NCBI RefSeq assembly: GCF_036971445.1
Contig: NW_027211833.1
Span: 1 to 64,000, forward strand
Direction of reading: 5' to 3'
Length of the DNA: 64,000 nucleotides
DNA from: Narcine bancroftii
Lineage: Eukaryota
Part shown: in pieces, positions 1-64,000 of the stretch
How positions within the stretch are numbered: the first letter of the stretch is position 1
Layout of the letters: the number at the start of each line of letters is the position of its first letter
Translations under genes and position numbers: made by a program
Notes under the pieces: generated by a model
The model's database searches: none
Told to the model about the DNA's origin: nothing
Seen by the model: the letters and a program-made list of their open reading frames with translations, nothing else

Positions 1-317
1 TCCCTCATGGCCAATCCCGGGAATTTACTGGGACAGGGTCCAGTGGAAAAGGGACACTGTCCAAATGCCAGTGTCAAATGATGTCATTTCACGCCACCTC
101 TACCCCAACTCATATCCTCGGCGTTTGCCGATGTCGGCCTGATGGTAAAACCAGTGGAACAGAGACAGCAGAGAATCACCTGTTTCCAGTCGAAGGCAGA
201 AAACTCCGCTCCCCGGGGATGAGTTGTGTTCAGTGGAAAAGCAATCGTGTGTCCCAGTGGAAATGGCACCAACGGCTTCCTAACCTGAGACACTGCATGG
301 CCAATGAACTGGGATTC

Positions 318-524
318 NNNNNNNNNNNNNNNNNNNNNNNNNNNNNNNNNNNNNNNNNNNNNNNNNNNNNNNNNNNNNNNNNNNNNNNNNNNNNNNNNNN
401 NNNNNNNNNNNNNNNNNNNNNNNNNNNNNNNNNNNNNNNNNNNNNNNNNNNNNNNNNNNNNNNNNNNNNNNNNNNNNNNNNNNNNNNNNNNNNNNNNNNN
501 NNNNNNNNNNNNNNNNNNNNNNNN
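318..524. other. Assembly gap (N run)
   Basis: Run of N. Confidence 1.
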
Positions 525-1772
525 AAATCTGCATGCAGTGCTTCAACCGAAATGAAGGCCAATGGATGATGAGCTTCATTAAACTTTTCTACGTGGTCGT
601 GCGTGAAAGTGAGGCCATTTTGGCAAGAAAGCGCAGAAAAATTAACCACGATCACAGGAGTGGTCTCCACGTGAGACCTGGAGCAATATCTTCATGGAAA
701 CAAGCGACAACTTGACCAAATATCTAATCTCATTTATAAAAATAGCACTGGCCTTCGCGAAAAGATGTATCACGATCGACTGGATGTCCGATAGCACGCT
801 GGGCTGTGGAAAGGAACTGCTGTTACCTATGGGAAACAAAAAAATCACATAAACGTGACCCATTGGTAAAGGTCTGTCAGCTGTGCCTGGACCACATAGG
901 GGCCCAGACACTAATATAAATGAACAATAAAAGGGGATAAAAGTAACCATTTTATAGACCAAAACCAAGTTTCCCCAACTGGACTCATCTACTTGTAATC
1001 TCTGAAAATTTGGATATGAAAACAAACTGCAATAGAGAGAGAAAAAATTCAATGTGCAAAAGGGAGAGTCTTTAAATGAGTCCCTGAATGTGTGTTGAGT
1101 CTCGTGGTGAAGGGTGGCAGCTGTTCCTGAACCCGGCTATACCTCTTTCCTGATGGGAGCAGTGAGAACAGAGCGGGTGATGTGGATCCTTGATTGCTGC
1201 TGCTCTCTGACAGCAGCGTTCCCTGCAAATGTTCTCAATGGTGGAGGGTTTTTACCTGAGATGTTCTGGGCGGTGTCGATACTTTTGTAGAGATTTTTGC
1301 TCAGGGGTATTGTGTCACAAGACAACTGATCAAACCTACTACAAACTGAACCTTTCACCCCTCACACCCGTAAACCCACTATTTTTCTTGCATCAATGTG
1401 CCTGTCTAAATGTTAAAGGTCCCTATTATTCCAGACTCCACCATCCTGCCCGGCCATGTGCTCCAGGCACCCGCAGCCTTCTGCACGTTCTCTTTCTACA
1501 AGTCCTTCAGCAGCCTTGTGTTTCCTCAGCACTGCCTGCTCCTCCACCAAGCTCTGCCACAAATCCATTCACTATGAGCTTCCTGCATCACTCCAGAGAA
1601 AAGCCCAAGGTTTCTCTCTCTGGATATTGCATTTACTTCATTTTGATGGGCTGAATTCCTGCAGCTTCCCAATCAAACATCTGCAATCGCCTTTAAATTG
1701 TGCCGCTCTGCACAGATTTGTGCCACCTGCTTTTAAACAGGTTAAATCCTATGGGCATTCTGACAGTGTCCT

Positions 1773-1812
<40 letters not shown>

Positions 1813-2615
1813 CGGTGGAACTAAATCCTTCTGCTCAAATTGTTGCTTAGTCTGGGCTTCTGTCCTTTTGCCTGGATTCTCATCCTCTGCTATTTTAGTC
1901 TGAACCTTGCCCTCAGCCCGAGGAATAAAACCGTGGGGATATGGATCGGAATTCTTTCTGGCTAGAGCGTCTCAAACACTGCTCTCATCCTCGTGTGTGC
2001 ACAGCTAGAGACAAGAACAAATCTTGTCCTGAGTCACTGTGAAATCCATCTCCAGGATGGTGGCACTTTATCCTGTGTGTTTTTTTTGAACCTTGCTTTG
2101 TGCTAGGTGTTTGAATTAAGATTTTTCCATTAGTTTTTCCTTTTGAATTGAACATTACAATATATGTGAACGCACTTTCCAAATGGTTTTACAATGTAAA
2201 TAATATTTTAAAGAAAAATCTGAAGACTTCACCATCTGAGATGAAGATTCTAATCTGTGGCTTCGGCGCGTCCGCGCCAAGGGGTATTTGGAATATTTTA
2301 AACAGGACCGTCTTCCAATGTCTGCAGTGGAACTGGGAGAAAGAGGGTTGGCTGTCGGTGTCATAGTTAATGATGTCTCATTACAGAACTGAAAGCTTTC
2401 AGTCTGTGGTGAACTAATATTCTCGTCCCACTGACCAGCACCCTTTCCTGCCCATTCCCATCCATAGGTCCGGGACTCCCTCACCCTCACGGGACTCCCT
2501 CACCCTCACGGGTCCACCTCACACTCGCAGTTCCCCGATCCCCTCAACCACACGGATCCCATCAACCACGCGGATCCCATCAACCACGCGGGTTCCCAAC
2601 CCCACCTTCAGGCTT

Positions 2616-3960
2616 CTGGCGTCCCCCTCCCCCCTCTGGCGTCCCCCTCCCCCCTCTGGCGTCCCCCTCCCCCCTCTGGCGTCCCCCTCCCCCCTCTGGC
2701 GTCCCCCTCCCCCCTCTGGCGTCCCCCTCCCCCCTCTGGCGTCCCCCTCCCCCCTCTGGCGTCCCCCTCCCCCCTCTGGCGTCCCCCCCCCTCTGGCGTC
2801 CCCCTCCCCCCTCTGGCGTCCCCCTCCCCCTCTGGCGTCCCCCTCCCCCTCTGGCGTCCCCCCTCCCCCCTCTGGCGTCCCCCTCCCCCCTCTGGCGTCC
2901 CCTCCCCCTCTGGCGTCCCCTCCCCCCTCTGGCCTCCCCCTCCCCCCTCTGGCCTCCCCCTCCCTCCTCAGGCCTCCCCCTCCCTCCTCTGGCCTCCCCC
3001 TCCCCCTCTGGCCTCCCCCCTCTGGCCTCCCCCCTCTGGCCTCCCCCCTCTGGCCTCCCCCTCCCCCTCCCCCCTCTGGCCTCCCCCCTCTGGCCTCCCC
3101 CCCTCTGGCCTCCCCCTCCCCCCTCTGGCCTCCCCCTCCCCCCTCTGGCCTCCCCCTCCCCCCTCTGGCCTCCCCCTCCCCCCTCTGGCCTCCCCCCTCC
3201 CCCCTCTGGCCTCCCCCCTCTGGCCTCCCCCTCCCCCCTCTGGCCTCCCCCTCCCCCCTCTGGCCTCCCCCTCCCCCCTCTGGCCTCCCCCTCCCCCCTC
3301 TGGCGTCCCCCTCCCCCCTCTGGCGTCCCCCTCCCCCCTCTGGCGTCCCCCTCCCCCTCTGGCGTCCCCCTCCCCCTCTGGCGTCCCCCTCCCCCCTCTG
3401 GCGTCCCCCTCCCCCCTCTGGCGTCCCCCTCCCCCCTCTGGCGTCCCCCTCCCCCCTCTGGCGTCCCCCTCCCCCCTCTGGCGTCCCCCTCCCCCCTCTG
3501 GCGTCCCCTCCCCCCTCTGGCGTCCCCCTCCCCCCTCTGGCGTCCCCCTCCCCCCTCTGGCGTCCCCCTCCCCCCTCTGGCGTCCCCCTCCCCCCTCTGG
3601 CGTCCCCCTCCCCCTCTGGCGTCCCCCTCCCCCTCTGGCGTCCCCTCCCCCCTCTGGCGTCCCCCTCCCCCCTCTGGCGTCCCCCTCCCCCCTCTGGCGT
3701 CCCCTCCCCCCTCTGGCGTCCCCCTCCCCCCTCTGGCGTCCCCTCCCCCCTCTGGCGTCCCCCTCCTCCCTCTGGCGTCCCCCTCCCCCCTCTGGCGTCC
3801 CCCTCCCCCCTCTGGCGTCCCCCTCCCCCCTCTGGCGTCCCCCTCCCCCCTCTGGGCCCCCGTCCCCCCTCTGGGCCCCCGTCCCCCCTCTGGGCCCCCG
3901 TCCCCCTTCTGGGCCCCCGTCCCCCTTCTGGGCCCCCGTCCCCTTTCTGGGCCCTCGTCC
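2616..3960. repeat. C-rich ~20-21 bp minisatellite (CTCTGGCGTCCCCCTCCCC)n
   Basis: Dozens of tandem units, with blocks of GGCGTC, GGCCTC and GGGCCC variants. Confidence 0.97.
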
Positions 3961-4613
3961 CCTCAGAGGTGTTTAAAATTATGAGATGGATAGACTAAAT
4001 GTAGGTCAGCATTATCCACTCAGAGACAAACCAGCGGATTTGGGATAAGAGTGAAATGGGAAAAGTTGAGAGGGGAAATTGGAGGAATTTGTTCAGAGGA
4101 GAGGGAATGTGGAATGAGCTGCTGGGTGATGGTGAATGAGGAGTCAATTTTAATTATGAAGAGTTTGGATGGGGATGTGAATGGGAAGGGTAGAGTGGGC
4201 TATGGACTGGTTGCAGGTCAGGGGAATGGGCCAAATCATAGTTCAGCACAGACTCAAAGGGCCAAAGGACCTGTTTCTGTGCTGTACTGTTCTCTGGAGA
4301 CTTGGGCTTAATTGGGGGTGAAGGGCCTGTTATTGTCCTGCACGTATAACGTTAAAGATTTAAGACACAGATGAACCTAAAATTTTTTAAATGTTGCATT
4401 GATAGGACTTGAATGCACAAAACTCCCCACCCAATTCTGATTGGATACCCTGGTTTGTTTGCTCCAGACAGTATTCAGATAAACACACAACCAGCATTTC
4501 AGGCTTGAGCCCTTTATTAGGCAAGTATCTGTACTATATAAAGTTCTCTGCTTGACCTGCTGAGCCTCTCCAGCATTTGCGTCGCTACAGAAATTGGTCG
4601 AGTTACTACGTGT

Positions 4614-5977
4614 CTTTCTTCTTTGGCTTGGCTTCGCGGACGAAGATTTATGGAGGGGGTAAAAAGTCCACGTCAGCTGCAGGCTCGTTTGTGGCTGACC
4701 AGTCCGATGCGGGACAGGCAGACACGATTGCAGCGGTTGCAAGGGAAAATTGGTTGGTTGGGGTTGGGTGTTGGGTTTTTCCTCCTTTGCCTTTTGTCAG
4801 TGAGGTGGGCTCTGCGGTCTTCTTCAAAGGAGGCTGCTGCCCGCCAAACTGTGAGGCGCCAAGATGCACGGTTTGAGGCGTTATCAGCCCACTGGCGGTG
4901 GTCAATGTGGCAGGCACCAAGAGATTTCTTTAGGCAGTCCTTGTACCTTTTCTTTGGTGCACCTCTGTCACGGTGGCCAGTGGAAAGCTCGCCATATAAT
5001 ACGATCTTGGGAAGGCGATGGTCCTCCATTCTGGAGACGTGACCCATCCAGCGCAGCTGGATCTTCAGCAGCGTGGACTCGATGCTGTCGACCTCTGCCC
5101 TCTCGAGTACCTCGACGTTAGGGGTGTGAGCGCTCCAATGGATGTTGAGGATGGAGCGGAGACAACGCTGGTGGAAGCGTTCTAGGAGCCGTAGGTGGTG
5201 CCGGTAGAGGACCCATGATTCGGAGCCGAACAGGAGTGTGGGTATGACAACGGCTCTGTATACGCTTATCTTTGTGAGGTTTTTCAGTTGGTTGTTTTTC
5301 CAGACTCTTTTGTGTAGTCTTCCAAAGGCGCTATTTGCCTTGGCGATTCTGTTGTCTATCTCATTGTCGATCCTTGCATCTGATGAAATGGTGCAGCCGA
5401 GATAGGTAAACTGGTTGACCGTTTTGAGTTTTGTGTGCCCGATGGAGATGTGGGGGGGCTGGTAGTCATGGTGGGGAGCTGGCTGATGGAGGACCTCAGT
5501 TTTCTTCAGGCTGACTTCCAGGCCAAACATTTTGGCAGTTTCCGCAAAGCAGGACGTCAAGCGCTGAAGAGCTGGCTCTGAATGGGCAACTAAAGCGGCA
5601 TCATCTGCAAAGAGTAGTTCACGGACAAGTTTCTCTTGTGTCTTGGTGTGAGCTTGCAGGCGCCTCAGATTGAAGAGACTGCCATCCGTGCGGTACCGGA
5701 TGTAAACAGCGTCTTCATTGTTGGGGTCTTTCATGGCTTGGTTCAGCATCATGCTGAAGAAGATTGAAAAGAGGGTTGGTGCGAGAACACAGCCTTGCTT
5801 CACGCCATTGTTAATGGAGAAGGGTTCAGAGAGCTCATTGCTGTATCTGACCCGACCTTGTTGGTTTTCGTGCAGTTGGATAATCATGTTGAGGAACTTT
5901 GGGGGACATCCGATGCGCTCTAGTATTTGCCAAAGCCCTTTCCTGCTCACGGTGTCGAAGGCTTTGGTGAGGTCAAT
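4614..5977 (-). mobile_element. Young 5'-truncated RTE-clade LINE (RT C-terminal part, Zn-finger end, GAA-rich tail)
   Basis: ORF 4673-5983: DLTKAFD, GVKQGCVLAP, LLFADD, C-terminal CxxC..HxxxC; short 3'UTR; no endonuclease domain. Confidence 0.93.
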
Positions 5978-6671
5978 TGACATCAGGACATTTCACCCCT
6001 GAACTGTACATCCACAGGGACAGGAACTTGAAACATACACAACAGAACCACACAAATACCCCCATTCACCTTCCCATTTTGTGAAGGGTAAGATAAAAAC
6101 ACTCCTTACACGGGGACAGATATGAACCTGGGTCACTGTCACTTTAAGAACATTCTGCTAAACATGCCAAGATCAAAATTCAATTGATTGTCCTGTAATA
6201 AAGCGCAATATTACACAAACCACTTCATTCATGCATAAGGCAGATAGGGTTACATGAGCAGAAAGCTAAATGAAGTGCTTCTTGCATTCAAGAGCAAGAG
6301 AATTCCCCATTGCCCATGCAATCCCCAAACCCAGCTCTTGCCCACCTACGTCCATCAGCAGCCCACACTTCAGAGGCAAACCTCAGACACAATCAGGTAC
6401 AAACATCCCAAAACCATCATCCCAAGACAAGAGCTAAAGTTGCATGCACCGTAAACCACACACACGAAACCAACACATTTCTCTGGCTCCATCGTTCTGA
6501 GCCACATGGAAAACACCAGATTGCAAACTACCCACCTACGGTGGCTTCCACGAACACCAAGTTCCTTTCACCCCAACAACTCAAATAACCCCAGAAAAAG
6601 GAGCCACAGTAAAACCAGGCTTCCTACCTTCCTCTGATGGCAGCATCATCTCAGGATGAAAGCCACAGGTT

Positions 6672-6865
6672 ACGGGGGGGGAAGAGTGGGGGTAAGAGTG
6701 AAGAGGGGAAGGGAAGGGGGAGCGGGGGGGGCCGTGGGGAGCGGGGGGGGGCCGTGGGGAGCGGGGGGGGGGGCCGTGGGGAGCCGTGGGGAGCGGGGGG
6801 GGGCCGTGGGGAGGGGCCGTGGGGAGCGGAGGAAGGGGAAAGAGAAGAGAGGGGGGGCGGGGAGA
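6672..6865. repeat. G-rich tandem repeat (GGGGGCCGTGGGGAGC-like)
   Basis: Directly visible tandem units. Confidence 0.85.
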
Positions 6866-7199
6866 GAAACTCATCTGCTTTAAACCCATGAATTTCTGTC
6901 ACCTGATTAACAGCCCCTGAATTGATGCTCTCTCACTATTGGCCAGGCTTGAGCTGGAAACTGGCCAACAGTTCAGGTGTGAGGTATCACAGCTCCATGC
7001 TGCTGGACATTGAAACAAGGGGCGGATTCGACCTTCTTCATTGTGGTCAAGACAACATCATAGAATAGTAACATCTTGAGCAGCTCCTGGAATGGGATGC
7101 TGCTGGGCAGTGGACTAGTTAAGCAAGTGACATATCTTTGTGAGGTGATGAATTCAGCTCACATATGTGCTTGTATGGCCCATCTGGTCCAGGATATCT

Positions 7200-7930
7200 G
7201 GCCTAATGCCCTTGCCCACATCTATTCCCAGCCCTGCCCCTCCTCCCCCACCCCCCTCAATATAACAAGGACAGAATTCTCCTGGTCATTGCCTCCCACA
7301 CCATATATTTTCCACCACTCCTGCCATCAGACACCTCCTTCCTTTCTGTTGTGATTGCTCCATCAGTGATTCGCTCATTCCTTCCCATCAACTGTTCCCT
7401 TGGAACCTGACTCTGTGAAGCAAAACTTCACTGATGAACCCGCAGGGTCCTCGACTGGATCTGTTGATCCTGACGTGGCCTCCTCTGTGCTGGGTAGATT
7501 GGACGCAAACTGGAAAAATCATTTCATTGGTCACCTTCACTCTGGTGGCTTCAACAGAAGGATCTCCCAGGGGCAGACCCTTTTAATTCCACATCCCATT
7601 CCCACTCAACATGGTTGTCCATGGCCTCACGCACTGCCAAATCAAGGCCTAGCACAAATTCCATCTTGGAAGTCTCTAATCAAATAGCATCAATATCGCC
7701 CTCCAAATTTCTGGTAAGACCACTCCTCTGGTCTCTATTTCCCCACCTGTCTCCTTTCCTCTCATGTCCCTTTCCCTTCATTCTATCAGAGCTATGGTTC
7801 CCTGTCCTTTTTCCCCCCATTTTTCTCTTCTACCCTCCCACCTGTGTCCACCTGTTACCCCTTAACTGTTACCTTTTTGTCTCTTCCTCTCCCCTATCTT
7901 TTTATCCTGCACTCCTGATGAAGGGCTCAG
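7200..7930 (+). mobile_element. Degenerate Penelope-like element fragment
   Basis: Remnant similar to the GIY-YIG-like region at 42550-43260; ends in CCTGATGAAGGGCTC. Confidence 0.55.
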
Positions 7931-8064
7931 ACTCCTCAAAAAATCCCAAGAATTCCTCTCAAAACACCTGGACCCATGAACATGCCCAAATATCCACCAT
8001 GTCCTTTTTAGTAAATACTGATGGAAAACACCCAGTCAGTACCATAACCATGTCCTCAGACTCC

Positions 8065-8250
8065 AAGCAACACTGTCACAGCCTCAGTGACCGGGTTTCA
8101 AATCTGGCGCTGTCCGTAAGGAGTTGGTACTTTCTCCTTGTGTCTGTGGGTTTCCTCTGGTTTCCTCACATGCTTCAAAACATACAGGGTTTGCCAATTC
8201 AATGGGGATTTGGGCAGCACAGCCTGTTACTGTGCTGTATGTTTAATTTT
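8065..8250 (+). mobile_element. tRNA-derived SINE remnant
   Basis: B-box-like GGTTTCAAATC followed by a body shared with copies at 32125, 59345 and 62675. Confidence 0.6.
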
Positions 8251-8409
8251 TAAATTCCAAACTGACCTTGAGTGGTCCCATTCCCTCTCTGGTTTTCCAT
8301 GAGGGTATAAAATGCATTGGGACTCTCCCTACACCCACTCGCCAAGGACTCTTTTCACCTTCCCATTATGTGCTCTGCTTGAAATCTTTCCTGTAACCTT
8401 TATACAGGA

Positions 8410-8578
8410 GGATTTCATTCCATGGAGGGGAGACGTTCTTGGTCAGGATCTCATTCCATGGAGGATAGACGTTCTTGGTCAGGATCTCATTCCATGGAGG
8501 GAAGCATCCTTGGACAGGATCTCATTCCATGGAAGATAGACGTTCTTGGACAGGATCTCATTCCTTAGAGGGAGGACG
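8410..8578. repeat. ~36 bp tandem repeat (GGATCTCATTCCATGGAGG...)
   Basis: About 5 tandem units. Confidence 0.85.
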
Positions 8579-8833
8579 TCCTTCGAAAGCACTTTGTGAT
8601 GTCAAACAACATTTAACAAGAGCCTCAACCAGAAAAACGAGTTGCTGGTGCTTATATCTGGGCACAAAGACACCACCAAACTTCTTAATGACCCAAAACA
8701 CTTCTAAAATTAAACAGTGGAATAAAGAGTGTTTTACAAATATTTAAGATTCAAAAAATCCTAAAAATGATTGACTTAATTTTGGTGAATCAGTGAAGGC
8801 AGATGGAGATGGAGTTGAGAGAAATTGGGACCA

Positions 8834-8923
8834 CACCGCCCTCCAGTGTCAAGGTGAGCAAACTGCAAAAGCCCACATGTTAGGCGCAATATCGCCCTCA
8901 GGTGTCAGAGTGAGCTCACTGCA
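8834..8923 (-). promoter_or_regulatory. Two tandem CTCF-like sites with upstream TGCAGT module
   Basis: Minus strand: TGCAGT-N12-ACACTGGAGGGCGGT and TGCAGT-N12-ACACCTGAGGGCGAT; both resemble the CTCF core plus upstream motif, with identical spacing. Confidence 0.55.
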
Positions 8924-9240
8924 TGATTGAGCGTTTCATTTGGAGGGGCAGAATTGGAGGGGCAGACAGATGGGAGGGCTCAAAACAGAGGGGTCAAAAG
9001 CAAGAGGAGGAGACACCACCGCATGGAGTCAGAGGTGTTGAAACCGAGATGCAACCAGAGGGCTGCAAACAGATGGGTTCAAACAGAGGGGAGGGAAGAG
9101 AGGGTTGAAAACAGTGGGATGTAAAAAGAGGCGGGGAAACAAAGGGAGAAAACAGAAGATTGAATCAAAAGGCGTAGAAACAGATGTTTGGAAACAAATG
9201 GGTGGAAACCCTAAATCTCAGTGTCCAAGTGTTGGGGCAC

Positions 9241-9525
9241 ATCATTAACCAGCGTCCCAGGCAACACCTGAACCAATCGGGTGGAGCATATTATTAACCC
9301 CATCCCAGGCAAAGCATGAACCAATCGGGTCGGGTATATCATTAACCAGCGTCCCAGGCAACACCTGAACCAATCGGGTGGAGCATATTATTAACCCCAT
9401 CCCAGGCAAAGCATGAACCAATCGGGTCGGGTATATCATTAACCAGCGTCACATGCAACCCCTGAACCAATCAGATGGGGAATATCATTAACTAGCGTCC
9501 CAGGCAACGGATAAACCAATCGGGT
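9241..9525. repeat. ~48 bp tandem repeat (97 bp dimer), each unit with AACCAATC
   Basis: Six units; a CCAAT box in each. Confidence 0.9.
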
Positions 9526-10738
9526 CTGTCAGTGTCTCTCTCTCTGTCTGTGTGTGTCTCTCTGTGTCTGTGTCTGTCTCTCTCTCTCTCTCGGTGTCTC
9601 TAATATGTGCTTATTCATTACCCACCATTATCCATCCCGACTGGTGGTGCGGGCTTTGTTCCCCAAGGCGTCCGTATTGGCTGCCCATAGACCATCTCTG
9701 CCCCAACGCATTCCTCGGTGTCACCTGCATTAAAATCAAGGTGGCATCAGCACCTTTTTGGACACTTTTAGCCGTATTTCCTCAGTTCTGGCCAGTTTTG
9801 TGTTTCGTTCACACATTCCTGCTTCCTGGGGTTCACGGCACTCATGGAAGATCGCCAGTTCCTGAAACAATTCTTCATTCATCTTATTTGTAACATTTTT
9901 ACATTTAATTTAACATATGCATTAAAAAACTTAAATTTCTTATTTGAAAATAAGATAAAATTAATGCATAGTGATTTAAAAAGTAACCCCTCCCACAGCT
10001 GCCCAATAGAAAACAATAAAGAGAGGAAACATCTAGATACTATTTATAAAAATTGACCAAAACTCTCAAATAAAATCTTGGTTTTCTTGGTTTTAGGAGT
10101 CAGAAAGTTCCTGTTGGGTGATTAAAACTTAATTCCTACATTTGGTAAATACACATCCCAAATCTTCAAAAGAGAAATTCAAATTTGTTCCATTAATTCG
10201 ATGTAATTATTTCAAGTGGGATACAATGACCTATTTCAGTGTGGCCATCGACCCATTCCCAAATACGCATCGGACTTCCAAGTTACTGCCACATATTTTA
10301 ACCCTATAACAATTACTGCACAGAAACAGGTCATTTGGCCCTTCTTGTGTGCACTGAACTAAATACTCTCCTCTAGTACCACCTCTCTGCATTCCCCTCC
10401 CCTCCAATTTGGACCCTGCTGCCATTATTTCTCCTGGAAGCTCACTCCACTCAGCCACCACTCTGAGTAAAGAAGTTCCCCCTCATGTTACTTCCAGACT
10501 TTTGCCTCTTAACTCAAGACCTGTTTCAATCTCTGCTACTCACAATGGAAAAAGCTTATCCACATCAACTCAATCTATCCTTCTAGTAATTTTAAATACT
10601 CTATCAAATCCGCTCTCAACCATCTACAATCCAAAGAATAAAGACTTCATTTGCTCAATCTTTCTTTGTAATCTAGTTGCTGATATCCAGGTAACATTGA
10701 CGTAAATCTTCTCTGCACCCTCTCGACTTTGTTGATAG

Positions 10739-11331
10739 TGTAAGAGATCAGTATCACTGATCTAAAAGAAAAGTGAGGATTGTGAGAGATGAGTAAAACT
10801 GATATAAAAATATAAAGATGAGGAAACTAATATAGATATATGGGTAAATGAATAAAGCCAGTATGAACAGGATAAGAAATGGATATTAGAATGTAGGAAG
10901 TAGAGTTAGTCTGAATAAGATAAGGGTCTTCTCGCCCTAGACAGTATTAGCAAGTTCTACATATGAAGAGGTTGTAGCCCTGAGAGTTAGGAAGGTGTAA
11001 ATTAGAACAAAGACAGGTTTGTGAATAAGGACAATAAGGATAATGACATGATGGGACACCGACAGGTCCTCCAAGTTCAGAGAAACAGCACGTAGGCAGA
11101 CAGGATTGCCTAATGCCAAACTCCTCCAGGAGGCAGAAGAATGTAAGGGGGAGGGTATTCCTATACTGAAATCAACTCTATAAAAGTTGGGTGAGCCCCT
11201 GTGTGTGTGTGTGTGTGTGTATTCCCAGGGTAAGGGGAAAGCACCCAACTTTGCATTGTTGTATAATAAATGTTCTTTGTTCTCAATTTTTGTCTCGAGC
11301 AATTTCTGTGAAGGTACTTCTGTTTCTCACA
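10739..11331 (+). mobile_element. Solo LTR, family A
   Basis: TG...CA ends, TATAAAA and AATAAA; homologous to the inverted copy at 35130-35635. Confidence 0.7.
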
Positions 11332-11599
11332 TATCCATCTTGCTCAATTTTGTTAACCTTAATCAAGTCTCCTCTCATTCTCCAACACTCCCATGAAAAA
11401 TAAAAATCATGTATCCTGTAGTTCGCGAGTCCGGACACCAGGTGGTGGTATTATACCTAGATCTCTCTCGCCCTCGCTTCATGCATGCAGTACTCGGTGT
11501 GAACAGGCGGTGGCAGCACTTTACAGCCCTTGCAATCTGCAGCTTGGACAGGAGATGGTTGGTTTGTACCTCGTGGGCTCTTGCACCAAGATTGAAGAT

Positions 11600-12940
11600 T
11601 TGGAGATTTCCCATTGATTGGCAGAGAACATACACGACATCACATCCAACCCTGAGATTCCCTTTTTCCTGTGGACACGGCCGAATTACCACGAATGGGT
11701 CGTGCAAAAATAAACGGTTCAGTGGAAACCTGGAAAGATAAAAGAATTGAAAACAAAGAAAATCAATAAAGTGCTGCAAAAGTCCTGAAATGAGTTCCTG
11801 ATTGAGTTTGTTGTAGAGGAGTCTGAAGGTGGAGGGGGAGCAGCTGTTCCTGAACCTGGGGGTGTGAGTCTTGAGGCACCGAGACCTCTTTCCTGATGGC
11901 AGCAGTGAGAAGACAGAGAGAGTGTGGATCCTTGATGATTGCTGATGTTTTCTAACAGCACCATTCCCTGTCGATAAACTCAATAGTGGGGAGAGTTTTG
12001 TCTGTGATGTCCATGACCTTTTGGAGGGCTTTATTCTGAGGGGTATTGGTGTCCCCATACCAGACCATGATGCAGCCAGTCAGCACACTTTCCACCACAT
12101 CTCTGTAGAAATTTGCCAGAGTTTCTGGCGTCAATCCAAACCTCTGAAGAAGTAGAGGCGCTGACGTGCTTTCTTCACAAGGTCATTGGTATTGGGTCCA
12201 GGAAGATTTTTTGAGATGGTGACTCCCAAGAACCTAAATTTGCTCACCCTCTCCACCCCTGATCCCCCAATCATCACTGGATTTTAAACCTCTGGCTTTC
12301 CTTTCCTGAAGTCAACAATCAACTCCTTGGTTTTGGTGACATTGAGTGCGAGTTTGTTGTTGATGCACCATTCAGCTCAGTTTTCATGCTTTGCCTGGGA
12401 TGGGGTTAATAATGCATGTGGACTCATCCCCTTCCTTTATACAACCCACGTCCGTGGTATCGTCAGCAAATTTGTAGGGGATATTATTGATGTTCCGAGC
12501 CACACAGTCGTGGGTGTAAAGTGAGTAGAGTGGGGGCTAAGAACACAGCCCTGTGGTGCTCTGGTACTGATGGCGATCGTGGAGGGGATATTCTTACCAA
12601 CCTTCACTGATTGTGGTCTGGAGGTGTTAACTCCCAGGTCTTGGAGTTTGCTGGTCAGTTTGGAGGGGATGATGGTGTTAAATGCTGATCTGTAGTTGAT
12701 AAAGAGCATGTTTACTGTTCAAGTGCCCCAGGGCTTTGTGTAGGGCCAGTAAGACAACATTTGCTATTTTTATGAGAGGCGAACTGGAATGGATCCACGT
12801 CACCACTCAGACAGGAGCTAATCTGCTTCATCACCAGCCTTTCCAAACACTTCTTCACTGTTGATACAAGTGCAACTGGTCGATAGTCATTCAGGCAGGT
12901 GAGTACACTCTTCTTGGGCTCCGGTGTGATTGACACCTGT
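11600..12940 (-). mobile_element. Degenerate Rex1/Babar-like LINE
   Basis: Fragment ORFs [46 protein letters not shown]. Confidence 0.8.
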
Positions 12941-12949
12941 TGGAAACAG

Positions 12950-13740
12950 ATGGGGACCGGGCAAGGTGCTTTCCTTGGATTCTAGATGGCAGGGGGATGG
13001 AAACCACAATATGAGAGCAGAAGTTCAAAAGCATGAGGGTACATGTTCTGAGTTTGTAAAAAAAAAGGACAGGCAGGGGAAAAAAACAGATGGAATCAGT
13101 TCGAGGGTTTGAAATGTCTATTTCAATGCAAGGAATAAAGGGGATAAACTTTGAGCATGGATCAGTATGTACAACTATGATGTTGTGACTGTTACAGAGT
13201 CTTGGTTGGAGGAAGGGCAGGATTTGCTGATGCAGGTCCTAGGGTTTGGGTTTAAAAGGAATAGAATGAGGGGTAGTGGGGTGGGGGGAATAACATTACT
13301 GGTCAGGGATAGTATCCCAGCTATAGAAAGGGAGGTAACTGCAGAGGGGGTGTCCACTGTGACAGTGTGGGTGGCAGTCAGAAACAGGGAATGTGCCATG
13401 GGCCCCCCAATAGTCCTTGGGGCACCAAGAGCAGATAAGCAAGCAGAGTTTGGAATGGTGCAGGAAACACAGTGTTGTAGTAATGGGAGACTTGAACTTC
13501 CCCTATATTGACTAGTACTTCCAGATTGCAAGAGGGATAAATGGGTCTGAATTTGCCAAGTGTTCAAGAAGCAGTCCTGACAGCCTGTGGACCAGCTGCG
13601 AGCAGGCACACTGGATCTAATTCTGGGTAATGAACCTGGTCAGGTAGTAGGTTTTAGGGTGGTCAAGCATTTTGGTGGGAGTGACCACATCTCTGAACTT
13701 TCATATAGTTATGGATAAGGATAATTCAGACCAAATGGGA
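12950..13740 (+). mobile_element. CR1 LINE fragment (endonuclease region)
   Basis: YDVVTVTESWL...GGGITLLVRD motif. Confidence 0.75.
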
Positions 13741-14048
13741 ATCTGTTTAAGGTTTATGGATCTTAAATTTAAATGTAGAGATACATTTCAATTGTGCCAA
13801 CTCATCACAATTGTGAAAGTGAGAAAGTTGAAGCCCTCCGAAAGCACATTTCCAAGTCAGTTTCCGCAACGGCACCTTTGCCATTTTACCTTTCCAAAAC
13901 AATTTTTGGGGAATTCTGCATGGAATAGACTGAGAAGTACTGAATACGGGGAAAGACACTCACATCCGATTAACACTATTGGTAAATTGTATTTTCTCTC
14001 CTGATCTAAATGGAAAAAGCCTTTGCATTGAAACCGTCCATTCCCCTC

Positions 14049-14265
14049 AATTTTGTAAACCTCCATCAAATCTCCCCTCAATTTTGTAAACCTCCATCAA
14101 ATCTCCCCTCAATTTTGTAAACCTCCATCAAATCTCCCCTCAATTTTGTAAACCTCCATCAAATCTCCCCTCAATTTTGTAAACCTCCATCAAATCTCCC
14201 CTCAGTTTTGTAAACCTCCATCAAATCTTCCCTCAGTTTTGTAAACCTCCATCAAATCTTCCCTC
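14049..14265. repeat. 31 bp tandem repeat x7 amplified from CR1 ORF2
   Basis: AATTTTGTAAACCTCCATCAAATCTCCCCTC; the reverse strand encodes the CR1 motif RGDLMEVYKI. Confidence 0.92.
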
Positions 14266-14830
14266 ATTCTTCTCCACTAAGTCCTTACCTGTTTAATCTT
14301 TCCCTGTAAATCCTGAAGACAGCACCATCCTAGTCAACCTTCTCTGCCCTCTTTTCCATCTTACCGATATCCTTCCTGCAGTTTGGCAATCAGTACTGCA
14401 CACAATACTCCAAATTTGGCCTCACTAATGTCATATACAATCTCACCCTAACATCCCAGCTCCTGTTCTCAATACTTTAATCAATGAAGGGAAAGATGCC
14501 AAAAGGTTTCTTCACAACACTGTCCATCTGTGATGCCACTTCCTGAGAATTCAGTCCTGTATTCCAAGATCCCTTTGTTCCTCTGCACCCCTCAGTGCCC
14601 ATCCATTGACTGTGTATCGAGGGGGGTCACCCCTCATACTTTTCTGCATTAAATTCCATCTGCCACTTTCTTGCCCATTTTTCCAGAGGTCTCTGCAAGC
14701 TTTCCTTGTTGTCCACAGAGCCTGAAATCTTTGAGTCCTCAGCATGCTAATCCCGGTCGTTGATGTAGACAACTATGGTCTCAGCACCTATCCAAGGCAC
14801 ACCACTGGTCACAGGCCTCCAGTCATCTCC
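14266..14830 (-). mobile_element. CR1 LINE fragment
   Basis: Similar to the CR1 at 49410-50540; EEQRDLGI motif. Confidence 0.7.
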
Positions 14831-15150
14831 TCCCACCATCACCTCCTATTCAGCCAATTTGGACCCATACGCCCTGAGCACAAGCCCTCCAAAATGTTGT
14901 GGGCACAGCCCAGGACATTACAGGCAAAACCCTACCCAAGATAGAGAAAAATTTGAAGGGAAATTGCTGACAGAAAGCAGCAGCAATCATCAAAGATCCA
15001 CACCACCCAGGACACAATGTTCTCACTGATACCTTCAGCCAAGAGGGACAGGTGCCACAAGACTCAGATTCAGAAACAGCTGCGAACGACCCCCTACATC
15101 TGGAAATAAACCTGTTTTCATTTCCCTTGTCAATTTCCCTCAATGTAGTG

Positions 15151-16717
15151 GGAATCACGTTGCTCTCCATTGCAGGCAAAATCTTCGCTAGGATTCTACT
15201 AAATAGAATAATACCTAGTGTCGCTGAGAATATTCTCCCAGAATCACAGTGCGGCTTTCGCGCAAACAGAGGAACCACTGACATGGTCTTTGCCCTCAGA
15301 CAGCTCCAAGAAAAGTGCAGAGAACAAAACAAAGGACTCTACATCACCTTTGTTGACCTCACCAAAGCCTTCGACACCGTGAGCAGGAAAGGGCTTTGGC
15401 AAATACTAGAGCGCATCGGATGTCCCCCAAAGTTCCTCAACATGATTATCCAACTGCACGAAAACCAACAAGGTCGGGTCAGATACAGCAATGAGCTCTC
15501 TGAACCCTTCTCCATTAACAATGGCGTGAAGCAAGGCTGTGTTCTCGCACCAACCCTCTTTTCAATCTTCTTCAGCATGATGCTGAACCAAGCCATGAAA
15601 GACCCCAACAATGAAGACGCTGTTTACATCCGGTACCGCACGGATGGCAGTCTCTTCAATCTGAGGCGCCTGCAAGCTCACACCAAGACACAAGAGAAAC
15701 TTGTCCGTGAACTACTCTTTGCAGATGATGCCGCTTTAGTTGCCCATTCAGAGCCAGCTCTTCAGCGCTTGACGTCCTGCTTTGCGGAAACTGCCAAAAT
15801 GTTTGGCCTGGAAGTCAGCCTGAAGAAAACTGAGGTCCTCCATCAGCCAGCTCCCCACCATGACTACCAGCCCCCCCACATCTCCATCGGGCACACAAAA
15901 CTCAAAACGGTCAACCAGTTTACCTATCTCGGCTGCACCATTTCATCAGATGCAAGGATCGACAATGAGATAGACAACAGACTCGCCAAGGCAAATAGCG
16001 CCTTTGGAAGACTACACAAAAGAGTCTGGAAAAACAACCAACTGAAAAACCTCACAAAGATAAGCGTATACAGAGCCGTTGTCATACCCACACTCCTGTT
16101 CGGCTCCGAATCATGGGTCCTCTACCGGCACCACCTACGGCTCCTAGAACGCTTCCACCAGCGTTGTCTCCGCTCCATCCTCAACATCCATTGGAGCGCT
16201 CACACCCCTAACGTCGAGGTACTCGAGATGGCAGAGGTCGACAGCATCGAGTCCACGCTGCTGAAGATCCAGCTGCGCTGGATGGGTCACGTCTCCAGAA
16301 TGGAGGACCATCGCCTTCCCAAGATCGTATTATATGGCGAGCTCTCCACTGGCCACCGTGACAGAGGTGCACCAAAGAAAAGGTACAAGGACTGCCTAAA
16401 GAAATCTCTTGGTGCCTGCCACATTGACCACCGCCAGTGGGCTGATAACGCCTCAAACCGTGCATCTTGGCGCCTCACAGTTTGGCGGGCAGCAGCCTCC
16501 TTTGAAGAAGACCGCAGAGCCCACCTCACTGACAAAAGGCAAAAGAGGAAAAACCCAACACCCAACCCCAACCAACCAATTTTCCCTTGCAACCGCTGCA
16601 ATCGTGTCTGCCTGTCCCGCATCGGACTGGTCAGCCACAAACGAGCCTGCAGCTGACGTGGACTTTTTTACCCCCTCCATAAATCTTCGTCCGCGAAGCC
16701 AAGCCAAAGAAAAGAAG
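15151..16717 (+). mobile_element. Young 5'-truncated RTE-clade LINE
   Basis: Uninterrupted RT reading frame from GITLLS to the stop at 16656; 3 aa differences from the 4614-5977 copy; AAG-rich tail. Confidence 0.95.
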
Positions 16718-17009
16718 TGAACCTTCATCAAATTTTCCCTCATTCTCCAACACCAAGGAATGACGCCCGAATATAGAGCCCTTGAATAAAGTTTTGCTAT
16801 AACATTCATTTAAAAGGTGTGAAGAATGGATTCGCTCTTGTAGTTCCCTGGTTCGGACAGCATATGGTAGCATTGGTCCTGAATACGGCTTCATGCAGTA
16901 CCCAGTTTTAACACAAGGTAGAAGTTTACAGCAGTTCCCATTTGATTTTCCAACAGCTGATGGTGGGACAAGACCATTGGGACAGGACTTGGAGGTATTA
17001 TGGATGGTG

Positions 17010-17398
17010 TGGAAGGTTTCTGTGGGTGAGAAGAGGACGTGGAGGATGCAGAAGGTTTCTGTGGGTGAAAGGAGAGGACGTGGAGGGTGCGGGAAGGTTT
17101 CTGTGGGTGAGGAGAGGACGTGGAGGGTGAGGAGAGTTTCTGTGGGTGAGGAGAGGACATGGAAGGTGCAGAAGGTTTCTGTGGGTGAGGCGAGGACGTG
17201 GAGAGTGCGGAAGGTTTTTGTGGGTGAGGAGAGGACGTGGAGGGTGCGGAGAGTTTCTGTGGGTGAGGAGAGGACATGGAAGGCGCAGAAGGTTTCTGTG
17301 GGTGAGGAGAGGACGTGGAGGGTGCGGAAGGTTTCTGTGGGTGAGGAGAGGATGTGAATGTGTTGTGGATGATGCGGAAGGTTTCTGTGGGTGAGGAC
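17010..17398. repeat. 39 bp minisatellite (GGAAGGTTTCTGTGGGTGAGGAGAGGACGTGGAGGGTGC)
   Basis: About 10 units; explains the repetitive ORFs on both strands. Confidence 0.93.
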
Positions 17399-18476
17399 AG
17401 CAATATTGACAGGATGCAGAGCTGGTGGAGAGTTAAAGATCAAGGCAGACAACAAAGTTAATTTCAGGATCCTTCACTGTGGAAGGAAGAGGGACCACCC
17501 TGTTGTACAAATCTATAGATCAGTCTTGGTTGCCTTGAAGATTGCTGGGGTGGTTTAGGGGGCATGTGGTGAGCTGAGCTTCAGTTAGGGGATGGAGTTC
17601 AAGAACCACGAGATCATGTTGCAGCTCTACTCAACGATGGTTGAACTGCACTTGTTCTGTTCTGGCCACCACATTAGTGACTAAGAATACATCCCAAACC
17701 CATTCAGTGGATGGGATATACTCTGTCCAGAGATCAGTGACTCTTGGGAATTCTGCAGGAATTGTTCTGTGATCTTACTGATTTGTTTTAATTATGAAGG
17801 ACCTGGATCAGCAAGGATGCAGTCGCTGGTGGTTTGCACAGTGTGGAAGGTTGTTGCAGGATACATCAGGACAGACAGGATGCAGAGATGGGCAGAAAAG
17901 TGGCAGATGTGATAAGTGAGGTGATGCATTTTAAAAGGTCAAATTTCTGATATATCGTCAAAGCACATACCTGGCATCATATACAGTCCCAAGATTCTCA
18001 TTGCCTGCAGGCACGGCAAAACTATCACTAATTAATTGTGCCAAACTGTAAATAGTAAACAACCAACTGCAATCCAGAGAACAAAGAGAAACCTCAATAA
18101 AGTGCACAAGCAAGAGTCCGCAAATCAGTTTCAGTTTCTCATTGAATGGTAGCAGCTGTTCCTGAACCTGGTTGTTCGATTCTTGTGGCCCCTACACCTC
18201 TTTCCTGATGGTGGCAGCAAGAACAGAGCATGTGCTGGGTTTTTGATCATTGCTGCTGCCCTCTGACATCAGCGTTCCCTGGAGACTTAGGGTTAGGGGA
18301 GAGTTTTGGCTGGAACGTCTTGGGCTGTGTCCACTACCTTTTGGAGGGCTTTTCGTTCAGGGGTTTTTAATGTTTCCATACCAGACCATCATGCAGCTGG
18401 TCAGCACACTTTCCACCACACCTCTGTAGAAATATGCCAGGGTTTCTGATGTCAAACCACATTCCAAACCTCAACT

Positions 18477-18791
18477 CAGTGGTTCTCAGCCTTTTTCTTT
18501 CCACTTAGCTCAGCAGGCCCCATCCCATCTGAGCTCTGTGATTAGTAAGGAATTATTTCAGGTGGAAAGAAAAAGTTTGAAAACCACTAATCTTATCTCA
18601 TTGACTGTTTCATAACTCCAAAGGAAATAGACCAATGGCAATTTTTCAAGCAAAATATTTCAGTAACATTTGGGTCCAGAGCAGTGATCATCAACCTTCC
18701 CTTCCCACCTGAAACAATCACAGAACACCGATAGGCGAGGGAATACTTACAGTGGTAATTTGAGTGAAAAGAAAAAGGTTGGGAACCACTG
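18477..18791. mobile_element. Non-autonomous hAT-like MITE
   Basis: TIRs CAGTGGTTCTCAGCCTTTTT / AAAAAGGTTGGGAACCACTG; 8-bp flanks CCTCAACT / CCTTAAGT (6/8 match). Confidence 0.7.
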
Positions 18792-19904
18792 CCTTAAGTG
18801 GTTAATGTCACCATTCCTAACAGTGCAGAAGAACAGGGGGAGCTTGGTGTTCAAATACATAATCTCTCAAGCTTGTCACACAGCGAGTAGTTCAGAAAGC
18901 TTGTGGTCTGCTGGCCTTCATTGAGTTCAAGAGCCGAGGTCATGTAGCATTTCAACAAAACTGAGAACAAGTTAGAATATTGTTCTGTTCTAGGTAGGTT
19001 GCATTATGGAAATGATGCAGAAGTTTGTTGAACTGCAGGTCACTGAGGCTTGAGGGATGAATGACAGAAGTTTCCAGAATGCAATCTCACCAACAAGGTT
19101 GGAGGAAGGTGGGTCAGTGACAATCAGGAGAAGGAAAGGGAACAGGCTGCCAATGCAGGGCTCTCCTGTGGCTGTTCCCTTCAATAACATTTCATTTTGG
19201 ATCATGTTGGAGGACAAACTGTCAGGGACAAGCCATGGCTGTCAGGTCTCTGGAATAAAGCCTGGCCTTGTGGTCAAGATGAGAAGGGAGGGTGGGAAGA
19301 GGAAGGCTGTGTTGAGAGGAGATGACAGTGAGGTGGGGGAAGGATGGAGTTAAGAGGTTCTGTGGAAGAGAGGATCCCAGGTGGTTTGTTCCCAAGTGGA
19401 TGAATAAACCACCTGGGATGACCCATGACACGGATAGGAATGATGCTGAAGTCCTGCTAAGATTTCATGGAGCTCGGAGTGAAGTGGAAGCTCAGGACCC
19501 CCAGGGTTGAAATCTTGGGTTCGTTTCCTGTGCCATGAGCTGGAGAGGTTAGAAATAAGGACAATGCAGCTTAACATGTGGCTTCAGAGATGGGGCAGGA
19601 GGAAGGATCAGATTTCTGGATCATTGGGTTCATCCAGGGAAGGTGGAACCTTGACCAGGACAATTTGCTTCAGAACTGGAAGGGGTGAATATTCTCTCAG
19701 GAAGATTTGTGCTTTTTACTCTGGGTGGGTGGGGGTGGTTGGTGGAAAGGTTTTTGCAAATTTCTTGAATTTCTGAGCAAGGACAGATAGTGGGAGCGTG
19801 GGGGAGCATAGCCACATGGGAGGAATGCCGATATACAATTCTCTTAAAGGCTTCACAGATGGTAAGAGGAGTGAGGAAAGCATTTGGCATCTTGACCTTC
19901 ATCA

Positions 19905-19932
19905 TTAGGGTTAGGGTTAGGGTTAGGGTTAG
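19905..19932 (+). repeat. Short interstitial telomeric repeat (TTAGGG)4TTAG
   Basis: Perfect vertebrate telomere units at a CR1/RTE junction. Confidence 0.9.
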
Positions 19933-20815
19933 ATCTGCCCACTGGCGGTGGTCAATGTGGCAGGCACCAAGAGATTTCTTTAAGCAGTCCTTGTACCTCT
20001 TCTTTGGTGCACCTCTGTCTCGGTGGCCAGTGGAGAGCTCGCCATAGAACACTATCTTGGGAAGGCGATGGTCCTCCATTCTGGAGACGTGACTCACCCA
20101 GCGCAGTTGCGTCTTCAGCAGCGTGGATTCGATGCTTGCGGACTCTGCCAGCTCAAGTACTTCAATGTTGAAGTCACTCCAATGAATGTTGAGGATGGAG
20201 CGGAGACAGCGCTGATGGAAGCGTTCTAGGAGCCGTAGGTGATGCCGGTAGAGGACCCATGATTCAGAGCTGAACAGGAGCGTGGGTATGTCAACGGCTC
20301 TGTACATGCTGATCTTTGTGTGTTTCTTCAGGTAGTTATTTTTCCAGACTCTTTTGTGTAGTCTTCAAAATGCGCTATTTGCCTTGGCAAGTCTGTTGTC
20401 TATCTCGCTGTCGATCCTTGCATCCGATGAAATGGTGCAGCTGAGGTAGGTAAACTGGTTGACCGTTTTGAGTTCTGTGTGCCCGATGGAGATGTGGGGG
20501 GGGGGGGTGGCTGGTAGTCATGGTGGGGCGCTGGCTGATGGAGGACCTCAGTTTTCCTCAGGCTGACTTCCAGGCCAAACATTTTGGCAGTTTCCGCAAA
20601 ACAGGACGTCATGCGTGAGAGCTGGCTCTGAAAGGGCAACTAAAGCGGCCTCGTCTGCAAAGAGTAGTTCACGGACAAGTTGCTCTTGCGTCTTGGTGTG
20701 AGCTTGCAGGTGCCTCAGATTGAAGAGACTGCCATCCGTGTGGTACCGGCTGTAAACAGCGTCTTCATTGTTGAGGTCTTTCATGGCTTGTTTCAGCATC
20801 ATGCTGAAGAAGATA
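19933..20815 (-). mobile_element. Older RTE-clade LINE fragment, truncated at both ends
   Basis: Frameshifted homolog of the 15151-16717 RT. Confidence 0.9.
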
Positions 20816-20854
20816 GTAAAGAGATTCATGTAAGACAGATTCATGTAAGACAGC

Positions 20855-21050
20855 AATAATTACAGTAATACCAAAGATGGGGAAGGATCCATTAACACCA
20901 GCATCATTTAGACCAATATCTCTACTTAATTCAGATTATAAAATAATAGCAAAATTATTAGCAAACAGATTGGCCGACTGTGTACCAAAAAAATAGTAAA
21001 ACAAGATCAAACTGGATTTATTAAGAAAAGACGAACAGTGGATAAATTTG
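20855..21050 (+). mobile_element. L1-like RT fragment
   Basis: Translates to GKDPLTPASFRPISLLNSDYKIIAKLLANRL...DQTGFIKKR. Confidence 0.75.
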
Positions 21051-21084
21051 CTACACACAGTAGTTGAGAGAGGAAAAAAACATG

Positions 21085-21755
21085 GTGCATGAATCACAAA
21101 AAGTTGGGTTGCAGGTCCAGCAGGTTACTAAGAAGGCAAATGGATGAATGGCCTTCATCGCTAGAGGAACTGAATTCAAGAATAGGGAGGTTTTGCTTTA
21201 ACTCTACTGGTGAGGTACTGGTGAGGCCATCCCTGGAGAACTGTGCAGTTCTGGTATCTTTCCTCAAGTATAGACTGGCCTTGGAGACAGCCCAGAGGAG
21301 GTTCACCAGGTTGATCCCGGAGAAGAGGGGGTTGACCTACCAGGAGAGACTAAATTGTCTGGGATTATACTCACTTGAATTCAGAAAAATGAAAGATCTT
21401 ATAGAAGCATGTAATATTCTGAAAGGGAGAGATAAGAGAGAGACAGGAAAATGGTTTTCACTGGTAGGGGAGACCAGAACGAAGGGACACAACGTCAAGA
21501 TTCAGGGGAGATTGGGAAAAACTGTTTTTCCCAGAGAGGAGTGAATCTGTGGAATTGTCTGCCCAGGAAAGTGGTTGAGGGGACTTCATTAACCCTAGTT
21601 AAGGTTCAGAATTTGATTTAAAAATGGAATGAAGGGATATGGGGAAAGGCAGGTCGGTGGAGTGGAGTGAATGATCAGATCAGCCACGATCTTAATGAAT
21701 GGCGGAGCAGACTCGACGGGCCGAAGCCCGACTCCTGCTCCTATTGCTTCTGGTC
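21085..21755 (+). mobile_element. CR1 LINE 3' fragment ending just upstream of the Ig-receptor promoter
   Basis: LVRPSLENC..QRRFTRLIP..LGLYSLE followed by a CR1-type 3'UTR. Confidence 0.8.
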
Positions 21756-21949
21756 CATGGGAGGGGGTGACACTCAGCCTAGTGACGCCACCGGTGCTGG
21801 GGAGGTCGAAGTGCTTTCGAAGAGATCCAGTCCTTTCTCTTTCCGACGTGACGCACGGAGAGGCACGAAGCACCGTGGTTCGTTCAGCAGCTCCTTCACT
21901 CAGTTCTTGGCCACTGTCCAGCAGCGCGGTGGAATCGTCCTTCACCAAC
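21756..21949 (+). promoter_or_regulatory. Putative CpG-rich TATA-less promoter/5'UTR of the Ig receptor gene
   Basis: CpG-dense; CRE half-sites TGACG at 21783 and 21849; lies immediately before the ATG. Confidence 0.45.
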
Positions 21950-21995
21950 ATGTCATCAGTTCAACGCTTACTTTCTCAACTCGCTTTTTGTCTGG
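21950..21995 (+). CDS. VJ-C1-ITIM receptor, exon 1: leader (MSSVQRLLSQLAFCL-G)
   Basis: ATG with A at -3, hydrophobic peptide, phase-1 donor G|GTAATT, 96-nt intron to the V exon. Confidence 0.75.
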
Positions 21996-22091
21996 GTAAT
22001 TCAGGAGTTCACTCTTCTTGTTTTGTCATTTCAGGTGTCCCTCCTCAGTGACTTTGTTACTTGACCAGAAACGGGTTATTTTCTGTCGCAG

Positions 22092-22421
22092 GTCTCGCCG
22101 TGGCGCCGAAAGTGATCCAGTCTCCCTCAACGATGACCCTTCTCCGGGGACAGACCGCTCGGATCAACTGCTCCCTGTGGGGCAGGGAGGAGTGGGGGGA
22201 TTCGGCCAGGTATTATTGGTCTCGACACGATTCACCCATCGGCTGCAACCGGTCCCAGGATTTCCTGAAAAACGGACCTCGGCTGACGACAAGGTCGGAC
22301 GGCTCGCTGGTCCTTCTGGACGTGGCCGTGAGTGACGCCGACACTTACTATTGCTGCGTGGTTGCGGATACCAGACCCTGGACAAGGTTGTCAGGAAACG
22401 GAACGCAATTGAACGTTCAAG
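22092..22421 (+). CDS. VJ-C1-ITIM receptor, exon 2: V-set Ig domain with germline-joined J-like strand
   Basis: TTTTCTGTCGCAG acceptor; VIQSP...ARINC...YYW...DADTYYC...SGNGTQLNVQ; donor G|GTAAAG; phase 1-1. Confidence 0.93.
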
Positions 22422-23187
22422 GTAAAGGTGAACTTCAGTCGGTGAACTCTGCCAATGCTCAGCAGAGCCGGGCAGCCGTGGGGCCGGACAACCCAGCCAA
22501 CGTCCCCGATCAGATTCAACCCAACCAGTGTTTTTCCCAGGCAAAGTTACCACCTCTTGGCGGTGCAAAAAACGGTATTTCTGGACACGCGGGCGCTCTC
22601 TCCGTGCGTGGCCTGGCCCGCGGAAGAATCCCCAGTTTGACTTAGGAACCGAGGTCAGCAGATTAACCAACACTGAAACAGTTCCCCGGACAGATCCAAA
22701 AGTCAGTGGACAGCGTGGACCCCCCCCCCCCCCCCCCCCACCACCGCCCCCCCCACCACCCCGCCGCAGAGCTCCACTTGCAGAGAGGTCGCTTTCCCAG
22801 CCCCGACCGGTTAAACACGTTGTTGCCATTGGTAAAGAGTGAAAACTTGCTGGGAAACAAATTTAAAGAAGATGCTGGAAACCCTCAGCATCTGTGGGGA
22901 GAAATGGCTTTTTGAACGTTTCCCATTGAAGCCCAGTCAGAAACTCAAACATTCACCCTGTTTCTTCTCCCGCGGATACGGACGAGGCGGCTGAGTCTTT
23001 CCAGCATCTTCTGCTTTTATTTTGGATTTTCAACTTAAAACAGAATCACCTTGTTCGATTTAATTTCCCATCGGCGCGCTCTTCGAGACCAGACCGAGCA
23101 CCACCGGCCGTTTCTGCCGCAGTTCCTCGCGGTGCCAGTCTCGGTTGGGCCAACATCCACAGCGTGTTATTTTTCCGTTTCATTCAG

Positions 23188-23487
23188 CGAAGCCCGAGCT
23201 CTTGCTCTCTGTGGATCCCAGGGTGAAGGCTGACGGGATTCGGACGCTGAGTTGTGAGGCCACGAGGTTTTTCCCGAGAGATCTGAATATTTCTTGGACC
23301 ATAACGGGCGGTGTCCCCTCCGAAAGCGAAGCGGGACAGCCATCAGTCAACGGGGACGGGACCTACCACCTGACCTCCCGGCTGCGGATCATTGAGACTC
23401 GGCAGGAGCCGGGTCCCGTCGTCACCTGCCACGTTCGGCACGTTACGGGCAATTCGTCGGCGAGCAAAAGTTTCCGTCTCATCCGAG
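23188..23487 (+). CDS. VJ-C1-ITIM receptor, exon 3: C1-set Ig domain
   Basis: TTTCATTCAG acceptor; AKP...LSCEATRFFPRDLNISW...NGDGTYHLTSRL...TCHVRH; donor G|GTAGGT; phase 1-1. Confidence 0.93.
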
Positions 23488-23799
23488 GTAGGTGGTTGAC
23501 AAAAGGATGAAATCCCACAGCCACTTTCTTCCGATTCCTGCTCAAATTTCAAGGGAGATAGAGTAAATATAGAGAAACCATTCGTCAATCTGAAATAGAC
23601 ACGGGGTATAAAGTATCAGGAAAACATCGTCAATGCATCGAATTTTATCCATTAACATTTCTCATAAGAATGATACAGTATTTGGAAATGAATAACTTGC
23701 TGAGATCAGTCCCGAATGGAATCCGAAGCAGAAAGAGGCACTCCCTTTTTACAGAAGCGGATTAATCTGCTAAGAGCTCCATACTTTTCTATTTCGTTT

Positions 23800-26700
23800 C
23801 CCAACTGCCGGTATTTCAGTCTGTAACGAGATTCCGTTTTTAGTTACGGCGTCCCTGCGGAAAACCACCACGAGCTGTGGCAATGGACTGCAAGAAATGA
23901 ATTCACATCAGTGGCCGCGCCACTGGTTTAACATCAAGAGCAGACAAAAACCTCGAATGATGGACTTCTACTGGACCGTCGCACTGTTCAAAGGGGCTCG
24001 TTCCACTTGCTCTTGGTTCCCAGCCCAGATTATTTAGCCACCGTAAACTCCATATTGTTGAATTGAATTCATTTATTCAGCCTTCCTCAAACGACCGGCG
24101 AACCTGGCCGCAATCAGAACCAAACTGCAACCAGTTCAGCCACAGATTCTAGGTGCCGAAGGATTGAAGTATCACGCCAAGTTTCATGATTGATTTCTAG
24201 ACGTGGAGGTCATACAGAGGGAAAGGCGTCGAGAATCGACAGGCAGACGAGAAGACGTCGGGGAAGACCCACAATACACTGCAGCCATGGGCCGAATAGT
24301 CTTTTTCTGTACTGCACTTACATTACTCAGCTTAAAGACCAAACGACATTTAATCGACCGGGAGAATTCTAGATGCTTCAAGCAGCGTGAAAATAAGTGA
24401 GAATATGTTGATGTTCCATGCCAAAACTACGTTTCCAGAGCAAAATGAATTTGTTCCCTGCCAGGTTTTGGCGAGTGAGCTCAATTCTAATGCCAGCGAT
24501 GCGGGGTTTTCGGGTGAGGAGTGACCTTGCCCATTCCGTGGGTTCCGAATGATGGGACTTGTGTGAAGTTCCAGGTCGCCTCGTTCCGTCGCGAGTCACT
24601 CAAGTTTAGTTCATAATAATCTTACAATAACCTGGAAAGGGCCGATCCCCCCATTTCCGAGTGTCTTCTGATCCCAGTTTGGCACAAGTGCATCGTCTTC
24701 AGGTGGCATCAGATGTTCTCTCTCGCTCTGGTCGTCCCCAGATCACTTCTGCAGGGGACCGTTTGGATGGTGCCACTCGCATTTCAAAGAAAGCCAGTGG
24801 GAAGACCTTAAACCAGCTTTGCCCAGTTTCTCCCATGAACTTAGTGATCTTTTTTAGTACTCCATTTGCTCTTTCCTCGAGGCCACCAGCCTGAGGATGA
24901 CGCACACAGTGCTGTTGAATTTTGAAATGACTCCTGATTAATAGTCGCAAGAGAGTGTGGACATTAGGGACATCTGAGCTTATTAACTTAGGCAAACCAA
25001 ATCACGGTATGACTTCCTTGAGTTGTAAAGTCACAGTGGGCTCTGCTGTATTATTGGCTTCAATCCATCTGCTTAAAAAAAGGGACGATATTTATAACAG
25101 ATAATCTATCTGAACGCACTCAATGGGTCGTGAGGGCATAGGCGTCTTCCCTTTGGGTCCTTTCATTGTTTTCCCTGGATGTTTTTTTACAAAGTTCACA
25201 TTCCAACGCGATTCCAATTCCTGTGGCACCCTCGGGTGCCACCATGATTTTTCAACCATTCTTCTCATTCCCTCCTTGTCTGAATGCGCGAGGGCGTGTC
25301 CAGAATTCGAAAGAGTCGGTCACAAGGATTCGGGTCGACAACCTTGAAGAAGGGAAACGCCTGGGTGTCCTTGTTTCCATCAAGCCATTTCCCCATCAGA
25401 GGCTCCCTCGGTTTATTTCGTGCTATTTCCATGTCTGGCATACCCGTCCTATTGATCAGGATTTGTCTCCCTGACGCTAGTCGGCGAGGGCATTTTTAGC
25501 CGCCTTGTCTGCCTCTGCTCCATGGGAGACAGCGTGGGCACTACATTTTATAATAGCCAGCTGTCTTGGTCGCCGAAGGGCACGGAGCAAATGGGTAACA
25601 TAAAGAACATTAGTGATAGGAGCCCCTGCAGACATTAGAAATCCCCGATGTTGCCCTAAAGAACCAAAATCATGGGTTATTCCAAAGGCATTGAGGGGTC
25701 GGTTTAAACATTTCGCTCCTCGCCTTCTCCCAGAATACATGCACGGGTCAGGGCTCCGTCTGTTGCGTTGAAAGTTTTCAAACCTTCCATCCTCCGCCAA
25801 GGTTCCCTCATGGTGATCAATGGCATGACCCTGAGGCACAGAAGAACCGTCTTATGAACCATGTGGTAGCGGAGTATCAAGCAGGTCCTGCCTCCCTGGG
25901 GTCAGGGAGGAATTGGCCTGGATCCAACAGTGGATCCTCCGGTGGATATTGGAGAAAAATGGAAAGATTCATTGGAGAACAACGTCGAAAGTTCAAATTC
26001 GGGTGGTAGAGGAGACTCCTCTGGTATTTACCGAATCTGGCTGCCGTCATGTTCTTGGCGAGGTCAGAATCCATCAAGGCCGTCGCACAGTGGGTCGATT
26101 CTACGGTCATGGGACGACGTCAATGTAGTCCAGGTCGAATCTGGGTCCATGGCTCCCCACGGGGTCTGATCGGACCCGTGCTTTTGGGTGAGTACTGCAG
26201 ACGCGCGATCCTGAATTCTGGTGACATCCAGCTGGAAGACCTGTCAAATAGGGGCCTTCCTATGGCTGGCGCCGAAGAAAGAGCTTCCTTTGGCTCTTCG
26301 AATGGCTGGAGCTCGTCCTGGGTTAGTGTCTGTGGAGCATTCGCTGAAGAAGAAGGATATCAATACTTGTCCATGTGGCCACCCCGGAATTCACTGTCTG
26401 CACAAGTTGATAAGTCCCAGGAAGGGGATATTGGGGACCTGTCCATCCCATGTCTCCTCATCTTCCCTCAGTATGTATTCGGTCTTGATCGTGGCTCCAG
26501 TCCCCGTCCGTCCCCCACCCCACCCCACCTCCTTTTCCAGACGACTCTGGCCAGAACCTTACTCCCGCACGTCTCATCTGATTCAAGTAGCTTTCTGTCC
26601 AATTTTTAAATTCGTTTTTTTTCATGCTCTGCTGTTTAGGGGGTGGGCAGCACATAAGGATCGAAATGAATGAGGCTGCAAGTTCTCCCCTGTAAAAGCG

Positions 26701-27769
26701 CGATCTCCAGCATGCGTTTTATATGTGTCTGCAAACCGGTCGAAATAAGTCTGGAGATCCCCTTGGGGCATTGGTTTGCAGTCTGTTATCTTAGACATGT
26801 TGATAGGCTGCTCAATCATAAAATTAATGCAAATAGGCATCCCAGCATCTCCTCTGTGGGCCTGTGTATCCTTTACTTCTTCCCACCTCTGACAATTCAT
26901 GGCAGTTTTCCAGTTTTTTTTCTGCTGCCATCAATTAAAATATCGTTAGGCCCCACACATCACTGGCTCTGTAATATTCTACTGTCAACGAAGGTGTCAG
27001 GTTGAGTACTTGGGGCTTTGTCTCTAATCAAATACAATTCCTAAGGAATATATGTCCACCTTATCCACCTGATTCGGGTCACCAGCCTGGCAGTTAGAAA
27101 CCGTTCTTATCGGAAGCATCAATCGATCAGGCTCGGTCCGGGCCAGGGGTTTAGTTTTTACTCTTTCCACAGAGGTCACGTCTGCAGCCCCATTATCTTC
27201 CAAGAGAGGGTACAAATCTGGTTCCTGCGCTGGAGGCGGAGGAGCAGCGGTCAGAACTAGTGCAGAAGTGGGTGGGCGTCCCTGGTGTCTCTCTCCCTGA
27301 TTTTTAGTGGTCATTAGGGGTTTCCGGAGACCGAATCTACAGCCTTTTTTACCAACTAATAGTTCATTCGATCATTTTTTCTACCGGTAAGTCTGCTGAT
27401 ACTTTTTTCCGTTTCTCTCTCTCTCTTCTCCTCCCACTTACACTCTGCCTCCAACAATTTCCATTCCTTCATGTTTTTTTCCCACCTTTTTCCTGCATCT
27501 TTTCCCCATATCAACATTTCAGCCTTTTTTATGGTTTCCACATTTCACGTTCCTCCGACTGGCCAGGCCTGATCTCCTAATCTCTTGGTGAACCAATGAC
27601 TCAGAATTTGATTCTTTTTCTACTGGGGTTCCAAATAACACATTATTTGTACTGGTGCTCCCCCGTCACTTTTATCAGGGTCATTTCCCATTTTACCAGT
27701 CTGTCTCTTTTGCATCTACTTCAGGGTATCGACTTTCACGTGGAGGTTTTTCCTCTCTTAACATCCGGT
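23800..27769 (-). mobile_element. Degenerate endogenous retrovirus (gamma/epsilon-like): gag, tether-RNase H, integrase; no recognisable protease/RT
   Basis: Gag start MGND at 27691 and matrix WPVGGT; RNase H AFGITHDFG..RGFL..LAIIKCSAH..ADKAAK; integrase ISSD..HPQAGGLEERANG; GPF motif. The low-coordinate boundary is uncertain. Confidence 0.8.
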
Positions 27770-28497
27770 TGTAATGGAAGATTTAAACCGTGTTTTTTCA
27801 CTTTTACACCCTTTGCTTCTGCAAGGCTGAGAACCTGCTTGTTTTTTAGAATCAGAAAACATAAGCTAATTTACACCATGAGGCCCAGGAAGCATATGAA
27901 TTAGTAGACACATCAAAATTCCACCATGAGGCCTAGAGATGCAGTTTTCTTTTGTTGGTCGCAGACTGTCAGGAGACCTTGAAGGTAATTAAATCATTTG
28001 TTCAAAGGGTTAGGGTTAGGGTTAGGCTATGAAGTAAACAACTTTTGGCTAATATAAGCCATGGTCCCACTGCTGAAGTTTGAGACTCTCCGAGAGGTGT
28101 CAAAATCTCTCAGCAAGAAGAAGAACTTCTAGAGTCCAGCTAACGTCCCGGTCGAGGGAGGTGGAGAAAGTGCAACTGGCGCCCCGACAACCTACTACGT
28201 GTGCAGTTGTTGCCTCTCTTCGGCAGTTAATGATAAGTAGAGTTGGGAAGGGCTAGCATATTGTAGTTTGAAATCAGCTTTTGAATTTGTAATAAACATT
28301 TGTATAAACTGAACTGCTCTCGGTGTGTGTGTCTATTTTCTTTCGGTAGCTCAAACACTGTGACCAATCTAAAGAAAACTGCATCTCTGGGCCTCATGGT
28401 GGAATTTAGCTCATGTCTTCTGATTCTAAAAAACAAGCAGGTTCTCACCCTTGCAGAAGCAAAGGCTGCAAAAGTAAAAAAAAAACACAGTTTAAAA
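27770..28497 (+). mobile_element. LTR family C copy, 3'-truncated and fused to an inverted copy of the LTR 5' end
   Basis: Homologous to 29851-30492; 28373-28497 is the reverse complement of the LTR start. Confidence 0.8.
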
Positions 28498-28499
28498 CA

Positions 28500-28960
28500 C
28501 TGATGAGAAAGTCGAGGATCCAGTTGCAGAGAGGGTTACAAAGGCTCAGAATCTGTGGCTACTTGATCAGCACTGAGGGGATAATGGTGTTGAAGGCCAA
28601 GCTGTGGTCGATGAAGAGCAGCCGTATGTATGAATTATTGTTTTCGAGGTGATCCAGAGCTGAGTGGGGAGCCAGTGATATTGCAGCTGCTGTGGTGGAT
28701 AGGCGGATGGCAGTGGGTCCAGATCTTTGCTTGGGTTTGTGTTAATTCAGCCATGAGCAGCCTCTGAACGCATTTCATCACAGTAGAAGTTAGTGCTACT
28801 GGGCGGTAATTGTTGAGGCAGCTCACACTATTCTTCTCGGGCTCTGGGATGATTGATGCCCCTTTGAAGCAGATGTGAAAATCTGACTGTAGCAATGAGA
28901 GGTTGAAAATGTCCGTGAACACTCCGGCTAGTTGGTTGGCACAGATTTTCAGAACCCTCT
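28500..28960 (-). mobile_element. Rex1/Babar-like LINE fragment
   Basis: FTDIFNLSLLQS...CLNNYRPVALTS. Confidence 0.8.
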
Positions 28961-29850
28961 GGACACAAAGTCTTGGAGAACAGGTTCAGCTTTATTTCGA
29001 GTCTGCAGACTCGGGGTGTCCCTGGTCTGGAGACACACCGGAGGTTCAGAATCATCTCTCCTTTGTACAGTCCTGCGCTCAACATCACCCCACCTTCATT
29101 TACCTTCTTCCAATCAGAATCCCAATACATTACAACATTCTCCTTCTCTCTTCCATCAATTCAGGTATCACTCAGTTCCTCCCTCTTCATACTTCGCATG
29201 TTATGTTAATTAGTTCATTCCCTCCTTAGGGGCGTCTAAGAATATTCATGTCTCAAGCGCAGTAGTAGCTATAGACTACCTTAGGTCACTGTACCAGCCT
29301 GAACCAGATCCTTGCATCCTTGGGGCTCGAGATAAGAAGGGGCCCACTAGCTAGTACTGTCTACTCTCAAGCTCTAATCTACACACTTTGCATTCCATCA
29401 CTTTTCACAGGATGGTGCGATTAGTCACTTTCAACCATTTTTCACACTGCGAACCAGAGTGGCATTCGCAGCAGTGGCTGTTCACGGCCCACTACTCTTC
29501 TCCCCCCCCCCCCCCTCCGTGGCAGCGACCTCTCTCCCGCCGATTGTGGGACCGCACCCAATTGTGGCCCCCCCTCTCTTCACACCCCCCCCCCACCCCC
29601 CGCAACCCCTCTCACCCCCTGATCGTGGCAGGCACTTCAGCCAGGGGTTTCCCTGTGATGCCAGTGTGCAACTGCTGACGTCACAGGAGTAACCAGGTCA
29701 GCCATTTTCCTGTTCAAGTTGCCGTTGGACACGACCTTGTTAAGTTTAACTGGGTTCTCTGACTACCTCTGAGGCAGGTCAGGGACTTGGTTGGATTTGG
29801 ACCACGCTGACTGGGTCAGACCTTTTCAAGCTGCCACATGAGTGGGGCAT

Positions 29851-30492
29851 TGTAATGGAAGATTTAAACTGTGTCTTTTACTGCAAGGCTGAGAACCTGT
29901 GTGGAATCTAAATTCCACCATGAGCCCAGGATGCATATTTAGTAAACACCCACCCATGGGGCCTCGGCTGCAGTTGAATAGGAAGACATGATCTAATTTA
30001 CACTTCTGAGGCCCAGAGCAGTTTACATTTGTTGGTCGCAGACTGTCAGGAGACCTTGAAGATAATTAAACCATTTGTTCAGAGAGATAAGTTTTGAGGT
30101 AAACAACTTTTGGGGTGATATGAGCCAAGGTCCCACTGCTGAAGTGAGAGACTCTGGAAGAGGTGGCTACATATCTCAGCAAGAAGAAGAACTTCTAGAG
30201 TCCAGCTAACGTCCCGGTCGAGGGAGGTAGAGAAGCTGCTACCGGCACCCCGACAACCTACTACAAGTGTGCGGTCGTTGCCTCGCTTCGGCAGTTGGGA
30301 CCAGTCCAGGCGTTGATAAGTATAATTGGGAAGGGCTTGCATATTGTAGTGTGAATTCAGTTTTAGATTTAGTAATAAAGACTTGTATAAACTGAACTGC
30401 TCTCGGTGTGTGTGTCTATTTTCTTTTGGTAGTTCGAACACTGTGACCAATCTAAAACGAACAAAGTGAGAGGTATAAGTTTACCCAAGACA
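29851..30492 (+). mobile_element. Solo LTR, family C
   Basis: TGTAATGG...CAAGACA ends, AATAAA, flanks GGCAT/GGCAC; sits inside a short palindromic element (about 29820-30550). Confidence 0.75.
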
Positions 30493-32124
30493 GGCACTAA
30501 CCGGGCAAATTGCCTGGTTAACCCCATTTTACATGGCAGTTTGAAAGGGCCTAATGATGGTGCTCGACCTGCTGAGTTTCTCCAGCAGGTTGTGGTTGGC
30601 TTCAGATTCCAGCATCTGCAGTCTCTTGTGTGTCTCCAATCCCATGAATATGATCACCAGATTCTTGGTGCATTATTCCAGGAAATACCTCTATTTTTGT
30701 ACCAAAGCTGCAACCAACTTTTGAGATAAGAGCACTCTATATAAGACAAATCCCTTGATGAAGGGATCAAGTCCAAAACATTAGGGTATCTCTATCTTTG
30801 CTATATAAAGGACAGTTTGACCTGCTGACTTTCTTCAACATTGTGTTGTAACTTCAATCACAGTTTCTGCAAGACTTTATGTTTTACTTTATACAAGAGT
30901 TGGATTTGCTCCAAACAGTTCATTTGAGGAAAATGCTTAGCTATTATTAATAACATTAAGAAACCAGTTCACATTCGTTGGTCCACCTCATGTTTGCAAG
31001 AAATTATGAACAAATGTAGCATCGGATAGATTCTATTTTTTTTCAATCAGCTTGCTTAGGATGAGCTCCAATTCTAGCTATCAATCAATCAAATTGATTA
31101 AAGTGAAATCTCCAATGTACGTAGAAAAAGACAGTTGAAGTTTCTTGGCAAATACTGATACACTATCAGATGGTTGACATTTATGCTTTGATCCAAATCA
31201 AAAATAGCACAAAACATCCTAAGAGGGTAAACTGGTCATTTTTTAAAAACAGCTCAGTCGTAACAGCAAATCACTTGGAACAATGCTTAAACAACAACAA
31301 ACAACAAAGCAAGACCTTTTAAGCATTAAAATAATTCTACCCAAAGAATGCTGGTCATGCTGATCTTTGACATTTCCCGACCGAAGGGCTTGGTCCTGCC
31401 TGGGAGCCCGAGTGCGAGGTCTGCCTGCTGCTGTCTCTGGGGACCCAAGGTTCACTGCTGTCGCCACCACGGCTGGGCGCCTGACATCCCTGGTCACTGG
31501 CTCTGAAACATTTTTGGATAACGGAGAATCCAATTTCGGATAATTAATACTCGGAGAATTTTTCCACCCTGCAAACAACATTTTTCTAACCTTTGTGAAA
31601 TGTTTGACTTTTCAAAGAAAACTTGGTAATTCATCACACCAAACCATGGTAATTTGCAACACTCGGAACAAATGATGGACACAGAACATAGCTCAGGAAC
31701 GAGCCCTTCAGCCCATAATGTCTCTGTTTATTGATCATGATGAAACTTAAACTAAATCTCTTCTGTCTGTACACAACACATATCCTTCAATCACTGGACA
31801 TTCATAGATCTATCGAGAAGCTTCTAAAACATTACTATTGTCTTTATTGTGGGTGGCATCTTTCCTGTCACAATAGTTCTCATGAACAATAAGTGTGTTT
31901 TTCTCTTCTGATTCCATCCATTCTTTAAGGATTGTTTGGATAAATAAGATATGGAATGATTATCTAGGTTTACTGCTATGCAAGTGGAACTATTTTTGAC
32001 ATGGTGTGTAATTTCTGCCAAGTGAATCCAATTGACAACTTTAATGAGAAAAAAAATTCAGAGAATGTAGATTTAAATCTATGTTTTAAAAAATGTACAA
32101 TGTATTGTAACGTGCATTGAAATT

Positions 32125-32320
32125 AAATTTAGACATACAGTATGGTAACAGGCCATTTTGGCCCACGAGTCAGTGCCACCCAATTTACACCCCCGGTATG
32201 TTTTTAATGGTGGGAGGAAACCCACACAAACATGGGAAGAATAAACAAACTACAGACAGCGTGGGATTCAAACCCCGGTCCTGATTGCAGGCGCTGTAAA
32301 GGCATTGTGCTAACCACTGG
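32125..32320 (-). mobile_element. tRNA-derived SINE
   Basis: Reverse strand AGTGGTTAGCAC...GGGTTTGAATCCC (A/B boxes). Confidence 0.7.
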
Positions 32321-32428
32321 TTCGTACCCCTCTGGTTTTTACCTCTCTGTTTCAACACCAATGTTATGGACATGTTTGCATTTCTTTGCAACATAATTTT
32401 GATTCACATTTCCTTGGTATTTTTGAAG

Positions 32429-32530
32429 GATTCTCCAAGTATTATTTTGTTCTGTTGGGACTTACCTTCATTGTACCATTATGCCTCTGGATTATTTCTA
32501 ATCGATACAGTAAATTGAAGAATGGAGAAG
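32429..32530 (+). CDS. VJ-C1-ITIM receptor, exon 4: transmembrane (GFSKYYFVLLGLTFIVPLCLWIISNRYSKLKNGE)
   Basis: TATTTTTGAAG acceptor, 20-aa uncharged hydrophobic run then basic residues, donor AAG|GTAATC; phase 1-1. Confidence 0.8.
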
Positions 32531-32789
32531 GTAATCATATACATTGTCCATTTTACTTCATAATTGACAAAAACTGAGCAATATCAAAAAGGAAAATTGC
32601 ATTTAGTTCCTGGGGGGAGGGGGGAACGGGGACGGGGGCGGGGGGGGGGAACGACAACAAAACCGTCATCAGACAAGTGAAAATCAATTTTAAATTTGAC
32701 ATTCAGCCATTTTTCTCTACAGGATATATTAATATAGCCTGTAAATTAAAATAGTTACACCAAAGGAAATGAAGTTCGATGTTCCATTT

Positions 32790-33385
32790 CAAATGTTTTT
32801 ATTGAGTTATATATATGCTCATTCATGGGTAATAATAAAAATATACAACAAAGTCAATGTATATTAATATATAGCTATAAAAGCAACCTATGAAAGGGAT
32901 AAAAACAAAAAATATATATGTAAAGCAAAAGTTATTCTCATGTTCTAACCCCTCCCTTGTGATGATTAAACATAAACACTCCATTAATATATGAAAGAAA
33001 GGACCACTAAACGATAAAATGGGATCCAATAAACATAAATTCTGAAAATAATCAAGGAAAGGGCCCTGTAAATTTAAAAAGTTAAATTTCATTACATGAG
33101 TAGAGCACCTAATTTTTTTCCAGAGTCAAGCATGCCATCATATTAGGTAACATCCTTCCATCTCATAAGTATAACTCTTCCAGCAATACATGGGATTGTA
33201 GCCCAGACAAATTTAAATCAGCTGACTTACTTACTTCAAATAGGGCAAGAAAAGGACTAGGAACCAAATTAAAATTAAGAACTAAAGACAAAGTGCAGAA
33301 GATACTTTCCCAATTACTGGACAGCAAGGAACATAACCAAAGCATATGAAATAATGTACCTTCTTCAGTCTAAGCTAAGATGTTT
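32790..33385 (-). mobile_element. L1-like LINE 3' remnant
   Basis: AT-rich, resembling an ORF2 C-terminus (GTLFHMLWLC-like); AATAAAAAACATT-type end. A similar remnant lies at about 9885-10295. Confidence 0.5.
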
Positions 33386-33601
33386 ATATGAGAAAATTAA
33401 CACATCTAAACATATATAGTTAAGCGTTCAATTAAGCCCAACATATCTTTCAAGTGTAGATGATGAAAATGGATTAAAATGGCAATGGTGATACTTATTA
33501 GCATCTAAATGTTGTCTAAATATTTCCCTTCGCTTACTGCTAAGTGCATATATTTGTTCTCCAAGGCTGAGATGCTTCTAATATTCATGATATTTTTATA
33601 G

Positions 33602-33672
33602 AATCACCAGGCCATGTCAAAAATATCGGTAATCAAACAACAAGAAAATGGGTGAAAGACTCAGTCAATAAA
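33602..33672 (+). CDS. VJ-C1-ITIM receptor, exon 5: cytoplasmic (ESPGHVKNIGNQTTRKWVKDSVNK)
   Basis: ATTTTTATAG acceptor, consensus GTAAGT donor, open frame; converts phase 1 to phase 0 as needed to reach exon 6. Confidence 0.7.
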
Positions 33673-35090
33673 GTAAGTATATTTCTTTGTTATTTTCTCC
33701 CATGCTCATGTTCCCAGCCTCCGAAGTACTGAATGTACAGAAAGTGCTGTCAGTTGAGTTGAATACATTTATCAGCATTTTTCAACATGAAGCACTGAGA
33801 ACAGAAAGGGGAGAATATGTAGAGTCAGTTGGGTGGAATCTATCTCAACTCTCTGATAGTTAGCAAATGTCTGAGCAGAGTAGATTGAAGACTTCTGAAT
33901 GAGATCAGATTACGAGGACTTGGGCTCCCCAACTTTCCTTCTAGTATTAGTTGATACTGGAGTCTGTAAAATGTTCTGGCAATGTGACAGGTGTGGGAAA
34001 CTAATTTATTTTAATAGAAGGAGTATAACTATTCACAAAGATACATTTAAACTTTTAAAAAACCTAGGGCTCTGTGATATTGCTCACAAATTAAACAAAC
34101 CCAATCTGCTGCATATGGTCCATCCCCTTCATTCCCTGCCTCTCCATGCGCTGTTCTTAATGTTTCTTAAATTTGCTACCATGCATCCAGGCATCTCTCG
34201 CTCTCTCTGTAAAACACATCTTTAAATGTTCCCCCTTTCACCGCAAATCAATAGCCTCTGGTGTGAATATTGGTCATTTTTGGTAAATGCTCCAATAACT
34301 TGATTGAAATTCACTCAACCGATGCATTTGAAGTTGGAGATAGGAGGTTGGCAGTGGAGGCAGAGGGTCATATCTTCCTATTTATAAATCTATTTATTTA
34401 TTTGCTTGTTTGTTTTCACATTTTTCGGCCTTCAGCCACATGTTAACATATCACCCATTGAGGAATATTCCCAGAAATTATGTCTTAGGTTTTAGACTTG
34501 TTGATAGCTAATCAGCCAGCATGTATCGTATTTGCAGCTGAAGCCGCCAGCACCAGCTTAGCCAATATCTGTTGAAATCCTGTGGTTTTTCAAAATACGC
34601 TTCTAAAATCTCAGCATATGCAAATTTTCACAACTCTCAAGAGTTACGTGAATTTCAATTTGTATTTTATTCTCACTATAAAAACCCTTGACAAAGTAAT
34701 GCTTGTTGAATAAGGAGCAACTTCAAGAGCTGTTAAAATAATTTTAAAAATACTTTTTCTTATTCTGGCTCTTGTTCTATTCTCTTTGCACTGCTTTCTG
34801 AACATTATAAAAAGTGAACAACAAAGCCTGCTTCTCACTTTGTGCATTTTAAGCAAAATTCTGCAATAAATTTAGCTTTTTTGCCTGTTTAGTCCTTCTA
34901 GTGACAAGAAAGTGAAATGTATGTTCTAGAACTCACTTGCTCAGTAAGTCGACCTTTTGCGATCCGTGGTGTGCAATTGCTTTGTCATTTTTCAAAATCA
35001 ATTCAGTTGCCAATGACCGGTTGAAAAAGAAACGCTATTATTGCTTTGCATCAGATACTAGTCTTTTAAAATAAATATTCCAGTGTGTAA

Positions 35091-36070
35091 TGTTATAAGT
35101 CCAGAGGATCCCAAAACCCAGCAGCAATATGTGAGAAACAGAATTACCTTCACAGAATTTGCTCGAGACAAAAATTGAGGACAAAGAACTTTTATTCTAC
35201 TATTTCAACAATGCAAAGTTGGGGGCTTCCCCTTACCCTGGGAATACACACAGATACTGAGGCTGACCCAACTTTTATACATTTCATTTCAGCACAGAGA
35301 TACCTTCCCCCCAACATTCTTCTGCCTCCTGGATTGGTTTAGCATTAGGTAATTCCGCCCACGTGGATTCTAACTTCTTATCAGTTTACGTGCCTTCCTG
35401 CAAACTTGTTAGCCGGGAAATATCATGTCTTTGTTCTTTAGTCATTAATCAATCCCCAAGACTTGCTAAATCTATTTACTTGCTATCCTGTTTTAAAGAT
35501 CCTTATTTTATTATACTTTTATAACCCTTCCTAACCCTTCCTCCCATTCTAGCATCCCTTCACCCTAAATTAACCCATAATACTTCATCCTTAATTTGCA
35601 CTTGCTTGACTCCTCACATTCCAGTATCCCTTACAAATAGGTATGTACCACGACAAAGGGTTACTTAAATAAAAGTTACTTATAATTATCTTTGAACATG
35701 AAAATAGAATCAAATTTTAACTTATCTCCATTAACTCACTTAACCCTCTTCTAATTTTAAGTGCACATGCGTATAATGTGTGTGTAAGTTCAGCAAAGTT
35801 CTTTGGATCACAGTCCAATCTCACTGGTTGCAGGCAATTCTTGTACTGTGCACAGAAGTTAACATTAATAAAGTTCACCAGGCTTTGGTGCTTAACAGGT
35901 AAATGGTTACCACTTAGAAAGGTTCTTGTTGGTTTTCAGAGAGTTTTTCTTGTTTCAGGTCATCAGAGTTCCTTTCTGTTTCTCCTATTCCAAGGGAAAC
36001 ACCAGACAGCCAGTCCTCTCCTTTGACCAGGCCATCTTCCAAAGCTTGCCAGGGTGTGTATGTTTGTCTG

Positions 36071-36113
<43 letters not shown>

Positions 36114-36366
36114 CCCCCCAACTCTGAGAGCAAAGCCTCTTTTTCTTCTGCTCTCTGCCTGCAAAGATCACATGACCTTCCAGACAGTAAGTTCTGTTTT
36201 CCAGATAAAGCTGTTACATTTGATGCCTTTTCATACAGTCCATGAGTCTGTGAGCATCTTGCAAAAGCTCCTACAAAAATTCTGTGTTTTGAAGTGTTTG
36301 TGTGTGACCTGCTCAAACAAACCTTTCCCAATTTATCTCCCAAACACCTCGGTATTCTCTGTCACA
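35091..36366 (-). mobile_element. Solo LTR, family B, carrying a nested family A LTR
   Basis: TGTTA...GTCACA ends, perfect 4-bp TSD GTAA; homologous to 40922-42240. Confidence 0.85.
35130..35635 (-). mobile_element. Solo LTR, family A, nested in the family B LTR
   Basis: TGTGAGA...CTTACA ends, perfect 4-bp TSD AATA; homologous to 10739-11331. Confidence 0.85.
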
Positions 36367-36615
36367 GTAAAATGACCCCCAAAAATGCACCAATTAAATG
36401 AGAATGTTTGCTTCATGATTCACAAACTTCAGATTATGTTGATTATTTTATTTTACTACATTCGGAAGAAGCCCAGTTCTGTGTGTTTTCTTTTACAAAC
36501 TCATTTTTCTCTCTTCTACTCCTGAAGAGATTTAAAAGTATGGAGAATAATTCCATGGTCTCAGTGGTTTCCATATTATTTACTCAGATGTTTTTTCTTT
36601 AAATGTTAGTTCAGG

Positions 36616-37663
36616 CAAGCGCTGAAGAGCTGGCTCTGAATGGGCAACTAAAGCGGCATCGTCTGCAAAGAGTAGTTCACGGATAAATTTCTCTTGTGTC
36701 TTGGTGTGAGCTTGCAGGCGCCTGCTTTGCGGAAACTGCCAAAATGCTTGGCCTGGAAGTCAGCCTGAAGAAAACTGAGGTCCATCAGCCAGCTCCCCAC
36801 CATGACTACCAGCCCCCCCACATCTCCATCGGGCACACAAAACTCAAAACGGTCAACCAGTTTACCTATCTCGGCTGCACCATTTCATCAGATGCAAGGA
36901 TCGACAATGAGATAGACAACAGACTCGCCAAGGCAAATAGCGCCTTTGGAAGACTACACAAGAGTCTGGAAAAACAACCAACTGAAAAACCTCACAAAGA
37001 TAAGCATATACAGAGCCGTTGTCATACCCACACTCCTGTTCGGCTCCGAATCATGGGTCCTCTACCGGCATCACCTACGGCTCCTAGAACGCCTCCACCA
37101 GCGTTGTCTCCGCTCCATCCTCAACATCCATTGGAGCGCTTTCATCCCTAACGTCGAAGTACTCGAGATGGCAGAGGTCGACAGCATCGAGTCCACGCTG
37201 CTGAAGATCCAGCTGCGCTGGGTGGGTCACGTCTCCAGAATGGAGCACCATCGCCTTCCCAAGATCGTGTTATATGGCGAGCTCTCCACTGGCCACCATG
37301 ACAGAGGTGCACCAAAGAAAAGGTACAAGGACTGCCTAAAGAAATCTCTTGGTGCCTGCCACATTGACCACCGCCAGTGGGCTGATATCGCCTCAAACCG
37401 TGCATCTTGGCGCCTCACAGTTTGGCGGGCAGCAACCTCCTTTGAAGAAGACCGCAGAGCCCACCTCACTGACAAAAGGCAAAGGAGGAAAAACCCAACA
37501 CCCAACCCCAACCAACCAATTTTCCCCTGCAGCCACTGCAACCGTGTCTGCCTGTCCCGCATCGGACTTGTCAGTCACAAACGAGCCTGCAGCTGACGTG
37601 GACTTTTACCCCCTCCATAAATCTTCGTCCGCGAAGCCAAGCCAAAGAAGAAGAAAGAAGAAG
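36616..37663 (+). mobile_element. RTE-clade LINE with 5' inversion
   Basis: 36616-36720 is antisense RTE, the remainder sense; TSD AGTTCAGGCAA at 36608-36618 and 37664-37674. Confidence 0.92.
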
Positions 37664-38339
37664 AGTTCAGGCAATGAACTTTAAAAGGCTGTTTGATCAA
37701 AGTAAATATCTTAGTCAAGCCTGATCATCCAAATTTTTGCACAGAAAATTACCAAGAGTGCAGTTTTCACCTCTTGATAATTTTATGTACACAAAACAGG
37801 AGGAAAATGTGTGGGAAATAAAATGGCTGTTTATCTTGCCCTTTTGCTGGTGGTCAGATAAAAGTTCACATTCAATCCTAGTGTTCAGACGAGCACCCAG
37901 AGGAAGCACAACTGTTTAGGGTGCAAATGCTACTTCGTAGATTTGTGATAAAATGTTTTTTTTTAAACAGAAGTCACTCCAAACCTGCTCCTTAATTTAG
38001 AATGCTGACCCTCAAGTAAATTGTTTCGTCTTAGCTGGTGCGACATGCAAATCATGGAATAAAAAGTGGAATTGGCATGGATTAATAAACTCTAGGTGAT
38101 AACTTTCCCCGGAGTCCATTTCTGACTATGTAGCAGGAGAATGTGAATGGGGAGAATTTGCTTTTTAAGCAAATCAGCTCAAGGTCTGATCAGTTCACTT
38201 CAGCAGACTAAACTGCCAGCACTGAAATCTCAGGTTCTAGCAAACTTGGTTTGAGAAGATAGAATACAATGGGTTGACCATTTTTAAAGACAAGACAGGA
38301 TTCCTTTTTCTAGAATGACCTATATGAACCCAGAAGTAA

Positions 38340-38810
38340 ATCACAAAATTCTGTAGACTTTGTGGGGTTGAACTAAAAGCACAAAGTGTTGGAGAAGCTC
38401 AGCAGGTCGAACAGTGTACAGTCCCACCCAAAACACCCCGAGATTGGAGGAATAACACCTTATTTTCTGTCTGGCCCCCTCCACCCAGATGGCATGAACC
38501 TCGACTTCACTGCTTTTGATTAAACCTGTCTGCCTTTTCTTTCCCCTGCTCCCTTTTCCTGTCTTTCCAGTTATTTTACCCACACACCCCATCCCCCTCC
38601 ACCCCATTGATGCTGTCCCCTCTCTCCTTTCTCCATCATCTGCCTTCCTCCTCCTCCTCCTCCCCCCCCTCCCATTTTGTTTGGGTTTGCTGGCATTCTC
38701 TCATACTTTGAAGGGCTCAAGCCAGAAATGTCCATTGCCTATCTTTGTCTTTGCTACATAAAGGACACTGTTTGACCTACTGACCTTCTCCAGCTTTTTG
38801 TGTTTTTATT
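38340..38810 (+). mobile_element. Penelope-like terminal fragment
   Basis: GAGGAATAACACCTTATTTTCTGTCTGG...GAAGGGCTCAAGCC...TTGACCT pattern shared with 42550-43260. A further remnant lies at about 39780-40320. Confidence 0.55.
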
Positions 38811-39108
38811 TCTATGAACCTCGAGTACACGGGTCTCCAATGCAGCTGCAACTTGAAACTGGTTAACGAGGAGGGGCATCAGCTGGCACATGATCAATGA
38901 ATTCAATGAAATGAAAATCAGCCAGACTGGGACAAACACTGCTGGATGACTAACTCACCCACATACAGTTTGTCACTGCCCATTGAGTGTTGCTGTTCAA
39001 ATTGGTTACTGCCATTTCCACATGGCTTTGCAGCATAAATCAAGGAGAGCATATTTATGCCACATTTGCAAGCATATCTTCTGACTATTTGTTGTTTTTG
39101 TGTTGCAG

Positions 39109-39264
39109 GATAAAGCTTCTCTAAGGGATGAAACTCTGCAATATGCATCTGTTAAGTTTAACAATCCTCCAAAGGGAACTCAAAAACAGAATTTGAGAAC
39201 ACCAGAGGAAACCTTTGCAAAAGAATATGCTGTTTTAAAGGTCAAAGATAAAAATAATCTATGA
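39109..39264 (+). CDS. VJ-C1-ITIM receptor, exon 6: terminal exon with ITIM and ITIM-like motif
   Basis: Strong acceptor GTTGTTTTTGTGTTGCAG; phase 0; DKASLRDETLQYASVKF...AKEYAVLKVKDKNNL*. Confidence 0.85.
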   Translation, partial: DKASLRDETLQYASVKFNNPPKGTQKQNLRTPEETFAKEYAVLKVKDKNNL

Positions 39265-40921
39265 AGAGCCTGTACATACTACCACAGTTAGCATTTGCAC
39301 CACATCAAATAGAATATAAACAGCTAATTACCATACAACCACAAATTCCTCTCTAAAGCAATTTATATAAGACCTGAGAAACCAAAATGAAAGAAGGTGC
39401 CATGGCTTCCAAAATCTATTCCTCCATTCAATATGGTCTTGGCCAATATCATATGTCCAGCTCAGTTCATACATCTGCTAATTTCCAAAAGATCAGATAA
39501 GTGAGAAGAAGTGAGCAATTTGGCTCCACCATTCCATCATGAGCTGATCCATTCTCCCACTCCCCTTCTCCTGACTTCTCCCACTCCCCTTCTCCTGATA
39601 ACCTTTGATACACTGACTATTCAGGTAGGACTCAAAACCTAGAACTCAACAACTGAATTTTGAGGTAGAAAATTTCAAAGATTTACAATCTGTTTTGTCA
39701 ATGTCTTTCTTTCTATCTCAATTCATAATGACTGACTCCATATCTTGAATCTAGTGGTGGACTCTCCAGCAAAAGGAATTTGCCAGGCACCTATGCTTTT
39801 ATGTAGGTCAAAACTTGAGCTTCATATAGCCAACCATTTTAAGTCTACCATTTGTACAGTGACACATCAGTCTTTGGCCTCATCCATTGTCAGGGTGAGG
39901 ATAGAAGTAAACCTGAGGAACAACACAGCATATTCCTCATGGACATCAATAAACCTAACGAACTGAACATTGATTTTTTTTCTAACTTTGAGTAACACCC
40001 ACCCTCATCTGATTCCATTGTTTCAATTTCTTCTTACCCAGTACTCAATTTTTTCACTCTCTTTACCTTTTCTTCCCCTCCATGTTTTCTCCGGCCTGTC
40101 CCTCTCTATACCTTCTGACCCATACCCTATCACCTCTTCCCAGCTTCTTTCCCCCCATACATGTGTAATTTTACTTTTTTATCTTGATCTTGATATAGGA
40201 TTTTGACTCAAAAGGTTATCTGCCCATTCTACTCGTGGATGATCCCTGACCTGCTGAGTTCCTCCAGCAATTCTTTGACTGAGCAAGATTCCAGCATTTG
40301 CAGCTTTTGTGTTTCTCATCTTTTGGTATCTGTCCTGTTTCTTTCTCTCAGGAGCTCATCTTTCATTCTGCCAAATACACATGAGTAAAGACTCAATCTC
40401 CCTTCATTGGGCCACTCCTTCCTCCCAAGAATTAATTTAGTGAATCTATGATGGACTGACTCTGAGGTCGATTTAAACCTTCTTTGATAATCAAACTAAG
40501 TGGTTCAAATGTTGTTTTAAGGTCATAAGACGAGCTCACTTTTGCACTCCAACCTCCTTGCAATGAAGTCCAGTTTCCCATCTCAGAAATCAATGGCACC
40601 AATACTTTTCACACAAATGATTTTTAGCTTCTGTGCATTTTAAAAAAAATTGGCCAAGGATTTATTGTCCCTTCCGTCCTTATCAACATGACCTATTCAG
40701 CACCATTCCCCGTCTCACCTTCCTGCACCTGAACACATCTTTATGTAGCAGTTTTTGGTAGTGATGTTGGCTCTGACCTGGTCAGTAAAGACCTGTGCAA
40801 CATAAACCTCTTCAGCAAATTCAGGTATCTGGGGTGCAGGATTAAATCAGCCCTGACCACAGGAATGTTTTGACAGCCATCCAAGCATGTGCACAGGAAA
40901 AATCAGCAATTTTAAACACCT

Positions 40922-42240
40922 TGTGACAAATTGTGTTATATTTAATATTGTACATAGATATGTTTTATAGGAGATAAATTGTGGCAGGTTTTTAATGTAG
41001 GTCATGTACAAACACTTCAAAACAGATCTCGTTTAAAATGCTTAAGTTCTGCTCAAGCCAAACAGTTCAGGCTCTTGGTGCCTTTGCACAAACTTTGAAG
41101 AATGCCTATAAGGACTTCACAAGTAGATGTGAATTGGACATGCTGTGGAGTAATGGATTATTGTTTTGGAATGCAACAGATGAACGAACTTGGAAGATTA
41201 GGTCCAGAGCCGGGGTCTGTTCTAAGAGGGTCATATGGTTTTCTCTGTGTGTGAGAGAGAAAATTCAGTTCTACAGGCCAGCAGCAGCAGCTGGGACTGG
41301 AACATGACAAGCTGGCAAGCTTGTGGAAAAACCCCATCTGGAAGATGGGTTGCGAGTTCTTAGTTCAGCCTGGTCAAAGCCCTTGTGGTCCATAGAAGAG
41401 GAGAGGACTGGCTGCATAATGTTTCACTTGAAATAAGGGAAACAAAAAGGAATTCTGTGGTGACCTTAAAGAAAGAGGTTATTATTTGGAAAACCCTGAG
41501 GGGGCAAGTTTCTTTGGCAAGACACTGAAGTGGCTGATCAGAAGGAATCAGTTGTGGGTGTCCGATGAGCAACAAATCTCTCTGAAAACTGACAAAAACT
41601 TCCTGAGCTGTAACCATTTACCTTTTAAGCACCAAAGCCTGATGAAATTCATAAATGTTAAATTCTGGACACAGAAGCATTGCTTGCAGCCAGTGAACTT
41701 GGAGGAGTGAGAAGTGAGATTGGACTGTGAATCAAAGAACTTTTCTGAATTTGTATACACATTACATTACATAGACCACCGCCAGTGGGCTGATAACGCC
41801 TCAAACCGTGCATCTTGGCGCCTCACAGTTTGGCGGGCAGCAGCCTCCTTTGAAGAAGACCGCAGAGCCCACCTCACTGACAAAAGGCAAAGGAGGAAAA
41901 ACCCAACACCCAACCCCAACCAACCAATTTTCCCTTGCAACCGCTGCAATCGTGTCTGCCTGTCCCGCATCGGACTGGTCAGCCACAAACGAGCCTGCAG
42001 CTGACGTGGACTTTTTACCCCCTCCATAAATCTTCGTCCGCGAAGCCAAGCCAAAGAAAGAAGAAGACATAGACAAGTGCTTAGAATTAGAAGGGGGTTA
42101 AGTAAGTTAATAGTAATAAATTGGGGTTTGATCCTGTTTTCATGTTTAAAGATAATTAAAAGCAACTTTTGTTTAAGTAACCATTTGTCTTGGTGAATTT
42201 CTATTGGTACTGGGTTTTGGGGTCCTCTGGGCTCATAACA
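40922..42240 (+). mobile_element. Solo LTR, family B
   Basis: TGTGACA...CATAACA ends, flanks ACCT/ATCT, AATAAA. Confidence 0.8.
41777..42066 (+). mobile_element. Short 3' RTE insertion within the LTR
   Basis: Essentially identical to the young RTE 3' end; TSD ACATAGAC (41769-41776 / 42067-42074). Confidence 0.92.
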
Positions 42241-42549
42241 ATCTAAAACATCAACATTTAAAATAGAGCCAGAATTAATTAAAAGAATTGTAAATGACCA
42301 GAAAACAGTCTTTCTACCTCAGAGCTATACCTCCCAACTGAAATTAAGTGAGTTGTGGAATCTGTGCCAGGTCTAACCTTTATGTACAGTTAGCCAATTT
42401 TGCAATGTAACTGCTGGAGAACTGCAAGAAGTTCGTACTTCATTGTGAAGGATCCAACATTATGGAGCAGCAGGGATTAGCTGGGAGGCAGCTTGGCACT
42501 ACAGCATTCACCCATCATTGATCAGTCAGGGCATTTCTCTGGAAGTACC

Positions 42550-43260
42550 TCCCTTGGCCATTCATCCTTTCCCATTAATCCCCCCCTTGGCACCTTCCCC
42601 TGCGGCCACAGAAAGTGCTACACTTGCACCCACACCTCCCTCACCATGATTCGGTGCCCCAAACTGTCCTTCCAAGTGAAGCAACACTTCACGTGCATCC
42701 ACGGGAGTCCTCTATTGTATCCAGTGCTCTGGTTGTGGCCTTCTCTATATTGGAGAGACTGGACGCAGACTGGGAGATACTTTGCTGAGCACCTTTGCTC
42801 TATCTGCATCAGTGACAGGGATCCCCCAGTGGCTAACCACTTCAATTCTGCGCCCCATTCACATGCTGATATATCTGTCTATGGCCTCATGTACTGTCAA
42901 ACCAAGACCACCCATAAATTGTTCTTTCAATATTTTCCATCTGGGCATTCTCCAAACTGATGGCATTATCATGGACTTCTCTTGTTTCTGCTAGCTGACT
43001 CCCTGTTCTTTCTCTCTTCCCCATCCCTCTATCTTTTTTCCTCCAGCTCTCCACCTCCTTCCCTCCCATTCACAGAGCCTTCCCCTCTCCTGCTGCCTAC
43101 TAATGTGCCTTCCCTCCCTTATCCCCCTATGAATGCCTGACTATGTGACTGCGCCTTTTCCTGCCCCTCGACCCCACTGTTTTGTTTGGCTGCCTCCTCA
43201 TACCTTGATGAAGAGCTCAAGCCCAAAATATTGGTTATGTATCTTTATCTTTGCTACATA
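42550..43260 (+). mobile_element. Penelope-like element fragment (GIY-YIG endonuclease region)
   Basis: CGHRKCYTC...YIGETGRRL (frameshifted)...FAEHL...PVANHFNS..H. Confidence 0.8.
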
Positions 43261-45379
43261 AAATAGTTAATCTCATTAATAAATATATTTTTGATTTAAT
43301 AATAGTTCTTTACAGTTCTCTTTTTGATTCAGGACAAATCAAAGAACAGAAAAAAATATACAAACAGGAGTCGACCATTGCTCCCTTTGTACATACTCCC
43401 TATTTAATAAGATCGTGGCTGATTGTTTATCTCACCAGCCTGTTGATTGAGCTTTTATAATCCCCTTGAATGGTTGATTGTGTATCTTTCACAAGTTACG
43501 TACAATCAAGTTTAATATTGATGCTTTTTTTAATTTAAGTTTTCCTATCAGTGGATATAGGAAGTCAGTGGAAGTCAGACTGTGAAGCTAATTTTCACTT
43601 AGCAATCATTAGTTAATGGAAAATAACACTGCAATACTTCGTATTATTGAGAACTGTATCTGTCTGTAAGATCTGAGGTGAGACGATGTTGAGACCACAC
43701 CTTTGAAAACACACCAGACATTTCAAAAAAATTTACACAGAAATCAGTTGAAGATACTAAAATGTATTTTGCAATCTCGCTCTACTTGTCACCACATCCT
43801 GCTCCCAAATACCAGCATGTACAATACATCAATTTTAAATGTTATTTTGAAGGATGCTCAGCTGCTATCAGGTGAACTTTTCCTGTACATTTGGAGATAG
43901 CCGCATTGGTGTTTCAAGCTCTTTTTTGCTTGAAGGAGTCAGGTGTGTTTAGAGTTTTCCCCCATAAACCCTTTGTTTCCCATTGAACTGAACAAATTTT
44001 TCAGGTGATTGGAACGTTGACAGATAAAATTCAATGAGGAAAGTGGAGCATCTTACTTTACAGATGCTGGCAGAACTATTAAATAAATAGATTAAAACCA
44101 GCAGGGATTAAAGGATATATAGACATATCTGAGACAGAAGTATTATCTTTTCCAATTTGCACCTGTATTTCTTTCTCCACTTTCCTCAACTACCTTTGTC
44201 CCCCTTTAAAATGTGATGTGACCTCTGCTTCATTTATTAACTCCCATTGTGAATTTCACAGCCTCACAAACTTCTGGGTAAAAATGTGTTCCCACTCTTC
44301 TGTTGTAAAGATCTAACTTTCGATTTTTATTTATAGATTGCTCAATCATATCCTCCTTGGTTTATTTTCTCATAAACTTAAATAGCTAATCCAACATTCT
44401 GTTTTAATAAAAGAAGCCCCATTTTCAGGCATTCTGCACTTTTAATATGTACATATACTAGTCGATGTCTCAATGAATTTCTATGGTATCAATATCTTGT
44501 TCCCTGCACACCTCAACTACCCTGAGTACTTCAGCCATAATCTTACTGTGCTTTTGACACTCTCCACCTATTCTGTATTGTGCTTCTCTGATAAACAGAA
44601 ACCAATATACTTCCTTGCATTACATTATCCACACGAGGTTAGTTTACAAACTCGACTCTCTCTACATCTTCAATGGTTGATGAAAGGAAAATTATGATGT
44701 GTGCGCTGTTGGAGATGAAAACAAGTGGATTGAAGCTGTTCAGATGCTGCATCAATCATCAATCTTCTTGACTATGGAGCAGCAGGTTCAAGGAAATAAA
44801 TGATATCACAGGATCAGAGTTTGAAAATTAGCTAGCTGAATCACCACCAAATCTAGATAGGTTGGTGAGATGCTTGCCATTGGTCACATGGTATTTTAAG
44901 ACTGGCCACAATGCCTCCTAAATGTGAACGGAGTGTTCCTGCCGAATTTACAAACTCAAACAGCACTACTGAATATTTGTGTGTTGCTGTGAAGCCTCTT
45001 CAGTACTTATATGACCCAAGCAGGTTTGTCTGCTGGGCTTCTGCCATCTGCATCTATCTCTTGCTGATGTCTCTGGTTTCTCTCTGTGTTGCTCTCTCAG
45101 TACAAATCTTCAAGCAATATTTCTTAAGTCTGGAACATGTGACAATACCTCCTCGAAAGAAATGTGCTCACAAATCCACTCCATTCTCCCACCCCTATAT
45201 ATTTTATTCACAATAAATTATTTACACAATAAGAAAACTGTTCAAGACTTTTTAGATTCATAATGTCAGTCATATCTATACATTCTCATCAATGTATATT
45301 TTACATTGTTCTCTCAATATTCCATTTTTTGTTTCTCCCCCTTCCCCTGTGGGTTGAGAGGCTTCCTCTCAGTCTCAGT

Positions 45380-48300
45380 GCGCAGTAATTGGAAGACTCT
45401 AGACTGTGGACCTTCCCCACAGCGCACTTGCGTTGTCTCACCAAGCCTCAGTGCGTCCCTCAGCACGTACTCCTGCAGTCTAGAATGTGCCAGTCGGCAA
45501 TGCCTGTACTGACATCACAATGTGCTGATGAGGAAAGGGCAAAGTGTATCTTTCACCAAGTCGACTGTCTTCCTGCAGTTCTGGACTTTGGACTCATACC
45601 TGGGAACAGCCCATAGATCAGAGAATCCTATATCACACTGCCGCTGGGGATAAGCCATGACGAGGACCCCTGTATCCTTCTCCACACACTCTGTAGATCT
45701 GCATTCAGCAAAGAGGTGGGCAACTGCCTCCACTCCACTGTAGCTATCCTAAGAACAACATGTGTGGAGTGTGATATTCTGTTTATATTAAAAAGGATCT
45801 GACCACCAACCTGATCAAGTCCTGGTGTTTGTTTATGAGCCCTGGCACCAGATGACCTGGACAGTGTGCTCAGGGAATCATCCCACCAGATCCAGCAAGT
45901 CCTCATCACTCAGTTTTTGCAGGACATTCTATGCTGACCACTGCCTGAGGTCAAAGGTTTGATCTAGAAAAACTTACATGAAGGATAGGTGGGTGTGGCA
46001 AAGTCCAGCTGACTGGGACATTATGCAGTACCAGGGGCAGGCCAATCCTTTGCTATACCTGGGATAGATAGAACCTCAGCACAAGGTGGCACTCAGTCCC
46101 CTCATTCTTTGTTTCCATGCACAGCCTGATGCAGCCACACTCAAAGGTGGTCATCAGGATGAGGGCCACGTTGGTATGCCCTTGCCCCAATTGTCTGGCG
46201 ACTTGTACTTGGTGCTCCTTTGGACCCTATCCATTTTTGATCCCCAGATGAATTGGAAAACTGTCTGGAAACTGCCAGGGTGGAGATGCAGGGGATGGGG
46301 CACACCTGTGCTGTGTACAGCACTTTGCATCTGATAACCAGGTTCTTCCCTGTTATTGAAAGGAAGCACCCCATCCACAGGCCCAATTTTTGGTGAATCT
46401 TTGTGATCTTGTCCGACCAATTTTTGTTGCAGGCTTCAGACCCTCCAAACCAGATTCCCAATATCTTCAGGTGGTTAGATATGACTGTGAAGGAGATTCT
46501 GGACTGGTCAGGCCAGTACCAAAGAACATTACCCCTCTCTTCTTCTGGTTTACCCTGGCATCTGATGTGGACTCAAAATGCCGCATATGCTGGTCAGTCT
46601 CCAGACCAATCATGTGTCTAAACAGAAGACAGTAACACCATTCAAATACAGGAAGGCCTTGACCTGAGTGCCTCCACTGCTTAGCAACATTACTCCTCTT
46701 ACACCCTCATTCATCCTGATGGATTCAGCAAATGTCTCTCTGCAGCACACAAATAAGACTGGAGACAATGGGCAGCCTTGCCTAATTCCAGACGATGAGA
46801 AAGCTGTCTGTTTCCCACCCATTGATTTGGGCTGCTTTACAGATGTCTGTGTAGAGCAGTTCAATCCAATTCTGGATTCACTCCCCAAAGCCTAAGTTGG
46901 AGAGCACGTCCATCACGTCCGTGTGCGTTATCCAATCAAAAGCCTTCTCCTGGTCTAAGCTGACCAGGCAGATGTCCTACCCTTTGTCCTGCACATAGGT
47001 GATGATATCCCTGAGCAGTATGAGACTGCCAGAGAAATAGGAAGAGAAAGTTAATGCAGCTAAATACACAGTTAAAGAGATGGTGCAGGAGAGAGGGCTT
47101 CATGTTTCTGGACAATTGGATTTTGTTCCAGGGAAGGTAGGACCTGTTCCGATGAGATGGTTTGCCCTTGAACAGGAGGGGGACTAACATTCTTGTGGGT
47201 ATGTTTGCTATTGCTGCTCCAGGGGTTTAAATTAGATTTACAGGGGGATGGGAATGTTAGAGCATATAGCGAGGTGGAGGAGGATAAAGGACATGCAAGG
47301 AATGCATGTATAGACAGAAATCAGAGGTTCTTACATGATAGAAATGTTCTCAGATGCATCTATTTCAATGCAAGGAGTATTGTCGGTAAGGCAGATGAGC
47401 TTATGGCGTAGATTGGCACGTGGGATTATGACATTTTTGCTATTAGTGAAACTTGGTTGCAGGAGGGGTAGGACTGGTAGCTCAGTGTTCTGGGGTTCCA
47501 TTTTTTCAGATGTGGGTGGGGGTGGGGAATGATGAAAGGGGGAGGAATGACATTACTAGTCAGGGAAAATATCACAACTGTACTTGGTCAGGACAGGTTT
47601 AGGGGGAACATGAGGGGAAGCTTCTTCACTCAGAAACTGGTGGGAGTGTATAATGAGTTGCCATCTGTTATAACAAATGCAGACTCGATTTTAAGTTTTA
47701 AGAATAAATTGGATAGTTACATGGATGGGAGAGGAATGGGAACAGGCCATTGGGACTAGCAGAAAAATGATCAGCACAGACTAGAAGGGCTGAATGGCCT
47801 GTTTTCTGAGCTGAGGCATTCTATGGTTCTATGATCCTAACCATGCAAGTTTAGTCTGGGTGGATTACCTGCCCTATTGCAGACTTGACTTGATGGGCGA
47901 CAGCCTTGGACAGGATTTTGCAGTCAACGTTTAGCAATGAAATGGGTCTCCAATTCCTGACATACTCCTTCTCCCCCTTCTGTTTGAAGATGAGGACGAT
48001 GATGCCCTTCCTCAGAGAGTCTGACATTCTTCCTAACAGGAGCATACTGGACTACTTCCAGCAGGTCTGGGCCCACCCATTACCAAAGAACCATCGAATA
48101 GGCTATTACTCTGCCAGTAGGCCATTGTTTCTGGTGTCTTACTTGACCTAAAGGAATGGATGGAGTCCATCAGCACCCTCAGAGTAATTGGCTGATCCAG
48201 ACATTCTTGCTTGCTGTATTCTAAGGCCTTTGTGACAAAGGACAGAAAGTTTTGGGAGGTCATTCTGTCTGTAGCCTTAGCATCATTTATGGCGATCCAT

Positions 48301-49410
48301 CCTGTAGGATGATGATGGTTCCTTTCAGTCAGTTTGTGAGGATTGATATCTGCAACCTGCAGTGGTTGTACAGGCCCATCTTTGTTGGGCTCTGCTTGCC
48401 ACATACTTGGCAGGTGAGGCTTGGTGGGGCAACAGGGGTAGAAGCTTTGTTGTGGCGCTACCTGTGCCTTTCCTCTATTGCCTCTTTGAACGTGCTCAGC
48501 AGCGTCCACACCTTTTCGGATGGGCCAGATCTTCCCATGTTGATGGGCAATGTCATCTTTCTTGAGGCTCCTGTGCAGAACACCTTTGTACCGTAGTCGC
48601 TGGCCTCCTCGTTTATGGCTACCACTGGACATTTGGCTGTACAAGATGTCCTTGGGCAGTCTTCCGTCAGGCATTCTGAAAACATGTCCTACTCAGTGCA
48701 ATTGGGCTGACATCAGCAAGGTTGAAACCGATGGCATTCCAGCTCGAAAAAAGACCCCAATATTAGAGAGCTCGTCTTGCCAGGTGATCTTCATCAGGAA
48801 ACATAGGTGACGTCGCTGCAGTTGGTCAAGCTGACGGAAGTGACTCTGATATGGACACCATGTCTCACATCCATAGAGCAAGGTTGATATGACAATGGCC
48901 CTGTCCACCTTGCGCTTGGTGGCCAACCTGGCGTTCAGTGACCAAACCTAATCTTTCAGCTGACCAAAGGCAAAGCAGGCCAGGATTGGCTGAGCCATTC
49001 GATCTTAACCAGGTGGGCTGCAGCTGCACTCCACCTGCAGAATTGCTGTGTATCCTTTTCTATCTCCATCAGGAGTTTGGAGGAGCTGTTGGCATCCCTG
49101 GATTGTCCAGCCAATATCAATGATGCAGTTGAAGTCACCGGCCTGGACGTCACTAGCCTCTCATTCCATGCAGGTGAGGCATACACATTGATCAGCCAGA
49201 GTGGAGTGTCGTGGTACTTCAAGTCTACCATCAGGAGACGTCCCCTAACCACCTCCTTAACTTTGGTGATTTCAGAGTTGCCTCCTCTCAGCAAGATGCC
49301 CAGACCAGATGTGCGCCAATTGTTTCCCACCACCCCCCACACCTCCTGGCAATACAGACAACCTCCATTAGTTTCTGAGGTCTGGTAACCAGCACACCTG
49401 CAGGAAAATC
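45380..49410 (-). mobile_element. Fragmented Tx1/L1-clade LINE with nested CR1 (about 47030-47830, +) and an older RTE-like insert (about 48290-48935, -)
   Basis: GLGILL..GRLLMVD..LINVYAS; NWRPISLLNVDCKILSK; GIRQGCPLSP; EAVAHLFAEC. Nested RTE: LLYGCETW, MPDGRLPKDILYSQ. Confidence 0.8.
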
Positions 49411-50540
49411 ATATAGAACCATTGAAAAATACAGCACAGAAAGCAGGCCATTCAGCTCTTCTAGTCAGTGTTGAAGCATTATTCCACTAGTCCCACTGAC
49501 CTGCACTCATTCCATAAACCTCCAAACCACTCTCATCCACTTATCTATCCAATTTATTCTTAAAACATAAGATAGCAGTTTGTTCCACAGACTCACCACT
49601 TTCTGAGTAAAGAAGTTCCCCCTAATGTTCCCCCGAAACCTTTCAACTTTCAACCTAAGCCCATGTTCTCTCATATTTATCTCTCCTAATCTCAGTGGAA
49701 AGAGCCTTCTTGCATTTACTCTGTCCATACCCCTCATAATTTTGTAAACCTCAATCAAATCTCCCCTCATTCTTATACCCTCTAAGGAATAAAGTCCCAA
49801 ACTTTAACCTTTACCTGTAAATCAACTCCTGAAAACCCAGCAACATGCTGGTAAATCTTCTCTGCATTCTTTCAATCTTACTGATATCCTTTCTGTAGTT
49901 TGGCAACCAGAAATGCACACACTACTCCAAATTTGGGCTCACTAATGCCTTATGCAATCTCACCATGGCCTCCCATCTCCTGTACTCAATACTTTGATTT
50001 ATGAAGGCCAAGATACCTAAAGTTTTCTTTACAACCCTGTCGACATGTGACACCCCTTTAAGGGAATTATGTATCTATATTCCCACATCCCTTTCTTCCT
50101 CCACACTTCACAGTGCCCCACCATTTACTATTTATGTCCTACCTTGGTTTGTCCTTCCAAAATGCATCACCTCACATTTGTCTGCATAAAATTAAATCTG
50201 CCATTTTTTGGCCAATTTTTCCAGATCCCTCTGCAAGCTTTGAAAGGCTTCTTTGTTGTCCACAACGCCTCCAATCTTAGTGTCTTCAAAAAACTTGCTG
50301 ATCCAATTTCCCACATTATCATCCAAATCACTGATATAGACAACAAACAACAATAGTCCCAGCACAGATCCCAGAAGTACACTACTAATCACAGGCCTCC
50401 AGTCTGAGAAACATCCATCCACTACCACTCTCTGCTTTCTCCCACACAGACCATTTCAAAACCAGTTTACAGGCTCTCCATGGATATCTAGTGTCTTAAT
50501 CTTCTGAACTAACCTCCCAAGGAGGACCGTGTCAAAGCCC
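49410..50540 (-). mobile_element. CR1 LINE 3' portion
   Basis: GSVLGLLLFVVYISDLD..SKFFEDTKIGG; RMRGDLIEVYKIMRG. Confidence 0.85.
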
Positions 50541-50890
50541 TGTGACAGAGTATATAGAAATATTTTTAGGAGATAAATTGGGAAAGGTTTGTTAGAGTAG
50601 GTCACATACAACATTTTAAAACAGATCTTATTTGAAATACTGGAGCTCTGCTAATGCTAGACATATCGAGGCCTCAGAGTTTTTGCAAGAGCTTTGAAGA
50701 GTGTCCAAGAGACTTCACTAATGGATTGTTGTTTACAAAAGGCAACAGGTGAATGAGCATGTTGGAGCCACTGCTGTCTGGAAGAGATCTTGCTGTTCTA
50801 AGGGGGTCATATAGTTTTGCAAGCAGAGAGAGTCAAATAGGCTTTCTCTCAGAGAGAGAGAAACACACACAGAGATCAGTTCTGCAGTGT
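50541..50890 (+). mobile_element. Partial LTR, family B-related
   Basis: TGTGACAGAG start; similar to the beginning of 40922. Confidence 0.65.
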
Positions 50891-50929
50891 TACACCTTTA
50901 TCATTCCTTGAAGGTGGATTCCCATCTAG

Positions 50930-51560
50930 ATAGGATGGTGAAGAAGGCTTTTGGTATGCTGGCCATCGCATACAATATAGGATCTGGGAGGTAATGTTGA
51001 CACTGTAAAGGCATTGGTGAGGCCAAGTTTGGTGTATTGTGTGCAGTTCTGGTATCCGAATTGTAGGAAGGATATAAATAAGGTAGAGAGGGTGCAAAGA
51101 AGGTTTACAAAAATGTTGCCTGGATTGCAGTATCTTGAATACGGAGAAAGATTGAGTAGACTGGGTCTTTATTCATTGGAGCGTAGAAGGTTGAGAGAGG
51201 ATTTGATAGAGATATTTAAAATTATGAAGGGAATAGATAGAGTAGATGTGAATAGGCTCTTCCCCTGAGGGTAGGAGAGGGATTGGAATGAGGGGCCATA
51301 AGTTAGGGGTTAGGGGGCAAAACTTTAGGAGTAATATAAGCGGATGCTTCTTCACTCAGAGTGGTGGCTGAGTGGAATGATCTTCCAGAAGAAGTAGTTG
51401 CGGCAGGGTCAATTCTGTCATTTAAGAGGAGATTAGATGAGTACATGATGTGAGGGAGTTGGAGGGTTATGGGCAAAGGAGTGGGTAGGTTGAACTAGTG
51501 GAGTTTCACATAAATTGGTGCAGACTAGAAGTGCCGATATGACTTGTTTCCGTACTGTAA
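50930..51560 (+). mobile_element. CR1 LINE 3' fragment
   Basis: VRPSLVYCVQFW...ERVQRRFTKMLPG...LERRRLREDLIE. Confidence 0.85.
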
Positions 51561-52039
51561 ATTGTTATATGATTATATGGTCATATGGTTAAGGATTTCA
51601 GGATTCATACCCAGTGATGAAAAAGGACCAACCACGTATTTCCAAATCAGTATACTATGTGAGTTGGAGAGGCATTGTTAGGTGTTGTTCCCATTCTTCT
51701 GATCCCCTTTTCCTTCTTGATGTTACAGGTTTGGGAGGTTTTGGAGTTGCCTGGGTGAGAGGTTGATGACATTTTGTAGTTAGTACGCATTGCAGTGATG
51801 AGAGATCGAATGAATGTTCAGGGTGTGGATAACGTGAGCAGGTGTAGAGTGAGTAGAGCAGTGGGCTAAGTATTCATCCTTAAGTGAGCCTGGATGATGC
51901 TGACCTTCTTTCAGAGGTATGGGTGCTAAATATATGCAGGCAAGTGAAAAGTATTCCATCACACTTTTCGATGGCTTTGAGTGATCTACCCATTCAGCTG
52001 AATTAAAAATCAATGATACTATTGAGGATCTCTGTGGAA

Positions 52040-53485
52040 CCTGATGGCCTTGTGATATCTGTCTCTGGGGCCAACATCAAAACATCCTTCAAGAGGGTGA
52101 CCCTTGCAAGGTATAGGGCCTGATGGTACTGAAAATCTGTGCCAACCAATTAGCTGGAGTATTCATGGACATTTTCAATATCTCATTGCTGCAGTCAGAG
52201 GTTTCCACCTGCTTCAAAAGGGCTTCAATCATCCTGGTATCCAAGAAGAATAGAGTGAGCTGCCTCAATGACTATTGCCCAGTAGCACTCATATCTGAAA
52301 TGCTTTGAGAGGTTGTTCATGGTCAGAATCATCTCATCGCTAAGTAAGTATCTTGGCCACTGCAATTCGCCTACCGCCCCAATTGCTCCTCAGCAGATGA
52401 AATGTTACTAGCTCTCCACTCAGCTCTTGATCATCTAGACAACAGCAACACGTACATCAGTCTAGTTTTCATTAACTGCAGCTCGGCTTTCAGGTTCAGC
52501 AAACAACCAACCTGGGCTTCTGCACTTCCCTTTGAAACTGGATTCTTCATCTCATGGGAAGATCACAGTCAGTATGAATTGAAAACAACATCTCTTCCTC
52601 AGTGACAATCAACACCAGCTCGCCTCACGGATGCATGCTTAGCCCACTGCTGTACTCACTCTATGTGCATGACTGTGCGGCTAAGCAGGATTCAAGTGCT
52701 ACCTATAAATTTGCTGACGACACCAAGGCCCTTGGCAGAATCACAGACAGCAATGAGGAAGCATACAAAAGTGAAATAGATCAGCTTGGTGATCGTTGCC
52801 AGAACGATCAATGTTAGCAAAATTAAGGAACTGATCGTGGACTTCAGGAGGTGGAAAGTAAGAGAACACAAACAAACCAGTCCTCATCAAGGGTCAGGAG
52901 TGGAAAAGGTTAAGAACTTCAAGTTCCTGGGTGTCAACATTTCTGAAGATCTATCCTCAGGCCTCCATGTCAATGCAATCATGAAGAAGGCTCAATAGTG
53001 GTTGTACTTCATGAGGGGTACGAGGAGATTTGGTATGTCACCAAAGACTCCTGAACTTTTCTACAGGTGTACCATGGACAGCATTCTGATTGGTTGCATT
53101 ACTCTCTAGTATGCAGGTGCCAATGCACAGGACAGGAAATGATTAGAGATTTGAGAACTCTGTCATGGCCACCAGCCTTCAATCCATTAAGGGCATCTAC
53201 AAGAAATCACCATCTCAAGAAAGCAGCCTCTATCCTCAAGGATCCCATCACCCTCTTCATTCTGCTACCATCAGGAAGGAGGTACAGAAGCCTGAAGATG
53301 AGCACCCAGTGGCACAAAAATAGGTTCTTTCCTTCTGCCATCAGATCTCTGAATGGACAATGAGCCACAAACACGACCTCACATTTTCTCTTCTTTTGCT
53401 TTCATTTATTATTTCTTTTACAATTTAATTTAAAGCAATTTCTCACCATTAATGTTGTTGCAAAACAATGAATTTTGTGACATGT
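52040..53485 (+). mobile_element. Degenerate Rex1/Babar-like LINE
   Basis: [14 protein letters not shown]; GCMLSPLLYSLYVHDC..YKFADDT; LLPSGRRYRSL. Confidence 0.85.
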
Positions 53486-53790
53486 TCACAACAGTAAATT
53501 TTGATTTTGATTGAGGTGTTTGGAAATGAGTGACACATTGCAAGCGACCCAGTGTCTGACCTGCTCTTGTAACCACAGTATTTGTGTAGCTGTGTCAGTT
53601 ACATTTCTGGTCTGTTGATAGCTCACCAGTGCATTGATGGTTGGTGACTTAGAATATAGAACAAAACAGCATAGTACAGGCCCTTTGGCCCTCGATGTTG
53701 TGCAGACCCAAATATCGCTTCCTAAAACAAAAAACACACTAGACCCTCCCTACCTCATAATCCATTATTTTACTTTCATCCATGTGTCTG

Positions 53791-54243
53791 TTTCTTCTTT
53801 CTTCTTTGGCTTGGCTTCGCGGACGAAGATTTATGGAGGGGTAATGTCCACGTCCGCTGCAGGCTCGTTTGTGGCTGACAAATCCGATGCGGGACAGGCA
53901 GACACGGTTGCAAGGGAAAATTGGTGGGTTGGGGTTGGGTGTTGGGTTTTTCCTCCTTTGTCTTTTGTCAGTGAGGTGGGCTCTGCGGTCTTCTTCAAAG
54001 GAGGTTGCTACCCACTGAACTGTGAGGCGCCAAGATGCACGGCTTGAGGCGATATCAGCCCACTGGCGGTGGTCAATGTGGCAGGCACTAAGAGATTTCT
54101 TTAGGCAGTCCTTGTACCTCTTCTTTGGTGCACCTCTGTCTTGGTGGCCAGTGGAGAGCTCACCATATAACACGATCTTGGGAAGGCGATGGTCCTCCAT
54201 TCTGGAGATGTGACCTACCCAGCGCAGTTTGATCTTCAGCAGC
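53791..54243 (-). mobile_element. RTE 3' fragment inserted in a CR1 (about 53650-54910, -)
   Basis: MEDHRLPKIVLYGEL...; TSD GTCTGTTT on both sides. Confidence 0.9.
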
Positions 54244-55409
54244 GTCTGTTTAAGAGTCTCATAAATGCCTCCAATGTTTCAGCCTCCACCACCATCCCCG
54301 GCAAGGCATTCCAGACACCCATGACTCTCTGTGTAAAAAATTTACCCGTTGTCTCCCCTAAAATTCCCTCCCTTCACTTTGTATACATGTCCTCTGTGTT
54401 TGCTGATCCTGTCCCTCAGAATCTTGTAGACCTCTATCAAGTCTCCTCTCATCCTTCTACAGTCCAAAGACAAAAGTCCCAGCTCTGCCATCCTTACCTC
54501 ATAAGACTTGTTTCTCAATCCAGGCAACATCCTGGTCAATCTCCTCTGCACCCTCTCCAGAGCTTCAACATCCTTCCTATAATGAGGTGACCAGAACTGA
54601 ACACAATACTTCAAGTGTAGTCTTATCAGAGGTTTGTAAATTTGTAACATGACCTCTCTACTCCTGAATTAATAAAACCCAGCACCTCTGTTTATCCACA
54701 CTCTTAAGTAACTGATCATTAACCCTGAACTCAGCCTTCTGGTTTGTCCTTCCAAAATGCATCACCTCACACTTAACCGAATTGAACTCCATCCGCCACT
54801 TTTCTGCCCAACTCTGTGTCCTGTCTATATTCTCTTGTAACCTTCGACAACATTCATTTCCATCCACAACTCTTCCAACATTCGTGTCATCCACAAACTT
54901 ACCGATCCATTCTTCCGCCAAAATGCTACCTCACCGAAAGGTTCACCACCTGACCAGTTTCATTACCCAGAATTAGATCCAGTATTTCCTTTCCTCTCTT
55001 TGGCTGGCCAATGTACTGTGTCAGGAGTCCTTTGTACACACCTGACAAATTCAGCCCCATCTCTCTTGCAGTCAGTAGGTGTCAGTCAATATTAGGGAAG
55101 TTGAAATCACATCGAACTACAACCCTGGACTAAGGCAGTGCTAAGTTTGGGAACTTGGTGTCCCTGGTTAAGCCCACTGCATCAGTAAATAGGTTATTGA
55201 TGAGTAAACATTGTTTGATCATAGGTGATTTCCATTACTTTACTTATGATTGAGACTAAATGATCTGGATTTGTCTTGCCTTTTGTTCACAGTACCTACA
55301 TTATCCAGCAGATGTCAGCCTTTTACCAGGATGTAACTGCTTGGCTGGTTTCAATTTTAATGTAGAGATGCAGCACTTCAAGCCCATTAGCCCATGTTGC
55401 ATTACCCCG

Positions 55410-56170
55410 TGTTGTGCTAACCACTACCCTAACCATACCATTCCACCCTTACGCTTTCTGTGCCCTCTACACTAACCATGACCCCCTACACTAACTGTGT
55501 CCCCCTACACTAACTGTGTCGCTCTACCATAACCATGTCACCGTTCACTAGCTGTACCTACCACCTTACACTAACGGTACTGCTCTACACTAACTGTGTT
55601 ACTGTACACTAACTGTACCACACTACACTGACTGTGTTACCGTACACTAACCATACCGCCTACTCTAACCATACCACCCTACAATAACTGTACTGCCTAC
55701 ACGAACCATACTGCCCTACACTAACCATGTTACTGTACACTAACCGCACTTCCCTACACAAACCATGTTACCGTACACTAACTGTACCACCCTACACTAA
55801 CCAAGTTACCGTACACTAATCGTACCACCCTACTACACTAATCATGTTACCGTACACTAACTGTACCACCCTACACTAACCATACCACCCTACACTAACC
55901 ATGTTACCATACACTAGCCATACTCTACACGAACCTTACCACCCTACACTAACCATGTTACTGTACACTAACCATACTGCCCTACACTAATCATGTTACC
56001 GTACACTAACCGTACAGCCCTACACTAACCGAACTTCCCTACACTAATTGTGTTACCATACACTAACCATACCGCCCTTCACTAACCATACCACCTACTC
56101 TTTAACTTATCACTATTAACATACTTTACCTAACTTAATCCCTTTCTAATTTTAAGTGAACGTGTATGTA

Positions 56171-56210
<40 letters not shown>

Positions 56211-56890
56211 GTTGAGAAAAGTTCTTTGGCTCACAGTCCAAACTCACTTTTCATTCCTCCAAATTTACTGGTTGCAGGCAATTCTTATACTGTGCACAGA
56301 ATTTAACATGTATAAAGTTCACCAGGCTTTGGTGCTCAAAAGGTAAATGGTTACTGCTCAGGAAGGTTCTTGTTGGTTTTCAGAGAGAGATGAGCTGTTC
56401 CAGGACACCCACAACTGAGGTTCTTCCATCAGTCACCTCAGTCCTCTCCTGTCATGAACCACAAGGGCTTTGACCAGGCTGTCTTCCAAAAGCTTGCCAG
56501 CTTGTTCTGTTCCAGTCCCAGCAACTTCTGCTGGCTGACACTGTCAGGGTCTCTGCTTCTCTCTCTCTCTCTCACACACACTGAGACTGAGAGAAAGCCT
56601 GTTTGACTCTCTCTGCTTGCAATACCACATGCAACTGTACCGTACACTAACTGTACCTCTCTACACTAATTGTACTGCCCTACACTAACCATTTTATCAT
56701 ACAATAACTGTGCTGCCCTTACATTAACCGATCCACCCAACACTAACCGTGCCACCCTACACTAACTGTAACATCCTTATACTAACTGTTCTACCCTATC
56801 ATAACCATACTACCCTTGTACTAATTGTGCTGTCCTTGTTTTAACCATGCTGACCTATACTTAACATGTCATCTTTATTATTAACCATGC
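55410..56890. repeat. Degenerate ~20 bp tandem repeat (TACCACCCTACACTAACCA-like) interrupted by an LTR family B fragment (about 56100-56632, -)
   Basis: Many units containing TACACTAAC; the insert matches 35720-36170. Confidence 0.85.
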
Positions 56891-59344
56891 TACCCTACTG
56901 AATGTGGTGTGTACAATTGAACAACACAGCTAAAATGCAATGTGAATTGTGTTGAAGTAGACTGGTTTCTGTGAGTGGAGATCTCAGAAACAAGTTGGGT
57001 CTTGAGTACACATGCTAGCTTGTATAAGGAGGAGAGTGATGGAGTCATAGACATAGAGCTTTGCAGTATGGCAACATGCCTTTCAGCCCAGCTTCTTCAT
57101 GCCAATCAAATTACATGTTGGAATGCCTTTCAATTGGAATTGAGGATGTTCATGCAGGATCCTCTAAATGTCCACCAACTTTTATAACTAGATACAGTAG
57201 AACTACACAAGATATTTTCTGAAACAAAATTGTCCTGAGCCGACTAGAGAACATGCATATTAGAATTTGTCATGAATAATAAGCTATATTTAGTGCACAA
57301 TTTAGCATTGTACAAATCTTTAATTAATACGAATTATAACATGAGTAAGTTCATGTCACGTTTGAAAGAGAGTAAAGAAACAGCAAGTATGTGTTGAATT
57401 ATGAGTAAAACTAATTTCCTGGTGATAAGGTAGCAAATTGGGCAATTTGTTGATGTGCAAACCATATTCAAAGAAAGTCTTCAAAATATATTTACAAAAA
57501 GGGAGAGGAGGAAAGGGGGAGAAGGGAAGAGAGGGAAAAAGAAAGAGAGGAGGAAAGAGCAGGGAAAGAAAGAAATGGGGAGGAAAGAGAGGGGGAAGGA
57601 AAAAAGGGGAACAATTCTTTACACCAATTAAAGCAATAGTCAACTAAGGAAGCAAAGAACAAAAATTAATCACAAACTGGATAATGCTGGCAATGGCATA
57701 AATGCAAAGAATGGAAACTTAGGTAGGAGTTATGAGAAGTGAGTATAAAAATTATTTACAATTGTGAGGGGAAAGTGGGTGGGAAGGAGGAATGTAGACA
57801 TTTTAAAATGGGCAATGAACATTCAAAATGAAAATATAAGAGACAAGCAAATATTTTGGATGATTACTTTGTGCCAGTTTACAATGAACTAAAAGAGCAG
57901 TAATTTATTGGGAAGAGTTAGGTACAAATGCAAGAAAACAATAGTGACAAAAAACATAAAAGTCCTAAAGAGTGATTGATCCACAAAACCAGATAATTTT
58001 CATGTGGGGGTTTTAAAGTTGTGATAGTACCAACTTAATTACAACTTGAAATACTCTGGAATTAGAGAATGTTCCCCATGATATTTAAAAATTCTGAGAG
58101 AGGTAGACCAAAAAATAACCATCATAAAATTACCAGAATCTGTCGTTAAAGAAAGACTAATTAACTCTGCAAATTTTCACTGGTTTGGAAATTACACATG
58201 AATTTAGAATGGGGATGTAATACTGATGGAAAGCTGGTTGAAATTTAAGACATAATTAAAGCAGTGACAATAGTGGGATGTCTATGAATTATTTAATAGA
58301 TTTCCAGAGGCAATTAATGAAAGCTGGTGGAGTTCACTGAAGACAAATTGAAGACATCAGAAAAGAGGTATAAGTGCAACATCGCCAGGTTCAGGAACAG
58401 CTGCTCCCTCTCCACCATCAGACTCCTCAAGGACAAACTCCATCAGGAACTCAAAACTTAAGGACTCTTACTTTTGAACTTTATTGATTTTTTTTCCTCT
58501 GTATTGCACAGTCAGTCAGTTTGTTTACATTTCTTTGTCTGTTTATGTGTGTACGTTGAGTACAGTTATGTTTGCACTACCAATAGGTGGTAATTCCATG
58601 TGGACCTTACCCACAGGAAAAAGAATCTCAGGGTTGTATGATGTTGTATATGTACTCTGACAATAAATCTGAAATTTGAAGTAACTTAGATACTGGAAAA
58701 GCCATGAAAGATACACACAGAATCATTCAGCTGCTCTTGTCAGGGAAGAGTGTCAGAGTCAGGACCACCAGGCTGAGGAACACCTTCTTCCCATAGGCAT
58801 TGAGAAGGCTGAAAAACCAAAGGGACTGCTCACAATAACCATCCGAGAGTCTCATATTCATGAAACAACATTTATTTATTTTTTATTTGTATAGATGAAA
58901 TATGTGTCCTGCATATTTATTTTTTTGCCTGTATGTGGGTTATGTCTAGTTGTGTGTCTGTGTGTTTTGTACCGAGGACCAGAGAATACTGTTTTGTAGG
59001 TTGTACTTGTGCAATCAGATGACAATAAACTTGACTTGACGTATTAAAGTTTGCCGATACAAAATTAATGCTGTTTTAAGTGATGAAGATGAATATGTTA
59101 TATTATAAAGAGATACTAACAGATGGAACAAAAAGGCAGAACTGGGAAATGGATTTTACTGTACAGGATGCCCTGGGCATTTAAAAAGGATGTGATAAAA
59201 TCCTTTGAAATGGTGAAAATCTAGAAGATCAAATTTGGAATGAGGCATTATGCATTAATCATTAATGGAGAGCATATTGCAAGACAGTGTATGGGGGAGG
59301 TGTCTATAATCAATTAGTTAAGAGCTTACTTCAAATAAAAAAAG

Positions 59345-59570
59345 AGGCAGCACAGTTGGTATTAGTGGTTAGCACAATGCTTTTACTGCACTGGCGATCA
59401 GGACCAGACCGGGGTTCAAATCCTGCGCTCTCTGTAAGGAGTTTATACGTTCTCCCCATGTCTGTGTGGGTTTTCTCTGGGGGCTCCAGTTTCCTTCCAC
59501 TGTTCAAAACATAATAGAGGATGGAAGTTAATGAGGTGTAAATTGGGTGGCATGGACTTGTGGGCCAAAA
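59345..59570 (+). mobile_element. tRNA-derived SINE
   Basis: GGCAGCACAGTTGG..AGTGGTTAGCAC...GGGTTCAAATCC. Confidence 0.75.
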
Positions 59571-59619
59571 TGTCAATATTAAGAATTTTAAAGCAGACAA
59601 TCTACAAACAAAAAAAACC

Positions 59620-59937
59620 AAACAGGGCATGGAACTTTGTGATCTAAACCTAGCCAAGTTCTGCAGCAGCCAGTGACACATCACGGCCTACCATCCTCAG
59701 GTAAACGGCCTCATCGAACTTTTCCACAGCCACCTGAAAGCAGCCTTGAAAGCTCAACTACAATGCCCTAATTGGATGGATGACTTCTCATGGGTGCTTT
59801 TAAGAATTCGTACAGCACCAAAAGAAGACCTACCAGTATCACCTACTGAGATGGTGGACAGCTCCCTGCTTACCCTCCCAGGGGACATTCACTTCAACCC
59901 TCCTGGCCCACAACCCAGTGCTCTAGATGTCCTCTAG
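59620..59937 (+). mobile_element. Gypsy-like integrase fragment
   Basis: TAYHPQVNGLIELFHSHLKAALKA...WVLLRIRTAPKEDL. Confidence 0.8.
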
Positions 59938-60689
59938 CAAGGGTACACCGTCTTTGTTGTGCAGATTTATTTTGGCGGGATGATCAGGTTGGCATTGTAC
60001 ACGCTGAAATATGAAAGCTTAAAGATAAATTTGAATCAAGTTTTCAAGATATCACAGATGGGTAGATAAAGTACTTCTGCCTGTGTGGCTACTTACACAT
60101 TCAAGGAAAGGGTTTTACAAGTGAAGTTGGGTAACACTTCTGCCTGCAGAAGTCAGTAGAGTTTTGAAGCTCTTTTCTGACAGTGATGAAGTCAACTGGT
60201 AATTTTAAATCTGAGATTAACTGATGTTTGATCATCAACAGTATTAGAGGATATAGGGAATAAACACATTACAAATTAGGCCTGTTGCTGCAGGACAGGC
60301 TCAAGGGGCTAAAGGTTTATTCCTGTTTCTATGTTTCAAAGTATTTATGCTGGGCCTTTCTGCGACTGAAAGGCTGTTTCAGGGCTCATTAATTTGTCCT
60401 TTTCGTTCTGTTGCATACATCAGTGATTTAAAGCAAATGGAAGGCATGATTATAGTTTACAGTTGATACAAAAATTGCTGTGTTATTAAAAAAGGAAGCT
60501 GTGGACTGCATCAGGAGGTTAGTAGATAGGTTAGGTACCTGACAAGTGGGGAAGTTAAATGTAATCAAAGAAACAAGAAACATTTTGATATGATGGAGGC
60601 AGGGTTGGGTGTTGCATGCAAGGTATCGGAAATACACAATGAATGGTAGAAAGCTGTTAAATATGGAAGACCAGATGGATCTTCCGGAG

Positions 60690-61020
60690 CTCTCCGGAGC
60701 ACTGCTCTGGCACCTCAGGGGGTAGCTCCGGCACCTCAGAGGGCAGTTCCAGCACCTCAAGGGGCGTTTCCAGCACCTCAGGGGGCAACTCTAGGCACCT
60801 CCTGGGGGAGCTCTAGGCACCTCAAGGGGCAGCTCCAGGCACCTCAAGGGGCAGCTCCAGGCACCTCTAGGGGCAGCCCCAGCACTTCACAGGGGAAACT
60901 CCGGCACCTCCTGGGGCAGCTCCAGACATCTCAAGGGGCAGCTCAAGGGGGCAGCTCAGGCACCTCAAGGGGCAGCCTCGATACCTCTTTCTGCTGTTTT
61001 TTGGAGAGCTCCAGCACCTA
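60690..61020. repeat. ~20-21 bp tandem repeat (CTCCAGGCACCTCAAGGGGCAG-like)
   Basis: About 14 degenerate units within a CR1 remnant. Confidence 0.85.
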
Positions 61021-62674
61021 AAAAATGAGCACTGCAGCTCTGAGTACATGGTCACAAATCCGTTTAGGCATTAGGATGCAGATAAATAAAATGATTAAGG
61101 AGGAAGGATTGTATTTTAAGGAGAATGGGGTTGAGAGGAGGCATCTTTCGGGGCTTCAAACATGTACATTTCTTTGATTTATGGATGATGGGGTAGAAAG
61201 ATAGAAGGACAAAGCTGAGACTGTATGCCATTAGCATAATTTCCCTTTTAGATTATGTCCAAGTACATGTGACAAATTATTCCCGTATTCACTGCTAGTC
61301 CATGGCATAGTCCCATGACACTTTAACATACATACTAGTACTGCAACTTTCAGCTGAAAGCCTGGTTGCATTGTGTACTGTCACTTACCACGTGCATGTT
61401 GTCTAGCTTCAGTTATTTGCCACTTCATTCAGTGGAAAATTTCTGAGCCATAAAGTAGATTCAGAAATGACAACCCTTCACTCCTTTTGAATATATCATT
61501 TCGTGTAGGCTGCCAATACACCTGTCTTATTCCCTATCCTTCGTTGGTGCCCACAAAAGCAAATGCACCACAAGTCGTTCATGAAAATATTCTTACTAGC
61601 ACTTGATGCAGAATTAGTGGGCCAGAGCAGTAGGAAACTCCTCTGGGTGAGAGAAAGGAACATTGAACATTTTTGTTGTCTGTTGGTATAGCCTTTTGTG
61701 AATATAATGTTGTCTGTGAGTATATTCCAAGACTTGGAATTGTATTCTCTTCAGTGAGGCTACGTTTTCTTTGCAGGTAATGTGTTCTGTTGGATGTTAA
61801 CATAATGGTCTTTAAAATAAGCAGTGAATGTTTTAGTGAAAGTTAATCCATTTGGTTTTCTGGTACTTGGCCTCAACTTTCTGCACCTCTGGAACTTGTG
61901 CCAGGGTTTTACAAGACTCACCATACTCAAGCTCAAATACTGAGAATTATTAATATTCAAAATCAGAATTAAATTCCTCTATTGATTCACACAATATCAG
62001 GATAATTGACTTCACCTCGTTATCTTCCTTTAACTAATTACATCAAAAGGCAGATTCACTGGCAGGCAAAACATGAATCACATTCCAACCAATTCTATTT
62101 GTTTTCACAATTTAAAATTGCCAGGCATTTGAAGCAAATTGAGTTGAATGAGAATTGGGTTTACAGGATGCATTTTAGGATATGCTCCAGGTTAAAAGGC
62201 AACCATTAGAGAAATATTAATTGGAATATGATAACAACAATTTGACTAAAAACCATGTTATCTGGAAAACAAGAAACAGAATTGAATCATTTGAATCTCG
62301 GACTCTTTCATTCAGCTAATGATAACAGTGGGGCTTGGTTAGCAGCCAAGAAGGCTTCATTTGTAAAAGTTTTGATTAAAACATCTTGTGACTTGAACAT
62401 TTAAATTGCATGGACAAAACTACATTACGATAATGTTAGGGGGTAAGTATTTCCAGTGACGTTTAGCTTTATAAACAACAGAATTAAAACTGTTTGAATC
62501 TTTCATGAGATTTTAATTCATTGTTCAATTCAACTAATTTTGAAAATAAATAATTCTAAATCCTATGAGATCACAAGTAATATTACTAAAGATAGCCTTT
62601 GATAAATGTCATATTTCCTGTTTATTCAACACCAAAAAGGCTTTGTGAGGCAGAGAGCACAGAATTAAAATACG

Positions 62675-62880
62675 TTATGGTAGCACCAGAGATTTGGGTA
62701 TGAATCCACTGCTGTCAGTACAGAGTTGGTACATTCTCCCCATGACCACATGTGTTTTCTCCAGGTGTTCTGGTATCTTCCCTCATTCTGAAGATGTGTG
62801 GGTTAATAAGTTGATTGATCATATGAGTGTATTTGTTCGGCGCAAGCTCATGGGCCAGAAAGGCTTGTTTCTAGGCTGTA
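62675..62880 (+). mobile_element. Degenerate tRNA-derived SINE
   Basis: Same body as the other SINE copies. Confidence 0.55.
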
Positions 62881-64000
62881 TTCTAAATTCATAAATTAAA
62901 AATTTTATTGCTATAAAAGTGATAAAAAGATACATTCTTTTTCAAGGTAAAAGCAAGGTAGCTGGCTTTCCTCCTCGTGATGGTTAATTATTTCTGCTCG
63001 GTAGAAAGGTATGCCATTTGTTTCAAATTTCAAATTTTCATTATCTCTTGAATTGCATTGAATCCTGATCACACTGCAAGTATCCTCCCATCGCTTTTAC
63101 TGCTTGGGCACAAAACAAATCAAACCTTCCAATTTGAGCATGTGTCCAGGGTTATTAGGTTTCCCTCTCTTTGGTATTCTCTTTCTCTATTTCAGTTCTG
63201 TCTTTCCCAGTTTTGGGTCTCTTTGCTTGCTTATTCTGTAAGTTACAACTTGCAAATATTGCAAAAGAAAACATCGCTCAATAAATTCAAGGCAATACTT
63301 GTAGATTGTACTTGGAATTAGATTGGGGACAGAGCAAAAGCAATTCATCCAGTCACGGCACCACCTATCTATGGCATAACAATTTAATTACTAAATTCAT
63401 TCAGAGACAGCTTATTATCCTGATTACACTTCAACGACTACATTAAGTTCTTTTGGTATAACCAGTTTAGTAATCACCAATTAATAGTGCTCAGATATCT
63501 GTTAGTCATTTTTGGTTTCCACTGTAACAGGCCATGGCTAACACAAACCAAAAGCAAAGCCATAGCTATTATAGGAACAGAAATATAACTTATATTTGAT
63601 TAAAGTCACTTTAATGTATTCAGATTTAATTACTGTAATCTTTAATTATTAAACGAAAATCAGTGCTTGCAGCCCAAAAGATCATTGAGGTATGTTCTGC
63701 AAACTCTTGGCAAATTTATCTATTATATCAGTTCAAAACATTTTTTGCTGGAGGCTTGACTAAATATGCTGGTGACTATAATCAGAGCTTTTTGATATGG
63801 TTACAAAATGATTATCAATGCTTTAATTTAGATGGAAGGAAGGTGAGAAGAAAGTGAATGCAAAATTTTTCAATATGTAGAATTCACAGAGTAGGCTTAA
63901 ATTTGCATACCAAATAGCCAATGCTTTGAACATATGTAGTTCTAATGGCTCCATGTGTTTTACTATGTTCATTTATCAAATAGTTTGACTTCCATTAGAT

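What the first reader, a model, noticed from the sequence alone, without database searches (positions are those of the whole stretch)
21950..39264. Intact non-rearranging VJ-C1 antigen-receptor-like gene with an inhibitory tail
Seen: six exons (21950-21995, 22092-22421, 23188-23487, 32429-32530, 33602-33672, 39109-39264) join via GT-AG introns with phases 1,1,1,1,0 into a stop-free 334-aa type I membrane protein: leader-V(J)-C1-TM-cytoplasmic tail. The ORF track shows only pieces of it. Known: C1-set domains are largely confined to Ig, TCR, MHC/b2m, tapasin, SIRP and some B7/nectin-like proteins, and a single VJ plus a single C1 is the TCR/IgL chain layout. Inference: this is a germline-encoded inhibitory receptor with the ectodomain layout proposed for the pre-RAG antigen-receptor ancestor. 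It would be comparable to SIRP-like and non-rearranging VJ-C1/PRARP-type genes, but may be an undescribed cartilaginous-fish family.
Basis: partly seen in the sequence, partly recalled or inferred. Interest (0 to 1): 0.92.

Follow-up and report, generated by a model that had tools for sequence, protein, structure and literature searches.

The report
SIRP-like inhibitory V-C1 receptor gene
This is a real, expressed gene of the lesser electric ray for a non-rearranging "off-switch" immune receptor with one variable-type and one constant-type antibody domain. It belongs to a shark-and-ray family that databases already hold under SIRP-like automatic names, so it is a useful but not unprecedented find.

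Summary
All six exons, GT-AG introns and phases are as stated and give 334 codons. RNA contigs from two runs show junctions 21995|22092 and 22421|23188. A 29-letter overhang at 23488 is exactly the start of the TM exon at 32430, so C1 is spliced to TM.

The organism is Narcine bancroftii. RefSeq model XP_069768453.1 ("uncharacterized protein") uses the same five junctions but differs at both ends.

The protein has one-per-species relatives in at least 11 elasmobranchs. NCBI names them inconsistently: SIRP-beta-1-like, SIRP-alpha-like, Ig-kappa-like, TCR-beta-like.

SIRP-alpha D1-D2 is the best non-antibody colinear V-C1 match and the top Foldseek hit for the V model. Antibody chains, VNAR and TCR V score as well or better.

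An invariant ITIM (LQYASV), a second YAxL and an uncharged TM indicate an inhibitory receptor. Pristis and Mobula also have Arg-in-TM, short-tailed twins, the paired-receptor pattern.

In Narcine a frameshift cuts off the distal tail, and the ectodomain has evolved fast. One RNA junction (22421|33602) skips C1 and TM, predicting a soluble V-only form.

Orthology to tetrapod SIRP and MHC linkage could not be tested. The scan has already followed up a similar gene elsewhere in this genome (s1-877676).

Verdict: new member of a known kind.

The parts
21833..21949 (+). Minimal 5' UTR. It holds no ATG before 21950.
   Evidence: The spliced RNA contig X1 record 1 starts at 21833. Sequence read.
21950..21995 (+). 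Exon 1: start codon and most of the signal peptide (MSSVQRLLSQLAFCL), phase 1.
   Evidence: Joint 21995|22092 in X1 and X2. Orthologues begin here.
22092..22421 (+). Exon 2: V-set domain with a germline-joined J-like G strand (YYCC...SGNGTQLNVQ).
   Evidence: Pfam V-set E 3.7e-10. AF2 model pLDDT 85. Foldseek top hit is SIRP-alpha D1, tied with VNAR and TCR V-alpha. Joint 22421|23188.
23188..23487 (+). Exon 3: C1-set domain carrying the FFP, YxLxSxL and CxVxH hallmarks.
   Evidence: Pfam C1-set E 1.6e-12. PDB hits. The modelled domain matches almost only C1-set domains, Z 7.3-9.1.
23488..32428 (+). Intron 3 (8.9 kb), swollen by retroelement fragments.
   Evidence: ORFs with integrase- and RT-like pieces. 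The RNA overhang at 23488 equals 32430-32458.
32429..32530 (+). Exon 4: stalk, uncharged transmembrane helix (YYFVLLGLTFIVPLCLWII) and stop-transfer residues.
   Evidence: 56-74% identical to orthologues. Helix 315-341 in the model of P0001.
33602..33672 (+). Exon 5: membrane-proximal cytoplasmic segment, ending in phase 0.
   Evidence: Colinear with P0001 and orthologues. Its acceptor is used in RNA.
39109..39264 (+). Exon 6: cytoplasmic tail with both tyrosine motifs, ending in TGA at 39262-39264.
39136..39153 (+). ITIM LQYASV. The tyrosine is invariant in the eight aligned family members.
   Evidence: Invariant Y380, A381 and V383.
39220..39237 (+). Second motif KEYAVL, with its tyrosine 28 residues after the first. 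Y, A and L are invariant. Position -2 is Lys here but Thr or Ser in relatives.
39261..39364 (+). Remnant of the ancestral distal tail, now out of frame and holding a stop. Sharks keep two more Tyr motifs here (VxYSxV, TxYxSL).
   Evidence: tblastn of the Scyliorhinus and Hypanus tails hits 39239-39364 in the shifted frame. Alignment.
41180..41254 (+). Alternative last coding exon used by the RefSeq model (MNELGRLG...FLCV*), reached from a donor after 39240. Not checked against RNA.

Best explanation
The stretch is a single-copy, expressed gene of Narcine bancroftii. It encodes a type I membrane glycoprotein: signal peptide, a non-rearranging V domain with a built-in J-like strand, one C1-set domain, an uncharged transmembrane helix, and a cytoplasmic tail with an ITIM (LQYASV) and a second YAVL tyrosine 28 residues later.

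It is the inhibitory member of an elasmobranch-wide, SIRP-like family of V-C1 receptors. In other rays this family also has activating twins, with Arg in the TM and a short tail.

**Inferred mechanism.**
1. The V domain binds a cell-surface or pathogen ligand that is still unknown.
2. Src-family kinases phosphorylate the two tyrosines.
3. A tandem-SH2 phosphatase (SHP-1 or SHP-2) docks on them and damps activating signals in the same cell.
4. TM-less splice forms may act as soluble decoys.

**Shown here:** gene structure, splicing of exons 1-4, domain types, conservation of the motifs, and family membership.

**Inferred only:** phosphatase recruitment, the ligand, the cell type, and the role of the soluble form.
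For: - **Structure and splicing:**, with the overhangs placed.
- **Domains:** Pfam V-set and C1-set above their cut-offs. The C1 model matches C1-set folds. The V model has pLDDT 85, and its top Foldseek hit is SIRP-alpha D1 at E 1.3e-8.
- **Gene model and family:** RefSeq model P0001 is 100% identical over the exons. Relatives at E 1e-64 to 1e-126 occur in Mobula, Hypanus, Pristis, Heptranchias, Hemiscyllium and Stegostoma; Scyliorhinus was found and the profile search adds Mustelus, Heterodontus and Cetorhinus.
- **Conserved motifs:** the ITIM Tyr and the second Tyr are invariant in A1, and the TM carries no charge.
- **SIRP likeness:** the family profile aligns colinearly with SIRP-alpha D1-D2 (68.5 bits), including GTELSVRAKP against gtelniqakP, and with D3 (41 bits). 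The nearest language-model clusters are SIRP-alpha-like (0.96).
- **Paired forms:** P0094 (Pristis) and P0107 (Mobula hypostoma) have near-identical ectodomains, an Arg in the TM and short tails. Each groups with the inhibitory form of its own lineage.
- **Soluble forms:** the V-to-exon-5 junction in Narcine RNA, and RefSeq isoforms that skip the TM exon in Heptranchias and Heterodontus.
Against: - No functional data exist for any member of the family.
- Junctions 4|5 and 5|6 and the 3' end were not seen in reads.
- The second motif has Lys at -2 in Narcine, so it fits neither the ITIM nor the ITSM consensus.
- The Narcine ectodomain branch is about five times the median (0.63 against 0.13), and the distal tail is frameshifted. 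Both could mean relaxed constraint.
- SIRP likeness is not exclusive. Antibody Fab chains score 84-100 bits in one V-C stretch against the same profile. VNAR and TCR V tie with SIRP in the fold searches. The single-sequence V search ranks TCR, IgL and VNAR first.
- A tail-only search found no tetrapod SIRP, though that search is word-limited.
- Intron depth is roughly 40% of exon depth in the runs, so they hold much unspliced RNA or DNA.
Confidence: 0.75

Rival explanations
1. It is a true orthologue or co-orthologue of tetrapod SIRP-alpha. It binds a CD47-like "self" marker, and the single C1 is the ancestral state or results from loss of one C1.
For: - NCBI names several orthologues SIRP-alpha-like or SIRP-beta-like.
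- SIRP-alpha is the best non-antibody colinear V-C1 match.
- SIRP-alpha D1 is the top Foldseek hit for the V model.
- The nearest language-model clusters are SIRP-alpha.
- The family has paired inhibitory and activating forms, as SIRP-alpha and SIRP-beta do.
- Shark members carry four tail tyrosines in two pairs. From my memory, not from a tool, SIRP-alpha has the same arrangement.
Against: - There is one C1, not two. The second C1 in Hypanus and Mobula is a recent near-identical duplicate.
- Antibody chains, VNAR and TCR V score as well or better.
- No tail homology to tetrapod SIRP was detected.
- Neither synteny nor a reference phylogeny is available.
Confidence: 0.3
2. It is a relic of the non-rearranging VJ-C1 lineage that gave rise to Ig and TCR chains (PRARP-type or UrIg-type). 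On this view it is closer to antigen-receptor chains than to SIRP, and its SIRP-like features are shared ancestral traits or convergent.
For: - The V-C unit of antibody chains scores higher than SIRP-alpha D1-D2 against the family profile.
- TCR, IgL and VNAR lead the single-sequence V search.
- A skate IgNAR V is the top VIA-align hit (Z 13.7, rmsd 1.5).
- NCBI names some members Ig-kappa-like or TCR-beta-like.
- UrIg2 tops the summed-score list.
Against: - The UrIg2 rank comes from summing three C1 domains. Its best stretch (57 bits) is below that of SIRP-alpha.
- There is no stalk cysteine for an interchain bond and no charged TM residue.
- An N-glycan sequon (GNGT) sits in the J-like bulge, where Ig and TCR V domains pair.
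- Linkage to the MHC or the antigen-receptor complex is untested.
- No PRARP sequence was at hand to compare.
Confidence: 0.12
3. The Narcine copy is decaying: a transcribed gene on its way to becoming a pseudogene.
For: - Long terminal branch of 0.63 against a median of 0.13.
- Identity to sharks is 46-53% in V, against 62-71% for Pristis.
- The distal tail is frameshifted with a further stop.
- The second motif has Lys at -2.
- The gene lies on an unplaced, retroelement-rich 95-kb scaffold.
Against: - The reading frame is open across six exons, with canonical splice sites.
- All core Ig residues, the ITIM and the TM are kept.
- Spliced contigs are deeper than introns.
- The lost distal tail had already lost its tyrosines in other batoids, so the truncation removes little.
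Confidence: 0.1

Closest known systems
SIRP family (SIRP-alpha inhibitory, SIRP-beta activating) of tetrapods
   Same: - Non-rearranging V with a J-like strand followed by AKP and a C1-set domain.
- Uncharged TM with tyrosine motifs in the inhibitory form.
- Basic-TM, short-tailed twins with near-identical ectodomains.
- Best non-antibody sequence match and top Foldseek match.
   Different: - One C1 instead of two.
- Two tyrosines in Narcine and four or five in sharks. SIRP-alpha's four is from my memory, not from a tool.
- No detectable tail homology.
- Ligand unknown and orthology untested.
- The activating twins use Arg. SIRP-beta's Lys is also from memory.
UrIg and UrIg2 (non-rearranging shark antibody-like genes; PMC12227049, PDB 9dmx)
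   Same: Elasmobranch, germline-joined VJ followed by C1-set domains. Top summed score in the PDB searches.
   Different: - UrIg proteins have three or more C1 domains (nine in nurse shark UrIg2) and form disulfide-linked dimers.
- The best single stretch is weaker (57 bits).
- This gene has one C1 and an ITIM tail.
Ig light chains and TCR chains
   Same: V(J)-C1 layout. V-C profile scores of 84-100 bits in one stretch. The V model resembles TCR V-alpha and VNAR.
   Different: - No RSS and no split V/J.
- No interchain cysteine and no charged TM residue.
- Its own ITIM tail.
- A glycan sequon in the J-like bulge.
[quoted passage not shown] 2019, cited in PMC10751288)
   Same: Non-rearranging IgSF genes with a VJ domain, listed with SIRP and NKp30 among VJ-type genes (PMC11599192, PMC10751288).
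   Different: Could not be compared. The paper is not held and no PRARP sequence was available from any tool.
Skate MDIR and teleost NITR paired receptors
   Same: Paired activating and inhibitory innate receptors with V-type domains in fishes. ITIM tails in the inhibitory members.
   Different: From my memory, those families have no C1-set domain. None of them appeared among the sequence or fold hits.

Membership tests
C1-set immunoglobulin domain | Match to PF07654 above its gathering score, and a C1-type fold | tested here: met
   48 bits against a cut-off of 21. Model residues 207-298 match almost only C1-set domains, Z 7.3-9.1.
VJ-type (germline-joined) V domain | V-set domain whose G strand carries GxGTxLxV in the same exon, with no RSS | tested here: met
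   GNGTQLNV lies inside exon 2. Pfam V-set E 3.7e-10. No heptamer-spacer-nonamer anywhere in the window.
ITIM-bearing inhibitory receptor | (S/I/V/L)xYxx(I/V/L) in the tail and an uncharged TM | tested here: met
   LQYASV at 39136-39153, with its Tyr invariant in the eight aligned family members. The TM YYFVLLGLTFIVPLCLWII has no charge. The second motif KEYAVL misses the consensus at -2.
ITIM-bearing inhibitory receptor | Phosphotyrosine-dependent recruitment of SHP-1, SHP-2 or SHIP | not testable with these tools
   Needs biochemistry.
SIRP family | Ectodomain of V followed by two C1-set domains | tested here: not met
   There is one C1 exon only, and no second C1 anywhere in the window. Hypanus and Mobula carry a recent duplicate C1.
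SIRP family | Closest sequence and structure relatives are SIRPs | tested here: inconclusive
   SIRP-alpha is the best non-antibody colinear hit and the top Foldseek hit. Antibody chains, VNAR and TCR V tie with it or exceed it.
SIRP family | Paired inhibitory and activating members with near-identical ectodomains | tested here: met
   Met for the family: Pristis P0094 and Mobula P0107 have Arg in the TM and short tails. No such exon exists in this window, and a Narcine partner was not looked for elsewhere.
SIRP family | Conserved synteny with the tetrapod SIRP cluster, or a supported clade with SIRPs | not testable with these tools
The window holds only retroelements besides this gene. No reference sequences of SIRP, TCR, IgL or PRARP were obtainable as ids.
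SIRP family | Binding of CD47 | not testable with these tools
   Needs a binding assay.
Rearranging antigen-receptor chain (IgL or TCR) | V and J split by RSS, an interchain cysteine, and a charged TM or secretion | tested here: not met
   V-J is one exon without an RSS. The stalk SFRLIRGFSK has no Cys, and the TM is uncharged.
UrIg / UrIg2 | VJ plus three or more C1 domains, linked to the MHC or the antigen-receptor complex | tested here: not met
   Single C1. The best stretch to 9dmx is 57 bits. Linkage is not testable.
PRARP | Sequence relationship to chicken PRARP genes | not testable with these tools
   The paper is not held and no sequence was available.

The most novel reading that the evidence does not exclude
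The elasmobranch V-C1 family is not a SIRP orthologue. It is a surviving membrane-bound, non-rearranging sister of the Ig light-chain and TCR lineage: a minimal VJ-C1 receptor of the kind the RAG transposon invaded. On this reading SIRPs derive from such a gene by C1 duplication, which would make this family a direct living model of the pre-RAG receptor.
Probability: 0.12. Interest if true: 0.8.

Novelty: new member of a known kind. Interest (0 to 1): 0.45.

Why it matters
SIRPs have long been proposed as relatives of the antigen-receptor precursor because they combine a VJ-type V domain with C1-set domains (PMC2785349). That proposal rests on tetrapod genes.

This finding adds a conserved, expressed V-C1 receptor family with paired inhibitory and activating forms in sharks and rays, the oldest jawed vertebrates with Ig, TCR and MHC. 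It is as similar to antibody and TCR chains as to SIRP.

It therefore gives a concrete gene set for testing whether the minimal V-C1 membrane receptor is ancestral, and where it sits relative to the MHC and its paralogons.

For genome annotation, it shows that the RefSeq model has a doubtful N-terminal extension and 3' end. It also shows that the family's automatic names are inconsistent across species.

Tried and rejected
- **Joined exons.** Exons were searched one by one by reference, and the RefSeq protein P0001 returned stood in for the spliced product.
- **Whole-protein model.** AlphaFold of all of P0001 was poor (pLDDT 44). I used only its C1 part. The V exon was refolded alone (pLDDT 85).
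- **Tail-only search.** A search with the Scyliorhinus TM and tail found only family members. The search is word-limited, so this is not evidence against SIRP homology.
- **Profile search.** A profile search of the 5.8-billion set found only elasmobranch members. Only 8000 candidates were scored, so again nothing can be concluded about tetrapods.
- **Activating exon.** A search for an activating-type TM exon in the window found nothing.
- **RSS search.** Nothing found.
- **Other Ig exons.** tblastn of the exons against the window found no second V or C1.
- **Reference tree.** Only a within-family tree was made.
- **Papers.** The PRARP and first UrIg papers are not held.
- **Reads.** Reads were laid on exons 1-3, so junctions 4|5 and 5|6, the stop at 39262 and the RefSeq 3' exon remain unchecked against reads.


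Full report
**1. The observation**

I read all six exons and their borders.
- Each exon is preceded by AG and followed by GT.
- The lengths 46, 330, 300, 102, 71 and 156 nt give phases 1,1,1,1,0 and 334 codons before TGA at 39262-39264.
- Exon by exon, the translations are:
  - a hydrophobic leader;
  - a V domain ending DADTYYCCVVADTRPWTRLSGNGTQLNVQ;
  - a C1 domain with FFP, YHLTSRL and CHVRH;
  - a stalk plus the uncharged helix YYFVLLGLTFIVPLCLWII;
  - two cytoplasmic exons.
- Pfam gives V-set E 3.7e-10 and C1-set E 1.6e-12, both above the curated cut-offs.
The spliced product is represented by protein P0001, which a tool returned.

**2. Independent support for the gene model**

An exhaustive HMMER search with the V exon found P0001 at 100% identity. 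P0001 is RefSeq XP_069768453.1, "uncharacterized protein", from Narcine bancroftii, on a 94,978-bp contig.

It differs in two places.
- **Start.** It begins at an upstream in-frame ATG (21695), adding 85 residues before the leader.
- **End.** It leaves exon 6 at a GT after 39240 for a small exon at 41180-41254.

**3. RNA evidence**

Four runs of one study hold the stretch. Their contigs were laid on 21700-27600.
- Spliced joints with GT..AG ends occur at 21995|22092 (X1, X2) and 22421|23188 (X1).
- The loose end at 23488 is letter for letter window 32430-32458, a unique match. The C1 exon is therefore spliced to the TM exon 8.9 kb away.
- A second loose end at 22421 equals 33602-33628. This in-frame junction runs from V straight to exon 5, skips C1 and TM, and predicts a secreted V-only product.
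- The spliced contig starts at 21833, and there is no ATG between there and 21950. All orthologues also start at the leader.
- Introns are covered at about 6x against 14-27x for exons. The runs thus also hold unspliced RNA or DNA.
- Junctions 4|5 and 5|6 and the 3' end were not covered by my single reads call.

**4. The family**

- Word-indexed searches found one close relative per species (Scyliorhinus came):
  - batoids: Mobula, Hypanus, Pristis;
  - sharks: Heptranchias, Hemiscyllium, Stegostoma, Scyliorhinus, Mustelus, Heterodontus, Cetorhinus.
- NCBI's automatic names vary: SIRP-beta-1-like, tyrosine-protein phosphatase non-receptor type substrate 1-like (that is, SIRP-alpha-like), Ig-kappa-light-chain-like and TCR-beta-like.
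- The alignment is colinear from leader to tail. Invariant positions include both Ig cysteine pairs, the V tryptophan, D-x-D-T-Y-x-C, G-x-x-T of the J-like strand, AxP at the V-C1 hinge, the TM Cys, and both tail tyrosines (LxYAxV and YAxL).
- Sharks carry two further motifs (VxYSxV, TxYxSL) and a YEE motif.
- In Mobula, Hypanus and Pristis the two distal tyrosines are already replaced by Asn or Phe.
- In Narcine a frameshift right after KDKNNL brings in TGA. The old tail is still recognisable out of frame, with another stop.
- The family tree places Narcine with the batoids (82/50). Its terminal branch is 0.63 against a median of 0.13. Every region except the TM is more diverged than in Pristis.

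**5. Paired and soluble forms**

- Pristis P0094 and Mobula hypostoma P0107 have ectodomains almost identical to the inhibitory forms of their lineage. They end in a TM with an Arg (VIVRHFIIVVG, FILRAVIITVG) and a short tail.
- On the tree these two sit next to their inhibitory counterparts. That is the pattern of paired receptors such as SIRP-alpha and SIRP-beta.
- No such exon lies in this window.
- RefSeq isoforms of Heptranchias and Heterodontus skip exactly the TM exon. TM-less products therefore recur in the family, in line with the Narcine V-to-exon-5 junction.

**6. Comparison with known families**

- **Sequence against solved structures.**
  - The family profile aligns colinearly with human SIRP-alpha D1-D2 (68.5 bits, including GTELSVRAKP) and with D3 (41 bits).
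  - UrIg2 leads only by summing three C1 domains; its best stretch is 57 bits.
  - Antibody Fab chains reach 84-100 bits in a single V-C stretch.
  - The V exon alone ranks TCR, IgL and VNAR first.
  - The C1 exon alone ranks UrIg2, IgH and SIRP-alpha.
- **Structure.**
  - The V-exon model (pLDDT 85) has SIRP-alpha D1 as its top Foldseek hit (E 1.3e-8), tied with VNAR and TCR V-alpha.
  - A skate IgNAR V is its top VIA-align hit (Z 13.7, rmsd 1.5, 92 aligned).
  - The C1 part of the whole-protein model matches almost only C1-set domains, all within one Z unit.
- **Language-model atlas.** The nearest clusters are SIRP-alpha-like (0.96).
- **Conclusion.** "SIRP-like" is the best functional and architectural label, but the ectodomain is about equidistant from SIRP and antigen-receptor chains.
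- **Features that argue against an Ig- or TCR-type paired chain.**
  - No RSS.
  - No stalk cysteine.
  - No charged TM residue.
  - An N-glycan sequon (GNGT) in the J-like bulge.
  - Its own ITIM.

**7. Literature**

- SIRP-alpha's V-C1-C1 structure was presented as a link to antigen-receptor evolution (PMC2785349).
- SIRP, PRARP, NKp30, CD8, CD79 and NITR are listed as joined-VJ genes (PMC11599192).
- UrIg and UrIg2 are the described non-rearranging elasmobranch VJ-C1 genes (PMC10751288, PMC12227049).
- Searches for SIRP together with cartilaginous fish or elasmobranch terms found no description of this family.
- Earlier notes of this scan record several VJ-C1-TM genes elsewhere in this genome. 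One follow-up (s1-877676) reached the same SIRP-like reading for another gene. Another note flags a paired VJ-C1 system (s1-878354).

**8. Verdict**

- The gene is a new member of a known kind: a non-rearranging, SIRP-like, paired V-C1 receptor. It is already present in RefSeq as an unnamed model.

Noticed in passing
window 23538 joined to 29617: An X2 contig reads from intron 2 through exon 3 into intron 3, and at 23538 continues with letters identical to 29617-29646. That skips 6,078 nt inside intron 3. The ends are not GT..AG. It may be an allele without the retroelement-rich insert, or an artefact.
   Followed up: partly
window 22421 joined to 33602: RNA junction from the V exon directly to cytoplasmic exon 5, in frame. 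It predicts a secreted V-only isoform of about 200 aa.
   Followed up: partly
window 4673-5983 (-), 15052-16656 (+), 19630-20307 (-), 36696-37596 (+), 53739-54200 (-): At least five copies or fragments of one LINE-type retroelement, with near-identical protein text. The ORF at 15052-16656 matches Pfam RVT_1 at E 5.7e-33. One copy lies in intron 5 of the receptor gene.
   Followed up: partly
window 2615-3943: A 1.3-kb minisatellite of a C-rich 20-mer (68 copies, 92% matches). It accounts for the 68% GC and strong skew of that bin.
   Followed up: no
window 17001-17356: A 39/117-nt tandem repeat that reads as long repetitive ORFs on both strands (SSPTETF...). It is unlikely to be coding.
   Followed up: no
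window 22727-22760: A poly-C tract in intron 2. Contigs break there (notes that reads seem cut at 22712-22771).
   Followed up: no
window 22235-22250 and 22351-22356: The Narcine V domain has two extra cysteines (IGC in the C'-C'' region, and the second C of YYCC) that most orthologues lack. They could form an extra intradomain disulfide, as some shark and camelid V domains do.
   Followed up: no
P0049 (Narcine XP_069786759.1, another chromosome): A three-VJ-domain receptor of the same species has a tail with IHYADV and TEYAVI motifs. This tail aligns weakly with exon 6 of this gene, so the tail module may be shared among elasmobranch VJ receptor families.
   Followed up: partly
P0053 (Pristis XP_051870431.1): A distinct V-C1-TM gene lies on the same Pristis chromosome-sized contig as the orthologue of this gene. 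It is the next-best V-C1 match to the family profile (125 bits), which hints at a cluster of V-C1 receptor genes.
   Followed up: no

What the first reader, a model, noticed from the sequence alone, without database searches (positions are those of the whole stretch)
22345..22421. Germline-joined J-like strand of NKp30/CTLA-4 type, with no RSS
Seen: after DADTYYC comes a 12-residue CDR3-like loop (CVVADTRPWTRL), then SGNGTQLNVQ and a J-style phase-1 donor, all in one exon. I found no heptamer/nonamer nearby. Known: the GNGT G-strand without the F/W of FGxG occurs in NKp30 and CTLA-4. Inference: an NKp30/CD28-family-like V is attached to a C1 domain, which those receptors lack.
Basis: partly seen in the sequence, partly recalled or inferred. 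Interest (0 to 1): 0.7.

Follow-up and report, generated by a model that had tools for sequence, protein, structure and literature searches.

The report
Shark-and-ray checkpoint-like VJ-C1 receptor
This intact electric-ray gene encodes a predicted membrane protein with a pre-joined antibody-like tip, one constant domain and two inhibitory-type tail motifs, so it likely acts as an immune brake; it belongs to a shark-and-ray family whose tip likely comes from the CD28/CTLA-4 checkpoint group rather than from NKp30 or antibodies.

Summary
In detail: one exon (22092-22421) carries V, a 12-residue CDR3-like loop and a GxGT J-like strand, with a phase-1 donor and no credible RSS. It is exon 2 of an intact 334-aa leader-VJ-C1-TM-tail gene of the ray Narcine bancroftii; three junctions are seen in RNA-like contigs, and the tail has an ITIM and an ITSM-like motif. 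Relatives occur in 13 shark and ray species, auto-named SIRP-like or kappa-like. Four species also have a short-tailed twin, mostly with a membrane arginine; Narcine's twin is a pseudogene. The missing F/W proves little: SIRPs lack it too, and 3 of 13 species have it. Better evidence: 6 of 7 sharks carry E-x-P-x-P in the CD28H register, and profiles favour CD28H-type V domains. One tree excludes the Ig/TCR clade; topology tests reject neither SIRP nor Ig/TCR. It is not NKp30, which has a separate candidate elsewhere. Best reading: an inhibitory paired receptor that works like SIRP-alpha or PD-1, with a CD28H-type V on a C1 domain. It may be the shark PRARP (untested). The scan noted similar paired VJ-C1 shark receptors on other DNA; same family not shown.

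The parts
21950..21995 (+). Leader exon (ATG at 21950; split leader, phase 1). The RefSeq model starts 85 codons earlier.
   Evidence: Orthologs start at this Met; spliced contig X1 covers 21833-21994 joined to 22091
21996..22091 (+). 96-nt leader intron, GT..AG
   Evidence: Joint in X1 and X2
22092..22421 (+). Single VJ exon; short C-to-F span (W41 to C104 = 46 residues), model shows no C'/C'' strands
22345..22421 (+). The finding: F-strand YYC, 12-residue CDR3-like loop, SGNGT J-like G strand, phase-1 donor
23188..23487 (+). C1-set exon
   Evidence: Pfam C1-set E 1.7e-12; V-C1 joint in X1
32429..32530 (+). Transmembrane exon, no charged residue in the hydrophobic span
   Evidence: loose end after C1 in X1 matches 32430 onward
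33602..33672 (+). First cytoplasmic exon; also joined directly to the V exon in one contig (in-frame form without C1 and TM)
39109..39264 (+). Coding part of the terminal exon; stop at 39262-39264. Orthologs read further: Narcine shifts frame here and loses the distal tyrosine motifs.
   Evidence: contigs X1 39109-39552 and X2 39109-39425 match without gaps
39136..39153 (+). ITIM-consensus motif LQYASV
   Evidence: L-[QH]-Y-A-x-V in all 12 species with a long-tailed form
39220..39237 (+). Second tyrosine motif KEYAVL (TEYAVL-type, ITSM-like, in most orthologs), 28 residues after the first
39265..40988 (+). Likely 3' UTR
   Evidence: Overlapping contigs 39109-40988 in X1-X4; contigs cannot fix an end
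32053..35315 (.). 3.27-kb block (TM and first cytoplasmic exon) duplicated inverted at contig 81192-84461, 99.6% identical

Best explanation
This is an intact, spliced, non-rearranging leader-VJ-C1-TM gene that likely encodes an inhibitory immune receptor, the 'off' member of a shark-and-ray paired-receptor family whose V domain likely comes from the CD28H branch of the CD28 family. Shown: exon structure, open frame, three splice joints, V-set plus C1-set domains, uncharged TM, two tyrosine motifs, orthologs in 13 species, short-tailed twins in 4. Inferred: the V domain binds a cell-surface ligand through its CDR3/FG loop (a B7-family protein is my guess from the CD28H-like loop); the tyrosines are then phosphorylated and recruit SHP-1/SHP-2 to damp activation, as for PD-1 and SIRP-alpha; the short-tailed twin would signal 'on' through its TM arginine and an FcR-gamma/CD3-zeta-type adaptor. 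In Narcine the twin is dead and the tail is cut to two motifs, so only the brake would remain.
For: Gene model and phases give 334 aa with one terminal stop. Joints leader-V, V-C1, C1-TM in run X1. Family: 16 of 17 hits among 7,995 candidates scored are elasmobranch members at E <= 1e-94; the 17th is a bird SIRP at 1e-18; cluster members bring it to 13 species. ITIM plus second motif in 12 of 13 species. Short-tailed forms: 5 proteins in 4 species, Arg at the outer TM edge in 4 of 5, His in 1; broken Narcine paralog with that TM exon type at G000:C16:26.38 Mb. CD28H link: Pro at positions 10 and 12 of a 20-residue YxC...GxG loop in 6 of 7 sharks, in 6 of 32 parsed panel V domains (all CD28H/CD28X-type by motif) and in none of the other 26; panel rows L069, L008 and L061 match the published CD28H, CD28HL2 and CD28X loops. 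hhalign scores. Tree: sister to P0058, an EIPPP V on a C1, 97/89; outside the Ig/TCR clade, 95/93.
Against: The CD28H placement is not firm: family plus EIP/PPP rows has support only 72/73, and without P0058 (picked for likeness to the query) the position is unresolved. AU tests reject no rival: SIRP p 0.146, germline-joined IgL 0.094, all antigen-receptor type 0.184, NKp30-like 0.21. The multi-V shark family scored 81 against the full family profile, above the 75 of CD28H-type (2 of its 3 rows were picked for likeness to the query). Narcine and the other 5 batoids have lost E-x-P-x-P. The best 60 of 609 PDB profile hits are mostly TCR V-alpha, VNAR, IgL and scFv, with no CD28-family chain. 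Foldseek ranks VNAR and SIRP first. The C1 tree resolves nothing. No ligand, cell type or signalling data exist; runs X1-X4 are only guessed to be RNA and come from one study.
Confidence: 0.6

Rival explanations
1. It is the cartilaginous-fish ortholog or sister of SIRP-alpha/beta and reads a CD47-like self marker.
For: RefSeq auto-names; only non-elasmobranch hit is a bird SHPS-1; Atlas feature search ranks SIRP-alpha clusters first at 0.95; Foldseek interleaves SIRP-alpha with VNAR; V-C1(-C1), ITIM tail and paired twin fit; SIRPs also have a 19-21-residue loop ending in GxGT; AU p 0.146 for V, 0.34-0.42 for C1.
Against: No YYCVK motif; a SIRP V query finds only one match in the genome (28 candidates scored) and it is not this gene; hhalign 56 against 75; V and C1 trees never join family and SIRP; the second C1 in stingrays is a near-identical tandem copy, so V-C1-C1 is recent; the twin uses an edge Arg, whereas SIRP-beta uses a mid-TM Lys (recalled).
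Confidence: 0.2
2. It is the elasmobranch ortholog of the already described PRARP/VJC1 genes (compatible with the best explanation on mechanism; lowers novelty).
For: From memory, PRARP is a pair of VJ(-C1)-TM genes with two ITIM/ITSM motifs in birds, reptiles, amphibians and bony fish; PMC11599192 lists it among joined-VJ IgSF genes.
Against: PMC10751288 cites PRARP as an MHC gene; this family's Narcine paralog lies on C16 between a B7-like V exon and an EWI-motif multi-V gene, not on the contig with BTN, tapasin-like and UrIg-like exons (C5) (labels by motif). No bony-vertebrate member was found.
Confidence: 0.15
3. It is a germline-joined IgL or TCR gene, rearranged in the germline and later given a TM and inhibitory tail.
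For: Split leader with a 96-nt intron, V-C1 order, germline-joined IgL genes in the same genome; best PDB sequence hits are TCR V-alpha, VNAR, IgL; AU p 0.094-0.184.
Against: Outside the Ig/TCR clade at 95/93; lowest profile scores among J-bearing groups for TCR (44) and IgL (51); F/W absent in all 7 sharks, so FGxG in stingrays looks secondary; VNAR likeness follows from the shared short C-to-F span.
Confidence: 0.06
4. It is NKp30 (NCR3) or its direct paralog with an added C1.
For: GNGT strand; the twin's TM Arg resembles NKp30 (PMC6514059); NKp30 is in the VIA list at Z 11.5, rmsd 2.5, 97 aligned (rank 38); AU p 0.21.
Against: Another Narcine V exon hits NKp30 over its full length (E 4.5e-6) and lies among BTN/tapasin-like genes; this gene has an uncharged TM, an ITIM tail and a 19-20-residue loop against 17.
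Confidence: 0.03

Closest known systems
CD28H (TMIGD2) and CD28HL1-3/CD28X (Quiniou et al. 2024, PMC11599192)
   Same: Joined VJ domain, GxG without J-type F/W, same 20-residue loop with E-x-P-x-P in shark orthologs; CD28HL3 has an ITIM/ITSM pair
   Different: That family is defined as one V, TM and tail; this has a C1 domain and a paired twin; the EIP motif is degenerate; five family motifs and accessions searched were not in the paper's supplements (only IEIPPP, from CD28H rows, was found)
SIRP-alpha / SIRP-beta
   Same: V plus C1 domains, ITIM tail, paired forms; works-like model
   Different: One C1 ancestrally, no YYCVK, does not group with SIRP in V or C1 trees, twin has an edge Arg
PD-1
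   Same: ITIM plus TEYAxx motif pair; CD28-family V
   Different: PD-1 has no C1, no CDR3 prolines, motif gap 18-25 residues; shark PD-1 is listed as a separate gene without conserved motifs
PRARP / VJC1 (Fu 2019; Ohta 2019; not read)
   Same: Recalled as non-rearranging VJ-C1-TM with two ITIM/ITSM motifs, in pairs
   Different: Cited as MHC-linked; orthology untested
UrIg / UrIg2 (PMC12227049)
   Same: Elasmobranch non-rearranging VJ exon, split leader, C1 domains; UrIg2 is the top PDB hit for the C1 exon
   Different: 3 to 11 C domains; UrIg secreted; V closer to Ig/TCR; MHC or AgR-complex linked
NKp30 (NCR3)
   Same: GNGT-type strand, joined VJ
   Different: Single V, TM Arg, activating; separate candidate in this genome

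Membership tests
CD28 family | Single V domain, TM, cytoplasmic tail (no C domain) | tested here: not met
   C1-set exon spliced after V; definition in PMC11599192
CD28 family | CDR3 motif (PPP or EIP) in YxC...GxG register | tested here: inconclusive
   E-[KT]-P-R-P in 6 of 7 sharks in the same register, not literal EIP; absent in Narcine and 5 other batoids
CD28 family | Cytoplasmic tyrosine motifs | tested here: met
   ITIM plus ITSM-like motif
CD28 family | Conserved synteny block of a known member | tested here: inconclusive
   Gene is on a 95-kb unplaced contig; the paralog's neighbours (B7-like V, EWI multi-V gene) match no block named in the paper, but only 200 kb were read
CD28 family | Binds a B7-family ligand | not testable with these tools
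   Needs binding assays
NKp30 (NCR3) | One IgV domain | tested here: not met
   V plus C1; definition in PMC6514059
NKp30 (NCR3) | TM arginine, no inhibitory tail | tested here: not met
   Uncharged TM, ITIM tail; met only by the short-tailed twins of other species
SIRP | V plus C1-set domains | tested here: met
   One C1 in most species, two in Mobula, Hypanus and one Hemitrygon gene; SIRP-alpha has two (PMC2785349)
SIRP | ITIM tail with an activating partner | tested here: met
   (motifs only)
SIRP | V and C1 domains group with SIRP | tested here: inconclusive
   Not grouped in any tree, not rejected (p 0.146; 0.34-0.42)
SIRP | CD47 binding | not testable with these tools
   Needs binding assays
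Rearranging or germline-joined Ig/TCR | Split V and J with RSS, or V nested among IgL/TCR V | tested here: not met
   Single exon, no credible RSS; outside the Ig/TCR clade at 95/93, though AU does not reject nesting
Rearranging or germline-joined Ig/TCR | J motif F/W-G-x-G | tested here: not met
   S-G-N-G here; F in 3 of 13 species
PRARP / VJC1 | Orthology to published PRARP sequences; MHC linkage | not testable with these tools
   Papers not held; no reference sequence available
UrIg / UrIg2 | VJ followed by three or more C1 domains | tested here: not met
   One C1 exon on the whole contig

The most novel reading that the evidence does not exclude
CD28-family checkpoint receptors descend from a non-rearranging VJ-C1 receptor built like an antigen-receptor chain and lost the C1 later. 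Sharks and rays keep the intermediates: this paired family and two more CD28H-type V exons tied to a C1 (P0058 with its Narcine C1 at G000:C16:4.35 Mb, and G000:C27:11.24 Mb).
Probability: 0.25. Interest if true: 0.75.

Novelty: new variant of a known kind. Interest (0 to 1): 0.5.

Why it matters
[quoted passage not shown] A conserved elasmobranch family that joins a CD28H-type V to a C1 domain links the two questions and gives sharks a candidate inhibitory checkpoint with an activating twin; shark PD-1 is listed without inhibitory motifs. The kind itself (joined VJ, C1, ITIM, paired) is known from SIRP and, as recalled, PRARP, and the genes are already in RefSeq under misleading automatic names, so this is a family-level advance, not a new principle.

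Tried and rejected
Single-sequence fold failed (pLDDT 46); the 22-row alignment fold worked (87.7) but mixes SIRP-, CD28H- and NITR-type rows. Fold searches do not pick a family: VNAR leads (Z 13.6-13.8, rmsd 1.6-1.8, 92-93 aligned) with NCAM and TCR within about 1-2 Z; CD28, CTLA-4 and CD28H are not among listed rows, which excludes nothing. PDB searches with L008, A7 and P0058 were swamped by antibodies and gave no label. Atlas V-only search gave generic V-set clusters. The HMMER library search was dominated by multi-Ig proteins (91 hits). The 64-row careful tree did not finish; one search is the quick tree; reduced trees used 34 and 27 of the 64 rows. My first idea that FGxG is ancestral was dropped once sharks were added. 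The span value 54 for Narcine is a parsing slip; 46 is right. No RNA holder is on record; the first laying was swamped by repeats. No activating-type TM exon was found on contig C53. The RefSeq first-exon extension and last exon (41180-41251) have no ortholog or joint support. A bacterial promoter scan was irrelevant. No complex was predicted because no ligand is known. Sequence and place look-ups in earlier findings were empty.

Full report
Observation. The stretch 22345-22421 is the 3' end of one exon, 22092-22421. It reads YYC, a 12-residue loop, SGNGTQLNVQ and a phase-1 GT donor. The exon is V-set (E 3.7e-10) and the next one, 23188-23487, is C1-set (E 1.7e-12). No RSS lies at the V/J junction. 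One weak site (2+2 mismatches, 13-bp spacer) sits at the other end of the exon, against 0.075 expected by shuffling; a slightly different setting found 23-spacer RSS at 5 of 8 rearranging V loci of this genome.

The gene. A RefSeq protein of Narcine bancroftii matches the exon exactly. Mapping it and its orthologs gives six exons and an open 334-aa protein: leader, VJ, C1, uncharged TM and a tail with LQYASV and KEYAVL 28 residues apart. Contigs of runs guessed to be RNA show GT..AG joints for leader-V and V-C1, a C1-to-TM end, and one in-frame V-to-tail end that skips C1 and TM. They come from one study, and introns are covered at low depth too. Orthologs read further in the last exon and sharks carry up to two more tyrosine motifs; Narcine shifts frame and stops at 39262-39264, and contigs from two runs agree with the assembly there. 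Only one intact V copy was found in the genome (19 candidates scored).

The family. A profile search returned 17 proteins from 7,995 candidates scored: 16 elasmobranch members at E <= 1e-94 and a bird SIRP at 1e-18. With cluster members there are 13 species, 7 sharks and 6 batoids; no chimaera or bony vertebrate member appeared. Long ITIM-bearing forms occur in 12 species. Five short-tailed proteins in 4 species have a different TM exon, with Arg at its outer edge in 4 and His in 1; in Pristis the two ectodomains are nearly identical. That these are separate genes I infer from accessions and sequence differences. Narcine has a broken paralog with this TM exon at G000:C16:26.38 Mb, with a partial inverted V and stops in C1, between a B7-like V exon and an EWI-motif multi-V gene (labels by motif, recalled). 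Stingray-group members have a recent tandem C1 copy.

Where the V comes from. All 5 SIRP-type rows share it, and F is present in 3 of 13 species, all in the stingray group, so it is probably secondary. The orthologs give a better clue. Six of 7 sharks have YxC-x4-E-[KT]-P-R-P-x5-GxG, the register of shark CD28H and CD28HL2 loops in Supplement S4 of PMC11599192. In my panel of 54 other V domains, 32 could be parsed; prolines at those two positions occur in 6, all CD28H/CD28X-type, and in none of the other 26. Three Narcine panel rows are anchored to published motifs (L069 CD28H, L008 CD28HL2-like, L061 CD28X); other labels are mine, from recalled motifs. Profile scores were 75 for CD28H-type, 57 CD8, 56 SIRP, 55 NKp30-like, 51 germline-joined IgL and 44 TCR; a multi-V shark family scored 81, but 2 of its 3 rows were chosen for likeness to the query, and it fell to 69 against shark members alone. 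Trees put the family next to P0058, an EIPPP V on a C1 (97/89), and outside the Ig/TCR clade (95/93). Deeper placement is open and AU tests reject no rival (p 0.09-0.21). The C1 tree is uninformative. The model (pLDDT 87.7) shows no C'/C'' strands, matching a short W41-C104 span of 46-49 residues, which likely explains why VNAR tops the fold searches. NKp30 has its own candidate on another contig, and a SIRP V query does not find this gene.

Mechanism. Shown: architecture, splicing, motifs and conservation. Inferred from PD-1 and SIRP-alpha (PMC11599192, PMC2785349): ligand binding, tyrosine phosphorylation, SHP-1/2 recruitment and inhibition. Inferred from NKp30 and NKp46 (PMC6514059): the twin's Arg pairs with an ITAM adaptor. 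The ligand is unknown; B7-family is a guess from the loop, CD47 the SIRP alternative. I give about 0.9 for an intact non-rearranging receptor with an inhibitory-type tail and about 0.6 for the whole reading with CD28H-type origin.

Comparison. It works like SIRP-alpha or PD-1. It is not a CD28-family member by the published definition (C1 present), not NKp30, not UrIg, not Ig/TCR; SIRP membership is inconclusive; PRARP could not be tested.

Literature seen. PMC11599192: parts 1-5 of 6 of the main text, Supplement S4 whole, two term searches of 9 supplements. PMC12227049: abstract, sections 4 and 7, first third of references. PMC10751288 and PMC6514059: passages. PMC2785349: abstract, opening and two passages. 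Fu 2019, Ohta 2019, Flajnik 2023, Dornburg and Yoder 2022, Ohta and Flajnik 2015 and Flajnik 2018 were not available; what I say of PRARP's structure is recalled. Ten searches found no description of this family, but the library lacks the journals most likely to hold one, and supplements of the unseen papers or of PMC12227049 and PMC10751288 may list it.

Earlier findings. Eight notes of this scan describe paired VJ-C1 or multi-VJ receptors in sharks and skates, most naming SIRP as closest. I saw them after forming my reading. Sequence look-ups with three family proteins found no look-alike, so identity with those families is not shown.

Verdict. A real, conserved, probably unnamed elasmobranch receptor family; a new variant of a known kind. 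Interest 0.5.

Noticed in passing
L008 (G000:C8:32733388-32733708, -): V exon whose loop closely matches shark CD28HL2; PMC11599192 reports cd28hl2 absent from rays. Synteny not checked.
   Followed up: partly
L062 and L131 (G000:C27:11238959-11241878, -): Another VJ exon with CD28H-type prolines 2.4 kb from a C1 exon; loop resembles bichir CD28HL3, which was not found in cartilaginous fish; its C1 groups weakly (88/75) with SIRP C1.
   Followed up: partly
P0058; L006 (G000:C16:4346783-4347091, -): Pristis V(EIPPP)-C1-TM protein auto-named kappa light chain-like; its Narcine C1 has a stop and no V exon was found within 4.33-4.37 Mb.
   Followed up: partly
L020, L098 (G000:C16:26380700-26384800): Pseudogene of the short-tailed twin: inverted partial V, stops in C1, open TM exon with His.
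   Followed up: yes
window 22421 to 33602: One contig end joins V directly to the first cytoplasmic exon, in frame: a possible 200-aa soluble form.
   Followed up: partly
window 32053-35315: Inverted 99.6% copy at contig 81192-84461 carrying the TM and first cytoplasmic exons; recent duplication or assembly artefact.
   Followed up: no
window 22092-22421: Two extra cysteines in the Narcine V (one in the C-D loop, one right after the F-strand Cys) could form a second disulfide; not tested.
   Followed up: no
L080 and L078 (G000:C5:180.96 and 181.14 Mb): Two VJ exons among BTN-like genes; L080 matches human NKp30 over its length.
   Followed up: partly
G000:C1:268.49-268.65 Mb: Cluster of about 11 divergent C1-set exons, identity not worked out.
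   Followed up: no
L043, P0054 (G000:C9:2.9 Mb): Multi-VJ membrane receptor family with short loops and ITIM-like tails, expanded in Scyliorhinus.
   Followed up: no
window 24600-27600: Degenerate LTR-retroelement-like frames in the C1-TM intron and several LINE fragments across the window; labels by eye, not tested.
   Followed up: no
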